This document shows, piece after piece, positions 1-64,000 of a stretch of DNA of 64,000 bases. The stretch is taken from assembly GCA_036725345.1 (NCBI GenBank), contig DAIMEJ010000005.1, positions 19,717 through 83,716 of the forward strand, in the 5' to 3' direction. Origin of the DNA: Syntrophales bacterium (lineage in GTDB: Bacteria; Desulfobacterota; Syntrophia; Syntrophales; UBA2192). Under the pieces are notes generated by a model. The model was not told the origin of the DNA. It saw only the letters and a list, made by a program, of their open reading frames with translations, and did no database searches. How positions within the stretch are numbered: the stretch's first letter is position 1; each line of letters starts with the position of its first letter. The translations under genes and the position numbers were made by a program.

Positions 1-275
1 TGTACAAATGCAAGAAAAAAATTATTTTCATAACGGATCCGTGTGCCGACACGACCTGTGAGTGGTGGCTTAAAAACGAGATGTTCTGCAATTGCACCTG
101 GGTGGCGTGCAATTACGGTCCCTTCACACTTGAAGAGGTCGGTGAGATGATGGGTGTAACCCGCGAAAGAATCAGGCAGATTGAAGCGAAGGCATTGAGA
201 AAGCTGCAGCACAAAAAGAGACGTGATCAGCTGAAGGATTTTGCATCTCCGAATTACGAGAAGGAATTGCTTTGA
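1..275 (+). CDS. sigma-70 region 4-like HTH protein, C-terminal part (5' end outside window)
   Basis: Frame 3 is open from base 3. The C-terminus [27 protein letters not shown] matches the region 4.2 HTH signature of RpoD-type sigma factors. The residues before it ([23 protein letters not shown]) are Cys-rich and unlike region 4.1. Confidence 0.5.
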
Positions 276-310
276 GATTCCGGGGGCGCGCCGGCTGTCG
301 ATGAACGGAA

Positions 311-356
311 AGCTTCCTCTGCTGCGGCAGGGGAGGCTTATTTTTTCTTTTTCTTC
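311..356 (+). terminator. hairpin plus T-run after the sigma-like ORF; overlaps the 3' end of the convergent crotonase gene
   Basis: AGCTTCCTCTGC-tgcg-GCAGGGGAGGCT stem (with G-U pairs) at 311-338, followed by TTATTTTTTCTTTTTC. Confidence 0.5.
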
Positions 357-1105
357 TTCATTTCTTCCAGCACTTTGTTCATGTTGTCCCTGCTCTCCGA
401 CCGGGAGAAAAGAAGTGCTGAAATCTCGAATTCATGTTCCAGGGCGGATTTCCTGTCCAGCCTGGGCACCACGTCCGAAACCTTTTTCACCGCTTCGATG
501 GCCTTCGGCAGTCTCTTGGCCAGTTCCCTTGCGATGGTCTTCGCCTCCTCCATAAAAGTATCGGGGGAAGCCACCTTGTTGACCAAGCCGATCCTCAGGG
601 CCTCTTTCGCCCCGATTGGCTCCCCGAGCATCGTAATCTCCTTCGCCTTGGCCATGCCGACGATGCGGCTGAGAGGGCCGAAGAGGGGGTTGAGCCCGAA
701 CTTGAGTTCCGGGTGACCGAAGATGGCACTTTCCGAGGCGACGATCATGTCGCAGACGCTCGCGAGGTTGAACCCGCCACCCAGGGCGATACCCCCCACC
801 GCGGCAATGACAGGCTTCGGAAATGCATATATTTTTTGAAGGTACCGGCTGACGGCTTTGAAATAATCGTCGACTTGATCCTTCGTGAGGGCCGCCATCT
901 CGTTCAAGTCCATGCCTGCCGAGAAGACGTACTCCCCCCCCGTCAACACCACCGCACGGACGGATTCGTCCCTCTCGAGTTCGATAAAGCAGGCCTCGAG
1001 CTCCTTTTTCATTTCCCTCGTCAGGGCGTTCATCTCTTTCGCGCGGTTGAGGGTCACAACGGCATAACCCTCCTGCCTGGACACAAGGACCGTCCTGTAG
1101 TTCAT
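338..1105 (-). CDS. enoyl-CoA hydratase/isomerase (crotonase family)
   Basis: 255 aa with crotonase motifs FSAGMDLNEM and GGIALGGGFNLASVCDMIVASESAIFGHPELKFGL. Confidence 0.9.
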   Translation of the reverse strand: MNYRTVLVSRQEGYAVVTLNRAKEMNALTREMKKELEACFIELERDESVRAVVLTGGEYVFSAGMDLNEMAALTKDQVDDYFKAVSRYLQKIYAFPKPVIAAVGGIALGGGFNLASVCDMIVASESAIFGHPELKFGLNPLFGPLSRIVGMAKAKEITMLGEPIGAKEALRIGLVNKVASPDTFMEEAKTIARELAKRLPKAIEAVKKVSDVVPRLDRKSALEHEFEISALLFSRSESRDNMNKVLEEMKKKKKK

Positions 1106-1121
1106 AGATATTCCAAGCCCC

Positions 1122-1406
1122 TCATTTCGGGTAATCCACGGTTTTCTTGAGTTCCTTTCCCACCTTGAAGAAGGGGAATTTCTTCACCGGGACGTCCACG
1201 CCCGTACCCGTCTTGGGGTTTCTGCCCCTGCGCGGCCGTCTCGTCCTCACGGTGAAATTGCCGAAACCCCGGATCTCGATGCGCTCACCTCGTTTCATGG
1301 CATCCGTCATTGCGTTGAACATAATATCTACGGCATAAGCCAGATCCTTTTTGGAGTAATCCCGAAGCCTCTCGTAAAGTTTTTCCGCTAAATCTTTTTT
1401 CGTCAT
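1122..1406 (-). CDS. ihfB: integration host factor beta subunit / HU-family DNA-binding protein
   Basis: 94 aa with the HU/IHF signature IEIRGFGNFTVRTRRPRRGRNPKTG. It lies downstream of cmk-rpsA, as in the classic cmk-rpsA-ihfB arrangement. Confidence 0.8.
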   Translation of the reverse strand: MTKKDLAEKLYERLRDYSKKDLAYAVDIMFNAMTDAMKRGERIEIRGFGNFTVRTRRPRRGRNPKTGTGVDVPVKKFPFFKVGKELKKTVDYPK

Positions 1407-1412
1407 TTGGAA

Positions 1413-2303
1413 TCAGTCCCCTGTCGTTTGATATAGATAACTGAAGCCAACGCCTTCTTCCATCAGCTCCCTCTTCAGGACGGACACCATTTCCTCCAGC
1501 ATGTACCTCCAGACCGTGAAGCGCTCCTCCTTCGGATAGATGAGCTCGGGTTTTCCCTCGATGCCGGTGAGCTTGGCGGCCACGTCGGCCGCAAACTCAA
1601 TGTCACCGAGATAATCCACCAGGCCGAGCTGCAGCGCCTGGCGGCCCGTCATGATGCGGCCGTCCGCGATTTCCTTCAGCTTCTCCTTCGGCAAGCCACG
1701 GCTCGTCGATACCGTGTCCAGAAACTGGTCGTGGATGTCGTCGAGCACGCCCTGGAGCAGCGCCTTCTCCTCGGGAGACATATCCCGGAACGGGGAACCG
1801 GTATCCTTGTATCGTCCGCTCTTGATGACCGACGATTTGAGTCCGATCTTCTTGAAAAGATCCTGCACGTTCGTGAAATGCATGATCACGCCGATGCTCC
1901 CCGTGACCGTTCCGGGGTTGGCCACGATCTTGTCGGCGGCGCATGCGACGTAATAGCCGCCCGAGGCCGCCATGGAACCCATGGACACAACGACCTTTTT
2001 CTTTTGCTTCACCGACTGGACCTTTTCGTAGATCTCCTGTGCCGGCGTCACGCCGCCGCCCGGGGATTCTATTCGCAGCACAATGGCCTTGATGCCCTCG
2101 TCCCTGGCGTACTTCTCGAGCTGGTTGAGAACCGCCTTGGAATCCAGGATCATCCCCTTCAGAACGACAACGCCGACCTTGTCCCTCAGGGAAAAGGCCG
2201 GTTTCTCTCCCGTCAGCGAGGCCATGCCGTAGACGAACAGAAAAAACAGGACCCCGATCAGGCAAAGCAGGAGAATCCCGAGCAGAACTGGATGTTTTCT
2301 CAT
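1413..2303 (-). CDS. sppA: signal peptide peptidase SppA (36K type)
   Basis: N-terminal TM helix, then S49 peptidase motifs (SMGSMAASGGYYVACAADKIVANPGTVTGSIGV). Confidence 0.9.
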   Translation of the reverse strand: MRKHPVLLGILLLCLIGVLFFLFVYGMASLTGEKPAFSLRDKVGVVVLKGMILDSKAVLNQLEKYARDEGIKAIVLRIESPGGGVTPAQEIYEKVQSVKQKKKVVVSMGSMAASGGYYVACAADKIVANPGTVTGSIGVIMHFTNVQDLFKKIGLKSSVIKSGRYKDTGSPFRDMSPEEKALLQGVLDDIHDQFLDTVSTSRGLPKEKLKEIADGRIMTGRQALQLGLVDYLGDIEFAADVAAKLTGIEGKPELIYPKEERFTVWRYMLEEMVSVLKRELMEEGVGFSYLYQTTGD

Positions 2304-2333
2304 GTTTGAAACCCGAAAAGCTGCGGCAGGGGC

Positions 2334-4070
2334 TTACACGTCGGTGATTTTGACGTCCGCCAGGACCTTGCCCAGATTGGAAGTGACGCTCTCTTTGTTG
2401 TTGATATACACCTTGGTCGGTGAGGATTGGTCCGTGTTCGACTCGTAATCCCGGATGCTCAAGCGGATCTTCCTGGCCTTCGGATCGACATTCTTGACCA
2501 CGGCCGTGACCGTGTCGCCCACAGCAAAGAGTTCCGAGGCCGACTTGACCCTCCTCGTGCTCAGCTCCGAAATGTGAACCAGGCCTTCGATGCCGTCTTC
2601 GACTTCCACGAAGACACCGAAATCGGTGATGTTGGTCACCTTGCCGGTGACAACGGAACCGACACCGTGCCGGATGCCGAACTCTTCCCAGGGATTGGTT
2701 TCAAGCTGCTTGATACCGAGTGAAAACTTCTCGTTCTCGGCATCCACGTTGAGGACTACGGCCTCAACCTCCTGGCCTTTCCTGTATACTTCCGACGGAT
2801 GCTTGATCCGCTGTTTCCAGGATATGTCGGATACGTGAACCAGGCCGTCGATTCCCTCTTCCACCCCGATGAAGATGCCGAAGTCGGTGACGTTTCTGAC
2901 CTTTCCCTTGATGACCGTCCCGGCGGGATATTTCTGCTTCAGCGCAATCCAGGGGTTGGGCGTTGTCTGCTTCAGGCCGAGGGAGATGCGTTTGTTTTCG
3001 GGACTGACGTCCAGAACCATGACCGATACCTGGTCCCCGACGGAAAGGACCTTCGAGGGATGTTTGATTTCCCGGGTCCAGAACATCTCGGAGACATGAA
3101 CGAGCCCCTCGACGCCCGGCTCGAGTTCCACGAAGGCGCCGTAATCCACAATGCTCACCACTTTCCCCTCGATCATGGCCCCCACGGGATAACGTTCCCG
3201 AATCGTATCCCACGGATTTGCCGACAACTGTTTGAGTCCCAGCGACACCCGCTCCTTCTCCCGGTCGAACGAGAGCACCTTGACCCTGATCTTCTCCCCG
3301 CGGTTGAAGGCGTCCGACGGGCGGGTGACCTTGCCCCAGGATATGTCGGTGATGTGAAGAAGTCCGTCGATGCCGCCCAGATCGATGAATATACCGTAAT
3401 CGGTGATGTTCTTGATGACACCCTCCATCACCTTCCCTTCCTCGATGATTTCCAGAAGCTTCTTGCGCTCCTCACCCCGCTCCGCCTCCAGGATGGCTCT
3501 TCTGGAGAGAACGACATTGTTTCGTTCACGGTCGTATTTGATGATGTTGAACAGACAGGACTGACCGACAAAGCGGTCCAGATCCTTCACGGGACGAACA
3601 TCCACCTGGGAACCGGGAAGGAACGCAGGAATGCCGATGTCCACGGAAAGACCCCCCTTGACCCGCTCGACGATGGTGCCCTTGACGGGTATATTGCTCT
3701 GGTGGGCTTGGATGATCTTGTCCCAGACTTTTATGCGAGCCGCCTTGTTTCTTGAGAGAATGAGTTCCCCTTCTTCATTTCGCCGCTCAACGAGGACTTC
3801 TATTTCGTCCCCGACTTCGACGCCCACACCCCCCTGATCGTCTTTGAATTCCACGGCCGGGATCTGACCCTCCATCTTGGATCCCACATCCACCATGACG
3901 ACATCATTGTTGATCTGAACGACGCGGCCCCTGACAATTTCCCCCCTGCGTATATCCTGAAGGCTCTGCTCATAGAGCTCCTTAAATACCATTTCCTCTT
4001 CTTTGTCCGCCGGCTTCGGCTCCTTCCCTGACGATTCCGGATTGATTTTGTTGTTGACATCGTTGACCAT
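2334..4070 (-). CDS. rpsA: 30S ribosomal protein S1
   Basis: 578 aa made of repeated S1 RNA-binding domains (G.V..I..FG.FV.L..G..GL.H.SE pattern six times). AAGGGGG RBS upstream. Confidence 0.97.
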   Translation of the reverse strand: MVNDVNNKINPESSGKEPKPADKEEEMVFKELYEQSLQDIRRGEIVRGRVVQINNDVVMVDVGSKMEGQIPAVEFKDDQGGVGVEVGDEIEVLVERRNEEGELILSRNKAARIKVWDKIIQAHQSNIPVKGTIVERVKGGLSVDIGIPAFLPGSQVDVRPVKDLDRFVGQSCLFNIIKYDRERNNVVLSRRAILEAERGEERKKLLEIIEEGKVMEGVIKNITDYGIFIDLGGIDGLLHITDISWGKVTRPSDAFNRGEKIRVKVLSFDREKERVSLGLKQLSANPWDTIRERYPVGAMIEGKVVSIVDYGAFVELEPGVEGLVHVSEMFWTREIKHPSKVLSVGDQVSVMVLDVSPENKRISLGLKQTTPNPWIALKQKYPAGTVIKGKVRNVTDFGIFIGVEEGIDGLVHVSDISWKQRIKHPSEVYRKGQEVEAVVLNVDAENEKFSLGIKQLETNPWEEFGIRHGVGSVVTGKVTNITDFGVFVEVEDGIEGLVHISELSTRRVKSASELFAVGDTVTAVVKNVDPKARKIRLSIRDYESNTDQSSPTKVYINNKESVTSNLGKVLADVKITDV

Positions 4071-4192
4071 GAAACAATACCCCCTTATTTTGAACTCGCA
4101 TCAAACCTAGAGCACGTAACACACTGATGACAAAATATCAAGCGATTTAACCTAAAATGGAAAGCCGGAATTTCTTTGCAAATTCGAGTGGT

Positions 4193-4879
4193 TCATTTTT
4201 CCCGCTCGATGATTTTCAACATTCTTTCGATCACCTCGGACGGCGTCAGGTCCGACGAATCAATCAAAATCGACCCTTCGGCGGGCCGCAAGGGAGCCAC
4301 CTCCCGATCCGTGTCCTGACGGTCCCTCCGGATCACCTCCTCGCGGACGTCCTCGAGGGGCATGCCTTGACCCTTTGCGACCAATTCCAGATATCGCCGG
4401 TGGCTGCGTTCCTCCACGCCGGCCGTCAGAAAAAATTTGAAGTCCGCAGCGGGGAAAACCACGGTTCCCATGTCCCTTCCCTCCGCCACGACGGCGCCTT
4501 TCCCGCCGGCTTTTCGCTGCAGCAGAAGAAGGGCCTTCCGAACGGCCGGAAAAGCGGAGATTTTTGACGCCATCATGCTCATTTCCGGTGTGCGGATCCG
4601 GTCCGAGACATCTTCGCCGTCCACGCAGACTTTCATGACGCCATCCTGATTCCGCACATGGATGCGGATCCGGCCGCACAGGTTTTTCAACCCGTCACCG
4701 TCGTCAGGTCGAATTCCGTTCCTGGCAGCGCTGTAGGCCACGGCCCGGTAGAGAGCCCCCGTGTCCAGATAGGCGTAAGAGAGCCTCTCCGCCAGCATCC
4801 GGCTGACGGTACTCTTTCCCGAACCGGCGGGCCCGTCCACGGTGATCACGAAGCGTCGATTCAACTCTCCGCCTCCCAC
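4193..4879 (-). CDS. cmk: cytidylate kinase
   Basis: VITVDGPAGSGKSTVSRMLAERL P-loop and LDTGALYRA motif. Located upstream of rpsA. Confidence 0.95.
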   Translation of the reverse strand: MGGGELNRRFVITVDGPAGSGKSTVSRMLAERLSYAYLDTGALYRAVAYSAARNGIRPDDGDGLKNLCGRIRIHVRNQDGVMKVCVDGEDVSDRIRTPEMSMMASKISAFPAVRKALLLLQRKAGGKGAVVAEGRDMGTVVFPAADFKFFLTAGVEERSHRRYLELVAKGQGMPLEDVREEVIRRDRQDTDREVAPLRPAEGSILIDSSDLTPSEVIERMLKIIEREK

Positions 4880-5280
4880 TCCAAATGGTCCTCAAAAGCC
4901 TTCAGAAGACCGACACGGAATCTCATGGGGCGATACAGCGCGGCGGCCAGAAGGACCCCAAGGGTGTCAAAGAGGACGTCATAGAGACTCGCGGTTCTGC
5001 CCGGCACGAAAGACTGGTGAAATTCGTCGGATGCCGCGTAGGCTGTTCCGGCGACCAGCGCAAGAAGGACCGCCCAACGCCGGATGAACCGCCCTGGAGA
5101 TGTCGCAAAGACCCTCATGATCAGGTAGCCGAAGATGAAATACTCAAGCGCGTGCAGCAGCTTGTCGGCGCCGACGACCTCCGAGAGAATTTCGGGCGTC
5201 TTTGAAAGCGATGAAAGGGCGAAGATAAGCGTCGCAAACACCACGGCGGGCAGATGATAACGGACAAACCTCTTCTTCAT
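4861..5280 (-). CDS. VanZ-like membrane protein
   Basis: 139 aa with four hydrophobic segments and a DKLLHALEYFIFGYL / DEFHQSFVPGRTAS pattern typical of the VanZ family. Overlaps the cmk start by 19 nt. Confidence 0.7.
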   Translation of the reverse strand: MKKRFVRYHLPAVVFATLIFALSSLSKTPEILSEVVGADKLLHALEYFIFGYLIMRVFATSPGRFIRRWAVLLALVAGTAYAASDEFHQSFVPGRTASLYDVLFDTLGVLLAAALYRPMRFRVGLLKAFEDHLEWEAES

Positions 5281-5314
5281 GGGTGATGATGTCGGTACCT
5301 CCGATCCGTCTGAT

Positions 5315-5893
5315 TTAAAGCGGATCCTTGGCTTTTGCCGACTTCTTTTTCTCGTCCTGTAATTTCCGGAGCCGGGTAAAAAGAGGGCCTTCCTCCCTCC
5401 ACATCCAGCAACTGTCCTTCAGGAGACCCGGGTCGTATTCGGAGGCCCGTTCACCCGTTGCGCCCTCGCGCCTCCGGCTGTGATAAGCCCAGTAGCCCTG
5501 TAGGGCTGCCGATCCCATTGCCAAAATCAGGTTCGTCAGGTGAAGACACCCCTCGACGCCGCCCAGGAGGGCCCTCACCTTCCTGGTAAATCCCGGCTTA
5601 ATCTTGAGTCCCATCAGTTTCTTCACGAAGGTTTCGATCTCGCGGCAACCGTCAATCGGGACATCGTTCATGACCGCCGTGGCCTCCTTGACCTCAAGAT
5701 CCGGCAGGGCAAGATCCAAGCGTACCGTCATCCGATGAACGATCCCCGGATCGAGATGCTGATCGCGCGAATAATAGTAAAAAGGGAAAAAACGCTCGTC
5801 GGTGAGTATACCCTCGATCTGGATCATTCCGTCATCCATTTCATAGGAATTCACGGTGATCACACGCGTGTGAATCTTTTCCTTCTTCCCCAA
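5315..5893 (-). CDS. DUF2889-like protein
   Basis: 192 aa. The motif LGGVEGCLHLTNLI and overall length resemble DUF2889, recalled from memory and not searched. Confidence 0.5.
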   Translation of the reverse strand: MGKKEKIHTRVITVNSYEMDDGMIQIEGILTDERFFPFYYYSRDQHLDPGIVHRMTVRLDLALPDLEVKEATAVMNDVPIDGCREIETFVKKLMGLKIKPGFTRKVRALLGGVEGCLHLTNLILAMGSAALQGYWAYHSRRREGATGERASEYDPGLLKDSCWMWREEGPLFTRLRKLQDEKKKSAKAKDPL

Positions 5894-6010
5894 ATCGATT
5901 CCCCTTTTCGATAAAGAAACTTGCTCTAATCATTCTGCCAATGCACCCCGCCTGCGCGGCAGCCGGGTGACCGTCCCTTTTGAACCGCCGTCCCTATAGC
6001 ACATTAATCG

Positions 6011-6038
6011 GCCCTCAACAAGAGAAAGAGGGCTTTTT
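6011..6038 (+). terminator. orphan terminator-like hairpin in a divergent intergenic region
   Basis: GCCCTC-aacaagagaaa-GAGGGC followed by TTTTT. There is no annotated plus-strand gene upstream. Confidence 0.35.
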
Positions 6039-6166
6039 GTAAACGCTCACCGGCGCAGAAATTCACGCGAATTCATATCGTTTCTCGAGGGTTACCTGTA
6101 GCACATGACCGTGACCTGTCCATGGCTGCTTGATTATAGATCAGAAATCATGGTAATAATGCCAAA

Positions 6167-7654
6167 ATGAAGTCCACCGGGAACGCCATGTGTTTCAAAA
6201 GTCGAATCACCAGATTTATTCTGGTCTTTCTTGCCTTTTGCAGTGCCGCTCTGTTTTTCCCGCTCGATGCGGGTGCGGAATTGACGCTGGAAGACGAGCG
6301 GAAACTCGGCAAGGAAATTTACGATAAGCTTGCCGGCCATGACCTTTTCCTGAAAAACCCCCGGGTGACCCGCTACGTCGAATCCGTCGGGTACCAAATC
6401 CTCGCCCAGAGCAAAAGGGTCCCCTTCGATTTTAAATTCTCCGTCATGAAGAGCAGCGCCATCAACGCCTTTGCCACCCCCGGGGGATACGTCTACGTCA
6501 ACACGGGGTTGATCCTCGTCGCGGAGAACGAGAGCGAATTCGCCAGCGTCATCGCCCATGAAATAGCCCATGCCAACGCGAGACATATCGCCGATATCAT
6601 CGAAAAATCCAAGAAGGTCAACGTTGCCACGCTGGCCGGGGTCCTCGCCGCGGCCGTCCTCGGGGGGGGAAGCCCGGAAGGCATGGCCGTCGCCACCTTC
6701 TCCCTGGCGGCGGGAACGAGCATGCAGCTCAAGTACACCCGTGACAACGAGGAAGAGGCGGACCGGTTCGGCATGGCCTACCTCACCGGCGCCGGATACG
6801 ACGCCCAGAGCATGCCGGACTTCCTGAAGGTCATGCGACGCAATGAGTTCTACTCCAATTCCATCCCTTCATACTTTCTCACCCACCCGGGGACCGACGA
6901 AAGAATCCGCTACCTGGACGGGCTGATTCAAACACGTTACAACCGGAGGGGCCACGAGGACATCATCGGGGGATTCCGTCGCATTCAGACGATCATTCGT
7001 CTTTCCGACAAAAATGAGCAATCCGCCCTGGCGTATTTCAAGAGCGAAGCGGAAAAGAACCCACGGGACGTGGATGCCCTCCTGGGTCTTGCCTCGACGC
7101 AGGCAAAACTCGGGCGGATGGATGAAGCCTTCACGAATTTCAACCGCGCCCTTCAGGTGTCGCCGAAGGATCCGGATGTGCTCCGGGGGCTCGGTAAAAG
7201 CCTCATCGATTCGGGAAGGGCCGCCGAGGCCGTGGGTGTCCTCGAGAAAGCTTACACCGTGGACGAGAATGATCTGGAAACCGCCATGGGTCTCGGACGG
7301 GCTTACGAGCAGACCGGAAACTACCAGGCGGCCCTTACCGTCTTTAAAAAAGCGGCAATAAAAAATCCCGACAATGAAAATATACCCTACCACCTTGCCA
7401 CCAATTACGGGCACCTCAATAACCCGGGAGAGTCGCACTATTTTTTCGGCATTCACTTCATGAAAAAGAAAAAAACAGACAGCGCCCTATTTCATTTCCG
7501 TGAGGCGCTCAAGTATGCTCCGCCCGGGAGCGCCAGGGCAGCGGACCTTCAGAAGTATATCGAGACGCTGAGCAAGAAAGAGCCCCCTAAGGCCGCCAAA
7601 CCGCAGGAGGGGCCTAGGAGACCGCGATTTATGTTTCCGCGCTCCACGAATTGA
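6167..7654 (+). CDS. M48-family Zn metalloprotease with C-terminal TPR repeats (BepA/YfgC-like)
   Basis: Signal peptide, HEIAHANARH (HExxH) motif and EEEADRFG, followed by TPR-like helical repeats. Confidence 0.85.
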   Translation: MKSTGNAMCFKSRITRFILVFLAFCSAALFFPLDAGAELTLEDERKLGKEIYDKLAGHDLFLKNPRVTRYVESVGYQILAQSKRVPFDFKFSVMKSSAINAFATPGGYVYVNTGLILVAENESEFASVIAHEIAHANARHIADIIEKSKKVNVATLAGVLAAAVLGGGSPEGMAVATFSLAAGTSMQLKYTRDNEEEADRFGMAYLTGAGYDAQSMPDFLKVMRRNEFYSNSIPSYFLTHPGTDERIRYLDGLIQTRYNRRGHEDIIGGFRRIQTIIRLSDKNEQSALAYFKSEAEKNPRDVDALLGLASTQAKLGRMDEAFTNFNRALQVSPKDPDVLRGLGKSLIDSGRAAEAVGVLEKAYTVDENDLETAMGLGRAYEQTGNYQAALTVFKKAAIKNPDNENIPYHLATNYGHLNNPGESHYFFGIHFMKKKKTDSALFHFREALKYAPPGSARAADLQKYIETLSKKEPPKAAKPQEGPRRPRFMFPRSTN

Positions 7655-7815
7655 AATGACCGCCTGAGAAAGATAGATTGAGTCGCTGTCTTCGAACCAC
7701 CGGCATCCGGCCGATCGGAGACAAAAAATCTTCAGGCCGGGTCAACTTTGTTGGACTTATCCGGACATTCATTGTCTGGGTACCCGGCCGGGATGATGCC
7801 ATGGGAGGTGCCAGC

Positions 7816-8277
7816 ATGAGAAATACACTGACTGTGATTCTGACCCTTTTTCTCTCGACGGGCGTCGTTTACGCGGCCGCCGGAGACATCGGTTCAGCAA
7901 AGGAAGCCAAGGCCATGGTGCAAAAGGCCGTTGCCTACCTGAAAACGAACGGTCCCGAAGCCGCCTTCCCGGCTTTCAGCGATCCGAAGGGTGAATTCTT
8001 GGACAGGGACCTCTACATCTGGGTTGCCGACGCGAATGCCGATATGACGTGCGTCGCGCACGGCGCCAGCGCTCAGCTCGTCGGGAGAACACTGCTGGAT
8101 TTCAAGGACAGCGACGGGAAGCCCTTCATGAGAGAAATCCGCGAACTCGCCAGAACAAGTGAGAGCGGTTCGGTCGATTACAAGTGGTTCCGCCCCGGGA
8201 CCGGGAAGATCGAACAGAAATCGGTCTACTTCGAAACGGTCGGCCATTACATTGTCGCCTGCGGTTACTACAAGTGA
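7816..8277 (+). CDS. periplasmic single Cache-domain protein
   Basis: Start trimmed to the ATG at 7816, which follows GGAGG. Signal peptide present, and motifs FSDPKGEF..DLYIWV....CVAHGAS..LVG and DYKW...GYYK are shared with the downstream paralog. Confidence 0.7.
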   Translation: MRNTLTVILTLFLSTGVVYAAAGDIGSAKEAKAMVQKAVAYLKTNGPEAAFPAFSDPKGEFLDRDLYIWVADANADMTCVAHGASAQLVGRTLLDFKDSDGKPFMREIRELARTSESGSVDYKWFRPGTGKIEQKSVYFETVGHYIVACGYYK

Positions 8278-8476
8278 AACTCGACCTCCAAATGGGGGAC
8301 AGGCAAAAAACAATTGACCGCCGGCGGGGACTTCATCTATAGTCGTTCCCGGGCTTGAAAAAGTCCTTGTCACCTTGAATCAAGAAGAAAGGGGGGATGG
8401 AGGCACCCGCGGGAATAACTGGGTAAAAAAATAGAAAAAACACTGCTTTTAAAAAATTTAAAATGGAGGGAGTCTG

Positions 8477-8932
8477 ATGAAGAAAGTATTTGCAGCGTTG
8501 CTGATCGTCGCACTGGTTGCCGGCTTTGCCTACGCCCAGGCCGCTAAAGGCACGGCGGCCGAGGCCAAGGCACTCCTGGACAAGGCCGTTTCATACTACA
8601 AGGCCAATGGCGAGGCGAAGGCTTTCGCCGCATTCAATGACCCCAAGGGGCAGTTTGTCAACAAGGACCTCTACATATTTGCCCTCGACATGTCCGGAAA
8701 GATCCTCGCGCACGGGGCCAGTGCAGCACTGATCGGCAAAGACATGAGCAAGACACCTGATGCCGACGGCAAGCTTTTCATGAACGAAATGGTCAACGTC
8801 GCCAAGACGAAGGGCAAGGGAACCGTCGATTACAAGTGGGAAAACAAGGTCACCAAAAAAGTGGAACCCAAATCATCCTACGTCGAGAAAGTCGCTGCCA
8901 ACGTGGTCCTCGGCTGCGGATACTACAAATAA
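8477..8932 (+). CDS. periplasmic single Cache-domain protein (paralog of 7816-8277)
   Basis: 151 aa with a signal peptide and the sCache_2-like pattern FNDPKGQFVNKDLYIFALDMSGKILAHGASAALIGKD ... DYKW ... GYYK. Confidence 0.75.
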   Translation: MKKVFAALLIVALVAGFAYAQAAKGTAAEAKALLDKAVSYYKANGEAKAFAAFNDPKGQFVNKDLYIFALDMSGKILAHGASAALIGKDMSKTPDADGKLFMNEMVNVAKTKGKGTVDYKWENKVTKKVEPKSSYVEKVAANVVLGCGYYK

Positions 8933-8959
8933 CACCCTGAGAAGCGCCTGAAACCAAAA

Positions 8960-8995
8960 GGGCCGCTCCCCGGATCGGGGGTGCGGCCCTTTTTT
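8960..8995 (+). terminator. Rho-independent terminator
   Basis: GGGCCGCtCCCCGgatCGGGGgtGCGGCCC followed by TTTTTT. Confidence 0.8.
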
Positions 8996-9042
8996 ATCCG
9001 CAAGCCCTCATCACAACGACGGGCTCCTCGGGGTGAGGGGCG

Positions 9043-9579
9043 CTACAGGTCTCCCGCCCCCTTCGTGATTTTTCTTCCCGTTTCCTTGTTCATTTTTTCC
9101 GTGATGGGTTTATAGGCGTAGAGGGCTTCCCCTTCGTTCAGCATGGTCTTGAATTCGATGGTGACCAGGACCTGCTTGCCCGACCACGCGTAAAAATCCT
9201 TACCGAAAACATTCTCGCCGTCTCCATAAACCTCGACAAATGTTTGCTTCAGGTCGAGATAATTCATCAGCCCCTTCACACGGATCGTCACCTTGAAAAA
9301 ATCATCCCGGTAAAAGCCATAGGTAATGCTTTCGATGACGGCTTTCCCGATCTTCAGCTTGTCTTCGGGCCTGACATAATACTTCTCATCTCCTTCAACC
9401 CGGACAAGTTCCATCCCCGGCAACCGGGTGATTTTTGTTCCCCACCTGATTCCCCGGAAGCCTTCCGGTTCATTCTGGAAGCTCGGCACTGGGGGAGCCT
9501 TTTGAGAACACCCGAAAACAGTCATCACCAGGAGCACCGCGATGGCGACCGCCCCTATCCTGTCTTTCACCACTGACAT
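9043..9579 (-). CDS. lipoprotein, unknown function
   Basis: Start trimmed to the ATG at 9579, preceded by GGGAGGG. Lipobox VFGC present. The longer ORF in the track runs into the tRNA-derived repeat. Confidence 0.7.
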   Translation of the reverse strand: MSVVKDRIGAVAIAVLLVMTVFGCSQKAPPVPSFQNEPEGFRGIRWGTKITRLPGMELVRVEGDEKYYVRPEDKLKIGKAVIESITYGFYRDDFFKVTIRVKGLMNYLDLKQTFVEVYGDGENVFGKDFYAWSGKQVLVTIEFKTMLNEGEALYAYKPITEKMNKETGRKITKGAGDL

Positions 9580-9673
9580 TTTTCCCTCCCGGATTTTCAA
9601 TCTTCCGACCGACAGCGGTTTCACGAATGAGACTATACACCATTGCCTTTGCAATTTCGATTCCAATAAAGAC

Positions 9674-9708
9674 AAAAAAAGGGCCGCAAGCCAATAAACC
9701 CGCAGCCC
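9674..9708 (-). terminator. displaced chromosomal tRNA-Cys terminator
   Basis: On the minus strand, GGGCTGCG-loop-TGCGGCCC followed by TTTTTTT, lying just 3' of the partial tRNA-Cys copy. Confidence 0.55.
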
Positions 9709-9721
9709 TTTTACTTTATTA

Positions 9722-9769
9722 TGGAGGCGGCAACCGGATTCGAACCGGTGAATAACGGTTTTGCAGACC
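9722..9769. repeat. att direct repeat (partial 3' copy of tRNA-Cys)
   Basis: 48 nt identical base for base to 20300-20347 (tRNA-Cys CCA end through the anticodon loop). The sequences diverge at 9770 / 20348. Confidence 0.9.
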
Positions 9770-9878
9770 AATCTTTAGTGTTTAAACCTACCTGATTTCA
9801 ATAACCTTTCCACCCTGCCCTTTTTCCCGTGTTGTGAAAATTGATGGGACTTAATTTTTCGAATGATTAATCTAGATG

Positions 9879-10157
9879 CTATTGCTTTAATTCTTTATTT
9901 TGGATTAAATACCATGACTCATTGGTTAACCAACCCCAATAATTATATCCAATTTCTGATATTATGAATCGATCATTCGGTAATTTTTCATGCAATTTTT
10001 CAGCAATTGTTTTTGCATCGTATTCCGACAACAAATAAAAACAACTTCTCATGTCATATCGCCATGTGATGATTTCTTTTATTGAGTTGATAATATTCAC
10101 CAACTCATCTCGTTTTTCTATTGATCTATTGTGAACTAATAAATAGACCTTTCTCAT
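9879..10157 (-). CDS. hypothetical small soluble protein (cargo cassette gene 2)
   Basis: 92-aa ORF in a strongly AT-rich block. Its start overlaps the upstream gene stop (ATGA, 10154-10157). No family recognised. Confidence 0.6.
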   Translation of the reverse strand: MRKVYLLVHNRSIEKRDELVNIINSIKEIITWRYDMRSCFYLLSEYDAKTIAEKLHEKLPNDRFIISEIGYNYWGWLTNESWYLIQNKELKQ

Positions 10158-10525
10158 TGTCCCCTATACTCAATCGTTGGCGTTTGTGGTGTCTCAATGA
10201 CTTTAGATAAATCAATAGCAGATGGAGATGGTTCACCCTTTTGTTGCATCAATTCTAACGATATTTTCTTTAATTGATATTCTTCTGATTGCAATTTGTC
10301 TCTGTCAAAAATCAATAAAAATAGAAAGCCGAAAACCGCAGTGGCAGCTGGTAAACTCATCAAAATTATAAGCCATGTCGGAGTAGGTGCTGCTAACCAA
10401 CAGCTCAAGAAAATAGCCAGCGGTGTAATTATAGCGCATAGCCATAAGATAGGGTTTAAGGCGCTTCGGACGGTAAGTTTTCCGCCTGCGTCTATTACCC
10501 TCGTTAAGATCTGCCCTCTATCCAT
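10154..10525 (-). CDS. hypothetical two-TM membrane protein (cargo cassette gene 1)
   Basis: 123 aa with two hydrophobic helices (ILWLCAIITPLAIFLSCWLAA, WLIILMSLPAATAVFGFLFLLIF) and a charged C-terminal tail. AT-rich promoter-like region upstream. Confidence 0.6.
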   Translation of the reverse strand: MDRGQILTRVIDAGGKLTVRSALNPILWLCAIITPLAIFLSCWLAAPTPTWLIILMSLPAATAVFGFLFLLIFDRDKLQSEEYQLKKISLELMQQKGEPSPSAIDLSKVIETPQTPTIEYRGQ

Positions 10526-10706
10526 ATATCCTTTAAAATTAAAAAAATAATACTTAGCTTTATTAAGAAGAGTGTTTTATATAACAAAAACTTTGAAATA
10601 ATTCATGTTAATTTTATTATGATTTTATGAAGAGGGCATTATCTTTTTAATCCCCTTTTGAATTTAAATCCCCCCCTAAAAGTACATTAACCGCCGAAGT
10701 GCTTCC

Positions 10707-11804
10707 TCAAGAAGAAAAACTTTCTTTGACACTCTCCATCACGATAAGTTTAGTTTTGGAAATGTTATCTAACAATTTCACCGCATTTAGTTTATGGCCC
10801 GGAAGCGGATGCTGATACCTCAATGCCATCTTAATCGTCTTGTGTCCCATGATTTCCATGATCGTTTTCACATCAACCCCCGCCATGCCGAGCCGTGATC
10901 CGAAAGTGTGACGAAGGTCATGGAACCTGAACCGAACCTCTTTCAGTTCACCACGGACATTTTCGAAACGCTTTAACCCCGCCTTGTCTATTGCCGTCCA
11001 GAAGGCGTTAGTGAGGACGGTCAGCCTTTCCCCCTTTTCGTTGCAGAAAACATATTCGGATTTCTCGTCTTCGATGCGTTTTCTCAGGATAGCGATCGCC
11101 GTTGCGTTGATCGGCACATTGCGGCCCTCTGTGTTCTTGGTCACGGTGACGCTGACATAACGATCCTTCAGGCGCACATCCTGTACCCGCAGGTTCATGA
11201 TCTCCCCGAGCCTCATCCCCGTATTGAGGGCGAATGTGACCATGCCCGGAAGGTACTTCTCCCGTTGTGGTCGATCCTCGCAAGCCTGAATGAGCCTCTT
11301 TTCCTCTTCCGGGGTCAGTACCCACATCTTCTCGTTATCCTCTTTGAGCATCTTCACCCTGACAAGGGGATTGTGATTAAGCAGTTTCCACTCGACGGCC
11401 TTGTTGAGCATGTTCCGAAGCGTGGCGATGTCCCTGTTCACCGTCGCGGGGGCCTTCTTCCCTTCCCTTCTCGCCTTCCTGAATTGCTCCACGGAAAAGG
11501 GGGTGATGTCGCCGAGCATCTTCCCGTCGAAGTGCTTTTTCAGGGTGTCGATCGAAACCCCGTTGCGCTTCGCCGACCCCGGCTTCTTGTTTGCCCCGGC
11601 GTACTTCATGTACCGCTTCGCGAAATCATCAAAGAGGATTTTCTTGATCTTCGGCTTCCACTCCCCCTGAATGACCTCTTGCCTGCGTATGACGAGCTTC
11701 TCCTTCGCCACGGTCCTGCTCACCGGGCCGACACACTCGCTGTACCGCCTGCCGTCATAAACGAAATCTATGTAGTGACTTTTGCCTCTTTTATAGACGC
11801 CCAT
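10707..11804 (-). CDS. int: tyrosine-type site-specific integrase
   Basis: 365 aa with the C-terminal catalytic signature HDLRHTFGSRLGMAGVDVKTIMEIMGHKTIKMALRYQH and an upstream NTGMRLGEI Arg box. Confidence 0.95.
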   Translation of the reverse strand: MGVYKRGKSHYIDFVYDGRRYSECVGPVSRTVAKEKLVIRRQEVIQGEWKPKIKKILFDDFAKRYMKYAGANKKPGSAKRNGVSIDTLKKHFDGKMLGDITPFSVEQFRKARREGKKAPATVNRDIATLRNMLNKAVEWKLLNHNPLVRVKMLKEDNEKMWVLTPEEEKRLIQACEDRPQREKYLPGMVTFALNTGMRLGEIMNLRVQDVRLKDRYVSVTVTKNTEGRNVPINATAIAILRKRIEDEKSEYVFCNEKGERLTVLTNAFWTAIDKAGLKRFENVRGELKEVRFRFHDLRHTFGSRLGMAGVDVKTIMEIMGHKTIKMALRYQHPLPGHKLNAVKLLDNISKTKLIVMESVKESFSS

Positions 11805-11835
11805 ATAATCACCTTCCTTCTTTTTCGTAACTTCA

Positions 11836-12132
11836 TCATATCTTGTTGTTTTTTTCAGCTTTGTCCAATCTGTCTAATTCCTTTTCTAATTCATCCAGTA
11901 CTCCATCTAAATCACTTTTATTCATGCGTGCTTGCTTGAGTGCCTCCCTATGCGATTTTCCTTCTCTATAAATGTAGAACAGAATCAACGGCCAGAAAAT
12001 GATACCCAACAAAACAAAATGTAAGTTCCTTAAATCAATCTTTCTGTCAAAACCATGAGCTTGCGATTGTCGAATCTTATAATAAACAACTAATACCCCT
12101 ACGATTAACCATCCCAAGACAACCTTTGTCAT
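11836..12132 (-). CDS. hypothetical two-TM membrane protein with coiled-coil tail
   Basis: 98 aa with helices VVLGWLIVGVLVVYY and FVLLGIIFWPLILFYIY, then LDGVLDELEKELDRLDKAEK. AT-rich DNA. Confidence 0.55.
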   Translation of the reverse strand: MTKVVLGWLIVGVLVVYYKIRQSQAHGFDRKIDLRNLHFVLLGIIFWPLILFYIYREGKSHREALKQARMNKSDLDGVLDELEKELDRLDKAEKNNKI

Positions 12133-12319
12133 GGCACTGTCCCCCTAAATGCTTTGATTTCAAAATTTATCTTCTTTCTGTGAAACCCCTACCTATACAA
12201 AAAAGCCTGAGACCTTCCCCGGAGCATAAGCATCCGCCCAAGCGTCGCCGCCGTGGGGATCTCAGGCTTTCTAATCTTGTCCTGTTTCATTGCTTATGCC
12301 TCGGGAATTTAGTTTTATA

Positions 12320-12331
12320 AGTTATATAACT
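12320..12331. promoter_or_regulatory. perfect 12-bp palindrome, candidate operator
   Basis: AGTTATATAACT lies in the divergent intergenic region, 66 nt upstream of the RHH gene start. Confidence 0.3.
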
Positions 12332-12396
12332 ATATGCACCTATTAAATCAAGAAAAATTACGTTGCGGATAATACCGCGTTTCGGTATAAAAGGCC

Positions 12397-12567
12397 ATGT
12401 CAACCGAGTTGCCAAAAATCATTTTTCACCTTGATGAATCGTTACTGAAGCGCCTTGATGATTTCCGTTTCAAGCATCGCATCAATTTCAGGTCCGCCGC
12501 CATCCGACGCCTTCTCGAAGAAGCCTTGAAGAAATACGAGAAACGCTCGATGAAGAAAGGGGGATGA
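12397..12567 (+). CDS. ribbon-helix-helix (CopG/Arc/MetJ-like) DNA-binding protein
   Basis: 56-aa ORF below the track cutoff, translated by hand: MSTELPKIIFHLDESLLKRLDDFRFKHRINFRSAAIRRLLEEALKKYEKRSMKKGG. It shows a beta-strand-helix-helix pattern. Its stop is 4 nt before the next gene. Confidence 0.65.
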   Translation: MSTELPKIIFHLDESLLKRLDDFRFKHRINFRSAAIRRLLEEALKKYEKRSMKKGG

Positions 12568-12571
12568 TATA

Positions 12572-13048
12572 TTGAGGAAATATTTTACCCTTCTTTTCAT
12601 ATTTGCTGTCTTGACACCCACTAATCTTTTTGCGGCTGATTTCTATCTATATCTGGATAACTGCAAAGCCACCGTGGGATACCTCGTCGAATCCAAAGAA
12701 AATATCAAAACAGTTGATTTTGATGAAATGATCATTTCGTGTAGTAGAGTATCCCAGACAATTAAATGCGAAACGGTTTTTTTTGAAGGACAAAAAGCCA
12801 TTCAAGAGAAAAAGTTTGAATACTTCGTTGAGTTAGATTCTCCGCCGATTCTCATTTTCACCGACACAATACGGAGCGACTATTTCGTGGTAGATCTTAA
12901 TCAACACGCCGTGACAATGGTTTCACGAGTTTTGGGTGAAAAATTTGCAGGATCTAAAATTTGCACGGGCCTATATTTTACTGAGAGTGAAAGAAAATTG
13001 TTAGAAGAGAAGAAGCCCCGCACTCCTACCCCTACCCGCAAAAAATAA
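12572..13048 (+). CDS. hypothetical secreted protein
   Basis: 158 aa with a TTG start and signal peptide MRKYFTLLFIFAVLTPTNLFA. It has four Cys and a basic Pro/Thr tail. No family recognised. Confidence 0.55.
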   Translation: MRKYFTLLFIFAVLTPTNLFAADFYLYLDNCKATVGYLVESKENIKTVDFDEMIISCSRVSQTIKCETVFFEGQKAIQEKKFEYFVELDSPPILIFTDTIRSDYFVVDLNQHAVTMVSRVLGEKFAGSKICTGLYFTESERKLLEEKKPRTPTPTRKK

Positions 13049-13121
13049 TCGCCCTGAATCAATCCTGCGAAGCCCTGAATAGGCATTGACGCCCTGTCCC
13101 CGGAGTGGTATCAAATTCGAC

Positions 13122-13424
13122 ATGGATATTTCAGACCGTGATGACAATATAATCACCCTGCTCGCCTATTATCTGCACCTTGATGCGCTTAAAAAAGAGG
13201 GCCTCCTTGACAATGAATTGTTAATTAAATTTTATGAAAATTTAACTGACGAACAAAAGATGCATCTTGTTTTCTTCCAATACAAACAAATATCACTTGC
13301 TAACGAATGGAAGAAATTTCTTGAGAACCCCGAACCTAATATCAGCCGTTCCGAAGCCGTCCGTCGCACCTTTGATGAAGCCATGAAGAAATTCGAAGAA
13401 CGGATAAAAAAAACGGAAAAGTGA
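13122..13424 (+). CDS. hypothetical helical protein
   Basis: ORF 13086-13424. The ATG at 13122 (MDISDRDD...) is the likelier start. AT-rich, and no family recognised. Confidence 0.5.
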   Translation: MDISDRDDNIITLLAYYLHLDALKKEGLLDNELLIKFYENLTDEQKMHLVFFQYKQISLANEWKKFLENPEPNISRSEAVRRTFDEAMKKFEERIKKTEK

Positions 13425-13439
13425 GCCTCCTTTCCGCCC

Positions 13440-13544
13440 TCACCGCACCATAAACGAAAGAATCCAAAAGATCACAGCCGCCGTCACTATAAAGCAATAG
13501 ACGATCCCCGGCGGGCTTTTGATTAAGTCTCTGAAAGTCTCCAT
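13440..13544 (-). CDS. possible 34-aa single-TM peptide
   Basis: Hand translation METFRDLIKSPPGIVYCFIVTAAVIFWILSFMVR. Its ATG is 2 nt after the stop of the upstream HTH gene. Support comes only from position and hydrophobicity. Confidence 0.25.
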   Translation of the reverse strand: METFRDLIKSPPGIVYCFIVTAAVIFWILSFMVR

Positions 13545-13545
13545 G

Positions 13546-13857
13546 TCATTTCTCCGTTGATCCGTTCTGAATGAGGGCGATCACGCTCGACCTGAAGATA
13601 CGGATCATCTTCCCCGTCGGATTGATGCCCCTGATGATGCCCTCGTCCTGCCATTCATAAATTTTCTTGATGGACACCCTGAAGAAAGCCGCAACCTCTT
13701 TCGGCTTCAGGAGATCACGATCGGGAAGCCCTTCGATGCTTTTCAAAGAGTGCGCCGCCTTCCCCTGCCAATCTTTTTTTAGGGACGGCCCGGAAGAAAG
13801 GGGAAAAAACCGGGCCATCCCCCGGAAAAGAGGTGACGGTATCGCCTGCGCTAACAA
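13546..13857 (-). CDS. excisionase-type (HTH_17/MerR-like) DNA-binding protein
   Basis: C-terminal LLKPKEVAAFFRVSIKKIYEWQDEGIIRGI helix-turn-helix. The start may be the internal Met at 13818. Confidence 0.7.
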   Translation of the reverse strand: MLAQAIPSPLFRGMARFFPLSSGPSLKKDWQGKAAHSLKSIEGLPDRDLLKPKEVAAFFRVSIKKIYEWQDEGIIRGINPTGKMIRIFRSSVIALIQNGSTEK

Positions 13858-13929
13858 AGGGATTTAACCCCGCGCGGCACACAGGCGATTTTCCGCGCCC
13901 GTCATCACGGTCAAGACGCCGCGCTTAAC

Positions 13930-15225
13930 TTATGTGAGGATCGCGGCCCACGAAAGCGAATCCGATCCGTTTGCGGGCGTGATCGCCGACTTCCAGATCG
14001 AAACGCCGTCCGCACGCAGGCAGGCCCGCCACGAAATCAAGTCCTCGGACCATCTCGCGCTGTTCGTGCTTTCAAGCGTCACTTCCTGCCTCATGGCGAG
14101 GATATACTGCGAGAGATCGGCGCAGACCAGATCGCCCTTTGTCCCGAGGGCCGAGAGCCGATCGGACACGATCAAAGGCCTGCCTAAAATGCTCATCGCA
14201 AAATCGCCCTGAATGTTCCCGCCCGAGATCGGCCAGATCAGGCCGTTCGCATCGTCCTTCAATCTCAAAATTTGCAGAAAAGCCCCCGGAGAGCATATCC
14301 AGACAACATTCGTGAGAAGCGGGGGCCAGATGCGCGAGAGCATCGCGGTGATGTCCGCATATCCGATCGCTCCCGCCGTCGCCCTCGCGATGCTGACCGC
14401 CGAGGGGGAGTCGATAACGCCCAACGGCTGACCGACGCCGCTCCCGACGAGGATCGCCTTGTCAAGACCCCCGGCGATCGCCTGCACAAGAGCGCCGCCT
14501 AACTGTGTCCCGAAGTCGATCCCGTCCTGCACAAGCTCCCTCGACGCCGAGGCATAAACGATCAGTTTTTTCGGAGTGAGAAGGACGCTCGTTAGTTCCG
14601 GGGACACTTCGGTTGATGCCGTGGCCTCGGCGGTCCATGTCGCTTCGATGTTCCCGACTTCTCCCGTGGTCCGGTCGAAAGAGTTCCACAGGGGGAAGTT
14701 CGTGTCGCCTGTCACCGGGACGGTTCGGACATACTTTGCCGTCACGCTTTGCGCCGCGATCAGGTTGACAAGGGCCGCGGACCAAAATTCTGGCACAAGA
14801 AAACCTCCCAGAACGCCCCCGCCTGCGATGTTCGTCCTTCTCTCGACGGTCCCGGTCGCCACGGCGTTGCAGAAGTCGCTGAAGCTGTCATACCCACCGC
14901 GATCCTCGGACGGCCCGAAAAGCCGCCGATAGTCAAGGCCGATCTGACCGAGCCGGGGGATCGGATCGAGCGATCGGGTTGTTTTGGGCTGATGAAGCCG
15001 TCTGATCGGCTCATTATCCCTGCGATCCAGTTCGGCGAAGATTTCCTTTTCCTGTTTTTCGAGATCGCGGTATTTCTGATCCTCGGCCTCCGACAGTTCC
15101 CCGGCCTTCTCGCTGTCCGTGAGAATACGGCTCATGCGATGCAGGATGTCCCCGCGATTCTCCCTCAATTCCGCGTCTGACATTTTCTTGAAATCTGGGT
15201 TCGTTGTTTCGGTGCGTGCTTTCAT
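13930..15225 (-). CDS. phage major capsid protein, HK97 family
   Basis: 431 aa. Charged coiled-coil N-terminal (delta-like) segment, then GGFLVPEFW, SRELVQDGIDF, GSGVGQPLGV and ILGRPLIVSD blocks typical of the Phage_capsid/HK97 family. GGAGG RBS. Confidence 0.9.
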   Translation of the reverse strand: MKARTETTNPDFKKMSDAELRENRGDILHRMSRILTDSEKAGELSEAEDQKYRDLEKQEKEIFAELDRRDNEPIRRLHQPKTTRSLDPIPRLGQIGLDYRRLFGPSEDRGGYDSFSDFCNAVATGTVERRTNIAGGGVLGGFLVPEFWSAALVNLIAAQSVTAKYVRTVPVTGDTNFPLWNSFDRTTGEVGNIEATWTAEATASTEVSPELTSVLLTPKKLIVYASASRELVQDGIDFGTQLGGALVQAIAGGLDKAILVGSGVGQPLGVIDSPSAVSIARATAGAIGYADITAMLSRIWPPLLTNVVWICSPGAFLQILRLKDDANGLIWPISGGNIQGDFAMSILGRPLIVSDRLSALGTKGDLVCADLSQYILAMRQEVTLESTNSARWSEDLISWRACLRADGVSIWKSAITPANGSDSLSWAAILT

Positions 15226-15261
15226 TTATCCTCCATTGAAGGTTGAATTTGCCTTCCACAC

Positions 15262-15329
15262 CGACCACAAAATAAAAAACGGGCGTTGCCTTCCTTATCC
15301 CTCCTCAGAGGGGGAAAGCACGCCCGTTT
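15262..15329 (-). terminator. strong intrinsic terminator immediately upstream of the capsid gene
   Basis: On the minus strand, AAACGGGCGT...(inner CCCCCTCtgagGAGGG)...ACGCCCGTTT followed by TTTATTTT. It lies between the 95-aa ORF stop (15387) and the MCP start (15225). Confidence 0.7.
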
Positions 15330-15386
15330 CAATTTCATGGCGGCTTCTATGTTCTTTTTTATTCATATCACATCCTGACCTGATAT

Positions 15387-15674
15387 TCAATCGGAATCAT
15401 CATGACGCCGCTTTTTCGGCATCTCATAATCATAATAGGCGCGGGGCTTCTCGTCGGCCTTCAGGGTCACGAACACGCCGGGGAGCCGGGGCTTCCCCGC
15501 AAGGCCCATGAGATAGGCGCGGTTCGCAAACCATCTTTCCCTGCGCTCGGAATCGTCGCGGAAGGGATAGCCACCGCCCAAGTGCCAGCCAGCCAATAAA
15601 TGCGCCGTCTGAAACGGGGTCAGACCGGAATCATTCAGGCGTTCGATTTTTTTCTTGACGGGCTTCCTCGGCAT
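15387..15674 (-). CDS. hypothetical protein (95 aa)
   Basis: Trimmed from ORF 15387-15845 to the ATG at 15674, which follows GAGGAT and lies 10 nt after the terS stop. No family recognised. Confidence 0.5.
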   Translation of the reverse strand: MPRKPVKKKIERLNDSGLTPFQTAHLLAGWHLGGGYPFRDDSERRERWFANRAYLMGLAGKPRLPGVFVTLKADEKPRAYYDYEMPKKRRHDDSD

Positions 15675-15684
15675 ATTCTGATCC

Positions 15685-16014
15685 TCACTTATAAAGTCCC
15701 GGCGGGCGGCTCTCGGGGATGCTCCCGAGATCGATCGCGATCTCGCGGACGGCCCGCAGGAATCCGATCCGCGATTGCTGAATGATCTTCGTCCCGGGAT
15801 GCTCCACAAGCCCGCCGTATCGGTTCCTGATGAACATCCCGTCACTTTCGATCGCCTTCATCGCCTGATCCTCATCGTCGAGAAAAAGGCACGCCCGCTC
15901 AAGACGGGCGAGATCGTGAGCGTCCCTGATCTCAAATTCTTTAAGAACGGCTATCCAGAATTTTCGGCCCGCTTCCTTCAGGGTCGAAGGCGGCTCCGGT
16001 TTGTCAATCGTCAT
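15685..16014 (-). CDS. phage terminase small subunit, P27 family
   Basis: 109 aa. The pattern GRKFWIAVLKEFEIRDAHDLARLERACLFLDDEDQAMKAI...GGLVEHPG resembles Terminase_4 (P27) small subunits. Confidence 0.8.
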   Translation of the reverse strand: MTIDKPEPPSTLKEAGRKFWIAVLKEFEIRDAHDLARLERACLFLDDEDQAMKAIESDGMFIRNRYGGLVEHPGTKIIQQSRIGFLRAVREIAIDLGSIPESRPPGLYK

Positions 16015-16117
16015 ACATACTCCCTCAATCGCTTTGAACAGGGTGAAAACGCACTAAGCGGACAGACCGGGAGCGTTATACGACGGAAAGTTTTTCGAAA
16101 GTCGATGCCCCCCGGCG

Positions 16118-16339
16118 TCATTGAATAAGCCTCGGTTTCCCGTCAATGCCCTGTTCCTCAAGTTCCTGTGCGGCTCTGTCCACAAGATATTGCCCGATGA
16201 TGCCGACGATCCCCTGAAGCGTTATCGCCGCGTTTTGCAGGCCTTCGAGATCGCCCTTTGCCATGAAGCCGTTCACCCACGCCGCGATCCGCTCGACCTC
16301 TTTTCGGTTCTCACGCATGAATTTGTCTGGTTTGTCCAT
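16118..16339 (-). CDS. hypothetical protein (73 aa)
   Basis: ORF sits in operon position between the primase and terS. No family recognised. Confidence 0.5.
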   Translation of the reverse strand: MDKPDKFMRENRKEVERIAAWVNGFMAKGDLEGLQNAAITLQGIVGIIGQYLVDRAAQELEEQGIDGKPRLIQ

Positions 16340-16412
16340 GTTCGTTCCTCTCTGTTTTTTTTAGATTCGCCCCGGCCCGATTCCGTGCGCTCAGACAAGA
16401 TTTCCCTTGTGG

Positions 16413-18428
16413 TTATCCTTCCCGGCTCGGGAAAGGGACACTCGTTGAACATCTGCGCCCCTGTGCGATAATAGGACGCAACGGCTCAAATTGAAGTTTT
16501 GCCCCCCGTGGATTCCGAAACCGGATATGCTGACCCTCGGGCAACCGGATGTCATCAACGATATACCGGACCTTCTTCAGAATGACATAGCCGTCGATGC
16601 CGCCCTGCTCTTTCCACATCGTCATGTGAATTGTCGCCGCATACTCGCTCTGTTGTTTTCCCTTTGCGGTATTCACGCCCTCGTCCTTCTGGATGGCGAC
16701 CAATACCACGCCGCTTCCGACCCTGCTTTTCATCCGTCTTAGATAGGTGTCCAGATTCGGATAATCGTCCGGGCTGAATTGAAACCAATCCAGAATGTTT
16801 ATGGCGTCGGGGACGATCAGGTCGGGATAATCGGCGGCAGGACGGGCGACTTCTTCACGGAAGTGGAAACGCCAATCATTCATCAGGCGGTGAAACCGTG
16901 GATCGGCTTCCTGTTCGAAACGGCGCAGATAGATGTTCACCTCATGCCGATTCAGTTCGGTCGATGTATAGACAATCCGGTGATCGTGGTCGTTCAATCG
17001 GATGAAGTTAAAGAAATAGGTTGATTTCCCTGACCCCGGCTCACCCGCAAGGACGATGAGCGAACCGGGATGGATGTCGGCATATTCGTGAAACCCGCCG
17101 GGAAGGGCGAGGCTGATAGGCTCTACCTGCTCTACATTCCGATAATCCACGAAACCGATGTGCGACAAAACCCGCCGATAAGCCCCGGCCCTCTGCGGAT
17201 GCCGTTCCGCATCGCCCCTCTGCACGGCACGGTGCAGATATGTTTTCGTCCTCACCGTCTTAATTCCCGTCCACCGGGAAACCTCGTCAATGGTCGTCCA
17301 CTTCCCTTCGTTTGCGAGGCAATCCAGAATCTTCCCATAATCAGAAGGCTGTGACCTGAATTGTGACTTCGAGTGACCGTCACAGGGTTGCTGTGACCTG
17401 TTTTCGTCGGCAGTTTCGTTCAAGTCCCCGAAATCATTAGAGGCGGCATTTTTTTCGGGCGTTTCGTCAGCCTGTGACCTGCGTGCGTGCGTATTAAAAG
17501 ATATATTTATATATTCCACATGTGGTGACTGATCCTCTGCGGTATCATCGCCGGGAGCTTGTGACACATTTTGTGACAGGTAACGCCTTGCCCTCTTGAT
17601 CTCATCGGCAAGCCAACGGTGACGGCCCCCGCCCTTCCCCCGGTACTTCAGGCCGCAGGGATAATTCTCGAAGATGTGATAGACGGCCCCCGGCTCTGCG
17701 CCCTGTGACAGCATGGAGCATATCAGGGCGAACCCCGCTTCGGATCGCGAGGGGTACTTCCCGATCGCCCCTTCCGTGACGAAAGCCCGAAGGTCATCCG
17801 AAAAAGTGAAGTCCTCGGGATCGACCTCGACGGGGTTGCCCAGTTCCATGTCGTTGTCGCCGTCGGCTTCCTCGTCTGCGGCAAGGCCCAGAAACCACTC
17901 GGGCGCCTCGGCGATCCGCACATCGAGCGATATTTCATACAGCTTCCCCGTGTCCGGGTGAACAGAGCCGGGAGCGACCACGCATCCCCCGTCGGCCCTG
18001 ATGTCGAAGCCGTGTTCCTTGAACGTCCGGTTGCGGTATCGCGTGCCGTTCTTCGGGTAGCGGAAGTAGTAGTGAAACTTTCCCGATCCTGTCATGACCT
18101 CAAGCGTGGTCGGGAGTCTCCACTTCTGACCCTCGGCGTACTTCCGAAACCGATCAAGATCGTCAATATCGAGAACGATCAGGCCCGATGCGGGACCGCA
18201 GGCGATCCCGGCGTTCTTGCCGATGTACTCACAGCCGTGAAACGGCCTTTGCTCCCTGCACCACTTCTGCCAATCGCTTTCGAAGGGAGCCTTGCCGATG
18301 AGCGGTATTAGGGAAAGGTCTCTCTCGTCGTGTAGCTCCCGCCACAGCAAGGGCGATTTATTTTCTGCGAGTGTTCCGACCTGCTCGGGCGTCAAGTCTT
18401 TCCACTTCCTTTCCGGTTGTTCGTTCAT
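16413..18428 (-). CDS. bifunctional PrimPol-type primase / P-loop replicative helicase
   Basis: Start trimmed to the ATG at 18428, preceded by GGAGGTGG. The N-terminal Prim-Pol pattern is GKAPFESDWQKW...GIACGPASGLIVLDIDD. A low-complexity linker and a wHTH-like segment follow, then Walker A LAGEPGSGKST and a RecA/DnaB-like C-terminal domain. Confidence 0.85.
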   Translation of the reverse strand: MNEQPERKWKDLTPEQVGTLAENKSPLLWRELHDERDLSLIPLIGKAPFESDWQKWCREQRPFHGCEYIGKNAGIACGPASGLIVLDIDDLDRFRKYAEGQKWRLPTTLEVMTGSGKFHYYFRYPKNGTRYRNRTFKEHGFDIRADGGCVVAPGSVHPDTGKLYEISLDVRIAEAPEWFLGLAADEEADGDNDMELGNPVEVDPEDFTFSDDLRAFVTEGAIGKYPSRSEAGFALICSMLSQGAEPGAVYHIFENYPCGLKYRGKGGGRHRWLADEIKRARRYLSQNVSQAPGDDTAEDQSPHVEYINISFNTHARRSQADETPEKNAASNDFGDLNETADENRSQQPCDGHSKSQFRSQPSDYGKILDCLANEGKWTTIDEVSRWTGIKTVRTKTYLHRAVQRGDAERHPQRAGAYRRVLSHIGFVDYRNVEQVEPISLALPGGFHEYADIHPGSLIVLAGEPGSGKSTYFFNFIRLNDHDHRIVYTSTELNRHEVNIYLRRFEQEADPRFHRLMNDWRFHFREEVARPAADYPDLIVPDAINILDWFQFSPDDYPNLDTYLRRMKSRVGSGVVLVAIQKDEGVNTAKGKQQSEYAATIHMTMWKEQGGIDGYVILKKVRYIVDDIRLPEGQHIRFRNPRGAKLQFEPLRPIIAQGRRCSTSVPFPSREG
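17348..17580. other. origin-of-replication-like iteron cluster with AT-rich core, inside the primase coding sequence
   Basis: CTGTGACCTG occurs perfectly at 17348, 17390 and 17471. TGTGAC cores are at 17361, 17559 and 17571. GTGACCGTCAC palindrome at 17372-17382. A 24-nt almost pure A/T run spans 17491-17514. CCACATGTGG palindrome at 17515-17524. Confidence 0.5.
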
Positions 18429-18526
18429 ATCCACCTCCGAAATGGATGTCCGATAGTCAAGGCGCGGGGAGCGGGTCGGAGTTCCCGCCGTCAGCCGATC
18501 GAGCCTACCCCGCACCCATTTTGCCG

Positions 18527-19480
18527 TCACGATAGAAGCCGCTTTTTGTCTTGTTCGTTGTCTGATTCGTGGCGATTTCTATCTCCGTCCAGTTCTGCAA
18601 ATTGTCTCAGGAGCCGAGCCTTCCCTGCGTCAAAACTAAGCCTTGCCGATGTCCCTTCGTATATGTCCGAATTGAAAGTTTCCCTGCGAACAACCAAATG
18701 GTCTATCTGGTCACTCAAGCGCGGCATCATGTCGGCAACATACTGAATGAATGAACCGAACGGTTGTATTTGATAAAGCTTTCCGTCTTGCCCTGTGTCG
18801 GTTGTCTGTTCTGCTTTCTGTTCAACGAAAACATCCATCCGCCTGATTATAATTTGAGCTAACGTTCTTGCCCGTTCAAATGTAGCTTCCTTCCAATTCT
18901 TCGGCGGCTCTTTAGGAAGGATCAAAAGAACCCGTTCAAGCGTTTCAATATAAATCTGCGCTTCAAGGCTATCTTCTATCGAAGATGCTTTGCTTTTCGA
19001 TTGCTCTTTTCTCTGCTTTTCTTTCTCGTAATTTATGGCATTGATAACGGCGGTCTTTGTCGGGATGTCCTCGTTCTCCCTCGCCTGCGCTTTTATTTTC
19101 TCCACCACAGCCGGGTTCTCGGAAATGGCTCGGGCCTGATGCGCTCGCTTATGGTCTATGCCTTCGGGAAGCACTTTTGATGGTGTACCCTTCGGGACAC
19201 CTTTCCGTCCGGTCATCGCTTTATCCCTGCTCGGCAATAGCTCACCGATGCGGCCTTCAATATCGAGAAGAAGTTCCCCCGCATCCTGACCGTCTTTCAG
19301 CGTGGCCTTTCGCTGTTCTTCTGCCATACCTAACTTGTCCATCGCCTTGACCTTCGCCCGGTAATAACTGACAGCCGCTTGCCCAATGAATGACAACGGC
19401 ACAAGGTCATCCAGTTTTCCGGGCAGTAGCTTCTGCGCCTTCACCAGTTTGAAAATCTCTGTGGCTTCTTTTCCCTTCAT
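18527..19480 (-). CDS. hypothetical protein (317 aa)
   Basis: Start trimmed to the ATG at 19480, after AAGGGGG. Charged, helical, and no family recognised. Sits between the AlpA-like gene and the primase. Confidence 0.55.
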   Translation of the reverse strand: MKGKEATEIFKLVKAQKLLPGKLDDLVPLSFIGQAAVSYYRAKVKAMDKLGMAEEQRKATLKDGQDAGELLLDIEGRIGELLPSRDKAMTGRKGVPKGTPSKVLPEGIDHKRAHQARAISENPAVVEKIKAQARENEDIPTKTAVINAINYEKEKQRKEQSKSKASSIEDSLEAQIYIETLERVLLILPKEPPKNWKEATFERARTLAQIIIRRMDVFVEQKAEQTTDTGQDGKLYQIQPFGSFIQYVADMMPRLSDQIDHLVVRRETFNSDIYEGTSARLSFDAGKARLLRQFAELDGDRNRHESDNEQDKKRLLS

Positions 19481-19505
19481 GGTATGCCCCCTTCTTTTTC
19501 TTTTT

Positions 19506-19700
19506 TTATTCCTTGACAACCTCGTTGAGCTTCACACCCGGCGATGCATCGGCCCACGATTCGATTTCGTCACGGAAAAAAATTAACCGTCCACCCGCCT
19601 TCCTGAATGGGATCCGTCGGCGAAGCACAAGGTTCCTGACGGCTCCCGGTGTCCGGTGGAGATAATTGCTCACATGCTGTACCAACCAAATTTCACGCAT
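19506..19700 (-). CDS. AlpA/excisionase-type HTH regulator
   Basis: 64 aa. IWLVQHVSNYLHRTPGAVRNLVLRRRIPFRKAGGRLIFFRDEIESW fits the HTH_17 pattern. Confidence 0.7.
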   Translation of the reverse strand: MREIWLVQHVSNYLHRTPGAVRNLVLRRRIPFRKAGGRLIFFRDEIESWADASPGVKLNEVVKE

Positions 19701-19893
19701 CGGGAAAGATTTCCTTCTCGTCGCAGGTGAGAAGCTTCGCCCACTTCCTGCGTTGCTCTGCCGTCAGAACCTTCCGTCCCCGCAGGACGCGGGACACATC
19801 GGCTTCGTGGATTCCGACCTCGCGTGCAAACTCCCATTGTGACCCGTGGGTTTCGATGATCCGGGCCTTCAGCTTCCTGTTCACATCCTTCAT
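19693..19893 (-). CDS. Cro/XRE-like HTH regulator
   Basis: 66 aa. SQWEFAREVGIHEADVSRVLRGRK is a helix-turn-helix. AGGAG RBS. First gene of the minus-strand operon. Confidence 0.7.
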   Translation of the reverse strand: MKDVNRKLKARIIETHGSQWEFAREVGIHEADVSRVLRGRKVLTAEQRRKWAKLLTCDEKEIFPDA

Positions 19894-19910
19894 GGCTCGC
19901 TCCTATGCTG

Positions 19911-19950
19911 AAAATAAAAAAAGCCGCCCACGCCAAACGGCGTGAACGGC
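19911..19950 (-). terminator. intrinsic terminator just upstream of the Cro-like gene
   Basis: On the minus strand, GCCGttCACGCC-gttt-GGCGTGggCGGC followed by TTTTTTTATTTT. It ends 17 nt before the ATG at 19893. Confidence 0.6.
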
Positions 19951-20076
19951 CTTCCAATTGCGAATTGTGTTTTTTAAAGAGCCATCATTGCAAATGCCGC
20001 TTCACACGCATGGCGGTGTCAACTAACTGCGCTGGGACGAAAAGGGTAATCACATCTGCGATGATGTTCTGAATAA

Positions 20077-20104
20077 ATTTTACTGTGTTATTTCTGAACG
20101 TCAA
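20077..20104 (-). promoter_or_regulatory. candidate sigma-70 promoter reading toward the Cro-like operon
   Basis: On the minus strand, TTGACG (20104-20099), a 16-nt spacer, then TAAAAT (20082-20077). Confidence 0.35.
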
Positions 20105-20241
20105 CAAGAAAATTGCTTATGCCGAAAATACTGCCCTATCTGATGCATCTGATGCATGGAAAGGTGTTGTGAAAATTACTGTGACTCGGGAGGCGAAAAG
20201 CGGGTTTTTTGTGCTTTACCGTACTTTCTGTGATACTCATC

Positions 20242-20286
20242 GAGAAAAAGAAAAAGGGTCGCAAGTCATTGATATACCTGCAACCC
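20242..20286 (-). terminator. element-borne terminator now serving the tRNA-Gly/tRNA-Cys transcript
   Basis: On the minus strand, GGGTTGCA-15 nt loop-TGCGACCC followed by TTTTTCTTTTTC. Homologous with indels to 9674-9708. Confidence 0.55.
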
Positions 20287-20299
20287 TCTGACTTTATTT

Positions 20300-20347
20300 T
20301 GGAGGCGGCAACCGGATTCGAACCGGTGAATAACGGTTTTGCAGACC
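20300..20347. repeat. att direct repeat inside the intact tRNA-Cys
   Basis: Identical to 9722-9769. Confidence 0.9.
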
Positions 20348-20375
20348 GCTGCCTTAGCCACTTGGCTATGCCGCC
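20300..20375 (-). tRNA. tRNA-Cys (anticodon GCA)
   Basis: Reverse complement GGCGGCATAGCCAAGTGGCTAAGGCAGCGGTCTGCAAAACCGTTATTCACCGGTTCGAATCCGGTTGCCGCCTCCA folds as a cloverleaf. Anticodon loop CTGCAAA, discriminator U, encoded CCA. Confidence 0.95.
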
Positions 20376-20384
20376 GTAAATGTC

Positions 20385-20459
20385 TGGAGCGGGCGAACGG
20401 ATTTGAACCGTCGACGTCTACCTTGGCAAGGTAGCACTCTACCGCTGAGTTACGCCCGC
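20385..20459 (-). tRNA. tRNA-Gly (anticodon GCC)
   Basis: Reverse complement GCGGGCGTAACTCAGCGGTAGAGTGCTACCTTGCCAAGGTAGACGTCGACGGTTCAAATCCGTTCGCCCGCTCCA. Anticodon loop TTGCCAA. Confidence 0.95.
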
Positions 20460-20476
20460 TCGAATAGAGGGGATTA

Positions 20477-20504
20477 TTAATAGCAAATCGGCGCATCTTG
20501 TCAA
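20477..20504 (-). promoter_or_regulatory. sigma-70 promoter of the tRNA-Gly/tRNA-Cys operon
   Basis: On the minus strand, TTGACA (20504-20499), a 16-nt spacer, then TATTAA (20482-20477), about 17 nt before the tRNA-Gly 5' end. Confidence 0.5.
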
Positions 20505-20607
20505 TAAAAAATTCTCGAGGGTTCGACGGGCCTGAATGAATCGGGTTGCGCCTCTTTTCAGAGGCGCAACCCGTGCGACACACCGCCCATGACCGCGTTT
20601 TTTCCCC

Positions 20608-20636
20608 TTGAAAAATGCGGGCTTTTTGGTTATAGA
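20608..20636 (+). promoter_or_regulatory. sigma-70 promoter of tRNA-Val
   Basis: TTGAAA (20608-20613), a 17-nt spacer, then TATAGA (20631-20636), 12 nt before the tRNA-Val 5' end. Confidence 0.55.
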
Positions 20637-20648
20637 ATGCACTCATTC

Positions 20649-20723
20649 GGGCGGTTAACTCAGCGGGAGAGTGCTACCTTCACACGGTAGAAGTCACTGG
20701 TTCAAATCCAGTACCGCCTACCA
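20649..20723 (+). tRNA. tRNA-Val (anticodon CAC)
   Basis: GGGCGGTTAACTCAGCGGGAGAGTGCTACCTTCACACGGTAGAAGTCACTGGTTCAAATCCAGTACCGCCTACCA. Anticodon loop TTCACAC, encoded CCA. Confidence 0.95.
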
Positions 20724-20812
20724 TGAGACGGCCAAAGGGGCCGGTCCTCACGGACCGGCCCCTTGCATTTTCCGCCGTCACGATATATGGAACGGGCAGT
20801 CACGGGGCCTTT

Positions 20813-21490
20813 ATGAATCTCCGGAAGGAAATCAAATATTACCTCCTCAACAATTACCTGACGTCTCTCGCCTATCACGTCTGTAACCTTTACGTGCGAA
20901 CCAACCGTGTCACCATCGAAGGTGAAGAGGTCATCCGCGAACACTTCGAGAAGGGCGGAAGCGCGATCTTCGCTTCCTGGCATCAGCGTTTCTTCGGCGG
21001 CTTCTATGCCCCCTGGATTCTGAAGATGACCCCCTGCATCATGATCAGCGCAAGCCGCGACGGGGATTTTGTCTCGACCGTAGCGAGCCGGATCGGCTGG
21101 ATCCCCGTCCGCGGGTCCAGTTCCCGGCGCGGCAAGGAGGCCCTGAAGGAGATGATTGAAGGCGTTAAGACCCACCGCTTAGGCGGTCACATCGTCGACG
21201 GCCCTCAGGGACCGCCCCGCATCGTCAAAGCGGGTTTGATCACCCTGGCACAGCGGACCGGCGCCGCCATCTTCCCCATTTACATCACCTACGAAAACCC
21301 CCATGTCTTCGGCAGCTGGGATCGCTTCATGGTCCCGAAACCCTTCAGTCGCACCCTCGTGCGCGTGGGTTCCCCGTTGTACGTCCCGCGGGAAACACTG
21401 AGCAACGAGCAGTTCGAGAAGATCCGCCTGGACATCGAGCAACGGATGATTCAGGGTTATGCCGAAGCGGATTCCTACTGGAAGCAATAA
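20813..21490 (+). CDS. DUF374 / lysophospholipid acyltransferase-family protein
   Basis: Start trimmed to the ATG at 20813, because the longer ORF overlaps tRNA-Val. Motifs FASWHQRFF, SASRDGDF and RGSSSRRGKEAL are typical of DUF374. Confidence 0.75.
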   Translation: MNLRKEIKYYLLNNYLTSLAYHVCNLYVRTNRVTIEGEEVIREHFEKGGSAIFASWHQRFFGGFYAPWILKMTPCIMISASRDGDFVSTVASRIGWIPVRGSSSRRGKEALKEMIEGVKTHRLGGHIVDGPQGPPRIVKAGLITLAQRTGAAIFPIYITYENPHVFGSWDRFMVPKPFSRTLVRVGSPLYVPRETLSNEQFEKIRLDIEQRMIQGYAEADSYWKQ

Positions 21491-21529
21491 AAGACCGGGG
21501 CAATAGCAGGGCTGCACCTCCCGTGCAGC

Positions 21530-22129
21530 CTAAAGGAAGGTGTTTTTGTAGAATTTATGGAGGTAATCCGCGGCGGACACGATACTCAGGGCCAGGGCGA
21601 GGTAGAGAATGGCCATGCCCACCCCGTGGGCGTCGATCCCCAAGAAGGGGTAATGGATGATCAGGGCCGAGACGGCCACAATCTGACAGAGCGTCTTCTT
21701 TTTAGCGAGCGGGCTTGCCCCGATCACTTGCCCGCTCACCGAGGCAATGGACCGGATGCCGTCGACGACCAGATCCCGGATGACCATGACGGCCACGATC
21801 CATGCCGGTATCCGCCCGATGGGGATGAGGAGGATCATGGCCGCGCTTACGATAATCTTGTCCGCCATGGGGTCGAGGAGCTTCCCGATCTTGGTCGTGA
21901 TCCCGTAACGCCTTGCCACGTAACCGTCCAGAAGATCCGTCAGGGCCGCCAGAATAAACAAAACGGCGATAAAGAGGCTGAGCGTCGGGTCGGGGGAAAG
22001 CAGGAGAAGAAAAAGCACGGGGATGACGGTGACCCGGAGCAGGGTGATCGCGTTCGGGAGGTTGACGACCTTCCTGTGCTCCGTCTCAAGCGGAAGTCCG
22101 TCGAAAAATCTTTTCAGCGTGTCGAACAT
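21530..22129 (-). CDS. pgsA: CDP-diacylglycerol--glycerol-3-phosphate 3-phosphatidyltransferase
   Basis: CDP-alcohol phosphatidyltransferase motif DLLDGYVARRYGITTKIGKLLDPMADK, with multiple TM helices. Confidence 0.9.
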   Translation of the reverse strand: MFDTLKRFFDGLPLETEHRKVVNLPNAITLLRVTVIPVLFLLLLSPDPTLSLFIAVLFILAALTDLLDGYVARRYGITTKIGKLLDPMADKIIVSAAMILLIPIGRIPAWIVAVMVIRDLVVDGIRSIASVSGQVIGASPLAKKKTLCQIVAVSALIIHYPFLGIDAHGVGMAILYLALALSIVSAADYLHKFYKNTFL

Positions 22130-22157
22130 ATGAGTCTATGGCCCTCAGGGCCAGACA

Positions 22158-22255
22158 CAGGGTTCAGGGTTAAGGGTTCAGGGTCCAGAGTTGCAGTTGG
22201 ATGGTCATTGTTCATCTTCACAACTCAAAACTCAACCCTCAAAACTGATAACTGA
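22158..22255. repeat. tandem heptamer repeat element (G-quadruplex motif block plus A/C-rich block)
   Basis: 22158-22199 reads CAGGGTT CAGGGTT AAGGGTT CAGGGTC CAGAGTT GCAGTTG. 22221-22255 reads CAACTCA AAACTCA ACCCTCA AAACTGA TAACTGA. Confidence 0.8.
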
Positions 22256-22270
22256 AAATAACGCAGAGCG

Positions 22271-22918
22271 TTATTTTCTGGGTATTTTCTTCCAGTCCGA
22301 CAGGAACTTTGCAATCCCCGCGTCCGTGAGGGGGTGTCTCGCCAGCTGCGCGATCACGGCAAAAGGGATGGTGGCGATGTGGGCCCCCATCAGGGCGGCC
22401 TCCACGACGTGACGCGGGTGGCGGACGCTGGCCACGATGACCTCCGTCTCGAAGTCGTAATTTTCGTAAATCATCAGGATTTCCTCGACCAGCCCCATCC
22501 CGTCGTGGGCCACGTCGTCCAGCCTCCCCACGAAGGGACTGACAAACGCCGCGCCGGCCTTTGCCGCCATCAGGGCCTGAACGGGGGAGAAGACGAGGGT
22601 CTGGTTCACCCGGACGCCCATTTCGGAAAACATCCGGGTGGCTTTCAGGCCTTCCGTGGTCATGGGGACCTTGATCACGACCTGATCCCCCAGCCCGGCG
22701 AGTTTTTTCCCTTCATTGACCATGCCGGCGGCATCGAGGCTCACTACTTCGAGGCTCACGGGGCCCTTCACGACACCGAGGATGTCTCTCACCACGTCTT
22801 CAAATCTTCTTTTTTCCTTCGCGATCAGGCTCGGGTTGGTGGTCACGCCGTCCACCATCCCCAGGCTGATGCCCTCCCTGATCTCGTCGATGTTGGCCGT
22901 GTCGATAAAAAATTTCAT
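22271..22918 (-). CDS. tal: transaldolase (short type) / fructose-6-phosphate aldolase
   Basis: 215 aa. [16 protein letters not shown]...GVTTNPSL and a KVPMT motif. Confidence 0.9.
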
Positions 22919-22972
22919 TTTCCCCTCCGCTCGCGACTGGAGCTCCGCCCTCGCGAAAGCGCCGCCCCATCG

Positions 22973-23269
22973 CTATTTTTCGCCCGCCTTGTACTTCTCA
23001 AAACACCCCCGGCTGCAGAAGTAAAGCGTTTTGTTGTCGACGGAGGCTTTGAAGGCTTCGCTCTCCGGGATGTACCTGCGGCAGCACGGGTCCTGAACCA
23101 GATCCTCGCTCCTGACCGGTCCGGGCGGCCGGGCGAAACGGTCTTTCCTCCGGGCGACGGAGGCCGCGAAGTTCCTGACGAGAAGAAAAACCAGGAACAG
23201 CAAAATGGTCAAAAGGATAATTCGAAGCATGTTTTTCGCTGGCTCCTCGAGACGAAAGGTTTCCGGCAT
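22973..23269 (-). CDS. membrane-anchored YHS/TRASH-domain protein
   Basis: N-terminal TM helix, then DPCCRRYIPESEAFKASVDNKTLYFCSRGCFEKY (YHS-like Cys pattern). Confidence 0.65.
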   Translation of the reverse strand: MPETFRLEEPAKNMLRIILLTILLFLVFLLVRNFAASVARRKDRFARPPGPVRSEDLVQDPCCRRYIPESEAFKASVDNKTLYFCSRGCFEKYKAGEK

Positions 23270-23289
23270 TCAGCGGGGCGGGGTTTTTC

Positions 23290-23811
23290 CTATCGGCCTG
23301 TCGCGGCCGCACCCAGGGGAATCACGGTGCTTATATCGCTCAGCCTCTCGAGAAGACCCCGGATCGAAATACCGTAAACCGGATGAATTACGTAGGGTGC
23401 GATCTCCATGAGCGGTACGAGCACAAATCGCCTCCTGTGCATCTCGGGATGGGGTACGCAAAGCGTCTCGTCCCGAATGACCCTTTCCCCGTAGAGAAGG
23501 ATGTCCAGATCGATCACCCTGGGTCCCCCCTTGCCGGCCCTGACGCGCCCCATCCGCTCTTCGATGCCCTGCAGAACCCCGAGGAGGGCATGGGCTTCAA
23601 GCGTCGTCCTGACCTCGACCACGGCGTTGATGAACCAAGGCTGGTCTATGATGCCGACGGGCTCCGTCCGGTACAGAGAGGACCTTCTGAGGACTTCGGT
23701 CGTTTCACCCGCAGAGAGGCGGTCAAGGGCCTCCAGGCAGTTTTGAACAGGATCACCCGTATTGGAGCCGACCCCGATGAAGCATACAACCTTACGAGAA
23801 CTCACGTTCAA
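23290..23811 (-). CDS. folK: 2-amino-4-hydroxy-6-hydroxymethyldihydropteridine diphosphokinase
   Basis: VGSNTGDP, PRVIDLDILLYG and LCVPHPEMHRRRFVLVPL motifs of HPPK. Confidence 0.9.
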   Translation of the reverse strand: MNVSSRKVVCFIGVGSNTGDPVQNCLEALDRLSAGETTEVLRRSSLYRTEPVGIIDQPWFINAVVEVRTTLEAHALLGVLQGIEERMGRVRAGKGGPRVIDLDILLYGERVIRDETLCVPHPEMHRRRFVLVPLMEIAPYVIHPVYGISIRGLLERLSDISTVIPLGAAATGR

Positions 23812-24958
23812 TTCTATTCATGGCCTCTTTCAGTCTGTTGTCCGGCACGGTCAGGGATATCCTGACGTACCCTTCACCATAATTACCGTAGGCCGTCCCC
23901 GCCGCCACCACGACGTGCGTTTTTTCAAACAGCCGGTCGGTGAACTCCAGGGCGCTCATTCCTTTCGGCGTGGGAACCCAGAGGTAGAAGGTGCCCTTCG
24001 GCGGCTTGAACCGGATGCCGATCTTTCGCAGCGTGCCGACCACCAGTCTGCGTCGCCTCCTGTATACCCTGATCATCCTGTCGATGTTGGCATTTTCGGC
24101 TCTAAGGGCGTGGATGGCAGCATACTGGATGGCGTTGAACACTCCTGAGTCGGTGTTTTCCTTGACCTTGCTGATCGCCGCTATGAGATCCCTGTTGCCG
24201 AGGGCCATTCCGATTCTCCAGCCCGTCATGTTGTAGGGCTTCGAAAGGGAGTTGAGTTCGACCCCCACCTCTCTTGCCCCCTGCGCGGAGAGAAAGCTCA
24301 GCCGCTCCTGGCCGTCAAAAACCATCTCGCTGTATGGGTTGTCATAACAGACGGCGATGTCGAAGTGCCTGGCAAAGGCCACGACGTCGTCGAAAAATTT
24401 TCGTGTCGCGCAGGCCCCCGTCGGGTTGTTCGGGTAGTTGAGAAACAGGCCCTTCGCCCGCCGGGCGACATCGGAGGGAATATCCTCAAATTTCGGGAGG
24501 TAGTTGTTTTCGGCCAGGATGGGGACGGAACAGGGTTCCCCGCCCGCCATCAGGATGCTCGCCCGGTAGGCCGGGTACCCCGGATCCGTCATGAGAACCG
24601 TGTCGCCGGGATTGATCGTCGCCAGGACGAAGTGATGGACACCTTCCTTCGATCCGATCAGGCCCAGGATCTCTTCGGCGGGATTCAGTTCGACGCCGTA
24701 GCGTTCCCGATACCAGCGGGCGATTTCCTGCCTGAAGGTCAACATGCCCTTCTCCTCGTCCGTGGGGTAGCGGTGGTTTTCCGGGTCCCGGGCCCGCAGG
24801 CAGAGTTCTTTGATGACTCCCTTCGGGGTCGGCTCCACGGGGTCGCCGATGGCCAGAGAGATGACATCGACACCGTCGGCCCTGGCCTTCGCGATCTTCT
24901 TTCTCAGCTCCATGAAGAGATAGGGGGGGATTTTTGACAGCCTGTCTGCAATCTGCAA
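23792..24958 (-). CDS. dapL: LL-diaminopimelate aminotransferase (class I/II aminotransferase)
   Basis: 388-aa fold-type I aminotransferase (SLSKPYNMTGWRIG Lys motif) sitting directly after dapB-dapA-dapF-lysA. The specific DapL call rests on that context. Confidence 0.75.
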   Translation of the reverse strand: MQIADRLSKIPPYLFMELRKKIAKARADGVDVISLAIGDPVEPTPKGVIKELCLRARDPENHRYPTDEEKGMLTFRQEIARWYRERYGVELNPAEEILGLIGSKEGVHHFVLATINPGDTVLMTDPGYPAYRASILMAGGEPCSVPILAENNYLPKFEDIPSDVARRAKGLFLNYPNNPTGACATRKFFDDVVAFARHFDIAVCYDNPYSEMVFDGQERLSFLSAQGAREVGVELNSLSKPYNMTGWRIGMALGNRDLIAAISKVKENTDSGVFNAIQYAAIHALRAENANIDRMIRVYRRRRRLVVGTLRKIGIRFKPPKGTFYLWVPTPKGMSALEFTDRLFEKTHVVVAAGTAYGNYGEGYVRISLTVPDNRLKEAMNRIEREFS

Positions 24959-25017
24959 AGCTCTTCTCCTCCTGTCGGGACGTTCACAGATCCCCTCCGG
25001 GATCCCGTAACTTTCTC

Positions 25018-25063
25018 AACAACGACCGCGGCGCCCTGTCGCGCGGACGCCGCGGTCGTTGTT
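25018..25063. other. 16-bp perfect-stem intercistronic hairpin between dapB and dapL
   Basis: AACAACGACCGCGGCG (25018-25033), a 14-nt loop, then CGCCGCGGTCGTTGTT (25048-25063). Confidence 0.7.
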
Positions 25064-25089
25064 TTCCTGAAGAGGGCTTTCGGTACCCG

Positions 25090-25899
25090 CTATTTGCCGC
25101 GAAGGCCCAGGACGTCCTGCATATCATACAGGCCGTTCTTCTGGCTGATGACCCATTTGGCGGCACGGATGGAGCCTTTGGCGAAGTTGTCCCGGCTGTG
25201 TGCCCGGTGAATGAACTCGAGGCGCTCGCCGATCCCGCCGAAGATCACGCTGTGCTCCCCGACAATGTCCCCGGCTCGAATGGTCTGGATGCCGATCTCC
25301 TCCCGGGTCCTCGCCCCGATCATCCCTTTCCTTTCATAGACCGCCGTCTTGTCGAGGTTTCTCCCCAGCGCCTCGGCGATGATCTGGGCCATTCGCATGG
25401 CCGTGCCGCTGGGCGCGTCCTTCTTGAGGTTGTGATGGGCTTCCACGATCTCCACGTCAAACTCGTCCCCCAGGATGCCCGACACATACTCCAGGACCTT
25501 GAACATGACGTTGACGCCCACGCTCATGTTGGGTGCGAGCACGCAGCGGGTGCCGGGCGCCAGCTCCCGGATCTTTTTCATCTGGTCGGCCGTGAAGCCC
25601 GTCGTGCCGATGACAATGGGCGACTTGTGCTTGACCGCTACTTCAAGATGCCGCAGGGAAGATTCGTGATGGGTGAAGTCGATGACCACATCCCCGTCGC
25701 GGATGCACATCTCGAGATCGTCGGTGACGGCAAATCCCGTTTTTCCCAGGCCGAGGGCCTCCCCGAGATCACGGCCGATCAGGGGATGCCCCTGTTTCTC
25801 AACCCCGCCGGCCACCTGGATCCCCTCCGTCGTGGAGATGAGGCTGATGACCCTTCCTCCCATCTTTCCGCCGGCACCTGACACGATTGCCTTGACCAT
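25090..25899 (-). CDS. dapB: 4-hydroxy-tetrahydrodipicolinate reductase
   Basis: Start set at the ATG at 25899, after AAGGAG. MVKAIVSGAGGKMG NAD-binding N-terminus and an EAHHNLKKDAPSGTA motif. Confidence 0.93.
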   Translation of the reverse strand: MVKAIVSGAGGKMGGRVISLISTTEGIQVAGGVEKQGHPLIGRDLGEALGLGKTGFAVTDDLEMCIRDGDVVIDFTHHESSLRHLEVAVKHKSPIVIGTTGFTADQMKKIRELAPGTRCVLAPNMSVGVNVMFKVLEYVSGILGDEFDVEIVEAHHNLKKDAPSGTAMRMAQIIAEALGRNLDKTAVYERKGMIGARTREEIGIQTIRAGDIVGEHSVIFGGIGERLEFIHRAHSRDNFAKGSIRAAKWVISQKNGLYDMQDVLGLRGK

Positions 25900-25949
25900 A
25901 GAAACTCTCCTTTCCACATCCCGTTGTTCTGTCGGATGGAATCCCGGCC

Positions 25950-26825
25950 CTATTTAATGAGGCCGTAATTCTGCATGACTTTCTTCAGCTTATCCATATT
26001 GGCATCGGAAAGCTTCCAGAGCGGCTGCCGGACCTCGTACTGGATCTTGCCCATCAGCGAGAGCGCGGCCTTCACCGGGGTCGGGTTCGTCTCGATGAAA
26101 AGCGAGTCGATCAGGGGGGTCATCTTGTAGTGCAGCGCTTTGGCCTTTTTGAAATCTCCCGCAAAGAAGGCATCGACCATGGCCGCCATGTCCGCCGGCG
26201 CGATGTTCGAGATGACGGAGATGATCCCGTGGCCGCCGAGCTGCAGGAGGGGGTAGGTGAACCAGTCGTCACCGGAGAGCACGGCAAAATCGGGGCCGCA
26301 GAGTGTGATGACATCCTGCATCTGCCGAAGGGAGCCCGCCGCTTCCTTGGTGCCGACGATGTTCTTGATCTTCGAAAGCCTCGCCATGGTATCGGGCGTG
26401 ATATTGACGCCCGTCCTGCCGGGGATGTTGTAGACGATGATGGGGATCGGGACCTTCTCGGCGATGAGCTTGTAATGCTGGTAAAGGCCCTCCTGGGTCG
26501 GCCGGTTGTAATAAGGGGCGACCATGAGGACACCGTCGGCGCCTACTTCATGGGCATGCTTGGTCAGCCTGAGGGCTTCCGCCGTGCTGTTGGAACCGGT
26601 CCCCGCGATGACCGGGACTCTTTTCTTCGCAGCCTTCACGGTGATTTCGATCACCCGGTCGTGCTCCTCGTGGGATAAAACGGGCGACTCGCCGGTTGTG
26701 CCGCAGGGAACGATACCGTCGGTCCCGTTGGCAATCTGGAACTCGATGAGTTCCCTTAACGCTTTCTCGTCCACCTTCCCGTTTTTGAAAGGCGTCACAA
26801 TCGCTACGATGGCTCCCTTGAACAT
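25950..26825 (-). CDS. dapA: 4-hydroxy-tetrahydrodipicolinate synthase
   Basis: Start set at the ATG at 26825, after GGGAGGG. GAIVAIVTPF, GTTGESP and YNIPGRTG motifs. Confidence 0.95.
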   Translation of the reverse strand: MFKGAIVAIVTPFKNGKVDEKALRELIEFQIANGTDGIVPCGTTGESPVLSHEEHDRVIEITVKAAKKRVPVIAGTGSNSTAEALRLTKHAHEVGADGVLMVAPYYNRPTQEGLYQHYKLIAEKVPIPIIVYNIPGRTGVNITPDTMARLSKIKNIVGTKEAAGSLRQMQDVITLCGPDFAVLSGDDWFTYPLLQLGGHGIISVISNIAPADMAAMVDAFFAGDFKKAKALHYKMTPLIDSLFIETNPTPVKAALSLMGKIQYEVRQPLWKLSDANMDKLKKVMQNYGLIK

Positions 26826-26867
26826 AAGACCCTCCCTTTTCACGCTTTGCTTAGCCTGCTGTATTTA

Positions 26868-27689
26868 TTAATAATTATGGCCTTCATCCCAGAGGTTACC
26901 CTCGTAAACCACCCGGGCCCCGCCCTCCAGGTAAACATTTTTGAATCCCTCGTCCGTTTTCGAGAAATAAATCTTCAAGGTCTCGCCGCTTTTTACCAGA
27001 ACATCAACGGGTTCGTCAACCAGACCTTTCCATGCGGAAATGAGGGCCGAAGCCACGGCGCCCGTTCCGCAGGCCAGCGTCTCATCCTCCACCCCCCTCT
27101 CGTAGGTTCTGACTCGAATCCGTTGGCGATTGAGGACCCGGACAAAGTTCGCATTCGTCCCCGCCGGCTGGTAGGCCTCGTTATACCGTATGAGCCTTCC
27201 GTCGGAAAAAACATCATGGCTTTCGAGGTCCCGGATGAAGGAAACAACGTGAGGCACGCCGGTATTGACGCTGCTGACGGGAAGGGTTCTCCCGTCCAGG
27301 CGGATGGTGTAATCCACCCTGAGTTCCTGCGGGTCCGTGAGCCGGAGTTTCACCTGGTCACCTTTCACTTCGGCATCGATGATGCCCGCGCCTGTGACGA
27401 AGGACATCTTCTGGCCGGCGATGCCCTTGATGAAAGCGAAACGCGCCGCGCAGCGCCCGCCGTTCCCGCACATGTCGACTTCGCTGCCGTCGGCGTTGAA
27501 GAAACGCCAGCTGAAATCGGCCCTGTCCGACTTCCGGATGACAATGAGGCCGTCGGCGCCGACGGACACCCGCCTTTCGCAGATCTTCCGCACGAAATCC
27601 TCGAGCTTGCCGACGGAGAGTTTCCCGTCCCGGTCGTCGATCAGGATGAAATCATTTCCGCTGCCGCTCATTTTGAAAAATTCAATCAT
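26868..27689 (-). CDS. dapF: diaminopimelate epimerase
   Basis: FFKMSGSGNDFILID, DMCGNGGRC and ETLACGTGA catalytic Cys motifs. Confidence 0.95.
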   Translation of the reverse strand: MIEFFKMSGSGNDFILIDDRDGKLSVGKLEDFVRKICERRVSVGADGLIVIRKSDRADFSWRFFNADGSEVDMCGNGGRCAARFAFIKGIAGQKMSFVTGAGIIDAEVKGDQVKLRLTDPQELRVDYTIRLDGRTLPVSSVNTGVPHVVSFIRDLESHDVFSDGRLIRYNEAYQPAGTNANFVRVLNRQRIRVRTYERGVEDETLACGTGAVASALISAWKGLVDEPVDVLVKSGETLKIYFSKTDEGFKNVYLEGGARVVYEGNLWDEGHNY

Positions 27690-27748
27690 GAAATACCTCT
27701 CGGCCCCGTGTATGGAGCTTCATGCGACGGGCTTTCTTTTAGGATTTG

Positions 27749-27783
27749 GCCTGATGCCCGATGCCCAGTGCCTGATGCCTATT
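27749..27783. repeat. tandem heptamer repeat
   Basis: GCCTGAT GCCCGAT GCCCAGT GCCTGAT GCCTATT between dapF and lysA. The last unit overlaps the lysA stop. Confidence 0.7.
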
Positions 27784-29035
27784 TGAGGAACTCCGGCACT
27801 GCCTCGCCCCGGACGAGGTCCCCGTAGTTCTCTCTCTGCCGGATCACGAAAAACTTGTCATCCTGCACGAGGACCTCCGCAATCCTGGGTCTCGAGTTGT
27901 AGTTCGAGGACATGGTGAAACCGTAGGCGCCGGCGCTCATCACGGCGAGAAGTTCCCCCCTGTCCACACGGGGGATCGACCTGCCTTTGGCCAGAAAATC
28001 ACCGGATTCGCAGATGGGTCCCACCACGTCGGCCACGATGGATTCCCGCCCTTTCATGACCACGGGCTGAATCAGGTGATAGGAGCTGTAGAGGCTCGGC
28101 CGGATGAGGTCGTTCATGCCCGCGTCGACGATGACAAAGTTCTTCTGACCGGTGCTCTTGTTATAGAGCACCCGGGTCACGAGAATACCCGCATTGCCGA
28201 CGATCACCCGCCCCGGCTCCAGGATAAAGGTGCATTCCAGATCCCCCGAGGCACCCATGATAGCTTTCGCGTATTGCTCCGGATGAGGCGGCAGTTCGTC
28301 GTTGTAAGTGATCCCGAGTCCCCCGCCGAGATCGAGATACTGCACCACGATGCCGTCTTTCCTCAGAAGGGTAATCAAGTTCTTCAGACGGTCCAGGGCG
28401 TCCACAAAGGGGGTAAGTTCCGTCACCTGGGAACCGATGTGGCAGTCCACGCCAATCACGTCGATGTTCGAAAGACCCTTGGCCCTCCGGTACTCCTCCC
28501 GGGACTTTTCGATGTCGATTCCGAACTTGTTCGATTTCAGGCCCGTCGAGATGTGCGGGTGGGTCCTGGGATCCACGTCCGGGTTGACCCGGAGCGCAAT
28601 CCTCGCCCTTGTCCCCAGCTCGCGGGCGCGCTCGTTGATGATGCCCAGTTCCTCCGACGACTCGACGTTGAACATCAGGATGCCGGTTTTCAGGGCATAG
28701 TCGATCTCCTCCAGCGTTTTCCCCACGCCGGAATAGACGATCTTCTTCGGATCCACGCCGACCTGGAGGGCGCGGTAAAGCTCCCCACCCGACACGATAT
28801 CCACCCCGCCCCTCAGCCGGGCGAAGATCCTCAGAATGGAGAGGTTGGAATTAGCCTTCACGGAGAAACAGATGATGTGCGGCACCTCCCCGAAGGCCTG
28901 ATCGAAGACGCGGAAATGGTGGGTCAGCGTCCTGTGGCTGTATAGATAAAAGGGCGTGCCGACCTCGGAGGCGATGGCCTCGACGGAAACGTCTTCGCAC
29001 CGGAGTGTCTGCTCCCTGTAATTGAAATAATCCAT
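27779..29035 (-). CDS. lysA: diaminopimelate decarboxylase
   Basis: 418 aa PLP-dependent (fold III) decarboxylase with FSVKAN, LDLGGGLG and CESGD motifs. Confidence 0.95.
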   Translation of the reverse strand: MDYFNYREQTLRCEDVSVEAIASEVGTPFYLYSHRTLTHHFRVFDQAFGEVPHIICFSVKANSNLSILRIFARLRGGVDIVSGGELYRALQVGVDPKKIVYSGVGKTLEEIDYALKTGILMFNVESSEELGIINERARELGTRARIALRVNPDVDPRTHPHISTGLKSNKFGIDIEKSREEYRRAKGLSNIDVIGVDCHIGSQVTELTPFVDALDRLKNLITLLRKDGIVVQYLDLGGGLGITYNDELPPHPEQYAKAIMGASGDLECTFILEPGRVIVGNAGILVTRVLYNKSTGQKNFVIVDAGMNDLIRPSLYSSYHLIQPVVMKGRESIVADVVGPICESGDFLAKGRSIPRVDRGELLAVMSAGAYGFTMSSNYNSRPRIAEVLVQDDKFFVIRQRENYGDLVRGEAVPEFLK

Positions 29036-29068
29036 CTTTCCTTCCCCGAATGAACGACCCCCAGACCG

Positions 29069-29272
29069 TCACAGGCCGGCGAGGGTCTGAACTTTGGTGA
29101 AACTCTGCGATGCCGGTTTATCCGGGGGAATGGGATCCCCCTTCTTGCCGCAACTCCAGCCCATGAGTAAGAGGGCACAGAGAACAACAAGCCACAGAAC
29201 GTTTTCCCTACTTTTTCTTCTCCGCTTCAATTTCCCTGATCCTTTTAACGACCTCTTTCTTCGACGTTCCAC
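29069..29272 (-). CDS. small lipoprotein, LptM/YifL-like
   Basis: Hydrophobic segment LWLVVLCALLLMGWSCGKKGDPIPP (lipobox then GKKG.P, as in YifL-type lipoproteins found next to dapF/lysA genes). The start is uncertain, and the ATG at 29272 overlaps the argH 3' end by 65 nt. Confidence 0.5.
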   Translation of the reverse strand: MERRRKRSLKGSGKLKRRRKSRENVLWLVVLCALLLMGWSCGKKGDPIPPDKPASQSFTKVQTLAGL

Positions 29273-30584
29273 CCGGGCCCTGCCGGGCGCTCACGGAGTT
29301 CTCCACGGTTATCGCCCGGAAGATATCCTTCCCGAAGCGGGGATGATATTTACTGAACTCCGCGAGGCTCAGGTCCGAAAAACGCCTGCCTTTCTTGAGG
29401 CAGTCCGCGACGATTTTCCCGGTCACGGCGTGCGCCCGTCGGAAGGGCACACCCTTTCGGACCAGGTAATCGGCGATGTCCGTCGCCGTGGAAAATCCAT
29501 CGGCAGCAGCCTCCTTCATCCTCGCCCGCCTGAAACTCAAATGCCCGATCATGGCCGTGAGAATCGACAGGGAGGCCTTGACGGTGTCCACCGTGTCGAA
29601 GAGGGGCTCCTTGTCCTCCTGGAGGTCCCGGTTGTAAGTCATGGGGAGCCCCTTGAGCACCGTGAGGAGGCTCACGAGGTTTCCGTAGACCCTGCCGGTC
29701 TTGCCCCGGATAAGTTCCGCCACGTCGGGGTTTTTCTTCTGGGGCATGATGCTGCTCCCCGTCGTGAAGGCATCCGATATCTCGACGAAACCGAACTCCC
29801 CGCTCGACCAGAGAACGAGATCCTCGCAGAGGCGGCTCGTGTGCATCATGACAAGCCCGGCGCCGAAAATGAACTCGGCGACGAAATCCCGGTCCGAGAC
29901 GGCATCCATGCTGTTTTCCGAGAGCCTCGGGAACCCGAGCAGCCTCGCGACGTAACGCCGGTCCAGCGGAAGGCCCGCGCCCGCCAGAGCGGCGGAACCC
30001 AGAGGCATAACGTTGATCCGCACGAGGCACTCTTTCAACCTCGCGGCGTCCCGGTCAAACATCTCCCGGTAGGCCAGGAGATAGTGCGACAAAAGCACCG
30101 GCTGGGCCCGCTGCAGGTGCGTGTAACCCGGCATGATCGTGTCGATCTCCGCCTTGGCCTTCCGGAGGATGGCCGACTGGAGTTTCCCGATGAGCCCGAG
30201 GACTTCCCCCGCCTCATCCCTCAGGTAAAGCCTCATGTCGAGGGCCACCTGGTCGTTGCGGCTCCGCCCCGTGTGGATCTTTTCGCCCGCGGGACCGGCC
30301 TTCCTGATGAGGGCCTTCTCCACGGCCATATGGATATCCTCGTCTTCAGGCCCAAAGGCGAATTTCCCCGATTCGATCCTCCGCCGGATACCCGCGAGGG
30401 CCGAGAGGATCCTTTTCTCTTCCCGGGTCGACAGGTAACCCTGTTTTCTCAGCATCCGGCAGTGCGCCATGCTCCCCTCGATGTCGTACCGGTAAAGCCG
30501 CCGGTCAAAGGGGAGCGAGGCGGTGAACTCCTCCACGAGCCTGTCCGTCTTCTCCCTGAACCTTCCACCCCAGAGTTTTTTCAT
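29208..30584 (-). CDS. argH: argininosuccinate lyase
   Basis: 458 aa with LWGGRF N-terminus, the GSSIMPQKKNPD signature and a TGRSRNDQV motif. Confidence 0.97.
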   Translation of the reverse strand: MKKLWGGRFREKTDRLVEEFTASLPFDRRLYRYDIEGSMAHCRMLRKQGYLSTREEKRILSALAGIRRRIESGKFAFGPEDEDIHMAVEKALIRKAGPAGEKIHTGRSRNDQVALDMRLYLRDEAGEVLGLIGKLQSAILRKAKAEIDTIMPGYTHLQRAQPVLLSHYLLAYREMFDRDAARLKECLVRINVMPLGSAALAGAGLPLDRRYVARLLGFPRLSENSMDAVSDRDFVAEFIFGAGLVMMHTSRLCEDLVLWSSGEFGFVEISDAFTTGSSIMPQKKNPDVAELIRGKTGRVYGNLVSLLTVLKGLPMTYNRDLQEDKEPLFDTVDTVKASLSILTAMIGHLSFRRARMKEAAADGFSTATDIADYLVRKGVPFRRAHAVTGKIVADCLKKGRRFSDLSLAEFSKYHPRFGKDIFRAITVENSVSARQGPGGTSKKEVVKRIREIEAEKKK

Positions 30585-30638
30585 TTTTTTCAGTCTCTCC
30601 GATCATGAAAAAAAAGGACCCGGCCTGCAGGGCATCCG

Positions 30639-31847
30639 CTATTTGTTCATAAGAGAGCGGATACGAAGCCGCAGGGCGTTCAGCCGGATGAACCCCGTGG
30701 CATCCATTTGATCGTAGACCTCGCTCTTTTCAAATGTGGCGAAATCCTCCCGGTAGAGGGAATAAGGGGACTTCCGCCCGACGACAATGACGTTTCCCTT
30801 GTAGAGTTTGAGCCGCGCGGCGCCCGTGACGTTTTCCTGCGTCTTGTCGATCATCGTCCGCAGGGCCTCCATCTCGGGCGAGTACCAGAAACCGTAGTAG
30901 ATGAGCTGCGCGAACTTGGGAATCAGGGAGTCCCTCAGCAGCATCACCTCCCGGTCCATGGTGATGGATTCCACGGCGCGGTGGGCCGCCCACAGAACCG
31001 TTCCCCCCGGCGTTTCGTAGACACCGCGTGACTTCATGCCCACGAAACGGTTCTCCACCATGTCCACGCGCCCGATACCGTTCGCACCGGCGACGCGGTT
31101 CAGGTGCTCGACGAGCCTCGCCGGGCTCATCTTCTTCCCGTCCACCGCCACGGGATTTCCCCTTTTGAAGTCAATCTCGATGTAGGTCGGTCTGTCGGGG
31201 GCCTTCTCCGGTGAGGCGGTCAGGACGAACATGTCCTCCGGCGGCTCCGACCAGGGGTCTTCCAGGATTCCGCCCTCGTGCGATATATGGAGAAGATTCC
31301 GGTCGCTGCTGTAAGGCTTTTCCTTCGACACCGGCAGGGGAATGCCGTGCTTGGCCGCGTAGTCGATCATCTGGTCCCTCGACTGGAAGGGCCACTTGCT
31401 GTCCCGCCAGGCGGCGATGATCCGGATGTCCGGTTTCAAGGCCATATACGTGAGTTCGAACCTCACCTGGTCGTTCCCCTTCCCCGTCGCGCCGTGACAG
31501 ACGGCGTCGGCTTTCTCCTTTTTAGCGACCTCGATCTGCCCCTTGGCGATGATCGGCCTTGCCAGGGAAGTCCCCATCAGGTACGTTCCCTCGTAAATGG
31601 CATTGGCCCTGAGCGCCGTGAACACGAAGTCCCGGGCGAATTCTTCCCTCAGGTCCTCGATGTAGACCTTGCTCGCACCCGTTTTCCGCGCTTTCGCCTC
31701 CAGCCCCTCGAGTTCCTCCTTCTGCCCCAGATCCGCACAGTAGGCGATGACCTCACAGCGGTAAGCCTCGATAAGCCAGCGGATGATCACGGACGTGTCC
31801 AGACCGCCGGAGTAGGCCACGACCACTTTTTTCACGTCACGTTTCAA
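30639..31847 (-). CDS. argG: argininosuccinate synthase
   Basis: [24 protein letters not shown]-like ([13 protein letters not shown]) and [12 protein letters not shown] motifs. Confidence 0.97.
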
Positions 31848-32770
31848 TGCTTCTTACCTCCTCCCATGAGAATTTCCATGATCGCCTTCTGGACATGAAG
31901 GCGGTTTTCCGCCTGATCGACGATCACGGACTGGGGGCCGTCCATGACCTCGGCGGTGATTTCCTCGCCCCGGTGAGCAGGCAGGCAGTGCATGACGATG
32001 GCGTCGGCCTTTGCGTGACCCATGAGGGCCCCGTTGACCTGGTAGGTCTTGAAGGCCTTCGCCCGGGCTTCCTTCTGGTCCTCCTGGCCCATGCTGGCCC
32101 ACACATCGGTGTAGACCACGTCGGCGCCGCTCACCGCCTCCCGCGGCTCCCTGAAAAGGTGGATCCGCCCGGGGGCTTCCCTCATTGCCCGGCCCAATAT
32201 CCCCGCGTCCGGATCATACCCGGCCGGACAGGCGAGAGAGAGAACGAACGGGAGCCTCGCGGCGGCCTCGACCCAGGTGTTGGCGATGTTGTTGCCGTCA
32301 CCCACGTAGGCGATACGGAGTCCCTCGAGGCGCCCTTTTTTTTCACAGATCGTGAAGAGATCCCCGAGTATCTGGCAGGGATGCAGGAGATCGGTAAGCC
32401 CGTTGATGATGGGGACCGTGGCGTACCGGGCAAAGGTCTCGACGACGGACTGGGCATAGGTCCGGATCATGAGGCCGTCGAGGTACCTCGAGATCACCCT
32501 GGCCGTGTCCTCGACGGATTCCCCCCGTGCCAGCTGGATGTCCCGGCTGTTCAGGAATACCGCTATGCCGCCGAGCTGGTAGATACCCACCTCGAAGGAA
32601 AGCCTCGTCCTCGTCGAGGACTTGTCGAAGATCATCCCGAGGGTCTTTCCCGCAAGGCGTGCGTGGGGAATCCCTTCCCGAAGCAGCTTCTTGAGCTCCG
32701 CCGCTTTTTTGAAGATCTCCTGAAAATCCGGGGGCTCCAGATCGTAGAGACTTAAGAAATCTTTCTTCAT
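31844..32770 (-). CDS. argF: ornithine carbamoyltransferase
   Basis: Start trimmed to the ATG at 32770 (ATGA overlap with the argD stop). [17 protein letters not shown] and HCLPA motifs. Confidence 0.95.
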
Positions 32771-33957
32771 CAGCCCTCCAATGCCTCGTCCAGGATGCTT
32801 ACGGCCCGGTCCACGTCGTCCTGTGATATCGTCAGGGGCGGGACGAACCGAAGAATGTGCTCCCCGGCGCAGTTGATCAAAAGGCCCTTCTCCAGGCACC
32901 TCTGGACGATCGACGCGCCGTCGATCGTGAGATCCATCCCCACCATGAGGCCCATGCCCCGGACTTCCTGGATCATGAAATGTTTCTTCTTGAGTTCCCC
33001 CAGCCGCTCCCGCAGGTAGGCGCCCACCTCCAGGCTGTTGTCCAGGATGCCGTCCTCCAGAAGCGCCCGCAGGACGGCGATGCCGGCGGCCATGCCCAGT
33101 GGATTCCCCCCGAAGGTCGAGGCGTGCGTCCCGGGTCCGAAGGCCGAAGCCACCCGATCCGTTGCCAGAAGCGCCCCGAGGGGGTAGCCGTTCCCCAAGG
33201 CCTTCGCAAGGGTCATGATGTCGGGTGTGATCCCGAAATGCTCGTGGGCAAAGAGCTTCCCCGTTCTCCCCATGCCCGTCTGGACCTCGTCGAGAATGAG
33301 CAGTATCCCTTGATCGTCGCAGACCCGCCTCACCCCCTCCAGGTAACCAGGTGACGGCATCTGGACGCCGCTCTCACCCTGGATGGGTTCCACCATGACC
33401 GCGCAGGTCCTCTTCCGAATCGCCTTCTCCAGGGCCTTCACGTCATTGAAGGGAACATACCGGAATCCTTCCGGCAGGGGGGCGAACCCCACATGGAATT
33501 TTTCCTGCGCCGTGGCCGTGATGGCGGCCAGCGTCCGGCCGTGAAAAGAGCCGCGCATGGTGATGATCTCGTACCGGTCTCCCTTCAGGTTGTCGTGGGC
33601 GTATTTCCGCGCAAGCTTGATGGCCGCCTCGTTGGCCTCCGCGCCGCTGTTGCAGAAAAAGACCTTGTCGGCAAAGGAGTTTTCCACGAGCATCCCCGCC
33701 AGGTGAATCTGCGGCACCGTGTAGTAGAGGTTTGAGACGTGCGTCAGGAGTTCCGCCTGCTGCCGAAGGGCAGCGACAACTTTCGGGTTCGAATGACCCA
33801 GGCTGCAGACGGCAATCCCGGCCACAAAGTCGAGATACTCTCTTCCGTCGCTGTCCCAGACCCGGGCACCGGAGCCCCTCACCAGGACGACGGGCTGCCG
33901 CCGGTAGGTGCCGATGATGACCTTATTGGCCTGATCCATGAATTCTTTTGTTTGCAC
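32770..33957 (-). CDS. argD: acetylornithine aminotransferase
   Basis: Class III aminotransferase with LILDEVQTGMGRTG and DIMTLAKALGNG (Lys) motifs. Lies in the arg cluster. Confidence 0.93.
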   Translation of the reverse strand: MQTKEFMDQANKVIIGTYRRQPVVLVRGSGARVWDSDGREYLDFVAGIAVCSLGHSNPKVVAALRQQAELLTHVSNLYYTVPQIHLAGMLVENSFADKVFFCNSGAEANEAAIKLARKYAHDNLKGDRYEIITMRGSFHGRTLAAITATAQEKFHVGFAPLPEGFRYVPFNDVKALEKAIRKRTCAVMVEPIQGESGVQMPSPGYLEGVRRVCDDQGILLILDEVQTGMGRTGKLFAHEHFGITPDIMTLAKALGNGYPLGALLATDRVASAFGPGTHASTFGGNPLGMAAGIAVLRALLEDGILDNSLEVGAYLRERLGELKKKHFMIQEVRGMGLMVGMDLTIDGASIVQRCLEKGLLINCAGEHILRFVPPLTISQDDVDRAVSILDEALEG

Positions 33958-33978
33958 TTCAACGACCCCTTGTGGTTC

Positions 33979-34872
33979 CTAAACCACGATCTCCGTACCG
34001 ATGCCCCTGTCAGTGAACATCTCCAGAAGGACGGCGTGTTTGAGCCGGCCGTCCACGATGTGTGCCTTCCGGACGCCGCCTTTCAGGGCCTTGAGACAGC
34101 ATTTCACCTTGGGATACATGCCGCCCGAGATGGTCCCGTCCTCGATGAAGCCCAGGGCGTCGTGGTCGGTCATGGTGTTGACCAGGGCACCTTTCTTATC
34201 CAGCACGCCCGGCACATCGGTGAGAAGAACCATCTTCTCAGCCTCCAGGGCCGCGGCGATTTCACCCGCGACGATGTCCGCGTTGATGTTGTAAGTCTCT
34301 CCCTTCTCACCGGCGCCCGTAGGCGCAATGACCGGGATGAAGCCTTCGGCGGTCAGGGAATTGATCAGCTTCGCGTTGATTTCCCGGACCCTTCCCACCA
34401 GGCCGATATCGATAATCTCCGGCGGTGTGTCTTTCGCCTTGTCCTCGCTCAGGTAGTATTTCTCCGCCCGGATGAGGTTCCCGTCCTTGCCGGAGAGCCC
34501 CACGGCCTTTCCGCCGTGATGATTGATGAGACCGACGATTTCCTTGTTGACTTGCCCGACGAGTACCATCTCGACGATGCTCATGGTTTCCTCGTCCGTG
34601 ACGCGCATCCCCTGAACGAACCGGGACTCCTTGCCGAACTTTTTCAGGGTGGTTCCGATCTGCGGCCCGCCGCCGTGGACGACCACGGGGTTGATGCCGA
34701 TGTATTTCATCATGACCACGTCCATGGCGAACATTTTCTTCAGTTCCTCGTCCACCATGGCATGGCCGCCGTACTTGATCACGACGGTTTTATTGTAGAA
34801 CCGCTGGATATAGGGCAAGGCCTCCAGCAGGATGTCCGCCCGCTCCACGGATTTCTGTATGCTGTCCACCAT
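33979..34872 (-). CDS. argB: acetylglutamate kinase
   Basis: [18 protein letters not shown] and [13 protein letters not shown] motifs. Confidence 0.95.
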
Positions 34873-34886
34873 GCTCTTTCCTCGCT

Positions 34887-34956
34887 CAGGGTCACGGGTT
34901 CCGGGTACCGGGTTCAGGGCCTTTTTGCGTCATTCTCACCACTCACCACTCACCAC
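34887..34956. repeat. tandem heptamer repeat element (G-quadruplex motif block plus TCACCAC x3)
   Basis: 34887-34921 reads CAGGGTC ACGGGTT CCGGGTA CCGGGTT CAGGGCC. 34936-34956 reads TCACCAC three times, perfect. Confidence 0.8.
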
Positions 34957-34958
34957 TG

Positions 34959-36338
34959 TTATAGGATGTACCGGCTCAGGTCCTCGTCTTCGATGATGTC
35001 CTGAAGTTTTTCCTTGACGTACTCGGCGTTGATCGTCACGTCCTTCTTTTTCATCTCCGAGGCGCCAAAAGAGATCTCGTCCAGAAGGGTTTCCATCACC
35101 GTGTAGAGTCTTCGGGCGCCGATGTTCTCCGTCCGTTCATTCACCAGGGAGGCCACCCCCGCGACCTCCGCGATCGCGTCTTCCGTAAAGGTGATATCGA
35201 TGCCTTCCGTTGCAAGCATTTCGATATACTGCTTCACCAGCGCGTTCGAGGGTTCCGTCAGAATCCGGACGAAGTCCTCCTTCGTGAGCGAATCCAGCTC
35301 CACGCGGATGGGAAAGCGGCCCTGCAGCTCCGGGATGAGGTCCGAGGGCTTGGAAGAACTGAAGGCCCCCGCCGCGATGAAGAGGACGTGATCCGTCCTC
35401 ACCATGCCGTATTTCGTGTTGACCGTGGATCCCTCCACGATGGGCAGGAGGTCCCTCTGGACACCCTCGCGGGACACATCGGGCCCATGGGCGCTGTTGC
35501 TCCCGACGATCTTGTCGATTTCGTCGAGAAAGATGATCCCCGACTGTTCCACGCGGGTGAGGGACGTCCGGACCACCTTGTCCATGTCGATGAGCCTCTG
35601 GACCTCTTCCTCGATGAGGATCTCCATCGCCTCCGGAACCTTGACCCTTCTTCGCTTCATTTTTTTCGGGAAGATGTTTCCGAACATCTCCTTGATGTTC
35701 AGGCCCAGATCCTCGACACCGGAAGCGGAGAACACCTCGACAAAGGGGCCCACCCGGGTGTCGGCCACATCCAGATCGACGAGCCGGTTGTCCAGTTCCC
35801 CCCGACGAAGGAGCTGCCTCAATTTCTCGCGGGTATCCTGTCTCGCGACAGCCCCATTCGAATCGGCCTGCTCACGCTCTTCCTCGGGGAGTTCCACCTT
35901 CCGCGTTTCCGTTTTCCGGTGCGGGAAGAGGATATCCAGGATCCGCTCCTCGGCCAGCTCTTCAGCCTTGAAACGGACCCTTTCCATTTCTTCCGACTTC
36001 ACCATGTTGACGGCGATCTCGACGAGATCCCTGATCATGGAATCGACGTCACGCCCCACATATCCCACCTCGGTGAACTTGGACGCCTCGATCTTGAGGA
36101 AGGGCGAATTGTCGAGCTTGGCCAGCCTGCGGGCGATCTCCGTCTTTCCCACGCCGGTGGGCCCGATCATGATGATATTCTTCGGCGCGATCTCGTCCCG
36201 GAGATCCTCGGAAACATTCTGGCGTCGCCAGCGGTTCCGGAGGGCTATCGCCACGGCACGCTTCGCGTTATTCTGACCGACAATATACCGGTCGAGTTCA
36301 GCTACGATTTTCTTGGGGGTCAGTTCTTCCGATGACAT
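34959..36338 (-). CDS. hslU: ATP-dependent protease ATPase subunit HslU
   Basis: Start set at the ATG at 36338 ([22 protein letters not shown]). [15 protein letters not shown] Walker A and [10 protein letters not shown] Walker B. Confidence 0.95.
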
Positions 36339-36425
36339 CCTGTTTCGTCCCGCAGGCTCCTCTGTTTCATGTGGCACGGGCCATGGGCCCGATCCGTTCA
36401 ACGCTTGTCACCCGGCGCGCATCCG

Positions 36426-37007
36426 TCAGGGTTTCTTCTTCGTCCTGTGAACCGGCGGCTCCGGCGGTTCCGCCGTGTCCAGCTCCTCGATGGTCACTCG
36501 GTCGTTGGTGAAGATGCACAGGTCGGCGGCGATTCGCATGGCCTCTTTCGCGATTCCCGTGGCATCGAGGTCCGAATGTTTGATGAGCGCTCTCGCCGCC
36601 GCGAGGGCGTAAGGACCGCCGGATCCGATGGCAGCCACGTTGTCGTCGGACTCGATGACGTCGCCGTTGCCCGAGATGATGAGAAAGTGCTCCTTGCTGA
36701 CGGCCACCATCAGGGCCTCCAGGTGCCTCAAAACCCTGTCCGTCCTCCAGTCCTTGGTCAGTTCCACGGCGGCTCGAAGCAGGTTGCCGTTGTATTGATC
36801 CAGCTTCTGGTCAAACCGGTCAAAAAGGGTAAAGGCATCGGCCGTCGCGCCGGCAAAGCCGACGATCACCTGGTTGTGATAAAGCCGCCGGACCTTCCTG
36901 GCACCGTGCTTGAGCACGGTGTTGTCCAGGGTGACCTGACCGTCACCGGCCACCGTGACCCTTCCCCTGTGCCGCACCGCAATAATCGTCGTGCCTTTCA
37001 TCATCAT
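36426..37007 (-). CDS. hslV: ATP-dependent protease subunit HslV
   Basis: [10 protein letters not shown]-terminal Thr nucleophile region and a [14 protein letters not shown] motif. Upstream of hslU. Confidence 0.93.
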
Positions 37008-37085
37008 TTTAGTCCGTCTCGTCTGTCTGGTCTATTTGGTTCTTTCGCACCACTTTGCATTTTTCACTCATTACTGTCTCTGCCG

Positions 37086-38015
37086 TCACTTCGCCCTCGG
37101 GTGCGACTTGTCGTACACCTCCATCAGGCGACTCACGCTCACCGCCGTGTATTTCTGCGTCGTCGACAGGCTTTCGTGACCGAGCAACTCCTGAATGACA
37201 CGGAGATCCGCACCGGCGTCGAGAAGGTGAGTCGCGAAAGAATGCCGCAGCGTGTGCGGCCCGACCCGTTTGTTCACCCCGCTCATGCGGATGTATTTCT
37301 CGACGATCCGGGCCACGCTTCTTTCCGTCAGCCTCGTGCCCAGCCGATTCACGAAAATCGGGGCCTCGAGGTAGTTCTCCGCCCTGGCCCGGACCAGCGC
37401 TTTCCGTTTCTGAAGGTACGCCGAAAGGGCCGAGATCGCCGGCTTCCCCACAGGAACGATCCTTTCTTTCCTGCCCTTTCCCTTGACCTTCATGACGCCC
37501 TGGCCAAGATCGACATCCCCGAGATTAAGACCCGTCAGTTCTCCAACCCGGACACCTGAAGAGTAGATGAGCTCCAGGATGGCCCTGTCCCGTCGTCCCG
37601 CCGGATCGTCCCCGAAGGCCACTTTCAAAAGCGAGAACACCTCGTCCACCGAGAGGCTGACCGGCAGGTACTTATCCCTTCGGGGCGACTGGACCATTTC
37701 GGCGGGGCTCTGCCTCACCCTTCCCCGCCGCACGAGGAAATTGAAAAAGGATCGAAGCGCCGCCACCTTCCGGGACACGGTGCTCCTTTTCGTCTTGTTC
37801 CGATAGAGGGAACTCAGAAAGGACCGGATGACCATGTGGTCGATCTGGTCCAGCCTCCCCCTCGGCAGCAGCTCCTGCCCCTCGAGAAATCCCCTGAACT
37901 GATTCAGGTCAATGAGGTAATTCCGCTTCGTGTGAGGGCTCAGGTTCCGCTCGCTTTCCAGGTGGACGCCGAACTCCCCGATGAGCTTCTCCAGTGTGGT
38001 GTCGCCTTTTGTCAT
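37086..38015 (-). CDS. xerC: tyrosine recombinase XerC/XerD family
   Basis: Start set at the ATG at 38015. GVRVGELTGL Arg box and C-terminal HTLRHSFATHLLDAGADLRVIQELLGHESLSTTQKY. The xerC-hslVU context supports XerC. Confidence 0.85.
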   Translation of the reverse strand: MTKGDTTLEKLIGEFGVHLESERNLSPHTKRNYLIDLNQFRGFLEGQELLPRGRLDQIDHMVIRSFLSSLYRNKTKRSTVSRKVAALRSFFNFLVRRGRVRQSPAEMVQSPRRDKYLPVSLSVDEVFSLLKVAFGDDPAGRRDRAILELIYSSGVRVGELTGLNLGDVDLGQGVMKVKGKGRKERIVPVGKPAISALSAYLQKRKALVRARAENYLEAPIFVNRLGTRLTERSVARIVEKYIRMSGVNKRVGPHTLRHSFATHLLDAGADLRVIQELLGHESLSTTQKYTAVSVSRLMEVYDKSHPRAK

Positions 38016-38108
38016 TTCACAAAAAGAAGTGCCACGAAAACACACAAGGGAGGACCTCACATCGGATTCAGGGCCGGTTGTTCGTCCGTGTGTTCTTGTG
38101 GCAGATAT

Positions 38109-38342
38109 TTATATCACGAGCCTGATCCCGGCGTAGTAACAGCAGCAGGCATTTGAAAAGTTATTGTCGAAAACCCTCGTCCGTCCGTCCCTGAAGGATA
38201 TCTTCACGTATGAGATGCCGCCGAGGACCATGGAATTCCACTCCTCGACAACGACGCCCATACCCCACTGGGGATAACGTTGATGGACGACCTTGTCGCC
38301 CATCTTCAGATAAATTTTCCGGATCTCTTCCATGACCGACAC
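38109..38342 (-). CDS. small conserved protein, DUF3553-like
   Basis: 77 aa. GDKVVHQRYPQWGMGVVVEE resembles DUF3553-type proteins, recalled from memory and not searched. Confidence 0.45.
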   Translation of the reverse strand: MSVMEEIRKIYLKMGDKVVHQRYPQWGMGVVVEEWNSMVLGGISYVKISFRDGRTRVFDNNFSNACCCYYAGIRLVI

Positions 38343-38390
38343 CCTGAGGGAAAGGAAACCTTCGGTCCGCCGGATACGGTCCCCGACAAA

Positions 38391-38891
38391 CTACATCTTG
38401 TACTTCCCGAAATCCTCGTCGGAAAGGTTTTCCAAAAAATCCTTCAATTCCTCCTTCTTGAGTTTGTCCAGTTCTTCCCCCTTCTTGACAAAATCGATGC
38501 TCCGCGACTTCTCGATGACCTGTTCGGCAATATAAATCGGGGCGTTGACCCTGAGCGCCAGCGCGATGGCATCACTCGGACGAGAGTCTATGGTCACGAC
38601 CTTGCCGTCCTTCATGAGGTGGATCAGGGCGAAGAAGGTGTTGTTTTTCAAATCGATGATTTCGATCTTGATGACCTTGCCATCCAGAATCTTCACCATC
38701 TCCCTTAGAAGGTCATGGGTCATCGGACGGGAGAAACTGATCTTCTCGAGCTCCGTCGCGATCGCGCTTGCCTCGAAAAGCCCGATCCAGATGGGGACCG
38801 CCCTTTTCCCGTCCAGGTCCTTCAGGATCACAATGGGTGTGTTCGTCAGGGGGTCTATCGTCAGACCCGAGACCTTCATTTCAACAAACAT
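38391..38891 (-). CDS. bifunctional nuclease (BFN/DUF151) family protein
   Basis: PIVILKDLDGKRAVPIWIGLFEASAI and RPMTHDLL motifs. Confidence 0.8.
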   Translation of the reverse strand: MFVEMKVSGLTIDPLTNTPIVILKDLDGKRAVPIWIGLFEASAIATELEKISFSRPMTHDLLREMVKILDGKVIKIEIIDLKNNTFFALIHLMKDGKVVTIDSRPSDAIALALRVNAPIYIAEQVIEKSRSIDFVKKGEELDKLKKEELKDFLENLSDEDFGKYKM

Positions 38892-38901
38892 TCACAACCT
38901 C

Positions 38902-40236
38902 CTAGACGCTTGATCCATCCGCCGGCTCGCCGCGAAGCGAATGCTGATAGGCCGCCGAAATACGAACGGAAACGGTCCGGCCCAGACAGTTTGACCGTGA
39001 GCCGAAGTTCACAATCCGGTTCGTCCGCGTCCGCCCCGTGAACTCCCGCCGGTTCTGCTTGCTGTATCCCTCGACGAGCACGGCCTCCGTCCGCCCGACA
39101 CAGGCCAGATTTTTCTGCAGCGTGTGCCTGTCCTGGAGGGCCTGAAGCTCCCGCAGCCTGAGACCTTTCTCCGCCTCGGGCACTTTCCCGTCCAGCTGCG
39201 ACGCCCCCGTTCCCGGCCGCGCCGAGTATTTGAAGGAAAAAAGACCGTCGAACCTGATGTTTTCCATCAGGTCCAGGGTGGCCCGGAAATCCTTCTCCGT
39301 CTCACCGGGGAAGCCGACAATCATGTCGGAGGTGATACTGATATCCGGACAGGCCTCCCGGAGCCTTTCCACCTTCGCGAGGTATTCCCCCATCGTGTAA
39401 CAACGGTTCATCCGCTCCAGGATCCGGTCCGACCCGGACTGCACCGGCAGATGGATGTGCTCGCAGACTGTCTCGACCTCCTTGAAACAGCGAATGATAT
39501 CCCCTGTGAGGTCCCGGGGATGAGAGGTCGTGAAACGGATTCTCTCGATACCGTCCACCTCGCCGACGGCTCTCAGAAGCGACGCGAAGTTGTGACCGTT
39601 CCCGAGGGTCTTGCCGTAGGAATTCACATTCTGACCGAGCAGGGTCACCTCTTTGACGCCGGAGGCGGCCAGGAGCCTTATCTCCGACACAATGTCCCCG
39701 AACTTTCGGCTCTCTTCCGCGCCCCTCAGATAAGGCACCACGCAAAAGGCGCAAAAATTGTTGCAGCCTTGCATGATGGTCACAAAGGCCGTGACGGTTC
39801 CCCTTTCGGGAATCGTGACGATGCCGGTGGAAGACACCGTCTCATGGAAAGCCGTCTCGACGACGGGTGACCCCGTCCGCTCAACGGACGCGATGACCGA
39901 CGGAAGTCTGTGAATATTATGGGTTCCCAGGACAAAGTCAAGGCCTGGAATTTTTTTAAAGAACTCACCGCCCAGCTGCTGGGCCAGGCAGCCGCTCACC
40001 CCCAGGATGAGCCCGGGCTTTCTTTCTTTCATCCCCCGGTACCGGCCCAGTTGACTGTAGGCCTTCTGGTCGGCTTTTTCCCTGATGCTGCACGTATTGA
40101 CGATGATGAGATCAGCCCGCTTCGGCTCTCGCGTCGGTTCATAACCGTGCCCCCTGAGCAGTTCTATCATCTGCTCGGAGTCATGGACGTTCATCTGGCA
40201 GCCGAAGGTCTGAACATAAATTTTCCTGGTGCTCAA
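38902..40236 (-). CDS. miaB: tRNA-2-methylthio-N6-dimethylallyladenosine synthase
   Basis: UPF0004 N-terminus (FGCQMNVHDSE), radical SAM CNNFCAFCVVP motif and a TRAM C-terminus. Confidence 0.93.
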   Translation of the reverse strand: MSTRKIYVQTFGCQMNVHDSEQMIELLRGHGYEPTREPKRADLIIVNTCSIREKADQKAYSQLGRYRGMKERKPGLILGVSGCLAQQLGGEFFKKIPGLDFVLGTHNIHRLPSVIASVERTGSPVVETAFHETVSSTGIVTIPERGTVTAFVTIMQGCNNFCAFCVVPYLRGAEESRKFGDIVSEIRLLAASGVKEVTLLGQNVNSYGKTLGNGHNFASLLRAVGEVDGIERIRFTTSHPRDLTGDIIRCFKEVETVCEHIHLPVQSGSDRILERMNRCYTMGEYLAKVERLREACPDISITSDMIVGFPGETEKDFRATLDLMENIRFDGLFSFKYSARPGTGASQLDGKVPEAEKGLRLRELQALQDRHTLQKNLACVGRTEAVLVEGYSKQNRREFTGRTRTNRIVNFGSRSNCLGRTVSVRISAAYQHSLRGEPADGSSV

Positions 40237-40383
40237 GATCTCAAAACATCCAAAAAATATGAATACTTCCCTGATGGAAACCTAATACATGGAAATGCCA
40301 TAGTCAACAGATATTTCTCACCCGCTCAGGCAGATGCCGATCCTGCCGATGTTCCCGGGCCGACGGGTGAAATTCCACGCCGA

Positions 40384-40417
40384 AAGAAAAAAGGGTTCCG
40401 CCGTTTCGGCGGAACCC
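40384..40417 (-). terminator. Rho-independent terminator after the protease gene
   Basis: GGGTTCCGCCG-aaa-CGGCGGAACCC on the minus strand, followed by TTTTTTCTT. Confidence 0.8.
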
Positions 40418-40444
40418 TCCCGATTGCTCAGGGTTCATAAGAAA

Positions 40445-41578
<1,134 letters not shown>

Positions 41579-41803
41579 CCTGTTACCTCCTCAGAGAAAA
41601 TCAAAAAGAGGCGGCATATATAGTCAAAGGTTCATCATTTATCAACAATATTGTTTCAGCGGGACGAAGCGGTATCAGGCGCTCATCCGCAGGGTCCTTC
41701 GATGGAAGCTCAACAGGACCCCGCATTTACTTCTTTTTCTTCCCCTGCTCCTCACCGCCGCGTACACCCTGTCAGGGTTGCCTCCCGCCTTGAACAGCAT
41801 TTA

Positions 41804-42517
41804 TCAAATGTTCTCCCTCCGGACGCCTGCGACATAGAGATGACAGATGCCGAACGTCAGCGGACGAACCTCCAGCACATCGAATCCCTGCTCCTCCACC
41901 CGCCGCACCACCTCCTTCGGCGCGGGGAAGGCCTTCACCGTATCACGCAGGTAGGCATAGGGCTCCCGGCTCCCCGATACCATTCCGCCGATGAAGGGCA
42001 GGAGCCGTTCGAGATAAAAGAGATAGGGACGTCGAAAAAGGGGCTGACCCGGGAGGGAGAATTCAAGGATCGCTATTTTCCCCCCCCTTTGCAGGAGTCT
42101 TCGGACCCCGCTGAAGAGCCTTTTCCAGTCCGCAATGTTTCGAATGCCGTATGAAACCATGGCGTGATCAAACACACCGTCCCTGAAGGGCATGGCGCAG
42201 GCGTCCGCCCGAACCGGGAAGTAACGGACCCCGCGGTGTTTTTTTTTGTTCTTTCGCGCGGCCACTGTAAGCATCAAGGGCGACAGATCGATCCCCACGA
42301 CGGAGCACTTTTCTCTTTTCATCGCCGCGAAAGCCAGGTCCCCCGTGCCCGTCGCGATATCGAGGACGAGGTCCCCATCCTTCATGCGGAGGGATTTGAC
42401 CGCCATCCTGCGCCACATGAAATCAATGCCGAGCGAGAGAAGATGATTCAGAAGGTCGTAGGACGGCGCAACCCTGTCAAACATACCCGCCATGGTCTTT
42501 GCGCCCCTGTTCTCCAT
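41804..42517 (-). CDS. ubiE: demethylmenaquinone / ubiquinone-menaquinone biosynthesis methyltransferase
   Basis: FDRVAPSYDLLNHLLSLGIDFMWRR and VLDIATGTGD SAM motif. Confidence 0.88.
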   Translation of the reverse strand: MENRGAKTMAGMFDRVAPSYDLLNHLLSLGIDFMWRRMAVKSLRMKDGDLVLDIATGTGDLAFAAMKREKCSVVGIDLSPLMLTVAARKNKKKHRGVRYFPVRADACAMPFRDGVFDHAMVSYGIRNIADWKRLFSGVRRLLQRGGKIAILEFSLPGQPLFRRPYLFYLERLLPFIGGMVSGSREPYAYLRDTVKAFPAPKEVVRRVEEQGFDVLEVRPLTFGICHLYVAGVRRENI

Positions 42518-42723
42518 CCTTTTTCCCCGCCTGAAAGAAATTCCCGTTAATGACCGATCAAAGTGACAAAAAATCAGAGTAATAGGCTAATATATAATAA
42601 TACCGAATGCTTAGAAAAAATAAAATGGGGCGTTGTCCCCGATTTCCTTCTGTGCTATTAGGACGCAACCTGAAGGACAAGCAAAAAAATTAGGATTTTT
42701 CTCGTAAAAATGAAAAATTTTCT

Positions 42724-42771
42724 TGCCTATATATTGTATTAAGGTTAAAATTCAACCACAACATATTGGGG
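42724..42771 (+). promoter_or_regulatory. tandem NrdR boxes upstream of nrdD
   Basis: TGCCTATATATTGTAT (42724-42739) and CCACAACATATTGGGG (42756-42771) both fit the 16-bp NrdR palindrome acaCwAtATaTwGtgt as recalled. Their starts are 32 bp apart (three helical turns), 44 nt before the nrdD ATG. Confidence 0.6.
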
Positions 42772-42814
42772 TAAAGCATTCTTATTTCTAAAATTCGAAA
42801 AAAAGGAGGGGTGA

Positions 42815-44896
42815 ATGCACATCGAAATACGCAAGCGTGACGGGCGTTTAGTCAAATTTGACGCCCAGAAAATCACGAATGCGATCGCCAAAGCCGGCGC
42901 CGCATCCGGCGAGTTCGACGAAGAAACCTCAAGAAAACTGACCATCAAGGTTCTGGCCTGCGCCGAAAGACTCTTCGAAACGGACATCCCGAGCGTTGAA
43001 GAAATCCAGGACATCGTGGAGGAAATCCTTCTGTCCTCGCCCTATCGCAGGACTGCCAAGGCTTATATCATATATCGTGAACAACATGCCAGGCTTCGAG
43101 ACATCACCAACAAGATGGAAGTGGACCTGGTGGATCAATACCTGAAGAAATCGGACTGGAAAATCAACGAGAACAGCAATATGGACTACTCCCTCCAGGG
43201 GCTCAACAACTACATCTCCTCGGAGGTGAGCAAGGTCTACTGGCTCAATGAAATCTACTCCCCCGAGATCCGGAGAGCCCACACAGATGGCGATTTCCAC
43301 ATCCATGATTTAAGCCTCCTTTCCGTCTACTGTGTGGGCTGGGATCTCTATGACCTCCTCAACGAGGGGTTCCGGGGCGTCTCCGGGAAGGTGGAAAGCC
43401 GTCCGGCCAAGCATCTGCGGAGCGCCCTCGGGCAGGTCATCAATTTCTTCTACACCCTGCAGGGCGAGGCGGCCGGGGCGCAGGCCTTTTCCAATTTCGA
43501 CACCCTCATGGCCCCCTTCATCCGCTACGACGGCCTCCAGTACCGGGAGATCAAGCAGGCCCTGCAGGAATTCATCTTCAACATCAACGTCCCCACGAGG
43601 GTCGGTTTCCAGACACCCTTCACGAACGTGACCCTGGACGTCATGGTGCCGAGTTTCTACCGGGACATGAACGTCATCATCGGCGGGGAGGCGCAGAAGG
43701 AAACGTACGGTGAATTTCAGCACGAGATGAACCTTTTCAACAAGGCGTTCTTAGAGGTGATGGCGGAGGGGGATGCGAAGGGAAGAGTCTTCACATTCCC
43801 CATCCCCACCTACAACATCACGAAGGATTTCGACTGGGACAACCCCGTCCTCAAGGGGTTGTGGGACATGAGCGCGAAATACGGCGTTCCCTACTTCTCG
43901 AACTTCGTCAATTCCGACATGAACCCCGAGGACGCCAGGAGCATGTGCTGCAGGCTCCGCATCGACAACCGGGAGCTGGAAACGAGGGGCGGGGGCCTCT
44001 TCGGGTCGAATCCGCTGACGGGTTCCATCGGGGTGGTCACCGTCAACATGCCGAGGATCGGCTACCTGAGCAAGACCGAAGAGGATTTCAAGAAGCGCCT
44101 CGAGCGTCTCATGGTCATGGCCAGGGAAAGCCTGGAGACGAAGCGCAAGGTCTTGGAGAAATTCACCGAGGGCAATCTCTACCCCTACACGAAATACTAC
44201 CTGCGCAACATCAAGACCAAGCTCGGCGCGTACTGGAAGAACCACTTCTCGACGATCGGGCTCGTGGGCATGAACGAGGCCTGCGTGAATTTCATGGGCA
44301 AGAACATCGGGTCGAAGGAGGGACAGGAATTCACGAAGCGCATCCTCGACTTCATGCGGGTGAAACTCAATGATTTCCAGCGGGAGACGGGCAACAACTA
44401 CAACCTCGAGGCGACACCCGCCGAGGGCACCTCCTTCCGGCTGGCCCAGATCGACGTGAAGAAGTACCCCGACATTTACACGGCCACCGGCCGCGCCAAC
44501 GGGAAGGCCGCCTTCTACACGAACTCGACACAGCTGCCCGTCAATTACACCGACGACGTCTTCGAGGCCCTGGACCTGCAGGACGACATCCAGAGGCGTT
44601 ACACGGGAGGCACCGTTTTCCACACCTTCATCGGCGAGCGGATCCAGGAGGCCCAGGCCGCAAAGGTTCTGGTGAAGAAGATCTGCGACAATTACCACCT
44701 GCCCTATTTCACTTTCTCGCCCACCTTCAGCGTCTGCCCGAACCACGGCTACCTGAAGGGTGAAATCGCCGCCTGCCCGCAGTGCGGCGATGAATGCGAG
44801 ATCTATTCCCGCATCGTCGGATACCTGCGTCCGACGAAGCAGTGGAACAAGGGCAAGCAGGAAGAGTTTATGATGAGAAAAGCCTTCAAGTTGTGA
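42815..44896 (+). CDS. nrdD: anaerobic ribonucleoside-triphosphate reductase (class III)
   Basis: 693 aa with an N-terminal ATP-cone, the C-terminal CPQCGDECEIYSRIVGYLRP Zn-ribbon and a glycyl-radical region. Confidence 0.95.
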   Translation: MHIEIRKRDGRLVKFDAQKITNAIAKAGAASGEFDEETSRKLTIKVLACAERLFETDIPSVEEIQDIVEEILLSSPYRRTAKAYIIYREQHARLRDITNKMEVDLVDQYLKKSDWKINENSNMDYSLQGLNNYISSEVSKVYWLNEIYSPEIRRAHTDGDFHIHDLSLLSVYCVGWDLYDLLNEGFRGVSGKVESRPAKHLRSALGQVINFFYTLQGEAAGAQAFSNFDTLMAPFIRYDGLQYREIKQALQEFIFNINVPTRVGFQTPFTNVTLDVMVPSFYRDMNVIIGGEAQKETYGEFQHEMNLFNKAFLEVMAEGDAKGRVFTFPIPTYNITKDFDWDNPVLKGLWDMSAKYGVPYFSNFVNSDMNPEDARSMCCRLRIDNRELETRGGGLFGSNPLTGSIGVVTVNMPRIGYLSKTEEDFKKRLERLMVMARESLETKRKVLEKFTEGNLYPYTKYYLRNIKTKLGAYWKNHFSTIGLVGMNEACVNFMGKNIGSKEGQEFTKRILDFMRVKLNDFQRETGNNYNLEATPAEGTSFRLAQIDVKKYPDIYTATGRANGKAAFYTNSTQLPVNYTDDVFEALDLQDDIQRRYTGGTVFHTFIGERIQEAQAAKVLVKKICDNYHLPYFTFSPTFSVCPNHGYLKGEIAACPQCGDECEIYSRIVGYLRPTKQWNKGKQEEFMMRKAFKL

Positions 44897-44956
44897 AGGC
44901 GCACGCGGCAGACCGTGGAAAGCGTTTCCAGGTTAACGACTCATTAACCCCTTGAG

Positions 44957-44990
44957 GACGCTGCGGCACCGGATCCAGGGCGCCGCAGCG
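44957..44990 (+). terminator. hairpin after nrdD (weak T tract)
   Basis: ACGCTGCGGC-14 nt-GCCGCAGCGT followed by TCGTCGTTTC. Confidence 0.45.
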
Positions 44991-45014
44991 TTCGTCGTTT
45001 CGCGGAAGACCTCT

Positions 45015-45854
45015 TTACCCGAAATACCTCGGCTGGATCGCATCCCGGAGCACTTCCCCGTCGAAGCCCGCGGGCGCCTCTCCGGAGCGGGCATAGTGGT
45101 AAAGCGCCGCCTGGAAGATGCCCTGGAGGGCCGACTGGAAGACAGAGAGGATGATCAGATAAAGGGCCGAAAGCACCATCAAGACTAGCGCCAGAGCCCC
45201 TTTCCCCGAAATAACACTGAAGACGTAAAATGCGGCGGCCGGCAGGCTCAGAACACCAAAGACCAGCCCGAAGCTGAACGTGCCGATCAGTTCCTCCCCC
45301 CAGGTCTTCTTCAGCAGATGGACCGACCGCTTGTAGGCTTCGACGGGCCCCTTCCCTTCATTGACCAGGACGGGGATGACGAGAAAGCTCGTGACGCTCC
45401 AGGCCATTCCCAGAAGGCCTGCGACGATCCTGCCGAGCAGCCTCGAGCGCTCCGCAATGGACCTCAGGATGAGGCCGACGGTTGCCGAAACCAGAGCCCA
45501 CCCGGCGATTTCGGAAATAAACGAAAACGCCGCACGCAGGCCATCCGATACGGTCGGGTCCCCGCCGTTCATCCGGAGGGTGGCGCAGACGATGATCGCG
45601 CAATTGAAAAAGATGATGACAAAGTAGCAGATGAAATAGAAGAGAAAGAGGATGACCGAGTTGACCGCAAGCGACCCTTCCGATAAAAGGCTTCGGCCCG
45701 AGATGCCCAGGGCTATAATCGGCGCGATAAAAGAAGCGACCACCAGGATCAATGCCACCCCGGAAATGACCGGGAAGAGGAGGATTTCCCTGTCCGCTTT
45801 CAGAATCGCCCAGGAAGCCTTCATAAGCTGCCACGAACTGGCGAGTTTTTCCAT
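45015..45854 (-). CDS. DUF6159-like polytopic membrane protein
   Basis: Start set at the ATG at 45854 (MEKLASSWQLMKASWAILKADREILLFPVISG), spaced correctly after AGGGAG. Six or more TM helices. Confidence 0.65.
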   Translation of the reverse strand: MEKLASSWQLMKASWAILKADREILLFPVISGVALILVVASFIAPIIALGISGRSLLSEGSLAVNSVILFLFYFICYFVIIFFNCAIIVCATLRMNGGDPTVSDGLRAAFSFISEIAGWALVSATVGLILRSIAERSRLLGRIVAGLLGMAWSVTSFLVIPVLVNEGKGPVEAYKRSVHLLKKTWGEELIGTFSFGLVFGVLSLPAAAFYVFSVISGKGALALVLMVLSALYLIILSVFQSALQGIFQAALYHYARSGEAPAGFDGEVLRDAIQPRYFG

Positions 45855-45972
45855 CGTCATGCTCCCTGTGGAATAAATTTTGTTTTGCTTCCGGGGGCCT
45901 TCTCTGGTACTCAGATAACGCGTTGCAAATATCAATCCATATCGTATTCAATCATCCCGCGGGAGTCGTTCG

Positions 45973-46491
45973 ATGAAAAGAATCCTCATGACCGTGACCC
46001 TGTCTCTGATCGTATTTTCCGGCAACGCTTTCGGACAGGCCGGCGCGCCGGCCAAGGTGATCCCCATCGAACGCCTGCAGACGGCGAAGCTGGCTTCGAC
46101 GGATTACCCCTCGAAAGCCGGGGCCGTGAGGTCCGTCATTCCCGGGCCTCTCACGGGGGACAGGACTTTCGACGCAAAAACGCAGAAGCTGGCCTCGAAT
46201 TACGAAAAGGAACTGGGCAGGCTTGACGCCGTCATGCAGGCAGTCTCCGTGGAACTTCGGAGAGACCAGGCCGATCGGAAGAAATTGAGCGGCCTTTCCA
46301 GGAAGGTCGAAGGCCACATGAAAGCGCTTAAAAAGAAGCATTCAGAACTGAAGACCCACCTGACCGGGGCCATCACCTCCGAGAAAAGCGGCCGCCCGGC
46401 CGTCACAGCGGCCTACGAAAGCTTCGACCGGAAAGCCGGCGAGTTGTACGGCATCATCTCAACGATCGGGAACAACATGAAGGGTCTGTAA
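45973..46491 (+). CDS. hypothetical secreted coiled-coil protein
   Basis: Signal peptide MKRILMTVTLSLIVFSGNAFG. No family recognised. Confidence 0.6.
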   Translation: MKRILMTVTLSLIVFSGNAFGQAGAPAKVIPIERLQTAKLASTDYPSKAGAVRSVIPGPLTGDRTFDAKTQKLASNYEKELGRLDAVMQAVSVELRRDQADRKKLSGLSRKVEGHMKALKKKHSELKTHLTGAITSEKSGRPAVTAAYESFDRKAGELYGIISTIGNNMKGL

Positions 46492-46609
46492 ACAGCGCAA
46501 AATCCTTTTCCCGCGGCCGAATCAGCTTCCCGATCCGGCAGGCGATTCGGCGCTCGAACCGTAAAGTTTCTTTTTTGAAAATCGCATTCAAAAAACAGGG
46601 AGAAGAAAA

Positions 46610-48547
46610 ATGAAACCGTTCAAACATCTTTTCACGCCGGCGAAAATCGGGCGTCTGGAACTCAAGAACAGGATCGTCATGCTCCCGTTGACGACCGGGT
46701 ACACCGAGGCGGATGAAACCGTCGGCAATCGATTCATAGACTTTTTCGAAGCGCGGGCGAAGGGCGGCGCAGCCCTGCTCATCGTCCCCTTCTCCCCGAT
46801 CCGCGCGGGCTCGCCTGTGGAGCCCGGGATGTACGACGACCGGTTCATCGCTTCCGCCAGGAAACTCACGGGTCGAATCCACGGCGGCGGTGCGAAGATC
46901 GGCGCACAGTTCATCATCTCATACCACGTCGTCTTCGGGAAAGGCGCCCCTGAGGTTGTCGGTCCGTCACCCGTGATGAACCAGATCATGCGCTGCATTC
47001 CGAGGGAACTGACGGTCGATGAAATCCGCTACATCACCGGCGAATACGGCCGGTCGGCCCGTCGGGCCCGCGAGGCCGGTTTTGACCTCGTGGAAGTCCT
47101 CGTCGGAGGCGGGTACCTCCTGAACCGCTTCCTCTCCCCCATCACCAACAAAAGAACCGATCTGTACGGCGGGATCCTTGAAAACCGGATCAGGGTTACG
47201 CTTGAAGCCATTGAAAGCATGCGGAAAGAAGTCGGGGCGGATTTCCCGATCGGCGTCCGCATCAATCTTGAAGAGCAGATGGAAGGCGGCCACACCATTG
47301 AGGACTCGAAGGAGGTCCTGAAAATTCTCGAAAAGGCGGGCGTCCAGGTCATCAACGCCTACACGGGCTGGCATGAATCACCCGTTCCCACCGTCCAGGG
47401 TTTTCTGCCCAAGGGAGCCTTCGCCCGGCTCGCCCAGAAAGCAAAAGGCTGGGTCCGGATACCTGTCATCGCCGCCAACCGCATCAGCGACCCCTTCGTG
47501 GCGGAACAGATCCTCGCCGACGGCATGGCCGACTTTGTCGGGATGGGCAGAGCCCTTCTCGCCGACCCGGAACTCCCCAACAAGACGCGGGAGGGAAGAA
47601 TCGACGAGATCATCCCCTGCATCGCCTGCTCCACCTGCCTGTCGGAAATCGTGACCACCTACCGGAAGTGGGGCCAGCCAACGGCGACCTATTGCACGGT
47701 CAACCCGGCGGCCGGAAGAGAGTCGGCCTGCAGGCTGGAGCCTGCCAGGACACCCAGGAAGGTCCTCGTCATTGGCGGCGGTCCCGCGGGGATGGAAGCG
47801 GCCAGGACAGCCGCGACAAGGGGCCACCGGGTCACCCTCTATGAAAAAGGCAAGGAGCCGGGCGGATGGCTGCTGGTCGGCTGCCTGCCGCCCCACAAGG
47901 GGGAAATCGGGAACCTGTCCAGGAGCCTCGCGGTAAGGGCCAGGAAGGCGGGTGTTGACATCCGGCTCAACCGAGAGGCCACCCCGGAAACCGTGGAGGA
48001 GGCAAAACCCGATGTGCTGATCCTGGCCCTGGGGGCCAACCCCCTGGTTCCGAATATCCCGGGCGTAACGGGCGCCAATGTCGTCCTGGCGGAAGACGTG
48101 CTGACCGGCCAAAGGACGGTGAATGGATCCGTCGTCATCATCGGGGGCGGCCTTGTGGGGTGCGAGACGGCCGCATTCCTTATCGAAAAGGGCCAGGGTA
48201 TCACGAGGGTCGCCGTCGTCGAAATGCTGGAGCGTATGGCGGAAGCCCTGTCGGCCGCAAACCGCCCCTTCTTCCTGGCCAGGCTGAAAAAACAAGGCGT
48301 CGACCTGAGGACCCGGACTACCGTGGAGGAGATAACGGGCAAGGGCGTCAAGGTGAGCCAGAATGGATCCTCCGGCTTTATCGAGGGAGACGCCGTGGTG
48401 CTGGCCGTAGGACTCAAGGCCGAGGCGAAGGCGATGGAACGTTTCACGGGGAAAGCGCCGGAAGTCTACTCCATCGGAGATTGCGTCAAACCCCGCATGA
48501 TCAAAGAAGCCATCGAAGAGGGGTTTCTGACGGGCAGGAAGATCTGA
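46610..48547 (+). CDS. NADH:flavin oxidoreductase / 2,4-dienoyl-CoA reductase-like (OYE domain plus FAD/NAD(P) domain)
   Basis: N-terminal OYE/TIM-barrel pattern (LKNRIVMLPLTTGY), a CIACSTC Fe-S motif and a VLVIGGGPAGMEAA Rossmann motif. Confidence 0.88.
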   Translation: MKPFKHLFTPAKIGRLELKNRIVMLPLTTGYTEADETVGNRFIDFFEARAKGGAALLIVPFSPIRAGSPVEPGMYDDRFIASARKLTGRIHGGGAKIGAQFIISYHVVFGKGAPEVVGPSPVMNQIMRCIPRELTVDEIRYITGEYGRSARRAREAGFDLVEVLVGGGYLLNRFLSPITNKRTDLYGGILENRIRVTLEAIESMRKEVGADFPIGVRINLEEQMEGGHTIEDSKEVLKILEKAGVQVINAYTGWHESPVPTVQGFLPKGAFARLAQKAKGWVRIPVIAANRISDPFVAEQILADGMADFVGMGRALLADPELPNKTREGRIDEIIPCIACSTCLSEIVTTYRKWGQPTATYCTVNPAAGRESACRLEPARTPRKVLVIGGGPAGMEAARTAATRGHRVTLYEKGKEPGGWLLVGCLPPHKGEIGNLSRSLAVRARKAGVDIRLNREATPETVEEAKPDVLILALGANPLVPNIPGVTGANVVLAEDVLTGQRTVNGSVVIIGGGLVGCETAAFLIEKGQGITRVAVVEMLERMAEALSAANRPFFLARLKKQGVDLRTRTTVEEITGKGVKVSQNGSSGFIEGDAVVLAVGLKAEAKAMERFTGKAPEVYSIGDCVKPRMIKEAIEEGFLTGRKI

Positions 48548-48777
48548 CGATTGACCGGCGGGTTCGGCGTCCCCGTGCAAGCCTTCATGGTGAAGATGCG
48601 CTCCCCGGACAGGGGAACGTGAAATTTCACACTGTCTTCGGGGGGATGTGATACCGAACATGGGCCCGAGGCCGTTGAAAGACCTTCAGTTTCGACTCTT
48701 CCTGCCGATAGGATTCCTGTGGTCATCCGGAAACGTGATGACGATAAGATCTCGTATTTTCGAGAGGAGGTGATTGG

Positions 48778-49257
48778 ATGAAAAACAATCCTGTGAAATA
48801 CATGATGTATCTATCGGCCTTTTTGTTCGCCATCCTGTCTTACCAGGCCATCGCTCATGCGACCCTCTACAAGTGGGTCGATGAAAAGGGCGTCCTCCAT
48901 ATGACCGATACGCCGCCCGACGCCGCGACAGCCCGTAAATACGTCGTCGAGAAGACGGGGGCCGATGAATCAGGCACAGCCCAGGCCGCCGAAAAGAAGG
49001 ACGTGAAACCCTCCCGGCACGAGGTCGTGATTTACACCACACCCACGTGCCCATACTGCAAATACGCGAAAGAGTTTCTTTCGCAAAAAGGCGTCTTTTA
49101 CACGGAGAAGGATGTGTCTGCTGACCCCGCGGCCAAAGACGAGATGATGGCCCTCACGGGCAAGGATGCCGTTCCCGTCATCGTCATCGACGGTGAGCCG
49201 ATCGTGGGGTTCAATGCACAGAAGATCGAGGAGAAACTCGGCCTCGTCAAAAAATGA
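48778..49257 (+). CDS. DUF4124-glutaredoxin fusion protein, exported or membrane-anchored
   Basis: N-terminal hydrophobic segment, LYKWVDEKGVLHMTDTPP (DUF4124-like), then VVIYTTPTCPYCKYAKEFL...VPVIVIDGEPIVGFN (CPYC glutaredoxin fold). Confidence 0.75.
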   Translation: MKNNPVKYMMYLSAFLFAILSYQAIAHATLYKWVDEKGVLHMTDTPPDAATARKYVVEKTGADESGTAQAAEKKDVKPSRHEVVIYTTPTCPYCKYAKEFLSQKGVFYTEKDVSADPAAKDEMMALTGKDAVPVIVIDGEPIVGFNAQKIEEKLGLVKK

Positions 49258-49284
49258 GTATGAAGGGCATCGGCACCGGATCAA

Positions 49285-49315
49285 GGACAGTCCCGGGCGG
49301 GTCTGTCCTTTTTTT
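49285..49315 (+). terminator. Rho-independent terminator
   Basis: GGACAGtCCC-gggc-GGGtCTGTCC followed by TTTTTTT. Confidence 0.75.
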
Positions 49316-49332
49316 ATCCGGCGCCCCTCCCG

Positions 49333-49722
49333 TCACGCCCCGCAGATCACGGAGATCTCTATAGAGGCATCCCTCGGGAGCCTGGCCACCTGCAAGGTTT
49401 CACGGGCAGGGAGAATGTCCGCAAAATAGCGATTGTAGACTTCGTTGAATTTTGCGAAATTGCCCATGTCGCTCAGGAACACCGAGGCTTTCAGAACGTT
49501 CCGCAGTGTCAGGCCGCCCGCCTCGACGACGGCCTTGATGTTCTCGAGAACCAGGGTGACCTGCTCTTCGAAGCTCCCCCGCGACATCTCGTTCGTTTTC
49601 GGGTCGATGGGGATCATCCCCGATACAAAGAGGAGATCGCCGAATTTGACGGCCTGCGCGTAAGGGCCGATGGCCTTCGGGGCCCCCGGTGTGCTGACAA
49701 TCCTTCTTTCTTTTGCAGACAT
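49333..49722 (-). CDS. ridA: RidA-family reactive intermediate deaminase
   Basis: Start trimmed to the ATG at 49722, after AAGGAG. APKAIGPYAQAV...LFVSGMIPIDP and ARETLQVARLPRDASIEI motifs. Confidence 0.9.
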   Translation of the reverse strand: MSAKERRIVSTPGAPKAIGPYAQAVKFGDLLFVSGMIPIDPKTNEMSRGSFEEQVTLVLENIKAVVEAGGLTLRNVLKASVFLSDMGNFAKFNEVYNRYFADILPARETLQVARLPRDASIEISVICGA

Positions 49723-49862
49723 GGCATTTTCTCCTTCTCGGTTCCGTCCATGAAAGTCGGAAACCGGGTTGCGACATAGAGACCCCCCCGGATCGACCCT
49801 CCCGGGGATCTCGACCACGAGACCTCCTTCTGCACCCGGGCCGAAAAACCCGGCGGGCGGGA

Positions 49863-50171
49863 TCATTTCATCAGCTTCTTCGACTGCCCGACGTACTCTT
49901 CCTCGGTAATCGTCCCGTCACCGTTGGCATCCCAGTACCTGCAATTCTTCTCTGCCGTCTTTTTGTCCTTCCAGACGGCGTAGCATTCCTGGGTGCTGAG
50001 TTTCCCGTCTTTGTTGGTGTCGGCGGAAGAAAGGATGGATTTGAAAGCTTCCTTTGTCAAGGCATCCGAGGGACCGGCACCCTGCTGTGCGGCCGTGATA
50101 CCGGCAGCCACACCGAAGATGAAAACCATTAAAAAGAAAAAAGCAGATGCAGTAAAAACGGACTTTTTCAT
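49863..50171 (-). CDS. secreted EF-hand calcium-binding protein
   Basis: Start at the ATG at 50171, after AAGGAGG. Signal peptide, and two EF-hand loops DTNKDGKLSTQE and DANGDGTITEEE. Confidence 0.75.
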   Translation of the reverse strand: MKKSVFTASAFFFLMVFIFGVAAGITAAQQGAGPSDALTKEAFKSILSSADTNKDGKLSTQECYAVWKDKKTAEKNCRYWDANGDGTITEEEYVGQSKKLMK

Positions 50172-50389
50172 ACGCGCCTCCTTTGCGAGCATTTCGGCGG
50201 TCCCACGATCCCCTTCCTTTCTAGCAGCCGCGGGCGGGATTTGTCAACGGGATTGCCGGAGGCGAATGCGGGTCTTCGACCCCTCAGCCGTCCGCACGAC
50301 GTTGACAGGAACGGCGGCGGTCTGCTACCCTGGCGGCGATAGAGGCAGGCCGTTTTCTCAAGCCCTGCCGCGCTTTTCACGAATCATCC

Positions 50390-51394
50390 ATGGCACGATG
50401 GGCCTTCGATAAAAACGTCTTCGCCTTCCGCGCACCGAAAAGCAGGGGAACCCGAGCGCTTTTTTGGGCAGGTTTGTCCGTAAGCCTCTTGATCTGGACG
50501 GCGGCCGTCCTCCTCCCGGCGGCATCCGCCGTCAGCCGGGGAGAGAACGCCGGCACGGACCGGCTGGGGGAAATGGTCCACGACGGCCGGAGCCGCTCCT
50601 ACCTCGTTCACCTCCCGAAGTCCTACAACGCGAAGAAAAAATACCCGCTGGTCCTCATCCTTCACGGAGGCGGCGGCAACGCCCGCCTCACGGCCCAAAT
50701 GACCGGTTTCAGCGCAACGGCCGACCGGGAAGGGTTCATCGCTGTCTATCCCGACGGCACAGGGCTGATAGAGGGTCTTTTCCTCACCTGGAACGCCGGC
50801 AACTGCTGCGGTTTTGCCCTCGACGAGGAGACGGACGACACCGGATTCCTCAGGGCCCTTCTCCAGAGGCTCAAGAAAGAACACGCCGTGGACCCGAACC
50901 GGGTTTTTGTCACGGGCTTCTCCAACGGCGGGATGATGAGCTACCGCCTCGCCTGTGAACTTTCCGGCGCGATCGCGGCCATCGCACCGGTCGCCGGCGC
51001 CATGAATGTGGAATGCAAACCGGAAAGACCCCTTTCCGTTGTCATTTTTCACGGCACGGAGGACGGCCATGTCCGCTATGACGGGGGGGAACCCCTGGCC
51101 CTGGCCGACTGGCATGACCGCACCGACCGGCCGGTAAAGGAAACGGTTGCCTTCTGGGTAAAGTTCAACGGATGCCGCCCACAGGCGCAGACGTCGGTGA
51201 AGGGCCATGTCCAAATGGAAAGATACAGCGGCTGCCGGGAAGGTACCGAGGTTGTCCTCTACACCATCAGGGGTGAAGGACACTCCTGGCCCGGCGGCAG
51301 GAGATGGGCTCCCTGGGCGGCCGTCCCGACCCGGGAAATATCGGCAACCGATCTCATCTGGGAATTTTTCACCGGTCACCCCAGAAAGGACTGA
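50390..51394 (+). CDS. PHB-depolymerase-family esterase (LpqC-like alpha/beta hydrolase)
   Basis: YPLVLILHGGGGN, VFVTGFSNGGMMSYRLA (GxSxG) and GEGHSWPG motifs, with a signal/TM segment. Confidence 0.8.
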   Translation: MARWAFDKNVFAFRAPKSRGTRALFWAGLSVSLLIWTAAVLLPAASAVSRGENAGTDRLGEMVHDGRSRSYLVHLPKSYNAKKKYPLVLILHGGGGNARLTAQMTGFSATADREGFIAVYPDGTGLIEGLFLTWNAGNCCGFALDEETDDTGFLRALLQRLKKEHAVDPNRVFVTGFSNGGMMSYRLACELSGAIAAIAPVAGAMNVECKPERPLSVVIFHGTEDGHVRYDGGEPLALADWHDRTDRPVKETVAFWVKFNGCRPQAQTSVKGHVQMERYSGCREGTEVVLYTIRGEGHSWPGGRRWAPWAAVPTREISATDLIWEFFTGHPRKD

Positions 51395-51535
51395 GCGGTC
51401 GCCGGAGGCCTTCCAGGCTTCGGCCCGTTGATGGGGGAAAACCCGACGGAAGGAGTTGACACGTCCCGGCCGTTTTCCTATACTGCCCGCAAATGAAACA
51501 ACAGGGGCTTCCGGACTTCTCGTGCCCCCCTCACC

Positions 51536-52225
51536 ATGAATATCGGCGGCTTGCACAAAGTTTCCCTCATCGATTACCCGGGCAAGATCTGCGCGGTCAT
51601 CTTCACGCAGGGGTGCAATTTCCGGTGCGCCTACTGCCACAACCCCGAGCTCGTGGACCCGAAATTGTTCGAGCCCCCGATGCCGCACGAGGAGATCTTC
51701 GGTTTTCTCGACAAGCGCCGCGGAAAGCTGGATGCCGTCGTCGTCACGGGCGGGGAACCCACGCTCCAGCCGAACCTGATCCCTTTTCTGAAGCGCGTGA
51801 AGGAGATGGGCTACCTCATCAAAATCGACACGAACGGCGCCCTGCCCGAGATCCTGGAGAATCTCATCGTCCACAGGCATGTGGACTATATCGCCATGGA
51901 CATCAAGGCCCCGCCGGAAAAATACTCCCGCGTGACCCGGGCGGAGGTCGATGTCGAACGGATCAGGCGAAGCATCGACCTCATCACGACCTCGGGCATT
52001 CCCTGCGAATTCCGGACCACGCTCGTCCAGTCGCTCCTCGACCAGGAGGACATTCGTAAAGTCGGCGACATGATTAAAGGCGCCAGGCGGTTCGTCCTCC
52101 AGAGGTTTGTCCCGTCGAAGACGCTCTCCTCGGATTTCCTTCAGGCGTCCACGTACGCAGACCGCGAACTGGAAGTCTTCAAGAAAGACCTTGAATCGCA
52201 TATCGAGGATGTCGTTATCCGGTAG
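51536..52225 (+). CDS. nrdG: anaerobic ribonucleoside-triphosphate reductase activating protein (radical SAM)
   Basis: SLIDYPGKICAVIFTQGCNFRCAYCHNPELV (CxxxCxxC) and a VVVTGGEPTLQP motif. Confidence 0.9.
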   Translation: MNIGGLHKVSLIDYPGKICAVIFTQGCNFRCAYCHNPELVDPKLFEPPMPHEEIFGFLDKRRGKLDAVVVTGGEPTLQPNLIPFLKRVKEMGYLIKIDTNGALPEILENLIVHRHVDYIAMDIKAPPEKYSRVTRAEVDVERIRRSIDLITTSGIPCEFRTTLVQSLLDQEDIRKVGDMIKGARRFVLQRFVPSKTLSSDFLQASTYADRELEVFKKDLESHIEDVVIR

Positions 52226-52254
52226 AATCTGCGACCGGTCAAATCGCAGGCATG

Positions 52255-52291
52255 AAAAAAGCGGCGCTGCTTTGACAGCGCCGCTTTTTTT
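52255..52291. terminator. bidirectional Rho-independent terminator
   Basis: AAAAAA-GCGGCGCTG-ctttga-CAGCGCCGC-TTTTTTT between the convergent nrdG and the fusion ATPase gene. Confidence 0.85.
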
Positions 52292-52349
52292 CACACCCGA
52301 AAACGTGCCGGGAGGTCTTCTGAATGCCCGGCCTTTCGGCCGCTTGCCT

Positions 52350-55223
52350 TTAAATCATGATCGCCGAGGTGGCCTCCTCCAGCGTCGTGATGCCGGTCTG
52401 CACCTTCTGGATGGCATCCTCTTTCAGGGTCTTGAGTTTTTCCGACTTGACGGCGGCCTGCAGGATTTCCTGCTCAGACCAGCCCTTGATGATCATTTCC
52501 CGGATCATCTCGTCGATGACCAGAACCTCGAAGATACCGATTCTCCCCTTGTACCCCGTGTGGTTGCAGGCCTCACAGCCCTTGCCGTAAGAGAACGTCA
52601 GGCCTTCCCTGTCCGTGAGACCCCAGAGATCCAGGACCTGCGCGGCCGGCCTGTATGACTCACGGCACTGAGGGCAGATCGTCCTGACCAGCCGCTGGGA
52701 CACGGAAGCGAGAAGAACAGAGGCGACCAGAAATCGCTCAACGCCGAGGTTCAGAAGGCGCGTGATGGCGCCCGCGGCGTTGTGATCCTGAAGGGCACTG
52801 AAAACGCGGCAACTGAGGGACGCCTGCATGGCCATGGCGGCTGTTTCGGCCTCCCGCAACTCGCCGACCATGATGACATCGGGCGCGTGTCGCATGACGG
52901 ATCTCATCCCGTCGGAGAAGCTCATGCCCGCCCGGCGGTTCAGCTGAATCTGCGAAATGCCCTCGAAATAATACTCCACGGGGTCTTCGACGGTCATGAT
53001 GTGGGTGTCGGGCCTTCGGATTTCCTTGAGCATGGCGTAGAGGGTCGTGGTCTTCCCGCTGACGGCCGGCCCGCAACAGAGGATCAACCCGTTCGGCCTG
53101 TGGAGGACCGACTCGAGCTTGTCCCGCTCGGCCCGTGACATCCCCAGGCGGGAAAGATCGTACATGTCATCGCTGACATCCTGGAGGTTCAGGATGATGT
53201 TTTCCCCGTGGACAGCCGGGATGGAGGAAACCCGGATGCCGTATTCACGATCCTCCATCTTCACCGTAAATCGGCCATCCTCGGCAACGTTCGCCGCAGC
53301 CATTTCCATCTCGGCAAGCTTCCTGATGCGGGAGACGATGGGCAGGAAAGTCGATTTGGGCAGGTCGGTGACCTCGCTCAATTTCCCGCCGATGCGGAGC
53401 CGCACCTGGAGGTTGCTGGCCTGCGGGTTGAAGAGGACCTCACTGGCCCCTTCCTGAATCGCGCGGGCGATGATGGAGCTCACCAGTCGGACCACCATCT
53501 TGTCTTCCGCCCATTCCTGACGCGCGGCTATTTTTCGATCCCCCCTCTCGGAAAGGGTGATCTCCTTCTCGGCGGCCCCTTCCGAAACATTCACGGCAGC
53601 AAAGGCCTGTCGGGTCTCGGGTGAAATAACGGGGGAGTTGTACAGGCTGTTGAGCAGCAGGTCCATTTCATTTTCCGTGCAGACGACCCACTGCGTCTCT
53701 CCCTCAATGGCCAGCTTCAGGGTCTCCAGGGCGGCCGTGTCCGTGGGATCCGTCACGGCAATTTTAAGGACCCTGCCCTCCATGCCCAGGGGGGCCGCCC
53801 TATACTTCCTGGCCATCTTCACGGGGACGAGGTGGGCAAAACCGATATCGAGCGGATGACGATCGGGCGAGTATTTGTCCAAGTTGAATTTCAAGCTGAA
53901 GAGGTCCACTATACCGTCCTCCGACACCCACCCTCTTTGAATCAGCATATCTTTCAGTTCCTGGCCGGTTTTCGACCGTTCCGCAAGGGCTGTCTGAAGC
54001 TGGGCCTCGTTGAGGAGATTCGCGGTGACCAGGAGGCGTCCGAGATCCATTTCAGCGGCAGGCACCCTCCCCTCCGCATCCGGCGTCTTATCGAGAACCG
54101 CCGGCTCCCCGATGGCCTTCACAAAGTGCGGGAAGTCTTCCAGCTGCAGCGTTTCTCCTTTCGCCACGGCTGCCGCCCTCGAGAGAAGGTTTTCCATCTC
54201 CGTGACATTGCCGGGCCATGCGTACTTGAGAAAAGCGTCCATGACGTCCGTGGAGACGGCGACGACATCTTTCTGGAGGTCGTGGGCTATCTTCTTGAGC
54301 AGGTAGTCCACCAGAAGAGGGATATCCTCTTTCCTCTCCCGGAGGGGCGGGATATCGATGCTCACGACGTTCAAGAAATAATAGAGATCATCCCGGAATT
54401 TCCCCTCCTTGACGAGGGCAGGGAGATTCCCGTTCGATGCGGCAATAACTCGCGGCCGCAGCTTGATTTTTTCCCTGCCCCCGGTCCGCTCGAATTCCCG
54501 CTCCTGCAGCACCCGCAGAAGCCTGGACTGCATGTTCAGGGATATCCCGCCGATGTCGTCCAGAAAGAGCGTTCCGTCATCGGCGGCCTCGAACTGACCG
54601 TATTTCCGGCTCTTCGCGCCGGTGAAGGTGCCTTTTTCGTAGCCGAAAAGATCCAGCTCAAGAGACATCTCCGATTGGGATGAGCAATTGATGGCAATGA
54701 AGGGCCGGTTTCCCGCCGTGCTCTTGTGGATCACGCGCGCAACCAGCTCTTTGCCCGTTCCCTCCTCGCCCTGGATTAACACAGCCGCGTCGGCGGGCCT
54801 GACCTTCGCGATTTGATCGCATATCAACCGCACGGCCTTGCTCTGACCGATGACGTCGGGATAGATTTCCCGCGGTTCCACCTTGCTCAGGAGGTCTGTG
54901 ACCTTTTCGAAGACCACTTTGTATTCCTTGATGTCGTCCCCCTGAGGGGTCAGGGTGTTTCTCGCCGGCGTCTTGGCGAAAACGGGCAATTCAATGACCC
55001 TTTTGATGAACCCCCGGATGGGCCTCATGACGAGCCAGGTGATGACGAGAGCGATGGCGAAAGCGAAAAGTGCGATGGCGATCCCCCACACTCTCACATA
55101 TTCATCGGGATTGGTGAGGAGTCGGAAGATCTGATAGGTCATGATGACCGCAATGAGCGAGATCCCGGTGAAGATGAGCGGGATGAGGACATAGAGGCTG
55201 ATTTTATACTTCGACTTTTTCAT
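52350..55223 (-). CDS. membrane-anchored fusion protein: sigma-54-activator AAA+ domain + T2SSE_N domain + GspE/PilB-type secretion ATPase
   Basis: One 957-aa ORF. Two N-terminal TM helices. Residues about 123-350 are an NtrC-type AAA+ module (GEEGTGKE, GTFTGA, LFLDDIG, RVIAASN, PPLRERKEDI). Residues about 391-520 are T2SSE_N-like. Residues about 575-957 are a GspE/PilB ATPase (GPAVSGKTTTLY, TVEDPVEY, VIMVGELREAETA, CPQC...CEAC). There is no C-terminal Fis-type HTH. Confidence 0.8.
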   Translation of the reverse strand: MKKSKYKISLYVLIPLIFTGISLIAVIMTYQIFRLLTNPDEYVRVWGIAIALFAFAIALVITWLVMRPIRGFIKRVIELPVFAKTPARNTLTPQGDDIKEYKVVFEKVTDLLSKVEPREIYPDVIGQSKAVRLICDQIAKVRPADAAVLIQGEEGTGKELVARVIHKSTAGNRPFIAINCSSQSEMSLELDLFGYEKGTFTGAKSRKYGQFEAADDGTLFLDDIGGISLNMQSRLLRVLQEREFERTGGREKIKLRPRVIAASNGNLPALVKEGKFRDDLYYFLNVVSIDIPPLRERKEDIPLLVDYLLKKIAHDLQKDVVAVSTDVMDAFLKYAWPGNVTEMENLLSRAAAVAKGETLQLEDFPHFVKAIGEPAVLDKTPDAEGRVPAAEMDLGRLLVTANLLNEAQLQTALAERSKTGQELKDMLIQRGWVSEDGIVDLFSLKFNLDKYSPDRHPLDIGFAHLVPVKMARKYRAAPLGMEGRVLKIAVTDPTDTAALETLKLAIEGETQWVVCTENEMDLLLNSLYNSPVISPETRQAFAAVNVSEGAAEKEITLSERGDRKIAARQEWAEDKMVVRLVSSIIARAIQEGASEVLFNPQASNLQVRLRIGGKLSEVTDLPKSTFLPIVSRIRKLAEMEMAAANVAEDGRFTVKMEDREYGIRVSSIPAVHGENIILNLQDVSDDMYDLSRLGMSRAERDKLESVLHRPNGLILCCGPAVSGKTTTLYAMLKEIRRPDTHIMTVEDPVEYYFEGISQIQLNRRAGMSFSDGMRSVMRHAPDVIMVGELREAETAAMAMQASLSCRVFSALQDHNAAGAITRLLNLGVERFLVASVLLASVSQRLVRTICPQCRESYRPAAQVLDLWGLTDREGLTFSYGKGCEACNHTGYKGRIGIFEVLVIDEMIREMIIKGWSEQEILQAAVKSEKLKTLKEDAIQKVQTGITTLEEATSAIMI

Positions 55224-55746
55224 AAGGCTGCCTTTGGACCTCCCGGAAAAATGCGGCGCGGGTCCGCCATGGACGGTACCGCCTGATTGGAGCAGGAAGA
55301 CGTCTCCACTATCCTCCGAGGATCAATCAGAGACGCTTCTCGTATCTTTCACCTGCATTTGAAACTTATTTAACAATTTCTGCAACAATTGCAATAGGTT
55401 GAAAGTATGAATTTTATTCGTATTTTAATGTAATCACATTTAATAATAAAGTGTGAACTTATACCACATTCATCCGCTCTGATCCAGCCTGTCGTGCTCG
55501 AGCGAAGACCCTTGTCAGAGGCCAATCTCCGCGCCTAACGGTCCGGTCAGGGCCACGGGCCGACCATCTACGAAAAAAGTATTACCCGATCGGCCGCCCC
55601 CGGCCCCTTTCCGCGCATCGCCCCGGATCAGGGGACGTAATGGGTTGACAATTCGACAGCGTTTTTCTACCCTGCCCAAGGATCCGGCCTGAAACGCCCG
55701 TGCCGGGTTACCCGCTCTTGTCGAGGAAAAAGGATCCTGCACGATC

Positions 55747-57051
55747 ATGACCGAACGAACCCAAAAAGCCGTTTTGGGCTGGGCCATGTACGACTGGGCC
55801 AATTCCGCTTTCGCCACCACCGTCATGGCCTCCTTCTTCCCCATCTTCTTCAAGCAGTACTGGAGCGCCGGCGCGGACCCCACTGTCAGCACGGCGAATC
55901 TGGGGCTCGCCAACTCCACAGCGAGCGCCTTCATCGCCGTCGCGGCGCCGGTGCTGGGCGCCATTGCCGACCGGGGGCAATCCAAGAAAAAGTTTCTTTT
56001 CTTTTTTGCCTGCATCGGAATCGTCATGACCTGCTGTTTCTACTTCATCCCGAGCGGACAATGGCAGGTCGCCGCCGTCGTTTATGTGCTCGCCATGATC
56101 GGCTACTCGGGGAGTTTCATTTTCTACGACGCCCTCCTCACCACCGTCGCGGCGGAGAAGGATACCGACTTCGTCTCTTCGCTGGGCTTTGCACTCGGGT
56201 ACCTGGGCGGGGGGATCCTTTTTGCGCTGAACGTCTGGATGACACTGAAGCCGGACACCTTCGGACTCCCCGACGCGGGAGAGGGCGTCAGAATCTCCTT
56301 TCTTACCGTGAGTGCCTGGTGGGCCCTTTTCTCCCTGCCCCTTTTCCTCTTCGTCAAAGAGACGGGCCGTCCGCAGGATCGGACGACGGCGCAGGTCATT
56401 GTCGAGGGTCTGCGCCAGCTGGAGAGCACCTTCCGCGAGATTCGCCACCTGAAGATCATCTTCATCTTTCTTGCCGCCTACTGGTTTTACATCGACGGGG
56501 TGAATACCGTCATCGTGATGGCCCTGGATTACGGATTGTCCATCGGGCTTCGGCCGGATGACCTGATCGTGGCGCTTCTCATGGTCCAGTTTATCGGCTT
56601 CCCCTCGGCCATCGCCTTCGGGAAAATCGGGGAAAAGATCGGGTCGAAGACGGCTATCCTGATCGGCATCGCCGTCTATCTCTTCATCACGGCCTACGGC
56701 GTTTCCATCGGCACCAAGGAAGAATTTTTCGTCATGGCCTGTATCATCGGCCTCGTCCAGGGCGGTGTCCAGGCCCTGAGCCGCGCTCTATTCGCCCGGA
56801 TCATCCCCGTCGACAAATCAGCCGAGTATTTCGGTTTCTACAACATGATGAGCCGGTTTGCCACCATCAAGGGACCGCTCCTCATCGCGGGGACCATCTA
56901 CCTGCTGAGGTCTATGGGCTATTCGGGTCTGCTGGTCTCCCGGATGAGCATCCTGTCCGTTGCCATCCTCTTTCTGATCGGGGGGGTTCTCATCTCCTTC
57001 GTCGATGAAAAGCGGGGAAAGGAAGAGTCAGCGTACCTGGCGCGAACATGA
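55747..57051 (+). CDS. MFS transporter, UMF1/Atg22-like family
   Basis: 434 aa with about 12 TM helices. N-terminal GWAMYDWANSAFATTVMASFFPIFF is typical of the UMF1 family. Confidence 0.8.
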   Translation: MTERTQKAVLGWAMYDWANSAFATTVMASFFPIFFKQYWSAGADPTVSTANLGLANSTASAFIAVAAPVLGAIADRGQSKKKFLFFFACIGIVMTCCFYFIPSGQWQVAAVVYVLAMIGYSGSFIFYDALLTTVAAEKDTDFVSSLGFALGYLGGGILFALNVWMTLKPDTFGLPDAGEGVRISFLTVSAWWALFSLPLFLFVKETGRPQDRTTAQVIVEGLRQLESTFREIRHLKIIFIFLAAYWFYIDGVNTVIVMALDYGLSIGLRPDDLIVALLMVQFIGFPSAIAFGKIGEKIGSKTAILIGIAVYLFITAYGVSIGTKEEFFVMACIIGLVQGGVQALSRALFARIIPVDKSAEYFGFYNMMSRFATIKGPLLIAGTIYLLRSMGYSGLLVSRMSILSVAILFLIGGVLISFVDEKRGKEESAYLART

Positions 57052-57124
57052 GAACGGCGTGCAGACCGAGGATGGCGTCGCGTATGAACTATGAACAAGG
57101 GGTGGTTTCTATTTTATCTCACAA

Positions 57125-57550
57125 CTATTTCCTGATTCCCGATACCTGCACCAGGACCTGACGTTTTCTCGGCCGGTTGTCGAAATCCAGGAGGATGATC
57201 TGCTGCCACGTGCCCAGCACCATGACGCCCCCGACAACGGGAATCGTGAGCGACGGCCCCAGGAGTGCCGCCCGTACGTGGGCGTATCCGTTCCCGTCTC
57301 CCCAGCGGGCATCATGACGATAGGACAGGCCCTCCGGGGCGACCCGGCTGACGGCCTCTTTCAGATCTTCGATGACCCCGCCTTCGTACTCGATGGTCGT
57401 CAGAGCCGCCGTGGACCCGGGCACAAAGACCAGGACCTGGCCCTCCGCGATACCGGACGTCTGCACCTTCTTCGACACGGGCTCCGTGATGTCGATCACA
57501 TCCGTCCGGCCGGTCGTCGAAAATGTAAGACGCGCGCTGTGGTATTCCAT
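57125..57550 (-). CDS. yjbQ: YjbQ/UPF0047 family (secondary thiamine-phosphate synthase) protein
   Basis: FVPGSTAALTTIEYE, GNGYAHVRAALLGPS and GTWQQIILLDFD motifs. Confidence 0.88.
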   Translation of the reverse strand: MEYHSARLTFSTTGRTDVIDITEPVSKKVQTSGIAEGQVLVFVPGSTAALTTIEYEGGVIEDLKEAVSRVAPEGLSYRHDARWGDGNGYAHVRAALLGPSLTIPVVGGVMVLGTWQQIILLDFDNRPRKRQVLVQVSGIRK

Positions 57551-57704
57551 GTCGACTTCACGCTCCTTGACGCAAGGGTTGAATATGACATATTAACCAC
57601 AGCGGATAGGGATGTGCAAGTTGGACTTGTTTTCAACCGGATTATTTGGTAGTCGAAAGAAAGCCCGCGGGACTCGAACACCGGCGGGGTGAAGGCATTC
57701 GCAG

Positions 57705-58703
57705 ATGAACAAGAAACAGGTGATGGAGCAGGCCAGGGAGGTTCTCAGGACGGAGGCCGAGAGCATCCTCAATCTCATCCCCGGCCTCAGTGATGACTTC
57801 GTCCGCGCCGTGGACAGGATCTTCAAGATCAAGGGACGCGTCATCGTCACGGGTATCGGGAAATCGGGGCTCATCGGAAAGAAGATCGTGGCGACCCTCA
57901 CCAGCACCGGCACTCCGGCCCTCTTCCTCCACCCTGTGGAGGGCCTTCACGGCGATCTCGGCATCGTCACGAGAGACGACGTCCTGCTCGCCATTTCCAA
58001 CAGCGGCGAAACGGGCGAGATCAATTCTCTCGTCTCCCGTACAAAGGAAATCGGCACACCGCTCATCGTATTTACGGGGAACCGCCATTCAACCCTCGCC
58101 CGCTGCGGGGATATCGTTATCGATGTCGGGGTCAAGAAAGAAGCATGCCCCTTTAACCTGACACCGACCTCCAGCACGACGGCGGCGCTCGCCATGGGGG
58201 ATGCCCTGGCTATCGCCCTGATCGGAAAACGAAAATTCCGGGAAGAGGACTTCTTCCGCTTCCACCCCGGCGGTACGCTGGGGCAGAGGCTGCAGGCACG
58301 CGTGAGGGACATCATGATCAGCGGGGACGGGATCCCGAAAGTCCTCACCGGAACGTCTGCCCTGGAGGCCGTGGAAGAGCTCGACCGCAAGAACGTCGGT
58401 TTCGTCATCGTCACGGACAGCAGCAACCGCCTGATGGGCATCCTCACGGACGGCGATATGCGCCGTTACGTGAAGCGGGGGGTCAACTTCAAGGAAAAGT
58501 TCGTCGATGATCTCATGACAAAGAAACCGAAGATCATCGGCGAGAACGAAACGCTCGCCCGGACGGTCGAACGCATGCAGAAGGACGAGATCACAGCACT
58601 CCTTGTGGTGGATGAAAATCGCGTCCTGAGAGGATATATCCACCTCCACGACATTCTCGGCAGAGGTGGCACGATACCGATCACAATTCCAAACTCCGCC
58701 TGA
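57705..58703 (+). CDS. kdsD: KpsF/GutQ-family arabinose-5-phosphate isomerase (SIS + 2 CBS)
   Basis: GRVIVTGIGKSGLIGKKIVATLTSTGTPALFLHP SIS motif and a tandem CBS C-terminus. Confidence 0.85.
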   Translation: MNKKQVMEQAREVLRTEAESILNLIPGLSDDFVRAVDRIFKIKGRVIVTGIGKSGLIGKKIVATLTSTGTPALFLHPVEGLHGDLGIVTRDDVLLAISNSGETGEINSLVSRTKEIGTPLIVFTGNRHSTLARCGDIVIDVGVKKEACPFNLTPTSSTTAALAMGDALAIALIGKRKFREEDFFRFHPGGTLGQRLQARVRDIMISGDGIPKVLTGTSALEAVEELDRKNVGFVIVTDSSNRLMGILTDGDMRRYVKRGVNFKEKFVDDLMTKKPKIIGENETLARTVERMQKDEITALLVVDENRVLRGYIHLHDILGRGGTIPITIPNSA

Positions 58704-58775
58704 GAACGACGCGGGCAACTTCCACAGATGCCATTCTGGGTCCTGCCCGGGGAAGTCAAATCGGACGGTTTCCGA

Positions 58776-59843
58776 TCAGATCCATTTTTTCTTTCTGAAG
58801 TAATAAATCATGATCGCCGCCACGGTGATCATGATCGCCCAGGCGAAGGCGTATCCGTAGCGCCACTTGACCTCCGGCAGGAACTCGAAATTCATCCCGT
58901 AGACACCGGCGATGAAGGTCAGCGGGATGAAGATTGTCGCAATGATGGTCAGGACCTTCATGACCTCGTTGAGCCGGTTGCTGATGCTCGACAAATAGAT
59001 ATCGAGCATCCCCGAAAGCATGTCCCGGTGGGTCTCGATGGTGTCCATCACCTGGATGGTGTGCTCGTAGACGTCGCGGAAGAAGATCTCCGTCGTCTTG
59101 TGAACCAGGGAGGACTCGGACCGCTCGAGGTGCAGAATGACCTCCCTCAGGGGCCAGACGGATTTTCGGAATATGAGCATTTTCTTCCGCAGCCTCTGGA
59201 TGCCTTTCAGCGTCTGGGGCCGCGGGTCCGCCACCAGCCTGTCTTCGAGCGTTTCAATCTCCTCCCCGAGCTCTTCCATGATGACGAAATAATGATCGAC
59301 AACGGCGTCGATCAGAGAGTAGGCCAGATAGTCCGTGTCGCTCCTGCGGTGACGCCCCTTCCCGGACCGGATCCTCTCGCGGACGGAGTCGAACACGGGG
59401 CTCTCCCGCTCCTGGAAGGAAATGACCACGTCCCGGTTTACGACGAGGCTGACCTGCTCCGCGCGGATTTCGCCGTTTTCCCCCTCGCTGCTCAGGGTCT
59501 TCAGGACGATGAAGAGGTAGTCGCCGAAATCCTCCAGCTTCGGTTGCTGGTCCGTGTTCATGATATCTTCGAGCAGAAGGGGGTGAATGTTGAAGTGGCA
59601 TCCGATCTTTTCGATCACGTCCTTGTCGTGAATGCCGTCGATGCTGATCCACGTGACGGTCGGTTTACCCTTGTAAGGAAAGGCCTCGTCAACGGACCGC
59701 AGTTCTTTTTCCTCCACGCGGCTTTCATCGTAGTCCATGACTCGAATCTTCGGTTTCTCGACCAGCCGCTCCCCGATGTGGACCAGTGTGCCCGGGGGCA
59801 GGCCGGCCATCCTGGATGTCCTTGCATCTTTTTTCTTCGGCAT
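58776..59843 (-). CDS. corA: magnesium/cobalt transporter CorA
   Basis: C-terminal two TM helices with the GVYGMNF signature. Confidence 0.93.
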   Translation of the reverse strand: MPKKKDARTSRMAGLPPGTLVHIGERLVEKPKIRVMDYDESRVEEKELRSVDEAFPYKGKPTVTWISIDGIHDKDVIEKIGCHFNIHPLLLEDIMNTDQQPKLEDFGDYLFIVLKTLSSEGENGEIRAEQVSLVVNRDVVISFQERESPVFDSVRERIRSGKGRHRRSDTDYLAYSLIDAVVDHYFVIMEELGEEIETLEDRLVADPRPQTLKGIQRLRKKMLIFRKSVWPLREVILHLERSESSLVHKTTEIFFRDVYEHTIQVMDTIETHRDMLSGMLDIYLSSISNRLNEVMKVLTIIATIFIPLTFIAGVYGMNFEFLPEVKWRYGYAFAWAIMITVAAIMIYYFRKKKWI

Positions 59844-60134
59844 CGGCCACCTCGTTCTCCGCTCCCCCGGGCGCAGGGCGCGCCGGGGTTGTCGGGGCTT
59901 CCATGATGTTGAATAGAGGCTCGTCCGTCAGTGTGTCAAGAAAAATTCCTGTCCCCGCATCCGCCCGGAGAGTAAAAAAACCCCTGTCAATCCGATAGTT
60001 ACTCAGTGTAAAAAATTTGTGGTATGAATTTTGCTCGTAATTCGTTCTTGAGGACCTGACCGCTCGACGGCAGGTACCTCTGAACATCTGATGGGAGACC
60101 TAAAATCCCCGAACCGCCCGAGTCACCGGCCGAT

Positions 60135-60992
60135 ATGGAAACCATCGCTCTTCAAAAATTCGGCGAATTCCAGGTCGAGACCCATGAAGACCTCGCCCGT
60201 CTGAGGGAGATCGAAACTCAGATTCTCGACAAGATGAACCTGGGTTTCTCCCCCGAAGTCATATCGATCCTCGACGATGAGGACGCCCGCCAGGAGGACA
60301 TCGAAAAGATCAAGCTGAAGCTCCGGCAGGATGTTCTCTCCCGTCTGATCGGCCGCGCGAATCTCGTCTCGCATTTCGGAAAAACAAAAACAGGGGAGTC
60401 CCAGCAGTTTCTGAACGTGGTGATGCGGCTGGGCATGAAACCGGCAAAAGTCTATATCCTGGCTTTTTCCCTCTATTTTTCAAGTCCGGAACTGGAGGAA
60501 CTGGCGGCCAGGAGTTTTTCCATGTCCATCATCGGCAGGATTCTCGCAAGACAGCTGGGTTTGAACGCGCTCGACCAGGACCGGGTGGAACTGGGCGCAC
60601 TGCTGCTCGAAATGGGCAGAATTCCGATCGTTCTGTACGAAAAGCAAAACCATCAGAAGCTGGGGGGTGATTTCACCACCAGATACCACACTTATTTCGG
60701 CGTCCGGATGGTGCAGAAGTATTCGCTCCCCGATTATCTCGCCGGCGTCATCCTCAACCGGTCCTTCGGCATCGACGGGAACGGTTTTTCGGCAACGGCC
60801 GTCGTCGATCTTGCCCACTGCGTCGTGGAACGAAGTTTCACGCGTTCGGGAAAATTTGTCGTCCAATCCCAGAGCCAGGTCGCCAGCCAGACCGACGAGA
60901 CCCTCCTGTCCACCATCAGCAACGCCTTCCAGACCATCGGATTGAGAAAATACCTGGAAATCAAAACGCCTTCCAGGCCCGCCGTCAGATAA
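60135..60992 (+). CDS. HDOD-like domain protein (degenerate)
   Basis: Helical protein. The LGALLLEMGRIPIVL segment aligns by eye with the HDOD GLLHDIGKL region but lacks the His-Asp pair. Weak call. Confidence 0.4.
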   Translation: METIALQKFGEFQVETHEDLARLREIETQILDKMNLGFSPEVISILDDEDARQEDIEKIKLKLRQDVLSRLIGRANLVSHFGKTKTGESQQFLNVVMRLGMKPAKVYILAFSLYFSSPELEELAARSFSMSIIGRILARQLGLNALDQDRVELGALLLEMGRIPIVLYEKQNHQKLGGDFTTRYHTYFGVRMVQKYSLPDYLAGVILNRSFGIDGNGFSATAVVDLAHCVVERSFTRSGKFVVQSQSQVASQTDETLLSTISNAFQTIGLRKYLEIKTPSRPAVR

Positions 60993-61010
60993 GGCGAAGG
61001 AAAAGGCCCC

Positions 61011-61823
61011 TTATCCTCCCCGTGGTTTCTGCACCAGGGCACCATAGAGCCGGGGCCGCCGGTCAGCGAAGAGGTTGTTGTGCTCGTTGAGCTGTTTATC
61101 CCGCGCGGCCGCTGCATCCACCTCCGCTACATGGACCTCGTCGGTCTCCCGTCCGGCCCGGTAAAGGACATTGCCCCGGGGATCAACGATTTGACTTCGG
61201 CCGGTGTACACGAGCCTCTTTCCTCCCCGCTCCTCAGACCCCGTCCGGTTGCAGGTCACGGCAAAGACCCGATTTTCGAGACACCGGGTGACCATCGCGT
61301 CCTGGCAGTAAGGCAGCACGAGATTGGCGCTGTGGCAGATGACATCGGCGCCCTTCAGAGCCAGGACCCTCGCCGTCTCCGGGAAGAACCAGTCGAAACA
61401 GACCATCACGCCCACACGGCAGGACCCGATCTCGAAGACTTCCGGTTCCTCTTCCCCGGGATGAAACCAGAGCTTCTCCTCGAAGAAGAGATGGATTTTC
61501 CGGTACGTGGCGACGTGGCCTCCGGGTGCGACCAGAACGGCGGCATTATAGATTCGGTCTCCGTCCCGCTCGGCAACCCCCGCCACGATGTGGACCCCGG
61601 TATTCTCGGCCAGCCGGGACAGGGCTTCCGTGGTCCGCCCGCCGGGGACCTCCTCGGCAAGGTCCTGCACCTCTTTCCGCGAGGTGAAGAGATAGCCCGT
61701 GTTGAAGAGTTCCGGAAGGACGAGCAGGTCGGCCTCGACGCTTCCGATGAGGGAGGCCACGCTGGACAGATTTTTATCCACCTCCCCGAAGGCGGGATTG
61801 AACTGGACAAACCCGATCTTCAT
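61011..61823 (-). CDS. carbon-nitrogen hydrolase (nitrilase superfamily) protein
   Basis: Start at the ATG at 61823, after GGGAGG. ADLLVLPELFNTGY (Glu), YRKIHLF (Lys) and VMVCFDWFFPE (Cys) catalytic triad motifs. Confidence 0.88.
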   Translation of the reverse strand: MKIGFVQFNPAFGEVDKNLSSVASLIGSVEADLLVLPELFNTGYLFTSRKEVQDLAEEVPGGRTTEALSRLAENTGVHIVAGVAERDGDRIYNAAVLVAPGGHVATYRKIHLFFEEKLWFHPGEEEPEVFEIGSCRVGVMVCFDWFFPETARVLALKGADVICHSANLVLPYCQDAMVTRCLENRVFAVTCNRTGSEERGGKRLVYTGRSQIVDPRGNVLYRAGRETDEVHVAEVDAAAARDKQLNEHNNLFADRRPRLYGALVQKPRGG

Positions 61824-62080
61824 CTGACACCTCCCTGGCATCTGGAATTTTCCGCTCACGTATATACCAGCATCGCCCGGGCCTGTCGACGGAATTCAAA
61901 AAAAATGCTCCCCCATCCGGCCCGTTGACGCTGATATTCGGGTATCAAAAAAAATCCCCCTCCATCCCGTTTCCGGAAAAGAGGGGGACAATTTCACCCA
62001 GGGGCGAGGTTCGAGAACCGAGGACCAGAAGTGGCTTTTCTTTTCCCTGGACCCGATACCCCATACCCGGGACCCTGTCT

Positions 62081-63268
62081 TTACACCATTTCGTAGATCC
62101 CCGCCGCACCCATGCCGCCGCCGATGCACATCGAAACGATGCAGCGCTTGGCGCCGCGTCTGCGGGCTTCGTGGATGATCTGCGCCGTGAGCTTCGCTCC
62201 CGTCGCTCCCAGCGGGTGGCCCAGCGCGATGGCGCCGCCGTTGGGGTTGATGTCCCCCTGGCGCCAGCGATCTTCTATCCCCAGCTGCCGAACGCTCGCG
62301 ATGGCCTGCGACGCGAAGGCCTCGTTGATCTCGAAGAGGTCGATGTCCGCGAGCGTCAGTCCCGCGAGCTTCAGGACCTTCGGGATTGCGACAGCGGGAC
62401 CGATCCCCATCTCCTCGGGGGCGCAGCCGGCCACGGCATAACAGATGAGCCTGGCCGCCGGTTTGACACCGATATCCTTCGCCTTCTCTGACGACATGAG
62501 CAGGGCAAAGGCGGCGCCGTCCGTCATCTGCGAGGAGTTGCCCGCCGTGACGGATCCGCCGTTTTTGAATGCCGGTCTCAGCTTGCCGAGATCGGCCGGC
62601 GACGTGGGCCAGCGAACACCGTCGTCCATGCCGAAGGTATAGGCCTCCCGGACCCGCTTGCCGGCCTCATCCTTTTTGTAACGGTAAGCCTGGATCGGGA
62701 TAATTTCCTCCTTGAACTTGCCGGACTGGATGGCCTCCGCGGCCCTGCGGTTGCTCTCAACGCCGAAGGCGTCCTGGTCTTCGCGGGAGACCTTGTAGTG
62801 GGTCGCCACGTTTTCCGCCGTGATGCCCATGGAAACATAGGTGTTCGGCCGGTCCCCCCAGTCGGGGTCGGGGCGGAAGACGCTCCCGCCCATGGGGATG
62901 TGGGACATGTTCTCCACGCCGCCCGCGATGATCACGTCGGACCACCCGGCTCTGATTTTCGCTGTCGCGTCCGCTATGGACTGAAGCCCCGAAGAGCAGA
63001 ACCGGTTGATCGTCATCCCCGAAGTGGTTATCGGAAGCCCGGCACCGAGGGTCAAGACCCTCCCCATGTTCATGCCCTGCTCCGCCTCCGGGAAGGCGCA
63101 CCCGACAATCAGATCGTCCACGTCTCCGGGCTTCAGCTGGGGCACCCTTGCCATGAGCCCTTTCAGGACCTGAATCCCCATCTCCTCCGCCCGGGTTCCG
63201 GCCAGCCCTCCCCTTCTGTATCGTCCGCCCGGACTTCTCACCGCATCGATAATAACGGCATCTTTCAT
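62081..63268 (-). CDS. acetyl-CoA C-acyltransferase (thiolase)
   Basis: NRFCSSGLQSI active-site Cys, NEAFASQ and CIGGGMGAAGIYE C-terminal motifs. Confidence 0.95.
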   Translation of the reverse strand: MKDAVIIDAVRSPGGRYRRGGLAGTRAEEMGIQVLKGLMARVPQLKPGDVDDLIVGCAFPEAEQGMNMGRVLTLGAGLPITTSGMTINRFCSSGLQSIADATAKIRAGWSDVIIAGGVENMSHIPMGGSVFRPDPDWGDRPNTYVSMGITAENVATHYKVSREDQDAFGVESNRRAAEAIQSGKFKEEIIPIQAYRYKKDEAGKRVREAYTFGMDDGVRWPTSPADLGKLRPAFKNGGSVTAGNSSQMTDGAAFALLMSSEKAKDIGVKPAARLICYAVAGCAPEEMGIGPAVAIPKVLKLAGLTLADIDLFEINEAFASQAIASVRQLGIEDRWRQGDINPNGGAIALGHPLGATGAKLTAQIIHEARRRGAKRCIVSMCIGGGMGAAGIYEMV

Positions 63269-63348
63269 GATTAACCTCCCTTGTTCCGTGAACCCCTCAA
63301 TGGATTGAGGCGTTTTCAGTCGTTCTATTTAACGGTCAAGAACCCTTT

Positions 63349-64000
63349 CTAGTTCCTCAGGGGCTTGCCGGTCTTCAGCATGCTCATGATCCGGTCCTGG
63401 GTCTTCCCTTCGCCGCAGAGGCTCAGGAAGGCTTCCCTTTCGAGATCCAGGATTTCCTGCTCGGACACGAACGTCCCTTCCGGGCAGTCGCCGCCCGATA
63501 TGATATGGGCGAGCTTCTTGGCAATAAAGACATCGTAGTCCGACACGTAATTGCCGTGCCTCATGTTGTAGAGGACACCATCGGCGATGCCGCGGAAATT
63601 CTCGCCCATGACGGGGATCAGGGCGGGCGAGGGTTTGCGATAGAACTTCGAGAGCCCCAGCACGACCTGCTTGGCATCGTAGATCTGCTGATCCCGGTTC
63701 AGCGATATGTTGTCGGACCTGCGGAAGTAGCCGAGTTCCATGGCCTCCATGGCGCTGGTCGCCACTTTCGCCGTACCGATGTTCTCAAAGACCTTCTGGT
63801 AATAGCCCTGGAGGTTGAGCCCCGTGGCAACGACGCCCTCCGGGATCCCCTCGGTGACGCGCACCATCAACTCCTTGGTGCCGCCTCCCGCCGGGATGAC
63901 CCCAACACCGACCTCCACGAGGCCGACATAGGTCTCTCCGCAGGGCTGGCAGCGGGCCGCGTGCATGGAAACCTCGCAGCCACCGCCTAGGGTCAGGCCT
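63349..64000 (-). CDS. 3-hydroxyacyl-CoA dehydrogenase / enoyl-CoA hydratase family protein, C-terminal part (5' end outside window)
   Basis: The frame stays open to base 64000. The hand-translated upstream residues GLTLGGGCEVSMH plus GLVEVGVGVIPAGGGTKE form a crotonase-fold motif. Adjacent to the thiolase. Confidence 0.8.
   Translation of the reverse strand, partial: GLTLGGGCEVSMHAARCQPCGETYVGLVEVGVGVIPAGGGTKELMVRVTEGIPEGVVATGLNLQGYYQKVFENIGTAKVATSAMEAMELGYFRRSDNISLNRDQQIYDAKQVVLGLSKFYRKPSPALIPVMGENFRGIADGVLYNMRHGNYVSDYDVFIAKKLAHIISGGDCPEGTFVSEQEILDLEREAFLSLCGEGKTQDRIMSMLKTGKPLRN

Follow-up and report, generated by a model that had tools for sequence, protein, structure and literature searches.

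The 3′ end of tRNA-Cys as integration site

The window, a 64-kb stretch of DNA from a Syntrophales bacterium, contains a discrete 10.5-kb integrative element at the 3′ end of tRNA-Cys, with its att repeats intact. ARAGORN and Rfam both place a tRNA-Cys(GCA) on the minus strand at 20300-20375, followed by tRNA-Gly(GCC) and tRNA-Val(CAC), and a repeat finder identified 9722-9769 as an exact copy of 20300-20347, the 48 nt that run from the CCA end of tRNA-Cys through its anticodon loop. The two copies start 10,578 bp apart and enclose 10,530 bp; an exact match of this length within 12 kb is far more than chance would produce. A weak partial tRNA match at 9729-9792 overlaps the distal copy. The similarity extends beyond the end of the tRNA, with 88.7% identity over 97 nt between 9676-9769 and 20251-20347, which indicates that the element brings its own copy of the terminator-like sequence downstream of the tRNA. 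The boundary features, all on the minus strand, are:

9676-9721: native chromosomal sequence downstream of the tRNA, outside the element; resembles 20251-20299 and has a terminator-like hairpin at 9712-9677
9722-9769: distal att repeat, the displaced 3′ 48 nt of tRNA-Cys
20251-20299: element-borne copy of the tRNA-downstream sequence (inner arm of attP), from the 97-nt alignment
20300-20375: intact tRNA-Cys(GCA), whose 3′ 48 nt (20300-20347) are the proximal att repeat

We considered that the repeat might be an assembly duplication, an objection raised in the first-pass annotation, and rejected this, since assemblies that were produced independently and by different assemblers (ENA NODE_327, JGI Ga0116242 and megahit k141) span both junctions at at least 99.95% identity. 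Of the host genes that flank the element, those on one side encode a lipoprotein and sCache proteins, and the other side has tRNA genes, a DUF374 acyltransferase gene and pgsA. The att repeats and the 10,530 bp between them had been correctly recognised at first pass, where both flanks were read as housekeeping genes.

Gene content of the element

The following genes and features lie between the repeats:

9879-10525, minus strand: AT-rich cargo block 1, ORFs of 92 and 123 aa (GC 0.33-0.36)
10707-11804, minus strand: tyrosine integrase, 365 aa
11836-13424, mixed strands: AT-rich cargo block 2 (GC 0.36-0.43), with a 98-aa membrane ORF on the minus strand and, on the plus strand, ORFs of 56 aa (weak ribbon-helix-helix match), 158 aa (hydrophobic N-terminus, read as a signal peptide) and 112 aa
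13546-13857, minus strand: HTH_17 protein of the excisionase family, with a length of 66-103 aa according to which start codon is used
13930-15225, minus strand: HK97-type major capsid protein (MCP) homologue, 431 aa
15226-15386, minus strand: conserved capsid-gene leader with a promoter-like site, a hairpin with a U-run and an RBS
15387-15674, minus strand: 95-aa ORFan between TerS and the capsid leader
15685-16014, minus strand: P27-family small terminase subunit (TerS), 109 aa
16118-16339, minus strand: 73-aa ORF conserved with the packaging module
16413-18530, minus strand: Prim-Pol primase-polymerase with a RecA/DnaB-like P-loop domain (replicase), 671-705 aa
18527-19480, minus strand: 317-aa all-alpha protein
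19506-19700, minus strand: AlpA-type HTH_17 regulator, 64 aa
19693-19893, minus strand: Cro/CI-type HTH protein, 66 aa
19918-20104, minus strand: promoter-like site and terminator-like hairpin before the cro/alpA/replicase operon

Profile searches upheld all of the earlier integrase, HK97 capsid, TerS, PrimPol and HTH calls. The integrase matches PF00589 (2e-36) and phrog_1 (4.7e-73) and also gives Int_N and SAM-like N-terminal domain matches. The capsid protein matches PF05065 over residues 140-417 (1.1e-33), phrog_10 (4e-44) and, over its full length, TIGR01554 (2.7e-48; residues 19-418 against model positions 3-383 of 385); we read the N-terminal ~140 aa ahead of the Pfam domain as a putative delta (scaffolding) domain. 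TerS was assigned from profile matches together with family membership: it scores below threshold in three libraries (PF05119, 2.5e-4; phrog_83, 4e-8; TIGR01558, 9.7e-6), and it has 1,055 relatives of ~110 aa, with a PF05119 match in 51 of the 61 members sampled. The neighbouring 95-aa ORFan has no family match and retrieved only itself among 5.8 billion proteins. The HTH_17 protein after the capsid gene matches PF12728 (2.1e-8) and the TIGR01764 ‘excise’ model (1e-3).

In the replication and regulation module, the Prim-Pol domain covers residues 70-212 of the replicase (PF09250, 3.6e-24), and the C-terminal P-loop (483-550) gives weak DnaB_C, GvpD, RadA and KaiC matches. The 317-aa protein (AlphaFold pLDDT 79) has no PDB fold match; its N-terminal 220 aa belong to a widespread phage-associated family with no Pfam model, whose 288 homologues of ~230 aa adjoin Prim-Pol genes in phage-like contigs. 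The AlpA-type regulator exceeds the PF12728 cut-off (6.7e-7; 29.9 bits versus 27), and the Cro/CI-type protein has sub-threshold DUF739, HTH_31 and HTH_3 matches and resembles the phrog_1468 repressor (2.3e-5). A consensus scan placed the promoter-like TTGACG-16-TAAAAT at 20104-20077, with a 17-bp terminator-like hairpin behind it at 19955-19918; a search for an iteron replication origin found none.

Portal, protease, large terminase (TerL), tail and lysis genes were not detected in the element with three profile libraries. Since the largest ORF without an assigned function is the all-alpha 317-aa protein, whose homologues lie in phage replication modules, no ORF is left for a portal or TerL. 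Lacking these genes the element cannot be an autonomous prophage, in agreement with the first-pass annotation. The two cargo blocks have a GC content of 0.33-0.43 versus ~0.58 for the host. Block 1, whose 123-aa ORF has predicted membrane segments, gave no significant Pfam or PADLOC match, block 2 gave weak Pfam matches only and none in PADLOC, and PADLOC found nothing in the ten cargo and other unassigned ORFs scanned.

Related elements and the capsid-gene leader

Six related elements, each of 9.3-10.2 kb, were found:

L008: 9.28 kb
L012: 10.2 kb, tRNA-Lys, 48-nt repeat
L104 and L105: 9.3 kb, tRNA-Asn, 45 nt
L106: 10.0 kb, tRNA-Arg, 58 nt
L107: 10.0 kb, tRNA-Asn, 52 nt

Exact tRNA 3′-end repeats bound four of the six, and two are complete contigs with both ends in a tRNA 3′-end segment. 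Every one encodes an integrase, an HTH protein, a replicase and an MCP, with replicase and integrase modules exchanged among them. The nearest full-length relatives of the capsid protein all reside in small elements; in a true prophage (L108) the capsid match is limited to the C-terminal 65%. The 73-aa ORF is 48% identical to its L008 equivalent, and the excisionase-family protein, kept directly after the capsid gene, is 49% identical. Relative to L008, dN/dS is 0.19 for the MCP, 0.34 for TerS, 0.30 for the 73-aa ORF and 0.42 for HTH_17, at a dS of ~1.1-1.8, values that indicate purifying selection. The element is a recurrent type, not debris.

Upstream of the capsid gene lies a structured promoter-leader-terminator segment whose conservation far exceeds that of the coding sequence beside it. 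Over 15247-15372 it shares 89% identity with L008, including a perfect core of 48 nt, versus synonymous differences (pS) of 0.63 in the adjoining genes. By eye, the leader consists of a promoter-like TTGAAT-17-TGATATGAA, a long terminator-like hairpin with a U-run and an RBS, in this order, and its RNA folds at -61.9 kcal/mol (z = -5.7). In all three more distant relatives, too, the long intergenic region that precedes the capsid gene begins with a promoter-like site, and the conserved motif was absent from the viral contigs searched. The capsid gene is probably a separate transcription unit behind a conserved predicted promoter, structured leader and terminator. More tentatively, and going by these sequence features, capsid expression might be gated on a helper late-gene factor, which would be an antiterminator or an activator.

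Satellite class, alternative explanations and known systems

The PICI core comprises an integrase, a regulator (alpA/merR/stl), a primase-replicase, a capsid-morphogenesis (capsid-like) gene and terS, and portal, connector, tail and holin are forbidden components (De Sousa et al. 2023, PMC10085698). The element carries the complete set of five, and no forbidden component was detected in it. The first-pass annotation had reasonably recognised the logic of a satellite in the combination of int, alpA, primase and packaging genes; its further statement that the element fits no satellite family does not hold, as that comparison had covered cfPICIs and P4 only. Capsid homologues without portal or protease are documented in PICIs: Ccm of SaPIbov5 (PMC8569155), c1499 of EcCICFT073 and the MCP homologue of PmCI172, which makes small capsids (PMC6092414). 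The PICI-like tycheposons with MCP or terS are a further case. The element is a further PICI-type example from an unsampled host group, here an uncultured syntrophic bacterium, and not a new kind of element.

Taken together, the locus is probably a PICI-type phage satellite that its own tyrosine integrase inserted into the 3′ end of tRNA-Cys in a Syntrophales bacterium. Infection by, or induction of, an HK97-like helper phage (cos or pac) would trigger the element, which would be excised by Int with either the HTH_17 protein as Xis or the AlpA protein and copied by its own replicase. The element TerS would then steer the large terminase of the helper onto satellite DNA, while the capsid protein, alone or co-assembled with helper capsid protein around the helper portal, may build small heads sized for ~10 kb, for which SaPIbov5 Ccm is a precedent; protease, tails and lysis would likewise come from the helper.

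The predicted attB and attP 76-mers had no exact match in JGI metagenome contigs, and in other species synteny is gone around the candidate empty site or contigs end at the tRNA cluster. No helper prophage lies within the 64-kb window, and IMG/VR yielded no close relatives of the capsid protein or TerS. Neither an empty site nor a circular junction nor a helper phage turned up, and mobility and helper dependence are accordingly inferred.

It is unlikely, though worth weighing, that the element belongs to a distinct, unnamed satellite family, a ~10-kb tRNA-integrating lineage independent of the enterobacterial and staphylococcal PICIs with its own HK97 capsid clade and P27 TerS. The location of the nearest full-length capsid relatives in small elements rather than phages and the specific conservation of the capsid-gene leader would fit such a family, as would the different gene order, homology to EcCICFT073 that is limited to the integrase catalytic core, and a published census in which 97% of five-component PICIs come from E. 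coli (PMC10085698). However, PICIs are defined by architecture and lifestyle rather than homology, and every testable component was found here; the relatives exchange replicase and integrase modules freely, as PICIs do, and for environmental bacteria the concept is already covered by PICI-like tycheposons, which occupy tRNA genes and carry MCP or terS. The lineage may still merit a separate sub-family name; homology to EcCICFT073 stops at the integrase catalytic domain, and the gene order departs from the usual PICI order.

We consider it quite improbable that the locus is a fixed, immobile remnant of a former satellite or of a heavily deleted HK97-like prophage. All contigs of the species have the element at the same site (20 of 20 with the capsid gene, 18 of 18 with the flanking lipoprotein gene), no attB or attP sequence was found, and AT-rich cargo has built up to either side of the integrase, all of which fits this explanation. 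However, assemblies are consensus sequences that would miss rare excised forms, the att repeats are identical at 48 of 48 positions, and the core ORFs are all intact and full length. Decay by deletion would not yield the same restricted gene set at 9.3-10.6 kb in at least six independent elements and in five different tRNA genes (Cys here; Lys, Asn, Arg and one untyped), and the purifying selection on the capsid lineage argues against a prophage remnant.

A defence island, in which the capsid homologue and TerS serve only as decoys that poison phage assembly or packaging, with no transfer of its own in particles, is very unlikely. Interference with helper reproduction is indeed a documented effect of PICI capsid homologues (PMC8569155, PMC6092414), and the cargo blocks occupy the usual position of satellite defence genes. 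Against this, PADLOC drew a blank in the ten ORFs scanned, a dedicated replicase and TerS are the signature of a system that packages its own DNA, and the small spread in size among the relatives suggests a packaging constraint. A mini HK97 virus that is autonomous without portal or tail, or an encapsulin-like compartment, is scarcely credible even with the ‘twilight virus’ precedent (2025 preprint) of ~9-kb elements with integrase, MCP and replicase and without portal or tail genes, as TerS implies terminase- and portal-dependent packaging, the capsid matches the phage models PF05065 and TIGR01554 and not encapsulin models, and there is neither a lysis gene nor a cargo enzyme nor, to our knowledge, any mechanism for portal-free packaging of dsDNA by an HK97 shell.

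The PICI-type satellite that we favour is most similar to EcCICFT073 and PmCI172 (‘Type A PICI’ of SatelliteFinder). We located EcCICFT073 in the CFT073 genome, where it encodes int, an HTH protein, a primase, a major capsid protein and a head decoration protein. Like the element, both are ~10-kb integrative islands with att repeats that encode an integrase, an AlpA-type HTH, a primase-replicase and an MCP homologue (with terS in PmCI172 and Type A), lack portal, protease, TerL, tail and lysis genes and have accessory genes adjoining the integrase. Sequence homology to EcCICFT073 is nevertheless confined to the integrase core: its 351-aa MCP has no similarity to the HK97-type, delta-like capsid protein here, and its head-decoration gene has no counterpart. 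Compared with canonical PICIs, the integrase is at the opposite end and on the same strand, while the capsid gene comes after TerS. Compared with Gram-negative PICIs, the replicase is a Prim-Pol, the host belongs to Syntrophales, and helper dependence is predicted.

P4-like satellites remodel the helper capsid by an external scaffold and have no capsid-protein homologue or TerS, and their psu, delta, sid and epsilon genes are all missing here. In these satellites, helper late-gene factors turn on the late genes (the P2 Ogr / P4 Delta system). The cfPICIs share an HK97 capsid protein and TerS of their own with the element, but need 11 core components in all; the portal, protease, head-tail adaptor, connector, TerL and HNH among them were not detected here. 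The PICI-like tycheposons of Prochlorococcus and other marine bacteria, known from environmental genomes, are also ~10 kb, lie in tRNA genes and encode a tyrosine recombinase, an excisionase, a primase/helicase and a packaging gene. They are defined by a tyrosine-recombinase clade, whereas we liken the element to them by gene content; they carry MCP or terS where the element has both, and belong to another host phylum and habitat. SaPIbov5 differs in using the cos site of its helper, in its sequence-unrelated 355-aa Ccm, in its Firmicute host and in its Stl repressor regulation. Ccm is an HK97-fold protein that includes a delta domain, and it supplies the pentamers of small T=4 capsids otherwise made of helper protein (PMC8569155). 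Its mechanism nevertheless provides the best model for the element's capsid gene.

Integration site and gene content

The element lies in a tRNA-Cys gene adjoining tRNA-Gly and tRNA-Val genes, and its core genes and integrase are all encoded on the same strand:

20300-20375, minus strand, tRNA-Cys(GCA), called by ARAGORN and Rfam
19693-19893, minus strand, Cro-like HTH protein (weak HTH matches; phrog_1468, 2.3e-5)
19506-19700, minus strand, AlpA-type HTH_17 protein of 64 aa (PF12728, 6.7e-7, 29.9 bits against a cut-off of 27)
18527-19480, minus strand, 317-aa protein with a confident all-alpha structural model (pLDDT 79)
16413-18530, minus strand, Prim-Pol with a C-terminal RecA/DnaB-like P-loop (PF09250, 3.6e-24)
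15685-16014, minus strand, P27-type small terminase (TerS; below each library's own cut-off taken singly)
13930-15225, minus strand, HK97 major capsid protein (MCP; PF05065, 1.1e-33; TIGR01554, 2.7e-48, model positions 3-383 of 385)
13546-13857, minus strand, excisionase-family HTH_17 protein (PF12728, 2.1e-8)
10707-11804, minus strand, tyrosine integrase (PF00589, 2e-36)

The full gene order is cro, alpA, 317-aa ORF, Prim-Pol, 73-aa ORF, TerS, 95-aa ORF, MCP, HTH_17, cargo, integrase, cargo.

The 3′ 48 nt of the tRNA, from the CCA end to the anticodon loop, are exactly duplicated at 9722-9769 and enclose 10,530 bp. Together with the ARAGORN and Rfam calls, this exact repeat confirms the first-pass annotation, which had placed an integrative element between att repeats in tRNA-Cys. 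Past the end of the tRNA a degenerate likeness runs on for a further 49 nt (97 nt in total, at 88.7%), and the element therefore bears its own version of the tRNA-downstream terminator-like sequence. Both att junctions are crossed at at least 99.95% identity by independent assemblies from several digester metagenomes and by one NCBI MAG, which excludes an assembly duplication, the artefact that the annotation had allowed for. Several independent assemblies have contig breaks inside the element (~9955, 10490, 11550-11583 and 13493), in the AT-rich cargo blocks or the integrase gene; poor coverage of AT-rich DNA is one possible cause, variation of the cargo among strains another. An Rfam scan returned tRNAs and no other RNA family.

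Profile searches were run with Pfam on all 16 ORFs and with PHROGs and NCBIfam on the 10 core ORFs. The three libraries bear out the gene calls made from the sequence alone, with the small terminase, sub-threshold singly, supported at the level of its family: this comprises 1,055 relatives of ~110 aa, and PF05119 was matched in 51 of the 61 members sampled. The Pfam AlpA model (PF05930) did not match the 64-aa HTH_17 protein, and the integrase gave generic Xer- and phage-type matches only. Since the Pfam capsid domain is limited to residues 140-417 of the MCP, we take what lies N-terminal of it to be a delta (scaffolding) region. The same searches detected no portal, protease, large terminase (TerL), connector, tail, holin or lysis gene, and the unassigned ORFs are at most 158 aa long, with the 317-aa protein as the single exception. 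The element is unable to form a virion alone.

The 317-aa protein had no fold or sequence match in the PDB, its sole match being an uncharacterised siphovirus protein. Its N-terminal 220 aa belong to a conserved family of ~230-aa proteins (288 hits, 50-60% identity) for which Pfam has no model; the homologues adjoin Prim-Pol genes in phage-like contigs, and one lies near a Prim-Pol gene in a 69-kb phage-like contig. A homologue search with the 95-aa ORF was negative, making it an ORFan. The AT-rich blocks on both sides of the integrase gene (GC 0.33-0.43 versus ~0.58 for the host) encode small membrane proteins and putatively secreted ones; none of the cargo ORFs had a family match, and a PADLOC scan for defence genes was negative. 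A search for a replication origin 3′ of the replicase gene found just weak, imperfect repeats of 13-14 nt and no recognisable iteron origin.

Mobility and related elements

No empty site was found: every contig encoding the exact flanking lipoprotein is colinear with the window, and the exact 76-nt attB and attP junctions had no match in JGI metagenome contigs; the attP junction joins 20286-20347 to 9770-9783. In a genome scan with the DUF374 protein from the flank, contigs of the three nearest relatives (74-82% identity) stopped at the tRNA cluster, and farther relatives had lost synteny. In the most closely related species, the contigs with a DUF374/pgsA or radical-SAM flank (L023, L024, L025, L027 and L029) all end at or beside the tRNA-Val/Gly/Cys cluster, a pattern to be expected where mobile elements or repeats are present at that site as well. 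One megahit contig (L003) carries the element and right flank at 99.95% identity to the window, while its left flank (1-4764; radical SAM, Memo/AMMECR1 and spermine synthase genes) is 99.8% identical to L029, another Syntrophobacterales MAG. We considered a second integration site in L003 and rejected it, since the contig is most likely an assembly chimera formed at the tRNA-Gly/tRNA-Cys genes common to both sources. The co-resident species thus has an identical tRNA-Gly/tRNA-Cys stretch, a potential alternative attB.

The search for a helper gave no further capsid or TerS gene within the window. In IMG/VR the TerS had no relative, and the capsid protein had relatives only at 24-30% identity. 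A second tyrosine recombinase gene (37086-38060) was rejected as a mobile element, as it adjoins an AAA_2 ATPase gene and reads as housekeeping; the arrangement at 34959-38060, with the 324-aa recombinase (SAM_1 plus Phage_integrase) beside the ATPase, looks like that of xerC and hslU. With no empty site, circular junction or helper found, we infer mobility and helper dependence rather than observe them.

Small integrative elements, not phages, carry the capsid protein's nearest full-length relatives. A genuine Streptomyces prophage (L108; TerL, portal, ClpP, MCP and tail genes) matches just the C-terminal 65% of the protein, and a scan of 185,579 species genomes with a three-sequence capsid alignment found no relative. 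Among the relatives in small elements, L008 (72% capsid identity) is a contig of 9,309 nt that begins and ends with the same 30 nt from the 3′ end of a tRNA. In common with the window it has a block comprising the 73-aa ORF, TerS, a short ORF, a conserved leader, the MCP and HTH_17; its replicase differs from that of the window (AAA_25 plus DUF3223). Further relatives are bounded by tRNA-derived repeats:

L012/L013, tRNA-Lys, 48-nt repeat, 10.2 kb
L104/L105, tRNA-Asn, 45-nt repeat, 9.3 kb
L106, tRNA-Arg, 58-nt repeat, 10.0 kb
L107, tRNA-Asn, 52-nt repeat, 10.0 kb

The relatives all carry an integrase, an HTH protein, a replicase (DnaB/AAA_25, DUF5906) and the MCP. A phrog_83 TerS is also present in L012 and in another retrieved locus (L103); L104 (11279-13225) and L107 (9126-11126) instead have, beside the capsid gene, a tape-measure-like protein of 648-666 aa with strong PHROG matches, and L104 additionally has a ClpP protease. 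In the comparison of the window with L008, dN/dS was 0.19 for the capsid gene, at a dS of ~1.4, and 0.30-0.42 for TerS, the 73-aa ORF and HTH_17. Taken together, the uniform size, the intact att repeats at different tRNA genes, the swapping of replicases and the purifying selection point to a functional class of mobile elements and argue against prophage debris. The relatives offer a ready comparative set, alike in size and tRNA targeting, differing in replicase and sharing a capsid lineage under purifying selection, for studying how head assembly by a helper is redirected by a lone capsid-protein gene.

The capsid-gene leader and a proposed life cycle

Two stretches upstream of genes of the element combine promoter-like and terminator-like features:

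15247-15372, minus strand, conserved leader segment between the 95-aa ORF and the capsid gene, corresponding to 6622-6745 of L008
19918-20104, minus strand, early promoter-like site TTGACG-16-TAAAAT and, after it, a terminator-like hairpin of 17 bp, directly upstream of the cro-like gene

The 161 intergenic nucleotides before the capsid gene hold a non-coding segment of 127 nt that is 89% identical to L008, although the capsid genes themselves are only 72% identical and synonymous sites of the neighbouring genes differ at 63%. It contains a core of 48 nt that is perfectly conserved between the two, AGCCGCCATGAAATTGAAACGGGCGTGCTTTCCCCCTCTGAGGAGGGA, and folds as a long hairpin with a terminal U-run (-61.9 kcal/mol, z = -5.7). 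A promoter-like sequence, judged by eye, precedes the hairpin (TTGAAT-17-TGATATGAA). More distant relatives also have intergenic regions of 200-300 nt before their capsid genes, and promoter-like sites (9-10 of 12 matches) head these regions in all three relatives tested. The leader motif is absent from the viral contigs of IMG/VR. This segment may be a regulated terminator or leader, or else a packaging site; as a regulated terminator it would, we suggest with low confidence, gate capsid expression on a late-gene factor of the helper. It is a concrete and testable candidate for timing capsid expression to the late phase of the helper.

Given its promoter-like site and terminator-like hairpin, the cro/alpA/replicase operon also seems to begin with a leader terminator. 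This early hairpin has a U-tract, TTTTTTTATTTT, similar to the one in the capsid leader. The stretch between the early promoter and the att site has a perfect 9-nt tandem repeat (ATCTGATGC, 2.2 copies; 20138-20157) that overlaps an 11-nt palindrome and might serve as an operator or as an arm site for the integrase.

By analogy with phage-inducible chromosomal islands (PICIs) as well as with the capsid homologue Ccm, a helper trigger would lead to excision by the integrase and an HTH_17 protein, and the Prim-Pol-helicase would then replicate the element. TerS would steer the helper TerL to package element DNA, and small heads would be built from the satellite capsid protein around the helper portal, matured by the helper protease and joined to helper tails. 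The narrow size range of 9.3-10.6 kb would fit a small-capsid constraint; for comparison, the T=4 head of P4 takes up 11.6 kb.

A broader reading, which we regard as improbable, is that the element typifies a wide, unnamed environmental clade of tRNA-integrating elements of this size, each with its own capsid protein from a satellite-specific HK97 lineage and a helper-sensing capsid leader. Members may occur in different bacteria, and the capsid lineage may have its own delta domain and usually be paired with a P27 TerS; the capsid gene may be transcribed separately and late, with a conserved promoter, a structured leader and a terminator ahead of it that sense a late-gene antiterminator or activator of the helper. 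If true, satellites beyond the enterobacterial and staphylococcal models would have a new device for sensing their helpers.

Comparison with known phage satellites

The first-pass annotation had read the element as a satellite that matches neither capsid-forming PICIs (cfPICIs) nor P4. Both points held up. Of the genes that cfPICIs carry besides MCP and TerS, no portal, prohead protease, head-tail adaptor or connector, TerL or HNH gene was found, nor any ORF of suitable size; the psu-delta-sid operon, epsilon and the alpha primase of P4-like elements had no Pfam or PHROG match, the replicase being a Prim-Pol. Lacking any capsid gene, VEIMEs were set aside as an analogue, and so were MulchRoom and MiniFlayer, which carry a portal and TerL. 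The EPIP satellites of Mycolicibacterium were likewise rejected for the window element, though L104 and L107 resemble them. A 2025 preprint describes ~9-kb elements with an integrase, MCP and replicase and without a portal, read there as mini-viruses.

The further proposal that the element fits no known family was not supported. We compared it with the PICI core as defined by de Sousa et al. 2023 (integrase, an alpA, merR or stl regulator, primase-replicase, capsid-morphogenesis or capsid-like gene, and terS, with portal, connector, tail and holin as forbidden components; PMC10085698) and with the features given by Fillol-Salom et al. 2018. All five core components are present and no forbidden one was detected: the integrase accompanies site-specific integration between att direct repeats, the 64-aa HTH_17 protein represents the AlpA/MerR/Stl regulators, the Prim-Pol with its P-loop is the primase-replicase, the MCP is the capsid-like gene, and the small terminase is present on the family-level evidence. 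With the PICI-like tycheposons, which are described as tRNA-integrated and carrying an MCP or terS, the element has in common tRNA integration, a replication module and such packaging genes, of which it has both. On the sequence evidence we thus place the element as a putative PICI-type satellite that carries a capsid homologue and comes from a host group not sampled before.

Nearly all characterised phage satellites come from Enterobacteria, Staphylococcus, Vibrio and a small number of marine groups. The known host range would be widened by a PICI-type element in Syntrophales, which are key syntrophs of anaerobic digesters, and likewise by its 9-10 kb relatives in other uncultured bacteria. 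Such an element would also point to conflicts among phages, satellites and hosts in communities without any cultured phage.

Capsid homologues have precedents among PICIs. PmCI172 codes for an MCP homologue, and its capsids are small (PMC6092414); the Ccm of SaPIbov5, an HK97-fold protein with a delta domain, forms the pentamers of T=4 capsids otherwise built from helper protein, in a satellite that itself encodes neither portal nor protease (PMC8569155). EcCICFT073 in the CFT073 chromosome (L110, 15931-26655) carries int, HTH, primase, major capsid protein and head decoration genes; its sequence homology to the element is confined to the integrase core. These precedents and the match to the PICI core indicate that the architecture is already known and that the difference lies in lineage and layout. 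The host group is new, and the element has an interesting conserved, putatively regulatory leader. The element departs from the canonical PICI order, in which the integrase at one end is followed by regulator, primase-replicase, capsid gene and terS: compared with usual PICIs, its integrase lies at the distal end on the same strand and TerS is placed ahead of the capsid gene, an order known for one PICI variant (PMC10085698).

What the first reader, a model, noticed from the sequence alone, without database searches (positions are those of the whole stretch)
9770..10706. AT-rich two-gene cassette (2-TM protein + small soluble protein) between the integrase and the att site: candidate undescribed defence/exclusion module
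Immediately inside the att repeat and downstream of int lies a block whose base composition is visibly far more AT-rich than both the element backbone and the chromosome (not computed). It holds two translationally coupled ORFs (ATGA overlap at 10154-10157). One is a 123-aa protein with two TM helices and a charged tail, and the other is a 92-aa soluble protein rich in aromatic residues (WRYDMRSCFYLL, YNYWGWLTNESWYL). I recognise neither as any known family. A long AT-rich promoter-like region (10526-10706) gives the cassette its own expression signals. In P4-like satellites and PICIs, variable positions near int or the att ends are known hotspots for anti-phage cargo. Small membrane effector plus soluble partner is a recurring layout for abortive-infection, superinfection-exclusion and toxin-antitoxin modules.
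Basis: inference. Interest (0 to 1): 0.7.

Follow-up and report, generated by a model that had tools for sequence, protein, structure and literature searches.

The report
Mobile membrane-plus-partner two-gene cassette
A 914-base AT-rich insertion carrying a small two-helix membrane protein and a tightly coupled small soluble protein has landed inside the end of a satellite's integrase gene; the same unannotated gene pair recurs in many bacterial phyla, phages, integron cassettes and a plasmid, which makes it a good but untested candidate for a new toxin-antitoxin or phage-defence module.

Summary
Two minus-strand genes overlap at ATGA: A (10154-10525, 123 aa, two TM helices) and B (9879-10157, 92 aa). 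They lie in a block of 33% GC, against 52% in the element and 55-59% in the chromosome.

New here:
- The block is a discrete 914-bp insertion (9853-10766) inside the 3' end of int. The original int tail survives downstream of B.
- A and B are a conserved pair. Every intact A is followed by B: 32/32 species genomes from at least 14 phyla, 13/13 viral contigs and one plasmid.
- Their sequence distances co-vary, and the pair is nearly always lower in GC than its host.
- About 14% of loci are integron cassettes (attC sites, integron integrases).
- In 24 of 30 related tRNA-Cys elements the int-att junction is empty. Others carry different cargo there, including a SocA/Panacea antitoxin gene and a GNAT gene.

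Neither protein matches Pfam (above threshold), NCBIfam, PADLOC or PDB sequences. Both match only PHROGs of unknown function. B is a high-confidence ferredoxin-like fold, closest to Cas2/VapD-like BPSL1038. It is not a GhoS member.

Neighbours elsewhere are mostly housekeeping genes, not defence islands.

Best reading, by inference: a selfish or defensive membrane-effector plus cytosolic-partner module (TA/abortive-infection-like). Function is untested.

The parts
9853..10766 (-). 914-bp AT-rich insertion (the cassette): own upstream region, gene A, gene B and 26 nt of trailer
   Evidence: GC is 0.333, against 0.519 for the rest of the element. The boundaries come from comparing related integrases, whose coding sequence runs straight from ...LD into EVP.... 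The boundary is ambiguous by 1-2 nt (AA microhomology).
10154..10525 (-). Gene A: 123-aa inner-membrane protein. It has an N-terminal helix, the conserved motif GGKLxVxSALNPxLW, two TM helices, the invariant motif DRDKLQSE-YQ on a long cytosolic helix, and a disordered tail.
   Evidence: ORF. 531 homologues at about 50-60% identity across phyla. Invariant columns. AF2 pLDDT 71. Charge distribution indicates N-in/C-in topology. phrog_27377 at 7e-13. Only a sub-threshold Pfam PrgI match.
9879..10157 (-). [quoted passage not shown] Its start overlaps the stop of A (ATGA).
   Evidence: ORF. AF2 pLDDT 95.2. 261 homologues found with a profile. 703 clusters at 50% identity in the exhaustive search. 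Invariant residues W32 R33 D35 Y41 G75 L77 W82. phrog_1090 and phrog_32103.
10526..10766 (-). 241-nt upstream part of the insert. It holds the likely promoter region and also supplies a new 19-codon tail and stop codon to int (10707-10766).
   Evidence: Sequence. One sigma-70-like match at 10650-10622 on the minus strand, not above chance. AAAGGA Shine-Dalgarno before A. No Rfam family.
9788..9850 (-). Displaced remnant of the original 3' end of int, encoding VPSIFTTREKGQGGKVIEIR*
   Evidence: Translation. Homologous to the C-terminal tails of related integrases, such as EVPPFFTPLEKEGEKKVVNLRR* in L094 and L105, at both nucleotide and protein level.
10707..11804 (-). Tyrosine integrase of the element. 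Its last about 21 codons were replaced by insert-encoded sequence.
   Evidence: Pfam Phage_integrase 2e-36 and phrog_1 5e-73. Tail comparison.
9723..9769 (-). att repeat: a copy of the 3' part of tRNA-Cys. Its partner is at 20301-20347, inside tRNA-Cys 20300-20375.
   Evidence: Exact 47-nt repeat, none expected by chance. ARAGORN. Rfam partial tRNA match.
9677..9712 (-). Terminator-like hairpin just beyond the att copy. It is the first terminator-like site downstream of B.

Best explanation
SHOWN. The region is a 0.9-kb horizontally acquired cassette that inserted into the 3' end of the integrase gene of a 10.5-kb tRNA-Cys-integrated, satellite-like element. That element encodes int, an HTH_17 protein, a Prim-Pol/helicase, an HK97-type capsid protein and a small-terminase-like protein. 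The cassette carries a translationally coupled gene pair that behaves as one evolutionary unit across at least 14 phyla. The pair also occurs in phage-like viral contigs, in integron cassette arrays and on one plasmid.

INFERRED, how it most likely works:
1. A inserts into the inner membrane as an N-in/C-in hairpin. Its two invariant juxtamembrane segments (GGKLxVxSALNP and DRDKLQSE-YQ) face the cytoplasm.
2. A is the effector. When unrestrained, it self-associates and damages or depolarises the membrane.
3. B is made in fixed proportion through the ATGA coupling. It is the cytosolic partner that holds A in check. It could do so by binding the conserved cytosolic face of A, or, as in GhoS, by acting on the A mRNA.
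4. B may also serve as the sensor. The conserved aromatic and charged residues on its beta-sheet (Y5, W32-R33-Y34-D35, F40-Y41) form a plausible ligand- or nucleic-acid-binding face.
5. Loss of the cassette, or a phage-induced disturbance of B, would free A and arrest or kill the cell.
6. This would stabilise whatever element carries the pair, and it could abort phage infection.
For: Pair conservation. B follows every intact A: 32/32 species-representative genomes, 13/13 viral contigs, 4/4 further loci and 1/1 plasmid. The gap is -4 or -1 nt in nearly all cases.

Co-inheritance. The A and B identity matrices correlate (r = 0.53). None of 1000 permutations reached that value.

Decay pattern fits a harmful A. 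The two loci that lack B (L043, L052) also have a truncated A. L036 has a premature stop in A while B is intact.

Foreign origin and mobility:
- The pair's GC is below that of its flanks in 35 of 37 loci, by up to 28 points.
- In the window it is a discrete insertion splitting int.
- It is an integron cassette in L008, L041, L006, L035, L038 and L042.
- It sits at moron-like positions in viral contigs.
- It lies next to an Abi family gene on plasmid pXBB1-6.

Same niche as other cargo. Related elements carry a SocA/Panacea antitoxin gene, a GNAT gene (with a weak HicA-like ORF) or DUF3800 at the same int-att junction.

Structure. A has two TM helices with conserved cytosolic motifs. B is a confident ferredoxin-like fold, and its best TM-score (0.67/0.71) is to the Cas2/VapD-like nuclease BPSL1038 (PMC10491678).

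Precedent. A two-TM toxin paired with a Cas2-like small antitoxin is known as GhoT/GhoS (PMC4010927).
Against: - No toxicity, binding or phage phenotype has been measured. The roles assigned to A and B are inferred.
- There is no hit to any PADLOC defence model and no homology to a known TA family.
- B has no recognisable DNA-binding domain of the kind most type II antitoxins use.
- B lacks the conserved Asp after beta-1 that Cas2/VapD nucleases use. That position is D/E in only 47% of sequences.
- The gene order, putative toxin first, is the less common one.
- Immediate neighbours in chromosomes are mostly housekeeping genes, not defence islands.
- The pair is very rare on plasmids: 1 of 72,556 records. 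It is absent from 50,697 isolated phage genomes.
- The ferredoxin-like fold is generic. All Foldseek E-values are above 1e-3.
Confidence: 0.45

Rival explanations
1. Non-toxic superinfection exclusion. A and B form a membrane-associated complex that blocks phage DNA entry or a membrane step of infection without harming the host, as prophage Sie proteins do.
For: The pair is carried by a satellite (the window), by prophage-like viral contigs, once directly after an integrase at a contig end (L064), and at moron-like sites among phage structural genes. A is an inner-membrane protein.
Against: Most copies sit in chromosomes with no phage genes nearby or in integron arrays. The conserved parts of A face the cytoplasm, and its outward loop is only about 6 uncharged residues, leaving little surface to meet an incoming phage. 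The decay pattern, in which A is never intact without B, is not predicted by this model.
Confidence: 0.15
2. Type V-like toxin-antitoxin in the strict sense. B is a Cas2-fold endoribonuclease that cleaves the A part of the bicistronic mRNA, as GhoS does to ghoT.
For: [quoted passage not shown] The best structural match of B is a Cas2/VapD-like nuclease (PMC10491678; PMC4010927). Conserved aromatic residues lie on beta-1, beta-2 and beta-3.
Against: hhalign of the B profile against GhoS (2LLZ) gives a probability of 1.8%. There are no Pfam GhoS or GhoT matches. There is no conserved acidic residue after beta-1. The gene order is the reverse of ghoST, and A is twice the size of GhoT with conserved cytosolic motifs that an mRNA-level antidote would not explain.
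Confidence: 0.1
3. An accessory physiological function unrelated to genetic conflict. For example, B could be a small ACT/PII-like ligand-binding regulator that controls a membrane protein involved in ion or small-molecule homeostasis or envelope stress. The pair would then spread simply because it is useful.
For: B's fold also resembles PII-like, HMA and MgtC-C-terminal (ACT-like) domains. Soluble small regulators paired with membrane proteins are common. Integron cassettes carry many non-defence adaptive genes. Neighbours are mostly housekeeping genes.
Against: A has only two TM helices and no transporter signature. The pair has no conserved neighbours or regulators and has a patchy, phylum-hopping, low-GC distribution. 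It occurs in phages, a satellite and beside an Abi gene. At the same junction, related elements carry TA-type genes.
Confidence: 0.2
4. A is a distant PrgI/VirB3-like type IV secretion component, and the pair is a remnant of a conjugation module.
For: Weak Pfam PF12666 (PrgI) matches occur for the window protein (6.5e-4, 20.6 bits) and for 18 of 76 family members at E <= 0.01, over nearly the whole profile length.
Against: All matches are below the gathering score of 27 bits. No type IV secretion genes lie near the pair in any of about 45 loci. The similarity can be explained by a shared two-TM architecture.
Confidence: 0.03

Closest known systems
GhoT/GhoS type V toxin-antitoxin system (E. 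coli)
   Same: A bicistronic pair of a small two-TM membrane-damaging protein and a soluble protein of about 95-100 aa with a Cas2-like ferredoxin fold. Chromosomal and horizontally mobile.
   Different: No sequence relation: hhalign probability 1.8%, and no Pfam GhoS or GhoT match. The gene order is reversed. A is 123 aa rather than 57 aa and has invariant cytosolic motifs. RNase activity of B is unknown.
BPSL1038 / Cas2 / VapD nuclease fold group
   Same: [quoted passage not shown] Its best PDB TM-score is 0.67/0.71 over 86 columns, to 7vxr.
   Different: Foldseek E is 3.7e-3 with 10% identity. The catalytic Asp after beta-1 and the SST turn of BPSL1038 (PMC10491678) are not conserved in B. 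The fold is shared with many unrelated families (HMA, PII-like, ACT).
Cargo at the int-att junction of related tRNA-Cys elements (SocA/Panacea antitoxin gene with a partner ORF; GNAT acetyltransferase gene with a weak HicA-like ORF; DUF3800; DUF6941)
   Same: Same insertion niche, similar size (0.5-1.3 kb), and in most cases AT-rich relative to the element.
   Different: Unrelated protein families. None of the 57 related loci that were searched carries A or B.
Integron gene cassettes encoding TA or phage-defence functions
   Same: In about 14% of loci the pair is a cassette. It is followed by a canonical attC (L008, L035, L038, L042), sits in arrays (L006, L042), or lies next to an integron integrase (L008, L041). 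Its compact size and own upstream region are typical of TA cassettes.
   Different: The window copy has no attC and was not inserted at a GTT site. Most copies are outside integrons.
Abortive-infection systems with a membrane effector and a cytosolic sensor (RexAB; two-TM effectors of CBASS, Pycsar and retrons)
   Same: The proposed logic: a soluble sensor or regulator controlling a small membrane-disrupting protein.
   Different: No homology and no signalling enzyme. Both proteins are much smaller. No PADLOC match.

Membership tests
Known anti-phage defence systems (PADLOC-DB v2.0.0) | Match of at least one component to a system HMM | tested here: not met
   No family at E <= 1 for A, B, int or the neighbouring 98-aa ORF. 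Systems described after 2023 are not covered.
Known anti-phage defence systems | Family members lie preferentially inside defence islands | tested here: inconclusive
   Among 146 ORFs within +-2 genes in about 40 loci, defence or TA-type neighbours are scattered: an RM system, DUF4917/bSEFIR, SoFic, HipA, BrnT, and Abi on a plasmid. Most neighbours are housekeeping genes. Gene calling was crude, only +-2 genes were scanned, and there was no background rate.
Toxin-antitoxin module (generic) | Two adjacent co-transcribed small genes that always co-occur and spread by horizontal transfer | tested here: met
Toxin-antitoxin module (generic) | One product is toxic and the other neutralises it | not testable with these tools
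   The only indirect hint is that A is never intact without B, and that A is a pseudogene with B intact in L036.
Type II TA | Antitoxin with a DNA-binding domain (HTH, RHH, AbrB or Phd-type) for autoregulation | tested here: not met
   Neither protein has such a Pfam domain. B folds as a ferredoxin-like domain.
GhoS (type V antitoxin) | Sequence or profile similarity to GhoS | tested here: not met
   hhalign probability 1.8% against 2LLZ. No Pfam match.
GhoS (type V antitoxin) | Cas2-like ferredoxin fold | tested here: inconclusive
   The fold class is met, but it is generic. 2LLZ was not among the 50 listed Foldseek matches.
GhoT / small membrane toxins | Sequence similarity to GhoT/OrtT, or a short (<60 aa) purely hydrophobic peptide | tested here: not met
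   No Pfam match. A is 123 aa with about 70 non-membrane residues.
Cas2/VapD nucleases | Conserved catalytic Asp at the end of beta-1 | tested here: not met
   Position 11 is D/E in 47% of 86 sequences, and it is Arg in the window protein.
Integron gene cassette | attC recombination site (R'' RYYYAAC ... R' GTTRRRY hairpin) immediately 3' of the genes | tested here: not met
   In the window, only 26 nt separate the B stop from the int remnant, and there is no attC-like site in the non-coding parts of the insert. The feature is met in relatives L008, L035, L038 and L042: 4 of 43 loci, against 7 of 860 control windows.
Holin/antiholin or lysis cassette | Adjacency to endolysin or spanin genes in a phage lysis module | tested here: not met
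   No lysis genes lie next to the pair in the window or in the viral contigs. In L053-L062 it lies between the portal and major head genes. One of the 76 A-family members has a Phage_holin_3_6 match, at 0.0068.
PrgI family (PF12666) | Score above the Pfam gathering threshold (27 bits) | tested here: not met
   20.6 bits for the window protein. 18 of 76 members match at E <= 0.01, and none was reported above threshold.
Phage satellite (PICI / cfPICI-like) as the carrier | A small integrated element with int, an AlpA/HTH regulator, a primase-type replication gene and some packaging or capsid genes, but no full virion gene set | tested here: met
   10.5 kb between the att copies. Int, HTH_17, Prim-Pol with a P-loop, Phage_capsid, and a weak Terminase_4 match. 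Induction by a helper phage is not testable here.

The most novel reading that the evidence does not exclude
A and B constitute a previously undescribed, phylum-spanning two-gene conflict system (abortive infection and/or addiction). A small RRM/Cas2-like cytosolic protein would gate a two-TM membrane effector through the effector's invariant DRDKLQSE juxtamembrane helix. The system would circulate between integron cassette pools, phages and satellites, and it can insert without any dedicated recombinase site.
Probability: 0.35. Interest if true: 0.7.

Novelty: new variant of a known kind. Interest (0 to 1): 0.55.

Why it matters
If the pair proves to be a toxin-antitoxin or abortive-infection module, it would add a very compact family (about 650 bp of coding sequence) with no detectable relatives among known systems.

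- A's two juxtamembrane motifs are invariant across the 76 aligned family members, which come from many phyla. That makes them an unusually clean target for mutational and structural work on how small membrane effectors are held in check.
- The finding links three cargo pools that are usually studied separately: satellite int-att hotspots, phage morons and integron cassettes. The same gene pair occurs in all three.
- The window gives a dated, base-pair-resolved insertion event. The integrase tail was displaced but preserved. This can be used to study how such cassettes move without attC or transposase functions.

If the pair has no conflict function, it is still a widespread conserved unit with no functional annotation (no Pfam or NCBIfam family).

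Tried and rejected
- Pfam, NCBIfam and PADLOC on both proteins gave no family above threshold. Pfam on all family members added nothing further.
- tblastn against 50,697 isolated phage genomes gave nothing. Against 72,556 plasmids it gave one hit.
- A PDB sequence search with both profiles gave nothing.
- Foldseek of B against PDB and BFVD returned only generic ferredoxin-like matches, all with E > 1e-3. Foldseek of A returned nothing.
- Domain fusions of B in 1.84 billion representative proteins were uninformative. Longer proteins carry only low-complexity or unknown tails.
- The idea of a conserved third gene or upstream regulator was rejected. The XRE-type HTH just upstream of A is confined to one viral-contig group, and the 93-aa upstream ORF in Marinifilum is unique to that genome.
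- k-mer counts found no conserved terminal sequences or inverted repeats of the cassette across loci. Within the window, repeats are at chance level.
- My first attC scan was too permissive: 10% of control windows scored positive. I replaced it with a stricter one.
- Some repeats flanking the pair turned out not to be attC. L019 has REP/RAYT elements, and L025 has a duplicated gene 5' end.
- Integron-type insertion at a secondary GTT site in the window was rejected from the junction sequences.
- GhoS membership was rejected.
- Literature searches for the motifs WRYDM, DRDKLQSE and SALNPILW returned no papers.
- L012-L015, first taken for alternative contexts of the identical protein, are the same locus as the window.
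Full report
**1. The observation**

The region holds two minus-strand ORFs: A (10154..10525, 123 aa) and B (9879..10157, 92 aa). They share the four bases ATGA. Purine-rich ribosome-binding sites precede both, AAAGGA before A and AGGGGA before B.

GC is 0.33-0.36 in 400-nt windows across 9801-10800, against 0.50-0.62 on either side.

The neighbouring gene 10707..11804 is a tyrosine integrase (Pfam Phage_integrase, 2e-36). Bases 9723-9769 are an exact 47-nt copy of the 3' part of tRNA-Cys(GCA) at 20300-20375. The integrated element therefore spans about 9770-20300 (10.5 kb).

The element also encodes an HTH_17 protein, an HK97-type capsid protein, a weak small-terminase match and a Prim-Pol/P-loop protein. 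That is a satellite-like gene set.

Exact protein matches show the window comes from a Syntrophales MAG. The same locus was assembled from several samples.

**2. The cassette is a discrete insertion that split the integrase**

I fetched 75 metagenomic loci and one viral locus that encode integrases mostly 50-60% identical to this one.

The tRNA-Cys att fragment could be located in 30 of these loci. In 24 of them it begins about 75-105 nt after the end of the integrase match (30 nt in L108). In nine loci examined in detail, that is 13-32 nt after the stop codon.

In the window this distance is 937 nt. The integrase homology runs to the codons ...KLLD (ending at 10767) and then breaks. It resumes at 9852: bases 9850-9788 translate to VPSIFTTREKGQGGKVIEIR*. 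This matches the normal C-terminal tails of relatives, for example EVPPFFTPLEKEGEKKVVNLRR* in L094 and L105.

So 914 bp (9853-10766, +-2 nt because of AA microhomology) were inserted into the int 3' end. The insert gives int a new 19-residue tail and stop codon, and it displaced the old tail, which is still readable.

The insert has GC 0.333, against 0.519 for the rest of the element and 0.55-0.59 for the chromosome.

It carries no attC site, no terminal inverted repeats above chance and no Rfam family. The junctions do not fit integron-type recombination at a GTT. How it was inserted is unknown.

**3. The int-att junction is a cargo hotspot**

None of the related loci carries A or B. Five distinct relatives have other insertions at the same junction:
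- L097/L111: a SocA/Panacea antitoxin gene (3.5e-18) with a 150-aa partner ORF.
- L091: a GNAT acetyltransferase, preceded by a weak HicA-like ORF.
- L134: DUF3800.
- L125: DUF6941.
- L106: a small coiled-coil membrane protein.

Most of these inserts are also AT-rich relative to the integrase gene.

**4. A and B are a conserved pair**

A has 531 database homologues, typically 50-60% identical, and none has a Pfam domain on record. B alone retrieved only itself through the word index. A profile built from the genes downstream of A homologues found 261 proteins. An exhaustive profile search found 703 clusters at 50% identity.

A pattern scan of one genome per species gave 37 loci. They come from Bacteroidota, Ignavibacteria, Alpha-, Beta- and Gammaproteobacteria, Spirochaetia, Acidobacteriota, Binatia, Verrucomicrobiota, Zixibacteria, Planctomycetota, Nitrospinota, Nitrospirota and Bdellovibrionota.

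Of the 35 loci with downstream DNA:
- 32 have an intact A immediately followed by B. The gap is -4 nt in most, and L046 carries a divergent B.
- One (L036) has a premature stop in A with B intact.
- Two (L043, L052) have a truncated A and no B.

All 13 IMG/VR contigs with A also have B. So do four further loci and the single plasmid hit.

Pairwise identities of A and of B across 41 loci are correlated (r = 0.53, with 0 of 1000 permutations as high). The two genes therefore travel together.

The pair has lower GC than its surroundings in 35 of 37 loci, by at least 5 points in 29 and by up to 28 points.

**5. Where the pair sits elsewhere**

Immediate neighbours (146 ORFs within two genes) share no recurrent family. 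MnmE appears twice and everything else once, including one integrase. Most are housekeeping genes.

Defence or TA-type neighbours occur but are scattered:
- a DpnII-type RM system (L005);
- DUF4917 (L004);
- BrnT (L006);
- SoFic and HipA;
- an Abi family gene 69 nt upstream of the pair on Acinetobacter johnsonii plasmid pXBB1-6.

A tyrosine recombinase lies within 8 kb in only five distinct loci (L001, L008, L029, L041, L064). A tRNA or tmRNA lies close in four.

In the viral contigs the pair occupies accessory positions:
- between the portal and major-head genes, next to an HNH gene and a group-specific XRE regulator (L053-L062);
- upstream of the terminase (L063);
- directly after an integrase at a contig end (L064), as in the window.

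**6. An integron connection**

In L008 the pair is the first unit after a divergently oriented integron-integrase fragment (TIGR02249, 6.7e-62). It is followed by a canonical attC, CCCTAAC...GTTAGAT.

In L041 a full-length recombinase lies 3.3 kb upstream on the other strand. It is 36% identical to that fragment, and the pair there is followed by a near-canonical attC.

L006 is an array in which a 30-nt palindromic repeat separates small units, including a BrnT cassette and A-B. L042 shows a recurring R''-type repeat.

A strict attC scan was positive in 4 of 43 loci, against 7 of 860 control windows.

The window's closest relatives among the species loci include L006, L008 and L038. The cassette pool of integrons is thus one vehicle for this pair, though not the one that delivered it here.

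**7. The proteins**

*Protein A.* It has an N-terminal helix, an invariant GGKLxVxSALNPxLW segment, two TM helices joined by a 6-residue uncharged loop, an invariant DRDKLQSE-YQ motif that opens a long helix to about residue 96, and a variable disordered tail. The charge distribution places both ends, and so all conserved polar motifs, in the cytoplasm. Its only database resemblance is a sub-threshold match to Pfam PrgI, seen in 18 of 76 members and never reported above the gathering score. It has no structural match.

[quoted passage not shown] Foldseek gives only generic ferredoxin-like matches (HMA, PII-like, ACT-like). The best TM-score, 0.67/0.71, is to BPSL1038, a Cas2/VapD-like nuclease (PMC10491678). 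Invariant residues cluster on the sheet: W32, R33, D35 and Y41, with the near-invariant Y5, Y34, F40 and S44. G75, L77 and W82 are also invariant. The Asp after beta-1 that Cas2/VapD enzymes use is not conserved. Longer relatives of B have only low-complexity extensions.

**8. Interpretation**

The following are shown directly: a compact, self-contained, horizontally mobile gene pair; its precise insertion in this window; its strict pairing; and its occurrence in a satellite, viral contigs, integron cassettes and a plasmid.

The function is inferred. The layout is a small membrane protein with a translationally coupled small soluble partner. Several observations point to a conflict module in which A is the membrane effector and B its cytosolic restraint and/or sensor:
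- the selfish-element-like distribution;
- the TA-type cargo at the same junction in sister elements;
- the decay pattern, in which A is never intact without B.

The nearest precedent in architecture is GhoT/GhoS, a two-TM toxin with a Cas2-fold antitoxin (PMC4010927). B is not a GhoS homologue (hhalign probability 1.8%). I give this reading 0.45.

The alternatives are:
- a non-toxic exclusion complex (0.15);
- a strict type V mechanism (0.10);
- a non-conflict accessory function (0.20);
- a PrgI-like secretion remnant (0.03).

**9. Novelty and limits**

Neither protein belongs to a family in Pfam, NCBIfam, PADLOC v2 or the PDB. Literature searches for their motifs found nothing. Systems published after 2023 that are absent from these libraries cannot be excluded.

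The neighbourhood analysis used crude ORF calling and only +-2 genes. The genome scan relied on two peptide patterns, so it undercounts divergent members. No experiment or complex prediction was possible.

Noticed in passing
window 9788-9850 (-) and 10707-10766 (-): The cassette insertion split the integrase gene. The original 21-codon tail (VPSIFTTREKGQGGKVIEIR*) is preserved downstream of B, and int now ends in 19 insert-encoded residues (NISKTKLIVMESVKESFSS*). The intact old tail suggests a recent event. Whether the altered integrase still works is unknown.
   Followed up: yes
L008 4915-6726; L041 3637-8720; L006 4323-7428; L035, L038, L042 just after B: In a minority of genomes the A-B pair is an integron gene cassette, with attC sites, arrays, one integron-integrase fragment and one full-length recombinase related to it. 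A strict attC scan was positive in 4 of 43 loci against 7 of 860 control windows.
   Followed up: partly
L091 7050-8376; L097 1072-2399 (= L111); L106 581-1139; L125 301-846; L134 1670-2947: Related tRNA-Cys elements carry different cargo at the same int-att junction: a SocA/Panacea antitoxin gene plus a 150-aa partner ORF, a GNAT gene with a weak HicA-like ORF, a CCDC90-like membrane protein, DUF6941 and DUF3800. In 24 of 30 loci the junction is empty.
   Followed up: yes
window 11800-13450: The same element has a second low-GC block (0.36-0.44) between int and the HTH_17 gene. It holds four small ORFs with no Pfam family: 11836-12132 (-) of 98 aa with hydrophobic segments, 12397-12567 (+) of 56 aa, 12572-13048 (+) of 158 aa with a hydrophobic N-terminus, and 13086-13424 (+) of 112 aa. 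This may be a second cargo region.
   Followed up: partly
L077 1967-7177; L080 3562-6677; L084 468-5934: Relatives of the element bounded by two tRNA-Cys att copies are only 3-5.4 kb long, much smaller than the 10.5-kb element in the window. The integrase family therefore serves a range of minimal integrative elements.
   Followed up: no
L025 7785-7878 and 8712-8805; L045 7775-7932 and 8689-8847: In two genomes the pair is bracketed by direct repeats that are not attC sites. L025 has a 94-nt duplication (86% identical) that reads like the 5' end of a coding sequence, possibly a sulfatase-type gene; this was judged by eye and not checked. L045 has a 122-159-nt repeat (95% identical) that includes a start-codon region. 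These may be footprints of the insertion mechanism.
   Followed up: no
L036 8001-8351; L043 3404-3700; L052 7998-8180: Three decayed copies were found. L036 has an in-frame stop inside the SALNPxLW motif of A while B is intact. L043 and L052 have a truncated A and no B. No intact A without B was seen.
   Followed up: yes
L144 (NZ_CP010357.1) 5889-7689: On the 13.3-kb Acinetobacter johnsonii plasmid pXBB1-6 the pair lies 69 nt downstream of an annotated Abi family protein, on the same strand. The three may form one operon.
   Followed up: no
window 9677-9722 and 20257-20300: The sequence just beyond the tRNA-Cys 3' end is similar at both ends of the element. There is a terminator-like hairpin at 9677-9712, and 88.7% identity over 97 nt between the two ends, including the 47-nt att repeat. 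The element's attP side therefore carries more tRNA-flank homology than the 47-nt core.
   Followed up: no
L019 8667-8822, 10077-10232: In Sedimenticola the pair is followed by a 156-nt repeat that recurs 1.4 kb downstream. It looks like a REP hairpin plus the start of a REP-associated transposase-like ORF. This identification is by eye only.
   Followed up: no

Follow-up and report, generated by a model that had tools for sequence, protein, structure and literature searches.

Which parts of the AT-rich block at 11836–13544 belong to the element that carries them, and which are exchangeable cargo? A sequence-only reading of the window (the whole 64,000-nt stretch of Syntrophales DNA analysed here) described this block as a single cargo unit between int and the capsid-side gene, in which a small ribbon-helix-helix (RHH) protein heads an operon with a secreted protein. 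All ORFs and both palindromes are found at the positions given there, and the description of the block as low-GC agrees with its composition, which is 0.39–0.43 GC as compared with 0.55–0.62 in the capsid and primase genes. The notion of one cargo unit did not hold: the RHH gene and the spacer ahead of it are conserved backbone, and only the genes after the RHH gene, together with the two-TM gene, are variable passengers (Table 1). We consider it probable that positions 12194–12567 form the conserved regulatory switch of a satellite-like island that is integrated at a tRNA and encodes a capsid and PrimPol, and that a repressor-led cargo operon goes with it. The block would thus be organized in the style of lambda cI-rexAB with a new leader RNA added, the functions being predicted from sequence.

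Table 1 Features of the block in coordinates of the window; minus-strand elements within the RNA and P_left are written 5' to 3'
Feature	Position	Strand	Details
98-aa two-TM membrane protein gene	11836-12132	-	passenger between leader RNA and int
Structured leader RNA (candidate)	12194-12308	-	~115 nt; covariance model 74.2 bits, E 6e-11
RNA helix A	12305-12291 with 12232-12218	-	pseudoknot-type
RNA conserved linker	12290-12285	-	AUGAAA
RNA terminator stem B	12270-12260 with 12212-12202	-	11 bp, perfect
RNA hairpin C	12257-12237	-	GNRA (GCGA) loop
RNA U tract	12201-12196	-	stem B, then UUUUUUG
Back-to-back divergent promoters and candidate RHH operators	12309-12396		
P_left (predicted)	-35 12351-12346; -10 12328-12323	-	TTGATT, 17-nt spacer, TATATA; -10 within the 12-bp palindrome
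P_RHH (predicted)	-35 12363-12368; -10 12386-12391	+	TTGCGG, 17-nt spacer, TATAAA, then 5 nt to ATG
12-bp palindrome AGTTATATAACT	12320-12331		exact; degenerate adjacent copy 12311-12322
Inverted repeat ATACCG-N5-CGGTAT	12372-12388		exact; within the 17-nt P_RHH spacer per promoter map
56-aa RHH regulator gene	12397-12567	+	probably leaderless mRNA; backbone gene of the element family
158-aa secreted (periplasmic) beta-rich protein gene	12572-13048	+	cargo; translationally coupled to RHH
100-aa helical orphan gene	13122-13424	+	ATG start; last of the plus-strand operon; 112 aa if TTG 13086 is the start

A candidate structured leader RNA opposite the RHH gene

The spacer had been noted for its operator candidates, which remain plausible, but its main feature had been missed: on the minus strand it encodes a conserved, structured leader RNA that includes a terminator. 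The covariance model of this RNA yields at least 52 matches, every one on the strand opposite the RHH gene, and the RHH gene is divergent from the RNA in all 11 of the loci found with the RNA model alone. The RNA is present in 24 of 151 genomes (~16%) and in 18 of 53 genera of the class. In relatives, the next leftward gene starts 3–22 nt past the RNA and is often the integrase itself; where other genes intervene, the leftward series ends with int. The corresponding gap in the window, from the U tract to the next start codon, is 61 nt and therefore long enough, compared with the relatives, that the two-TM gene may have its own promoter here.

The base pairs of the three helices covary. In the covariance-model alignments, from which the pair statistics were taken, 87.8% of the cells are paired, as against 67.8 ± 1.0 in shuffles; double changes occur at 19 of 19 pairs, compensatory cells number 203 versus 55, and 0 of 500 shuffles attain the observed covariation values. 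Helices A and C together are 82.7% paired versus 61.0, and stems B and C were recovered independently by RNAalifold. Specifically, cognate duplexes are more stable than non-cognate ones in helix A (-18.6 vs -10.1 kcal/mol), stem B (-19.1 vs -9.8 kcal/mol) and hairpin C (-7.2 vs -3.5 kcal/mol), with p <= 5e-5 in each case. Additionally, G·U pairs occupy about 126 of 927 cells, which fits the minus strand only, and the single-sequence fold has a z-score of -2.5 to -2.8.

Stem B has the form of an intrinsic terminator, with a perfect 11-bp stem that covaries in 52 sequences and a U tract on its 3' side in nearly all of them. A simple terminator scanner missed it because its loop is a 47-nt branched insert. 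Helices A and B make up a topological pseudoknot and are able to form simultaneously, so helix A need not be an antiterminator. A scan at the Rfam gathering thresholds returned three tRNAs only and no match for this RNA, the one hit of a permissive scan of 12100–12420 was ctRNA_p42d, whose 21 bits fall below the threshold of 50, and the hairpin is not repeated in the genome. We regard the RNA as a well-supported candidate for a conserved structured leader that is previously undescribed and absent from Rfam. A 33-aa gene call at 12189–12290, which begins at the conserved AUG, was rejected, since among loci it is anywhere from 2 to 84 codons long, its ATG is absent in three of them, and its frame shifts relative to the conserved nucleotides.

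The RHH regulator and the predicted divergent promoters

The 56-aa ORF, which had been picked out by hand as an RHH gene leading the plus-strand operon, is conserved and indeed stands first in that operon. Its product matches phrog_4738 'transcriptional repressor' (E 2.6e-10) and phrog_876 (E 1.5e-6), and its homologues comprise 107 clusters with 54–76% identity. Its Pfam RHH_1 score is 16 bits, under the 20.5-bit cut-off; many homologues at 70% identity have PF01402 matches or the name 'CopG/Arc/MetJ regulator', and the length and conservation pattern of the alignment agree with an N-terminal β-strand and two helices of ~45–55 aa. By these profile matches, the ORF is a genuine CopG/Arc/MetJ-type RHH regulator. 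The gene adjoins integrase or capsid remnants in other loci, and it is a conserved backbone gene of the element family.

When 48 distinct loci are aligned on the RHH ATG, TTG stands at -35 and TAT at -12, and an SD-like tetramer is found at -16 to -4 in 0 of 48. This geometry, in which the -10 element is placed so that transcription would begin at the A of the ATG, and the lack of a Shine-Dalgarno sequence indicate that the predicted RHH mRNA is leaderless. On the other side, TTGAC(A/T) is conserved upstream of the RNA; P_left has weak -10 elements (TATnnn, the final T being absent). A simple promoter scanner detected neither of the two promoters.

The two inverted repeats overlap the -10 regions of both divergent promoters, and the 12-bp palindrome with its degenerate neighbour is unique to this spot within the 64 kb. 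As judged by mononucleotide and Markov shuffles, a perfect 12-bp palindrome arises in 7–12% of shuffled spacers and two 6-N(0-10)-6 inverted repeats in 10–28%, so both palindromes alone are not beyond chance; their support comes from their position and from the comparison with related loci. In that comparison, the repeat differs with the type of RHH β-strand: KIIFVA/KIILVM occurs with GGTAT, ILNFA(V/I) with TTAAGAA, and KILITL with GATAT/GGGGAT, while the window RHH, with KIIFHL, has two GGTAT and two GTTAT, a covariation across loci that is confounded by relatedness. These observations favour the proposal that the repeats are plausible RHH operators, since they lie over the -10 regions and carry GGTAT/GTTAT-type half-sites that co-vary with the β-strand.

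Passenger genes and the cargo slot

The gene next to the RHH gene follows its stop codon by 4 nt and has a TTG start with the SD sequence AAAGGGGGA 7 nt upstream. Its 158-aa product, described earlier as secreted and Cys-containing, bears a signal peptide and four cysteines (C31, C57, C66, and C131) that are invariant in the family. The family counts 135 relatives among 1.8 billion representatives, and the loci of homologues were traced from phmmer representatives, by profile searching and by looking up contigs. The protein has no Pfam, PHROG, NCBIfam or PADLOC family match, and profile searches against PDB sequences returned nothing. Its AF2 model (pLDDT 91.6) contains nine antiparallel strands and a C-terminal helix. 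The best PDB fold matches of the model are weak (E ~2e-3 to 1e-2, TM 0.27–0.41), and the best match among viral models is an unnamed protein (E 1e-5, TM 0.5), with phage 'lipoproteins' next. The fold comparison concerns calycin, lipocalin and FABP-like β-barrels, to which the predicted model bears a weak resemblance.

The earlier reading asked whether homologues of the secreted protein always follow an RHH gene, and the pairing turned out not to be conserved in either direction, a result that by the terms of that reading itself tells against a dedicated RHH/secreted-protein system. Homologues of the 158-aa protein occur in contexts without this RHH: L009–L011 have no regulator nearby, G049 has it after an XRE gene, and the rest neighbour a tRNA or are surrounded by lipoprotein genes. 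Conversely, the 158-aa family is absent after the RHH gene in the related loci, which number about 140 in Syntrophales, Desulfobacterales, and Acidobacteriota and in which the post-RHH gene differs almost every time. Among these genes are one of 58 aa and one of 93 aa, and genes for an RNase_T-like exonuclease, an ankyrin lipoprotein, SIR2-like proteins, an HSDR_N_2 nuclease, XRE and PilZ-like proteins, and numerous proteins that are secreted or lie in the membrane. In L065, the closest relative, the leftward int, small genes and RNA follow the tRNA, then come the rightward RHH gene and other cargo, and finally the leftward capsid gene; its integrase is 48% identical to that of the window, and the backbone order is the same. 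The secreted protein and its neighbours are encoded by exchangeable passengers and do not make up a toxin-antitoxin (TA) pair.

The remaining two genes are near-orphans. The 100-aa protein has no family match in Pfam, PHROG, NCBIfam and PADLOC searches and 0 homologues in 400 genomes of the phylum, and its single-sequence AF2 model is all-helical (pLDDT 70). Its C-terminal 24 residues resemble RHH helix 2 (hhalign against the RHH profile, 94% probability, E 1e-7, 24 columns), with 58% identity to the window RHH across 19 aa by BLASTP. The 98-aa gene has a strong SD (AGGGGGA), and its product has two hydrophobic segments and a charged tail; the reported likeness to the membrane protein of the first cassette was not borne out, as no sequence similarity is detectable between the two. 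Among 400 genomes of the phylum it has one homologue, in G327, where it is 39% identical to the N-terminus of a 251-aa membrane protein. The equivalent position in related loci is either empty, with int directly after the RNA, or occupied by unrelated small genes.

A proposed switch and its alternatives

The comparisons show that the parts are conserved, that the RNA is structured, how the promoters are laid out and that the cargo varies; RHH binding, repression, attenuation and the role of the cargo are inferred from them. We propose that the two back-to-back promoters fire in opposite directions. P_RHH would produce a leaderless mRNA whose first gene encodes the CopG/Arc-type RHH protein, and this protein would bind the repeats over both -10 regions, at 12311–12331 in P_left and at 12372–12388 in its own promoter, limiting its own synthesis and repressing leftward transcription. 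The genes after the RHH gene would be co-transcribed and hence expressed while the island is quiescent, a passenger logic resembling that of lambda cI-rexAB or prophage morons. P_left would give the ~115-nt structured leader, which ends just before the leftward genes (the two-TM passenger, then int) and may serve as a conditional terminator, or attenuator, keeping integrase low until a signal permits read-through. Our guess, drawn from localisation signals and a weak fold resemblance, is that the passengers most likely serve a host or an exclusion function at the envelope. More tentatively, and with some doubt on our part, the pseudoknotted, terminator-embedding RNA could represent a new class, either an attenuator that responds to a factor or ligand or an immunity RNA resembling P4 CI. 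With the leaderless RHH gene it would then make up an immunity/excision switch, not described before, of satellite-like islands in Syntrophales/Desulfobacterota, and the RHH-headed operon would serve generally as a platform for expressing exchangeable envelope and defence cargo. A literature search found no account of the RNA/RHH module.

Instead of a leader, the RNA could be a stable trans-acting product, an island immunity factor like P4 CI or P1 c4 whose exposed loop (the 3' strand of helix A) pairs with nascent island or helper transcripts. Its architecture recalls P4 seqA/seqB, in which a 5' segment is complementary to the loop of a terminator-ended stable hairpin, and the 12-mer of the helix A 5' strand, GGCATAAGCAAT, recurs at 20112–20123 on the minus strand just upstream of a candidate early promoter. 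However, about 0.15 such repeats are expected by chance after correction for all words tested, which makes the recurrence marginal; it lies upstream of the -35 and may not be transcribed, and nine other elements searched, up to 17 kb, have no comparable second copy at a consistent place. Since the RNA also matches neither Rfam C4 nor other families, and the tight spacing from terminator to start codon favours a leader, we judge a trans-acting RNA unlikely. Less probable still, the conserved intergenic element might act as DNA, for instance by providing arm sites for recombination, an origin or a palindrome to which a protein binds. It adjoins int, compensatory changes also occur in DNA inverted repeats, and direct repeats that are possible Int arm sites are present at 9829–9851 and 20164–20186. 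Nevertheless, the 13–14% of paired cells that are G·U would be A·C on the other strand or in a cruciform, the GNRA tetraloop is conserved, only one strand has a U tract after the 3' arm, and the position is fixed between the conserved TTGACA promoter and the next start codon, all of which speak for RNA over DNA.

The sequence-only reading had also noted that RHH-first operons are usually TA or partition modules. In a dedicated TA, abortive-infection or partition system, the RHH protein would act as antitoxin or adaptor for the 158-aa protein, and the 100-aa and two-TM proteins might or might not take part. Type II TA and ParG/omega systems typically have the RHH gene first in a translationally coupled operon, the 4-nt gap conforms to this, and the RHH-helix-2-like tail of the 100-aa protein could mean interaction with the RHH protein. 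Against this stand the periplasmic nature of the 158-aa protein, which its signal peptide and invariant cysteines set apart from a cytoplasmic toxin, and its lack of any PADLOC, Pfam or NCBIfam toxin or ParA family match. None of the four proteins has an ATPase domain in Pfam/NCBIfam searches, so no ParA/ParF ATPase is among them. The unconserved pairing argues in the same direction, as the 158-aa homologues lack this RHH and the RHH homologues precede unrelated genes in ~140 loci, and the 100-aa and two-TM proteins have almost no relatives. A dedicated module of this kind is thus very improbable, and the reading of the operon as a repressor followed by passengers is preferred.

Comparison with known systems

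In lambda, cI is expressed leaderless from the autoregulated promoter PRM, followed by the accessory genes rexA-rexB, which stay on during quiescence to the benefit of the host; prophage 'morons' and the repressor-linked defence genes of mycobacteriophages have a similar arrangement. The block resembles cI-rexAB in having a predicted leaderless repressor, divergent from the lytic or excision side, with accessory genes downstream. It differs in its repressor, a 56-aa RHH protein in place of an HTH protein whose C-terminal domain can be cleaved. What is transcribed divergently is a structured leader RNA to int and not cro, and the cargo is a predicted periplasmic protein. P22 immI (Arc, Mnt; arc-ant) and CopG-RepB of pMV158 likewise have an RHH protein of ~53 aa as the first gene of an autoregulated operon, with operators overlapping divergent promoters. 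In contrast to them, there is no antirepressor or Rep gene downstream here, the downstream genes vary among relatives, and the window RHH is only sub-threshold for Pfam RHH_1.

The RNA shares with P4 CI RNA and P1/P7 c4 (Rfam C4, RF01695) a small structured leader, an upstream segment complementary to the RNA loop and, as predicted here, termination-based control; unlike them, it leaves the Rfam model unmatched, has no conserved second target site in the elements searched, and lies ahead of int-side rather than replication genes. The slot itself recalls the accessory hotspots of P4-like satellites and PICIs, where a fixed backbone has a near-int slot exchanging unrelated, often AT-rich genes, and some relatives' slots hold SIR2-like or restriction-nuclease-like genes. 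The present elements differ from these in their Syntrophales/Desulfobacterota hosts, in their capsid and PrimPol backbone, and in the boundaries of the slot, which are the RHH gene and the convergent capsid-side gene; the cargo of the window matches no known defence family.

These results change the annotation of such islands, in that the RHH gene and spacer count as backbone and only the downstream genes as cargo, and they mark the post-RHH slot as a place to seek accessory or defence genes in islands of uncultivated anaerobes. The proposed circuit offers a testable scheme for how integrase expression is controlled in satellites beyond those of the well-studied Proteobacteria and Firmicutes. 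Additionally, the analysis defines an unannotated periplasmic four-cysteine family of at least 135 clusters and adds a candidate structured RNA absent from Rfam, with at least 52 examples and three covarying helices, in ~16% of the genomes of the class.

Gene layout of the RHH block and the island ends

The AT-rich block contains the four ORFs described by the sequence-only reading, with unchanged coordinates, and its low GC content was likewise borne out (0.39-0.43, versus 0.55-0.62 in the structural and replication genes). The island ends in a 76-nt direct repeat that includes the 3' half of tRNA-Cys. Just within both ends lies a 23-nt direct repeat, 87% identical, which may represent integrase arm-type sites. 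Additionally, a 34-aa hydrophobic ORF (METFRDLIKSPPGIVYCFIVTAAVIFWILSFMVR), which has no family match, starts 1 nt beyond the HTH_17 stop codon and may encode a coupled small membrane peptide.

Positions of features in the RHH block and at the island ends
Feature	Position	Strand	Remarks
76-nt end repeat	9694-9769; 20272-20347		direct repeat
23-nt repeat	9829-9851; 20164-20186		direct repeat
98-aa 2-TM protein gene	11836-12132	-	ORF
Leader RNA	12194-12308	-	covariance model, 74.2 bits
Degenerate neighbour of AGTTATATAACT	12311-12322		
Predicted P_left		-	TTGATT-17-TATATA; -10 within palindrome AGTTATATAACT
Predicted P_RHH	TTGCGG 12363-12368; TATAAA 12386-12391	+	17-nt spacer; 5 nt from TATAAA to ATG; sequence
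56-aa RHH gene	12397-12567	+	ORF
158-aa secreted protein gene	12572-13048	+	TTG start, AAAGGGGGA upstream, 4 nt past RHH stop codon
100-aa protein gene (ATG) or 112 aa (TTG)	13122 (ATG) or 13086 (TTG) to 13424	+	ORF
RHH-helix-2-like tail	13344-13421	+	last 24 residues of 100-aa protein
34-aa ORF	13440-13544	-	
Second GGCATAAGCAAT copy	20112-20123	-	12-mer

The small RHH ORF found by the earlier reading is genuine and conserved. Specifically, it matches PHROG 4738 ('transcriptional repressor') with an E value of 2.6e-10, and searching 5.8 billion proteins yielded 107 homologue clusters with 54-76% identity, nearly all of 52-56 aa and several named CopG/Arc/MetJ regulators (alignment A3); the Pfam RHH_1 match is sub-threshold.

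A conserved, probable leader RNA lies opposite RHH

The sequences that precede RHH genes, when compared across loci, share conserved blocks with compensatory changes, which outline a structured RNA on the strand opposite RHH. The 5' part of the RNA consists of the helix A 5' strand, an A-rich linker with a conserved AUGAAAA and the 5' arm of stem B; the middle contains hairpin C with a GNRA loop (GUGA, GCGA or GCAA), followed by GCGG; and the 3' part comprises the helix A 3' strand, a purine-rich CCGGGGAAA, the B 3' arm and a U tract. A covariance model built from 17 sequences recovered 52 distinct examples among the collected loci, all on the opposite strand to RHH. In the model alignment of these examples, 87.8% of cells are paired (67.8 ± 1.0 when shuffled), double changes occur at all 19 pairs, and compensatory cells number 203 versus 55 ± 8 in shuffled alignments; none of 500 shuffles attained these values, and sliding of the partner columns abolishes the signal. 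RNAalifold finds B and C independently. Helix A was modelled separately because it crosses B, and the resulting A+C alignment has 82.7% of cells paired versus 61.0 when shuffled, with double changes at five of the six helix A pairs and about one quarter of sequences out of register.

The helices were further evaluated by a register-free test, in which every 5' window was paired with the 3' window of the same locus and with those of other loci, and the duplex energies were compared. Cognate and non-cognate values were -18.6 versus -10.1 kcal/mol for A, -19.1 versus -9.8 kcal/mol for B, and -7.2 versus -3.5 kcal/mol for C (permutation p <= 5e-5 for each). Since G.U accounts for ~126 of 927 paired cells and a U tract is present, the RNA was assigned to the minus strand. 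The linkers, of 17-32 nt, ~30 nt and 5-12 nt (the last is 21 nt in a single locus that has a duplication), are long enough to permit an H-type pseudoknot; helix A may either stabilise or antagonise the terminator. The RNA has no match in Rfam. A short ORF placed over it by the gene caller was rejected, as it shows no conservation.

Of 151 genomes of the class, 24 contain the RNA according to the covariance model, in one or two copies; they represent 18 of 53 genera. All 11 RNA-found loci with sequence on that side carry a divergent 51-72-aa RHH ORF, 44-100 nt from the RNA 5' end, and RNA-found loci include two RHH subtypes. The second, sequence-distinct subtype (M..K..YNTTI..DLIKKLK...NDLLEEAIQDLLKKYEK; loci L197, L198, L199, L202 and L204-L207) partners the same RNA, which is thus conserved more than its protein partner. 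In relatives, the next minus-strand gene, often the integrase itself, begins 3-22 nt past the RNA, a gap too short for a promoter, so that in these loci the RNA is a 5' leader carrying a terminator within it. The window itself has a 61-nt gap, with the 2-TM passenger as the first gene. Partial duplication of the module is suggested by two loci: in L068 the RNA model gives a second, partial match at 2749-2849(-), 560 nt from the first, and in L215 a 13-mer of the helix-A/AUG segment is duplicated at ~365 nt from the 5' end of the RNA.

Predicted divergent promoters, candidate operators and a proposed regulatory model

Alignment of 48 distinct loci on the RHH ATG revealed TTG at -35 and TAT at -12 from it, and an SD-like tetramer precedes the ATG in none of them; from this geometry, the RHH mRNA is very probably leaderless. 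The opposite strand has a conserved element of its own, TTGAC(A/T), which is ~9-11 nt away from the RHH -35 and precedes the RNA by ~50 nt; its counterpart in the window is the TTGATT of predicted P_left. ATACCG-N5-CGGTAT occupies the spacer of predicted P_RHH and overlaps its -10. Across the 64 kb, AGTTATATAACT matches nothing apart from itself and its degenerate neighbour.

Both inverted repeats, proposed earlier as RHH operators, are exact (12320-12331 and 12372-12388), but the palindromes by themselves fall within chance expectation. The repeats between the P_left-type -35 and the RNA are specific to each RHH subtype: GGTAT accompanies the beta-strands KIIFVA/KIILVM, TTAAGAA accompanies ILNFA(V/I), and GATAT/GGGGAT accompany KILITL; in the window, where the RHH beta-strand is KIIFHL, GGTAT and GTTAT each occur twice. 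No other evidence supports the candidate operators better than this protein-DNA co-variation, which is confounded by relatedness.

The component parts are shown, and the following circuit is proposed. The established behaviour of RHH regulators is known from Arc, Mnt and CopG. Together with position, it suggests that RHH would repress P_left and autoregulate P_RHH, and that in the quiescent island the cargo would be co-transcribed with RHH. In addition, int-side expression would be limited by the leader terminator. The main rival is that the leader RNA acts in trans, in a P4-CI-like manner. A second copy of the 12-mer GGCATAAGCAAT, which comprises the helix A 5' strand and AU, occurs at the attR end upstream of a candidate early promoter, 8 nt from its TTGACG -35; this copy is marginal after multiple testing and has no conserved counterpart in nine other elements.

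Exchangeable cargo downstream of RHH

We collected ~140 RHH loci by contig look-ups for three homologues and by scanning collections of genomes, metagenomes and viruses with back-translated queries. The gene downstream of RHH differs almost each time, including a 58-aa gene, a 93-aa gene and RNase_T-like exonuclease, PilZ-like, XRE-like, ankyrin lipoprotein and SIR2-like genes, as well as many genes for proteins with signal peptides or TM segments. The 158-aa family is absent from all of these loci, as are the 100-aa and 2-TM proteins; the matches of the 100-aa query are the RHH genes themselves. The closest relative, in a Syntrophales MAG (L065; int 48% and capsid 34% identical), reads tRNA-Arg, int <- 73 <- 132 <- 66 aa <- RNA, RHH -> HSDR_N_2 nuclease-like 286 aa -> 84 -> 117 aa, <- capsid; judged from sequence, it is the same backbone with different cargo.

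The 158-aa protein has no match in Pfam, PHROG, NCBIfam or PADLOC, and phmmer detected 135 relatives among 1.8 billion representatives, with a length of ~150 aa in almost every case. Among 73 aligned members, D-F after the N-terminal hydrophobic segment and four cysteines are invariant. The AlphaFold2 model from the family alignment (pLDDT 91.6) adopts nine antiparallel strands and a C-terminal helix, with weak calycin/FABP/LolA-like Foldseek matches in the PDB (TM 0.27-0.41) and further matches to phage proteins that are uncharacterised or labelled 'lipoproteins' (E 1e-5 and TM 0.5 for the best). The family is rare, matching in 2 of 400 other genomes of the phylum (G049, strong, E 6e-49; G138, weak, E 2.9e-4). 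An identical protein occurs on 19 contigs, which give no added variation since all have 99.9-100% DNA identity to the window.

Homologue contexts are varied and often mobile: without a regulator upstream on three metagenome contigs, after an XRE-HTH gene between two integrases in G049, beside a tRNA, among lipoproteins, adjoining HTH_17/primase-like genes, or between HNH and IS200-type genes. The pairing of RHH with the secreted protein noted earlier does not recur in the related loci examined, and these comparisons place the protein in an unannotated family without link to RHH. The G049 locus (L015, G049:C16, 7557-8263), with a 49%-range homologue 17 nt past a 78-aa XRE-HTH gene and tyrosine-type flanking integrases, is another pair of small regulator then secreted protein, and its regulator fold differs from RHH.

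The 2-TM protein had been likened to the membrane protein of cassette 1, the first AT-rich block, but no similarity between the two was detected by sequence comparison; a search of 400 genomes gave it a single relative, the N-terminal part of a 251-aa membrane protein. For the 100-aa protein, 400 genomes yielded no relative, and its single-sequence model is all-helical (pLDDT 70). Its tail matches RHH helix 2 (hhalign 94%; also by BLASTP), which could be a recombination scar or an RHH-interaction surface.

The post-RHH slot of relatives holds SIR2-like genes (L077 3685-4773; L167) and an HSDR_N_2 PD-(D/E)xK-like nuclease gene (L065 3795-4655), consistent with defence cargo in some islands. Small PilZ-like proteins recur beside RHH modules and beside a 158-aa homologue (L057, L079, L045-L049, L020/L021), which hints at c-di-GMP-linked cargo.
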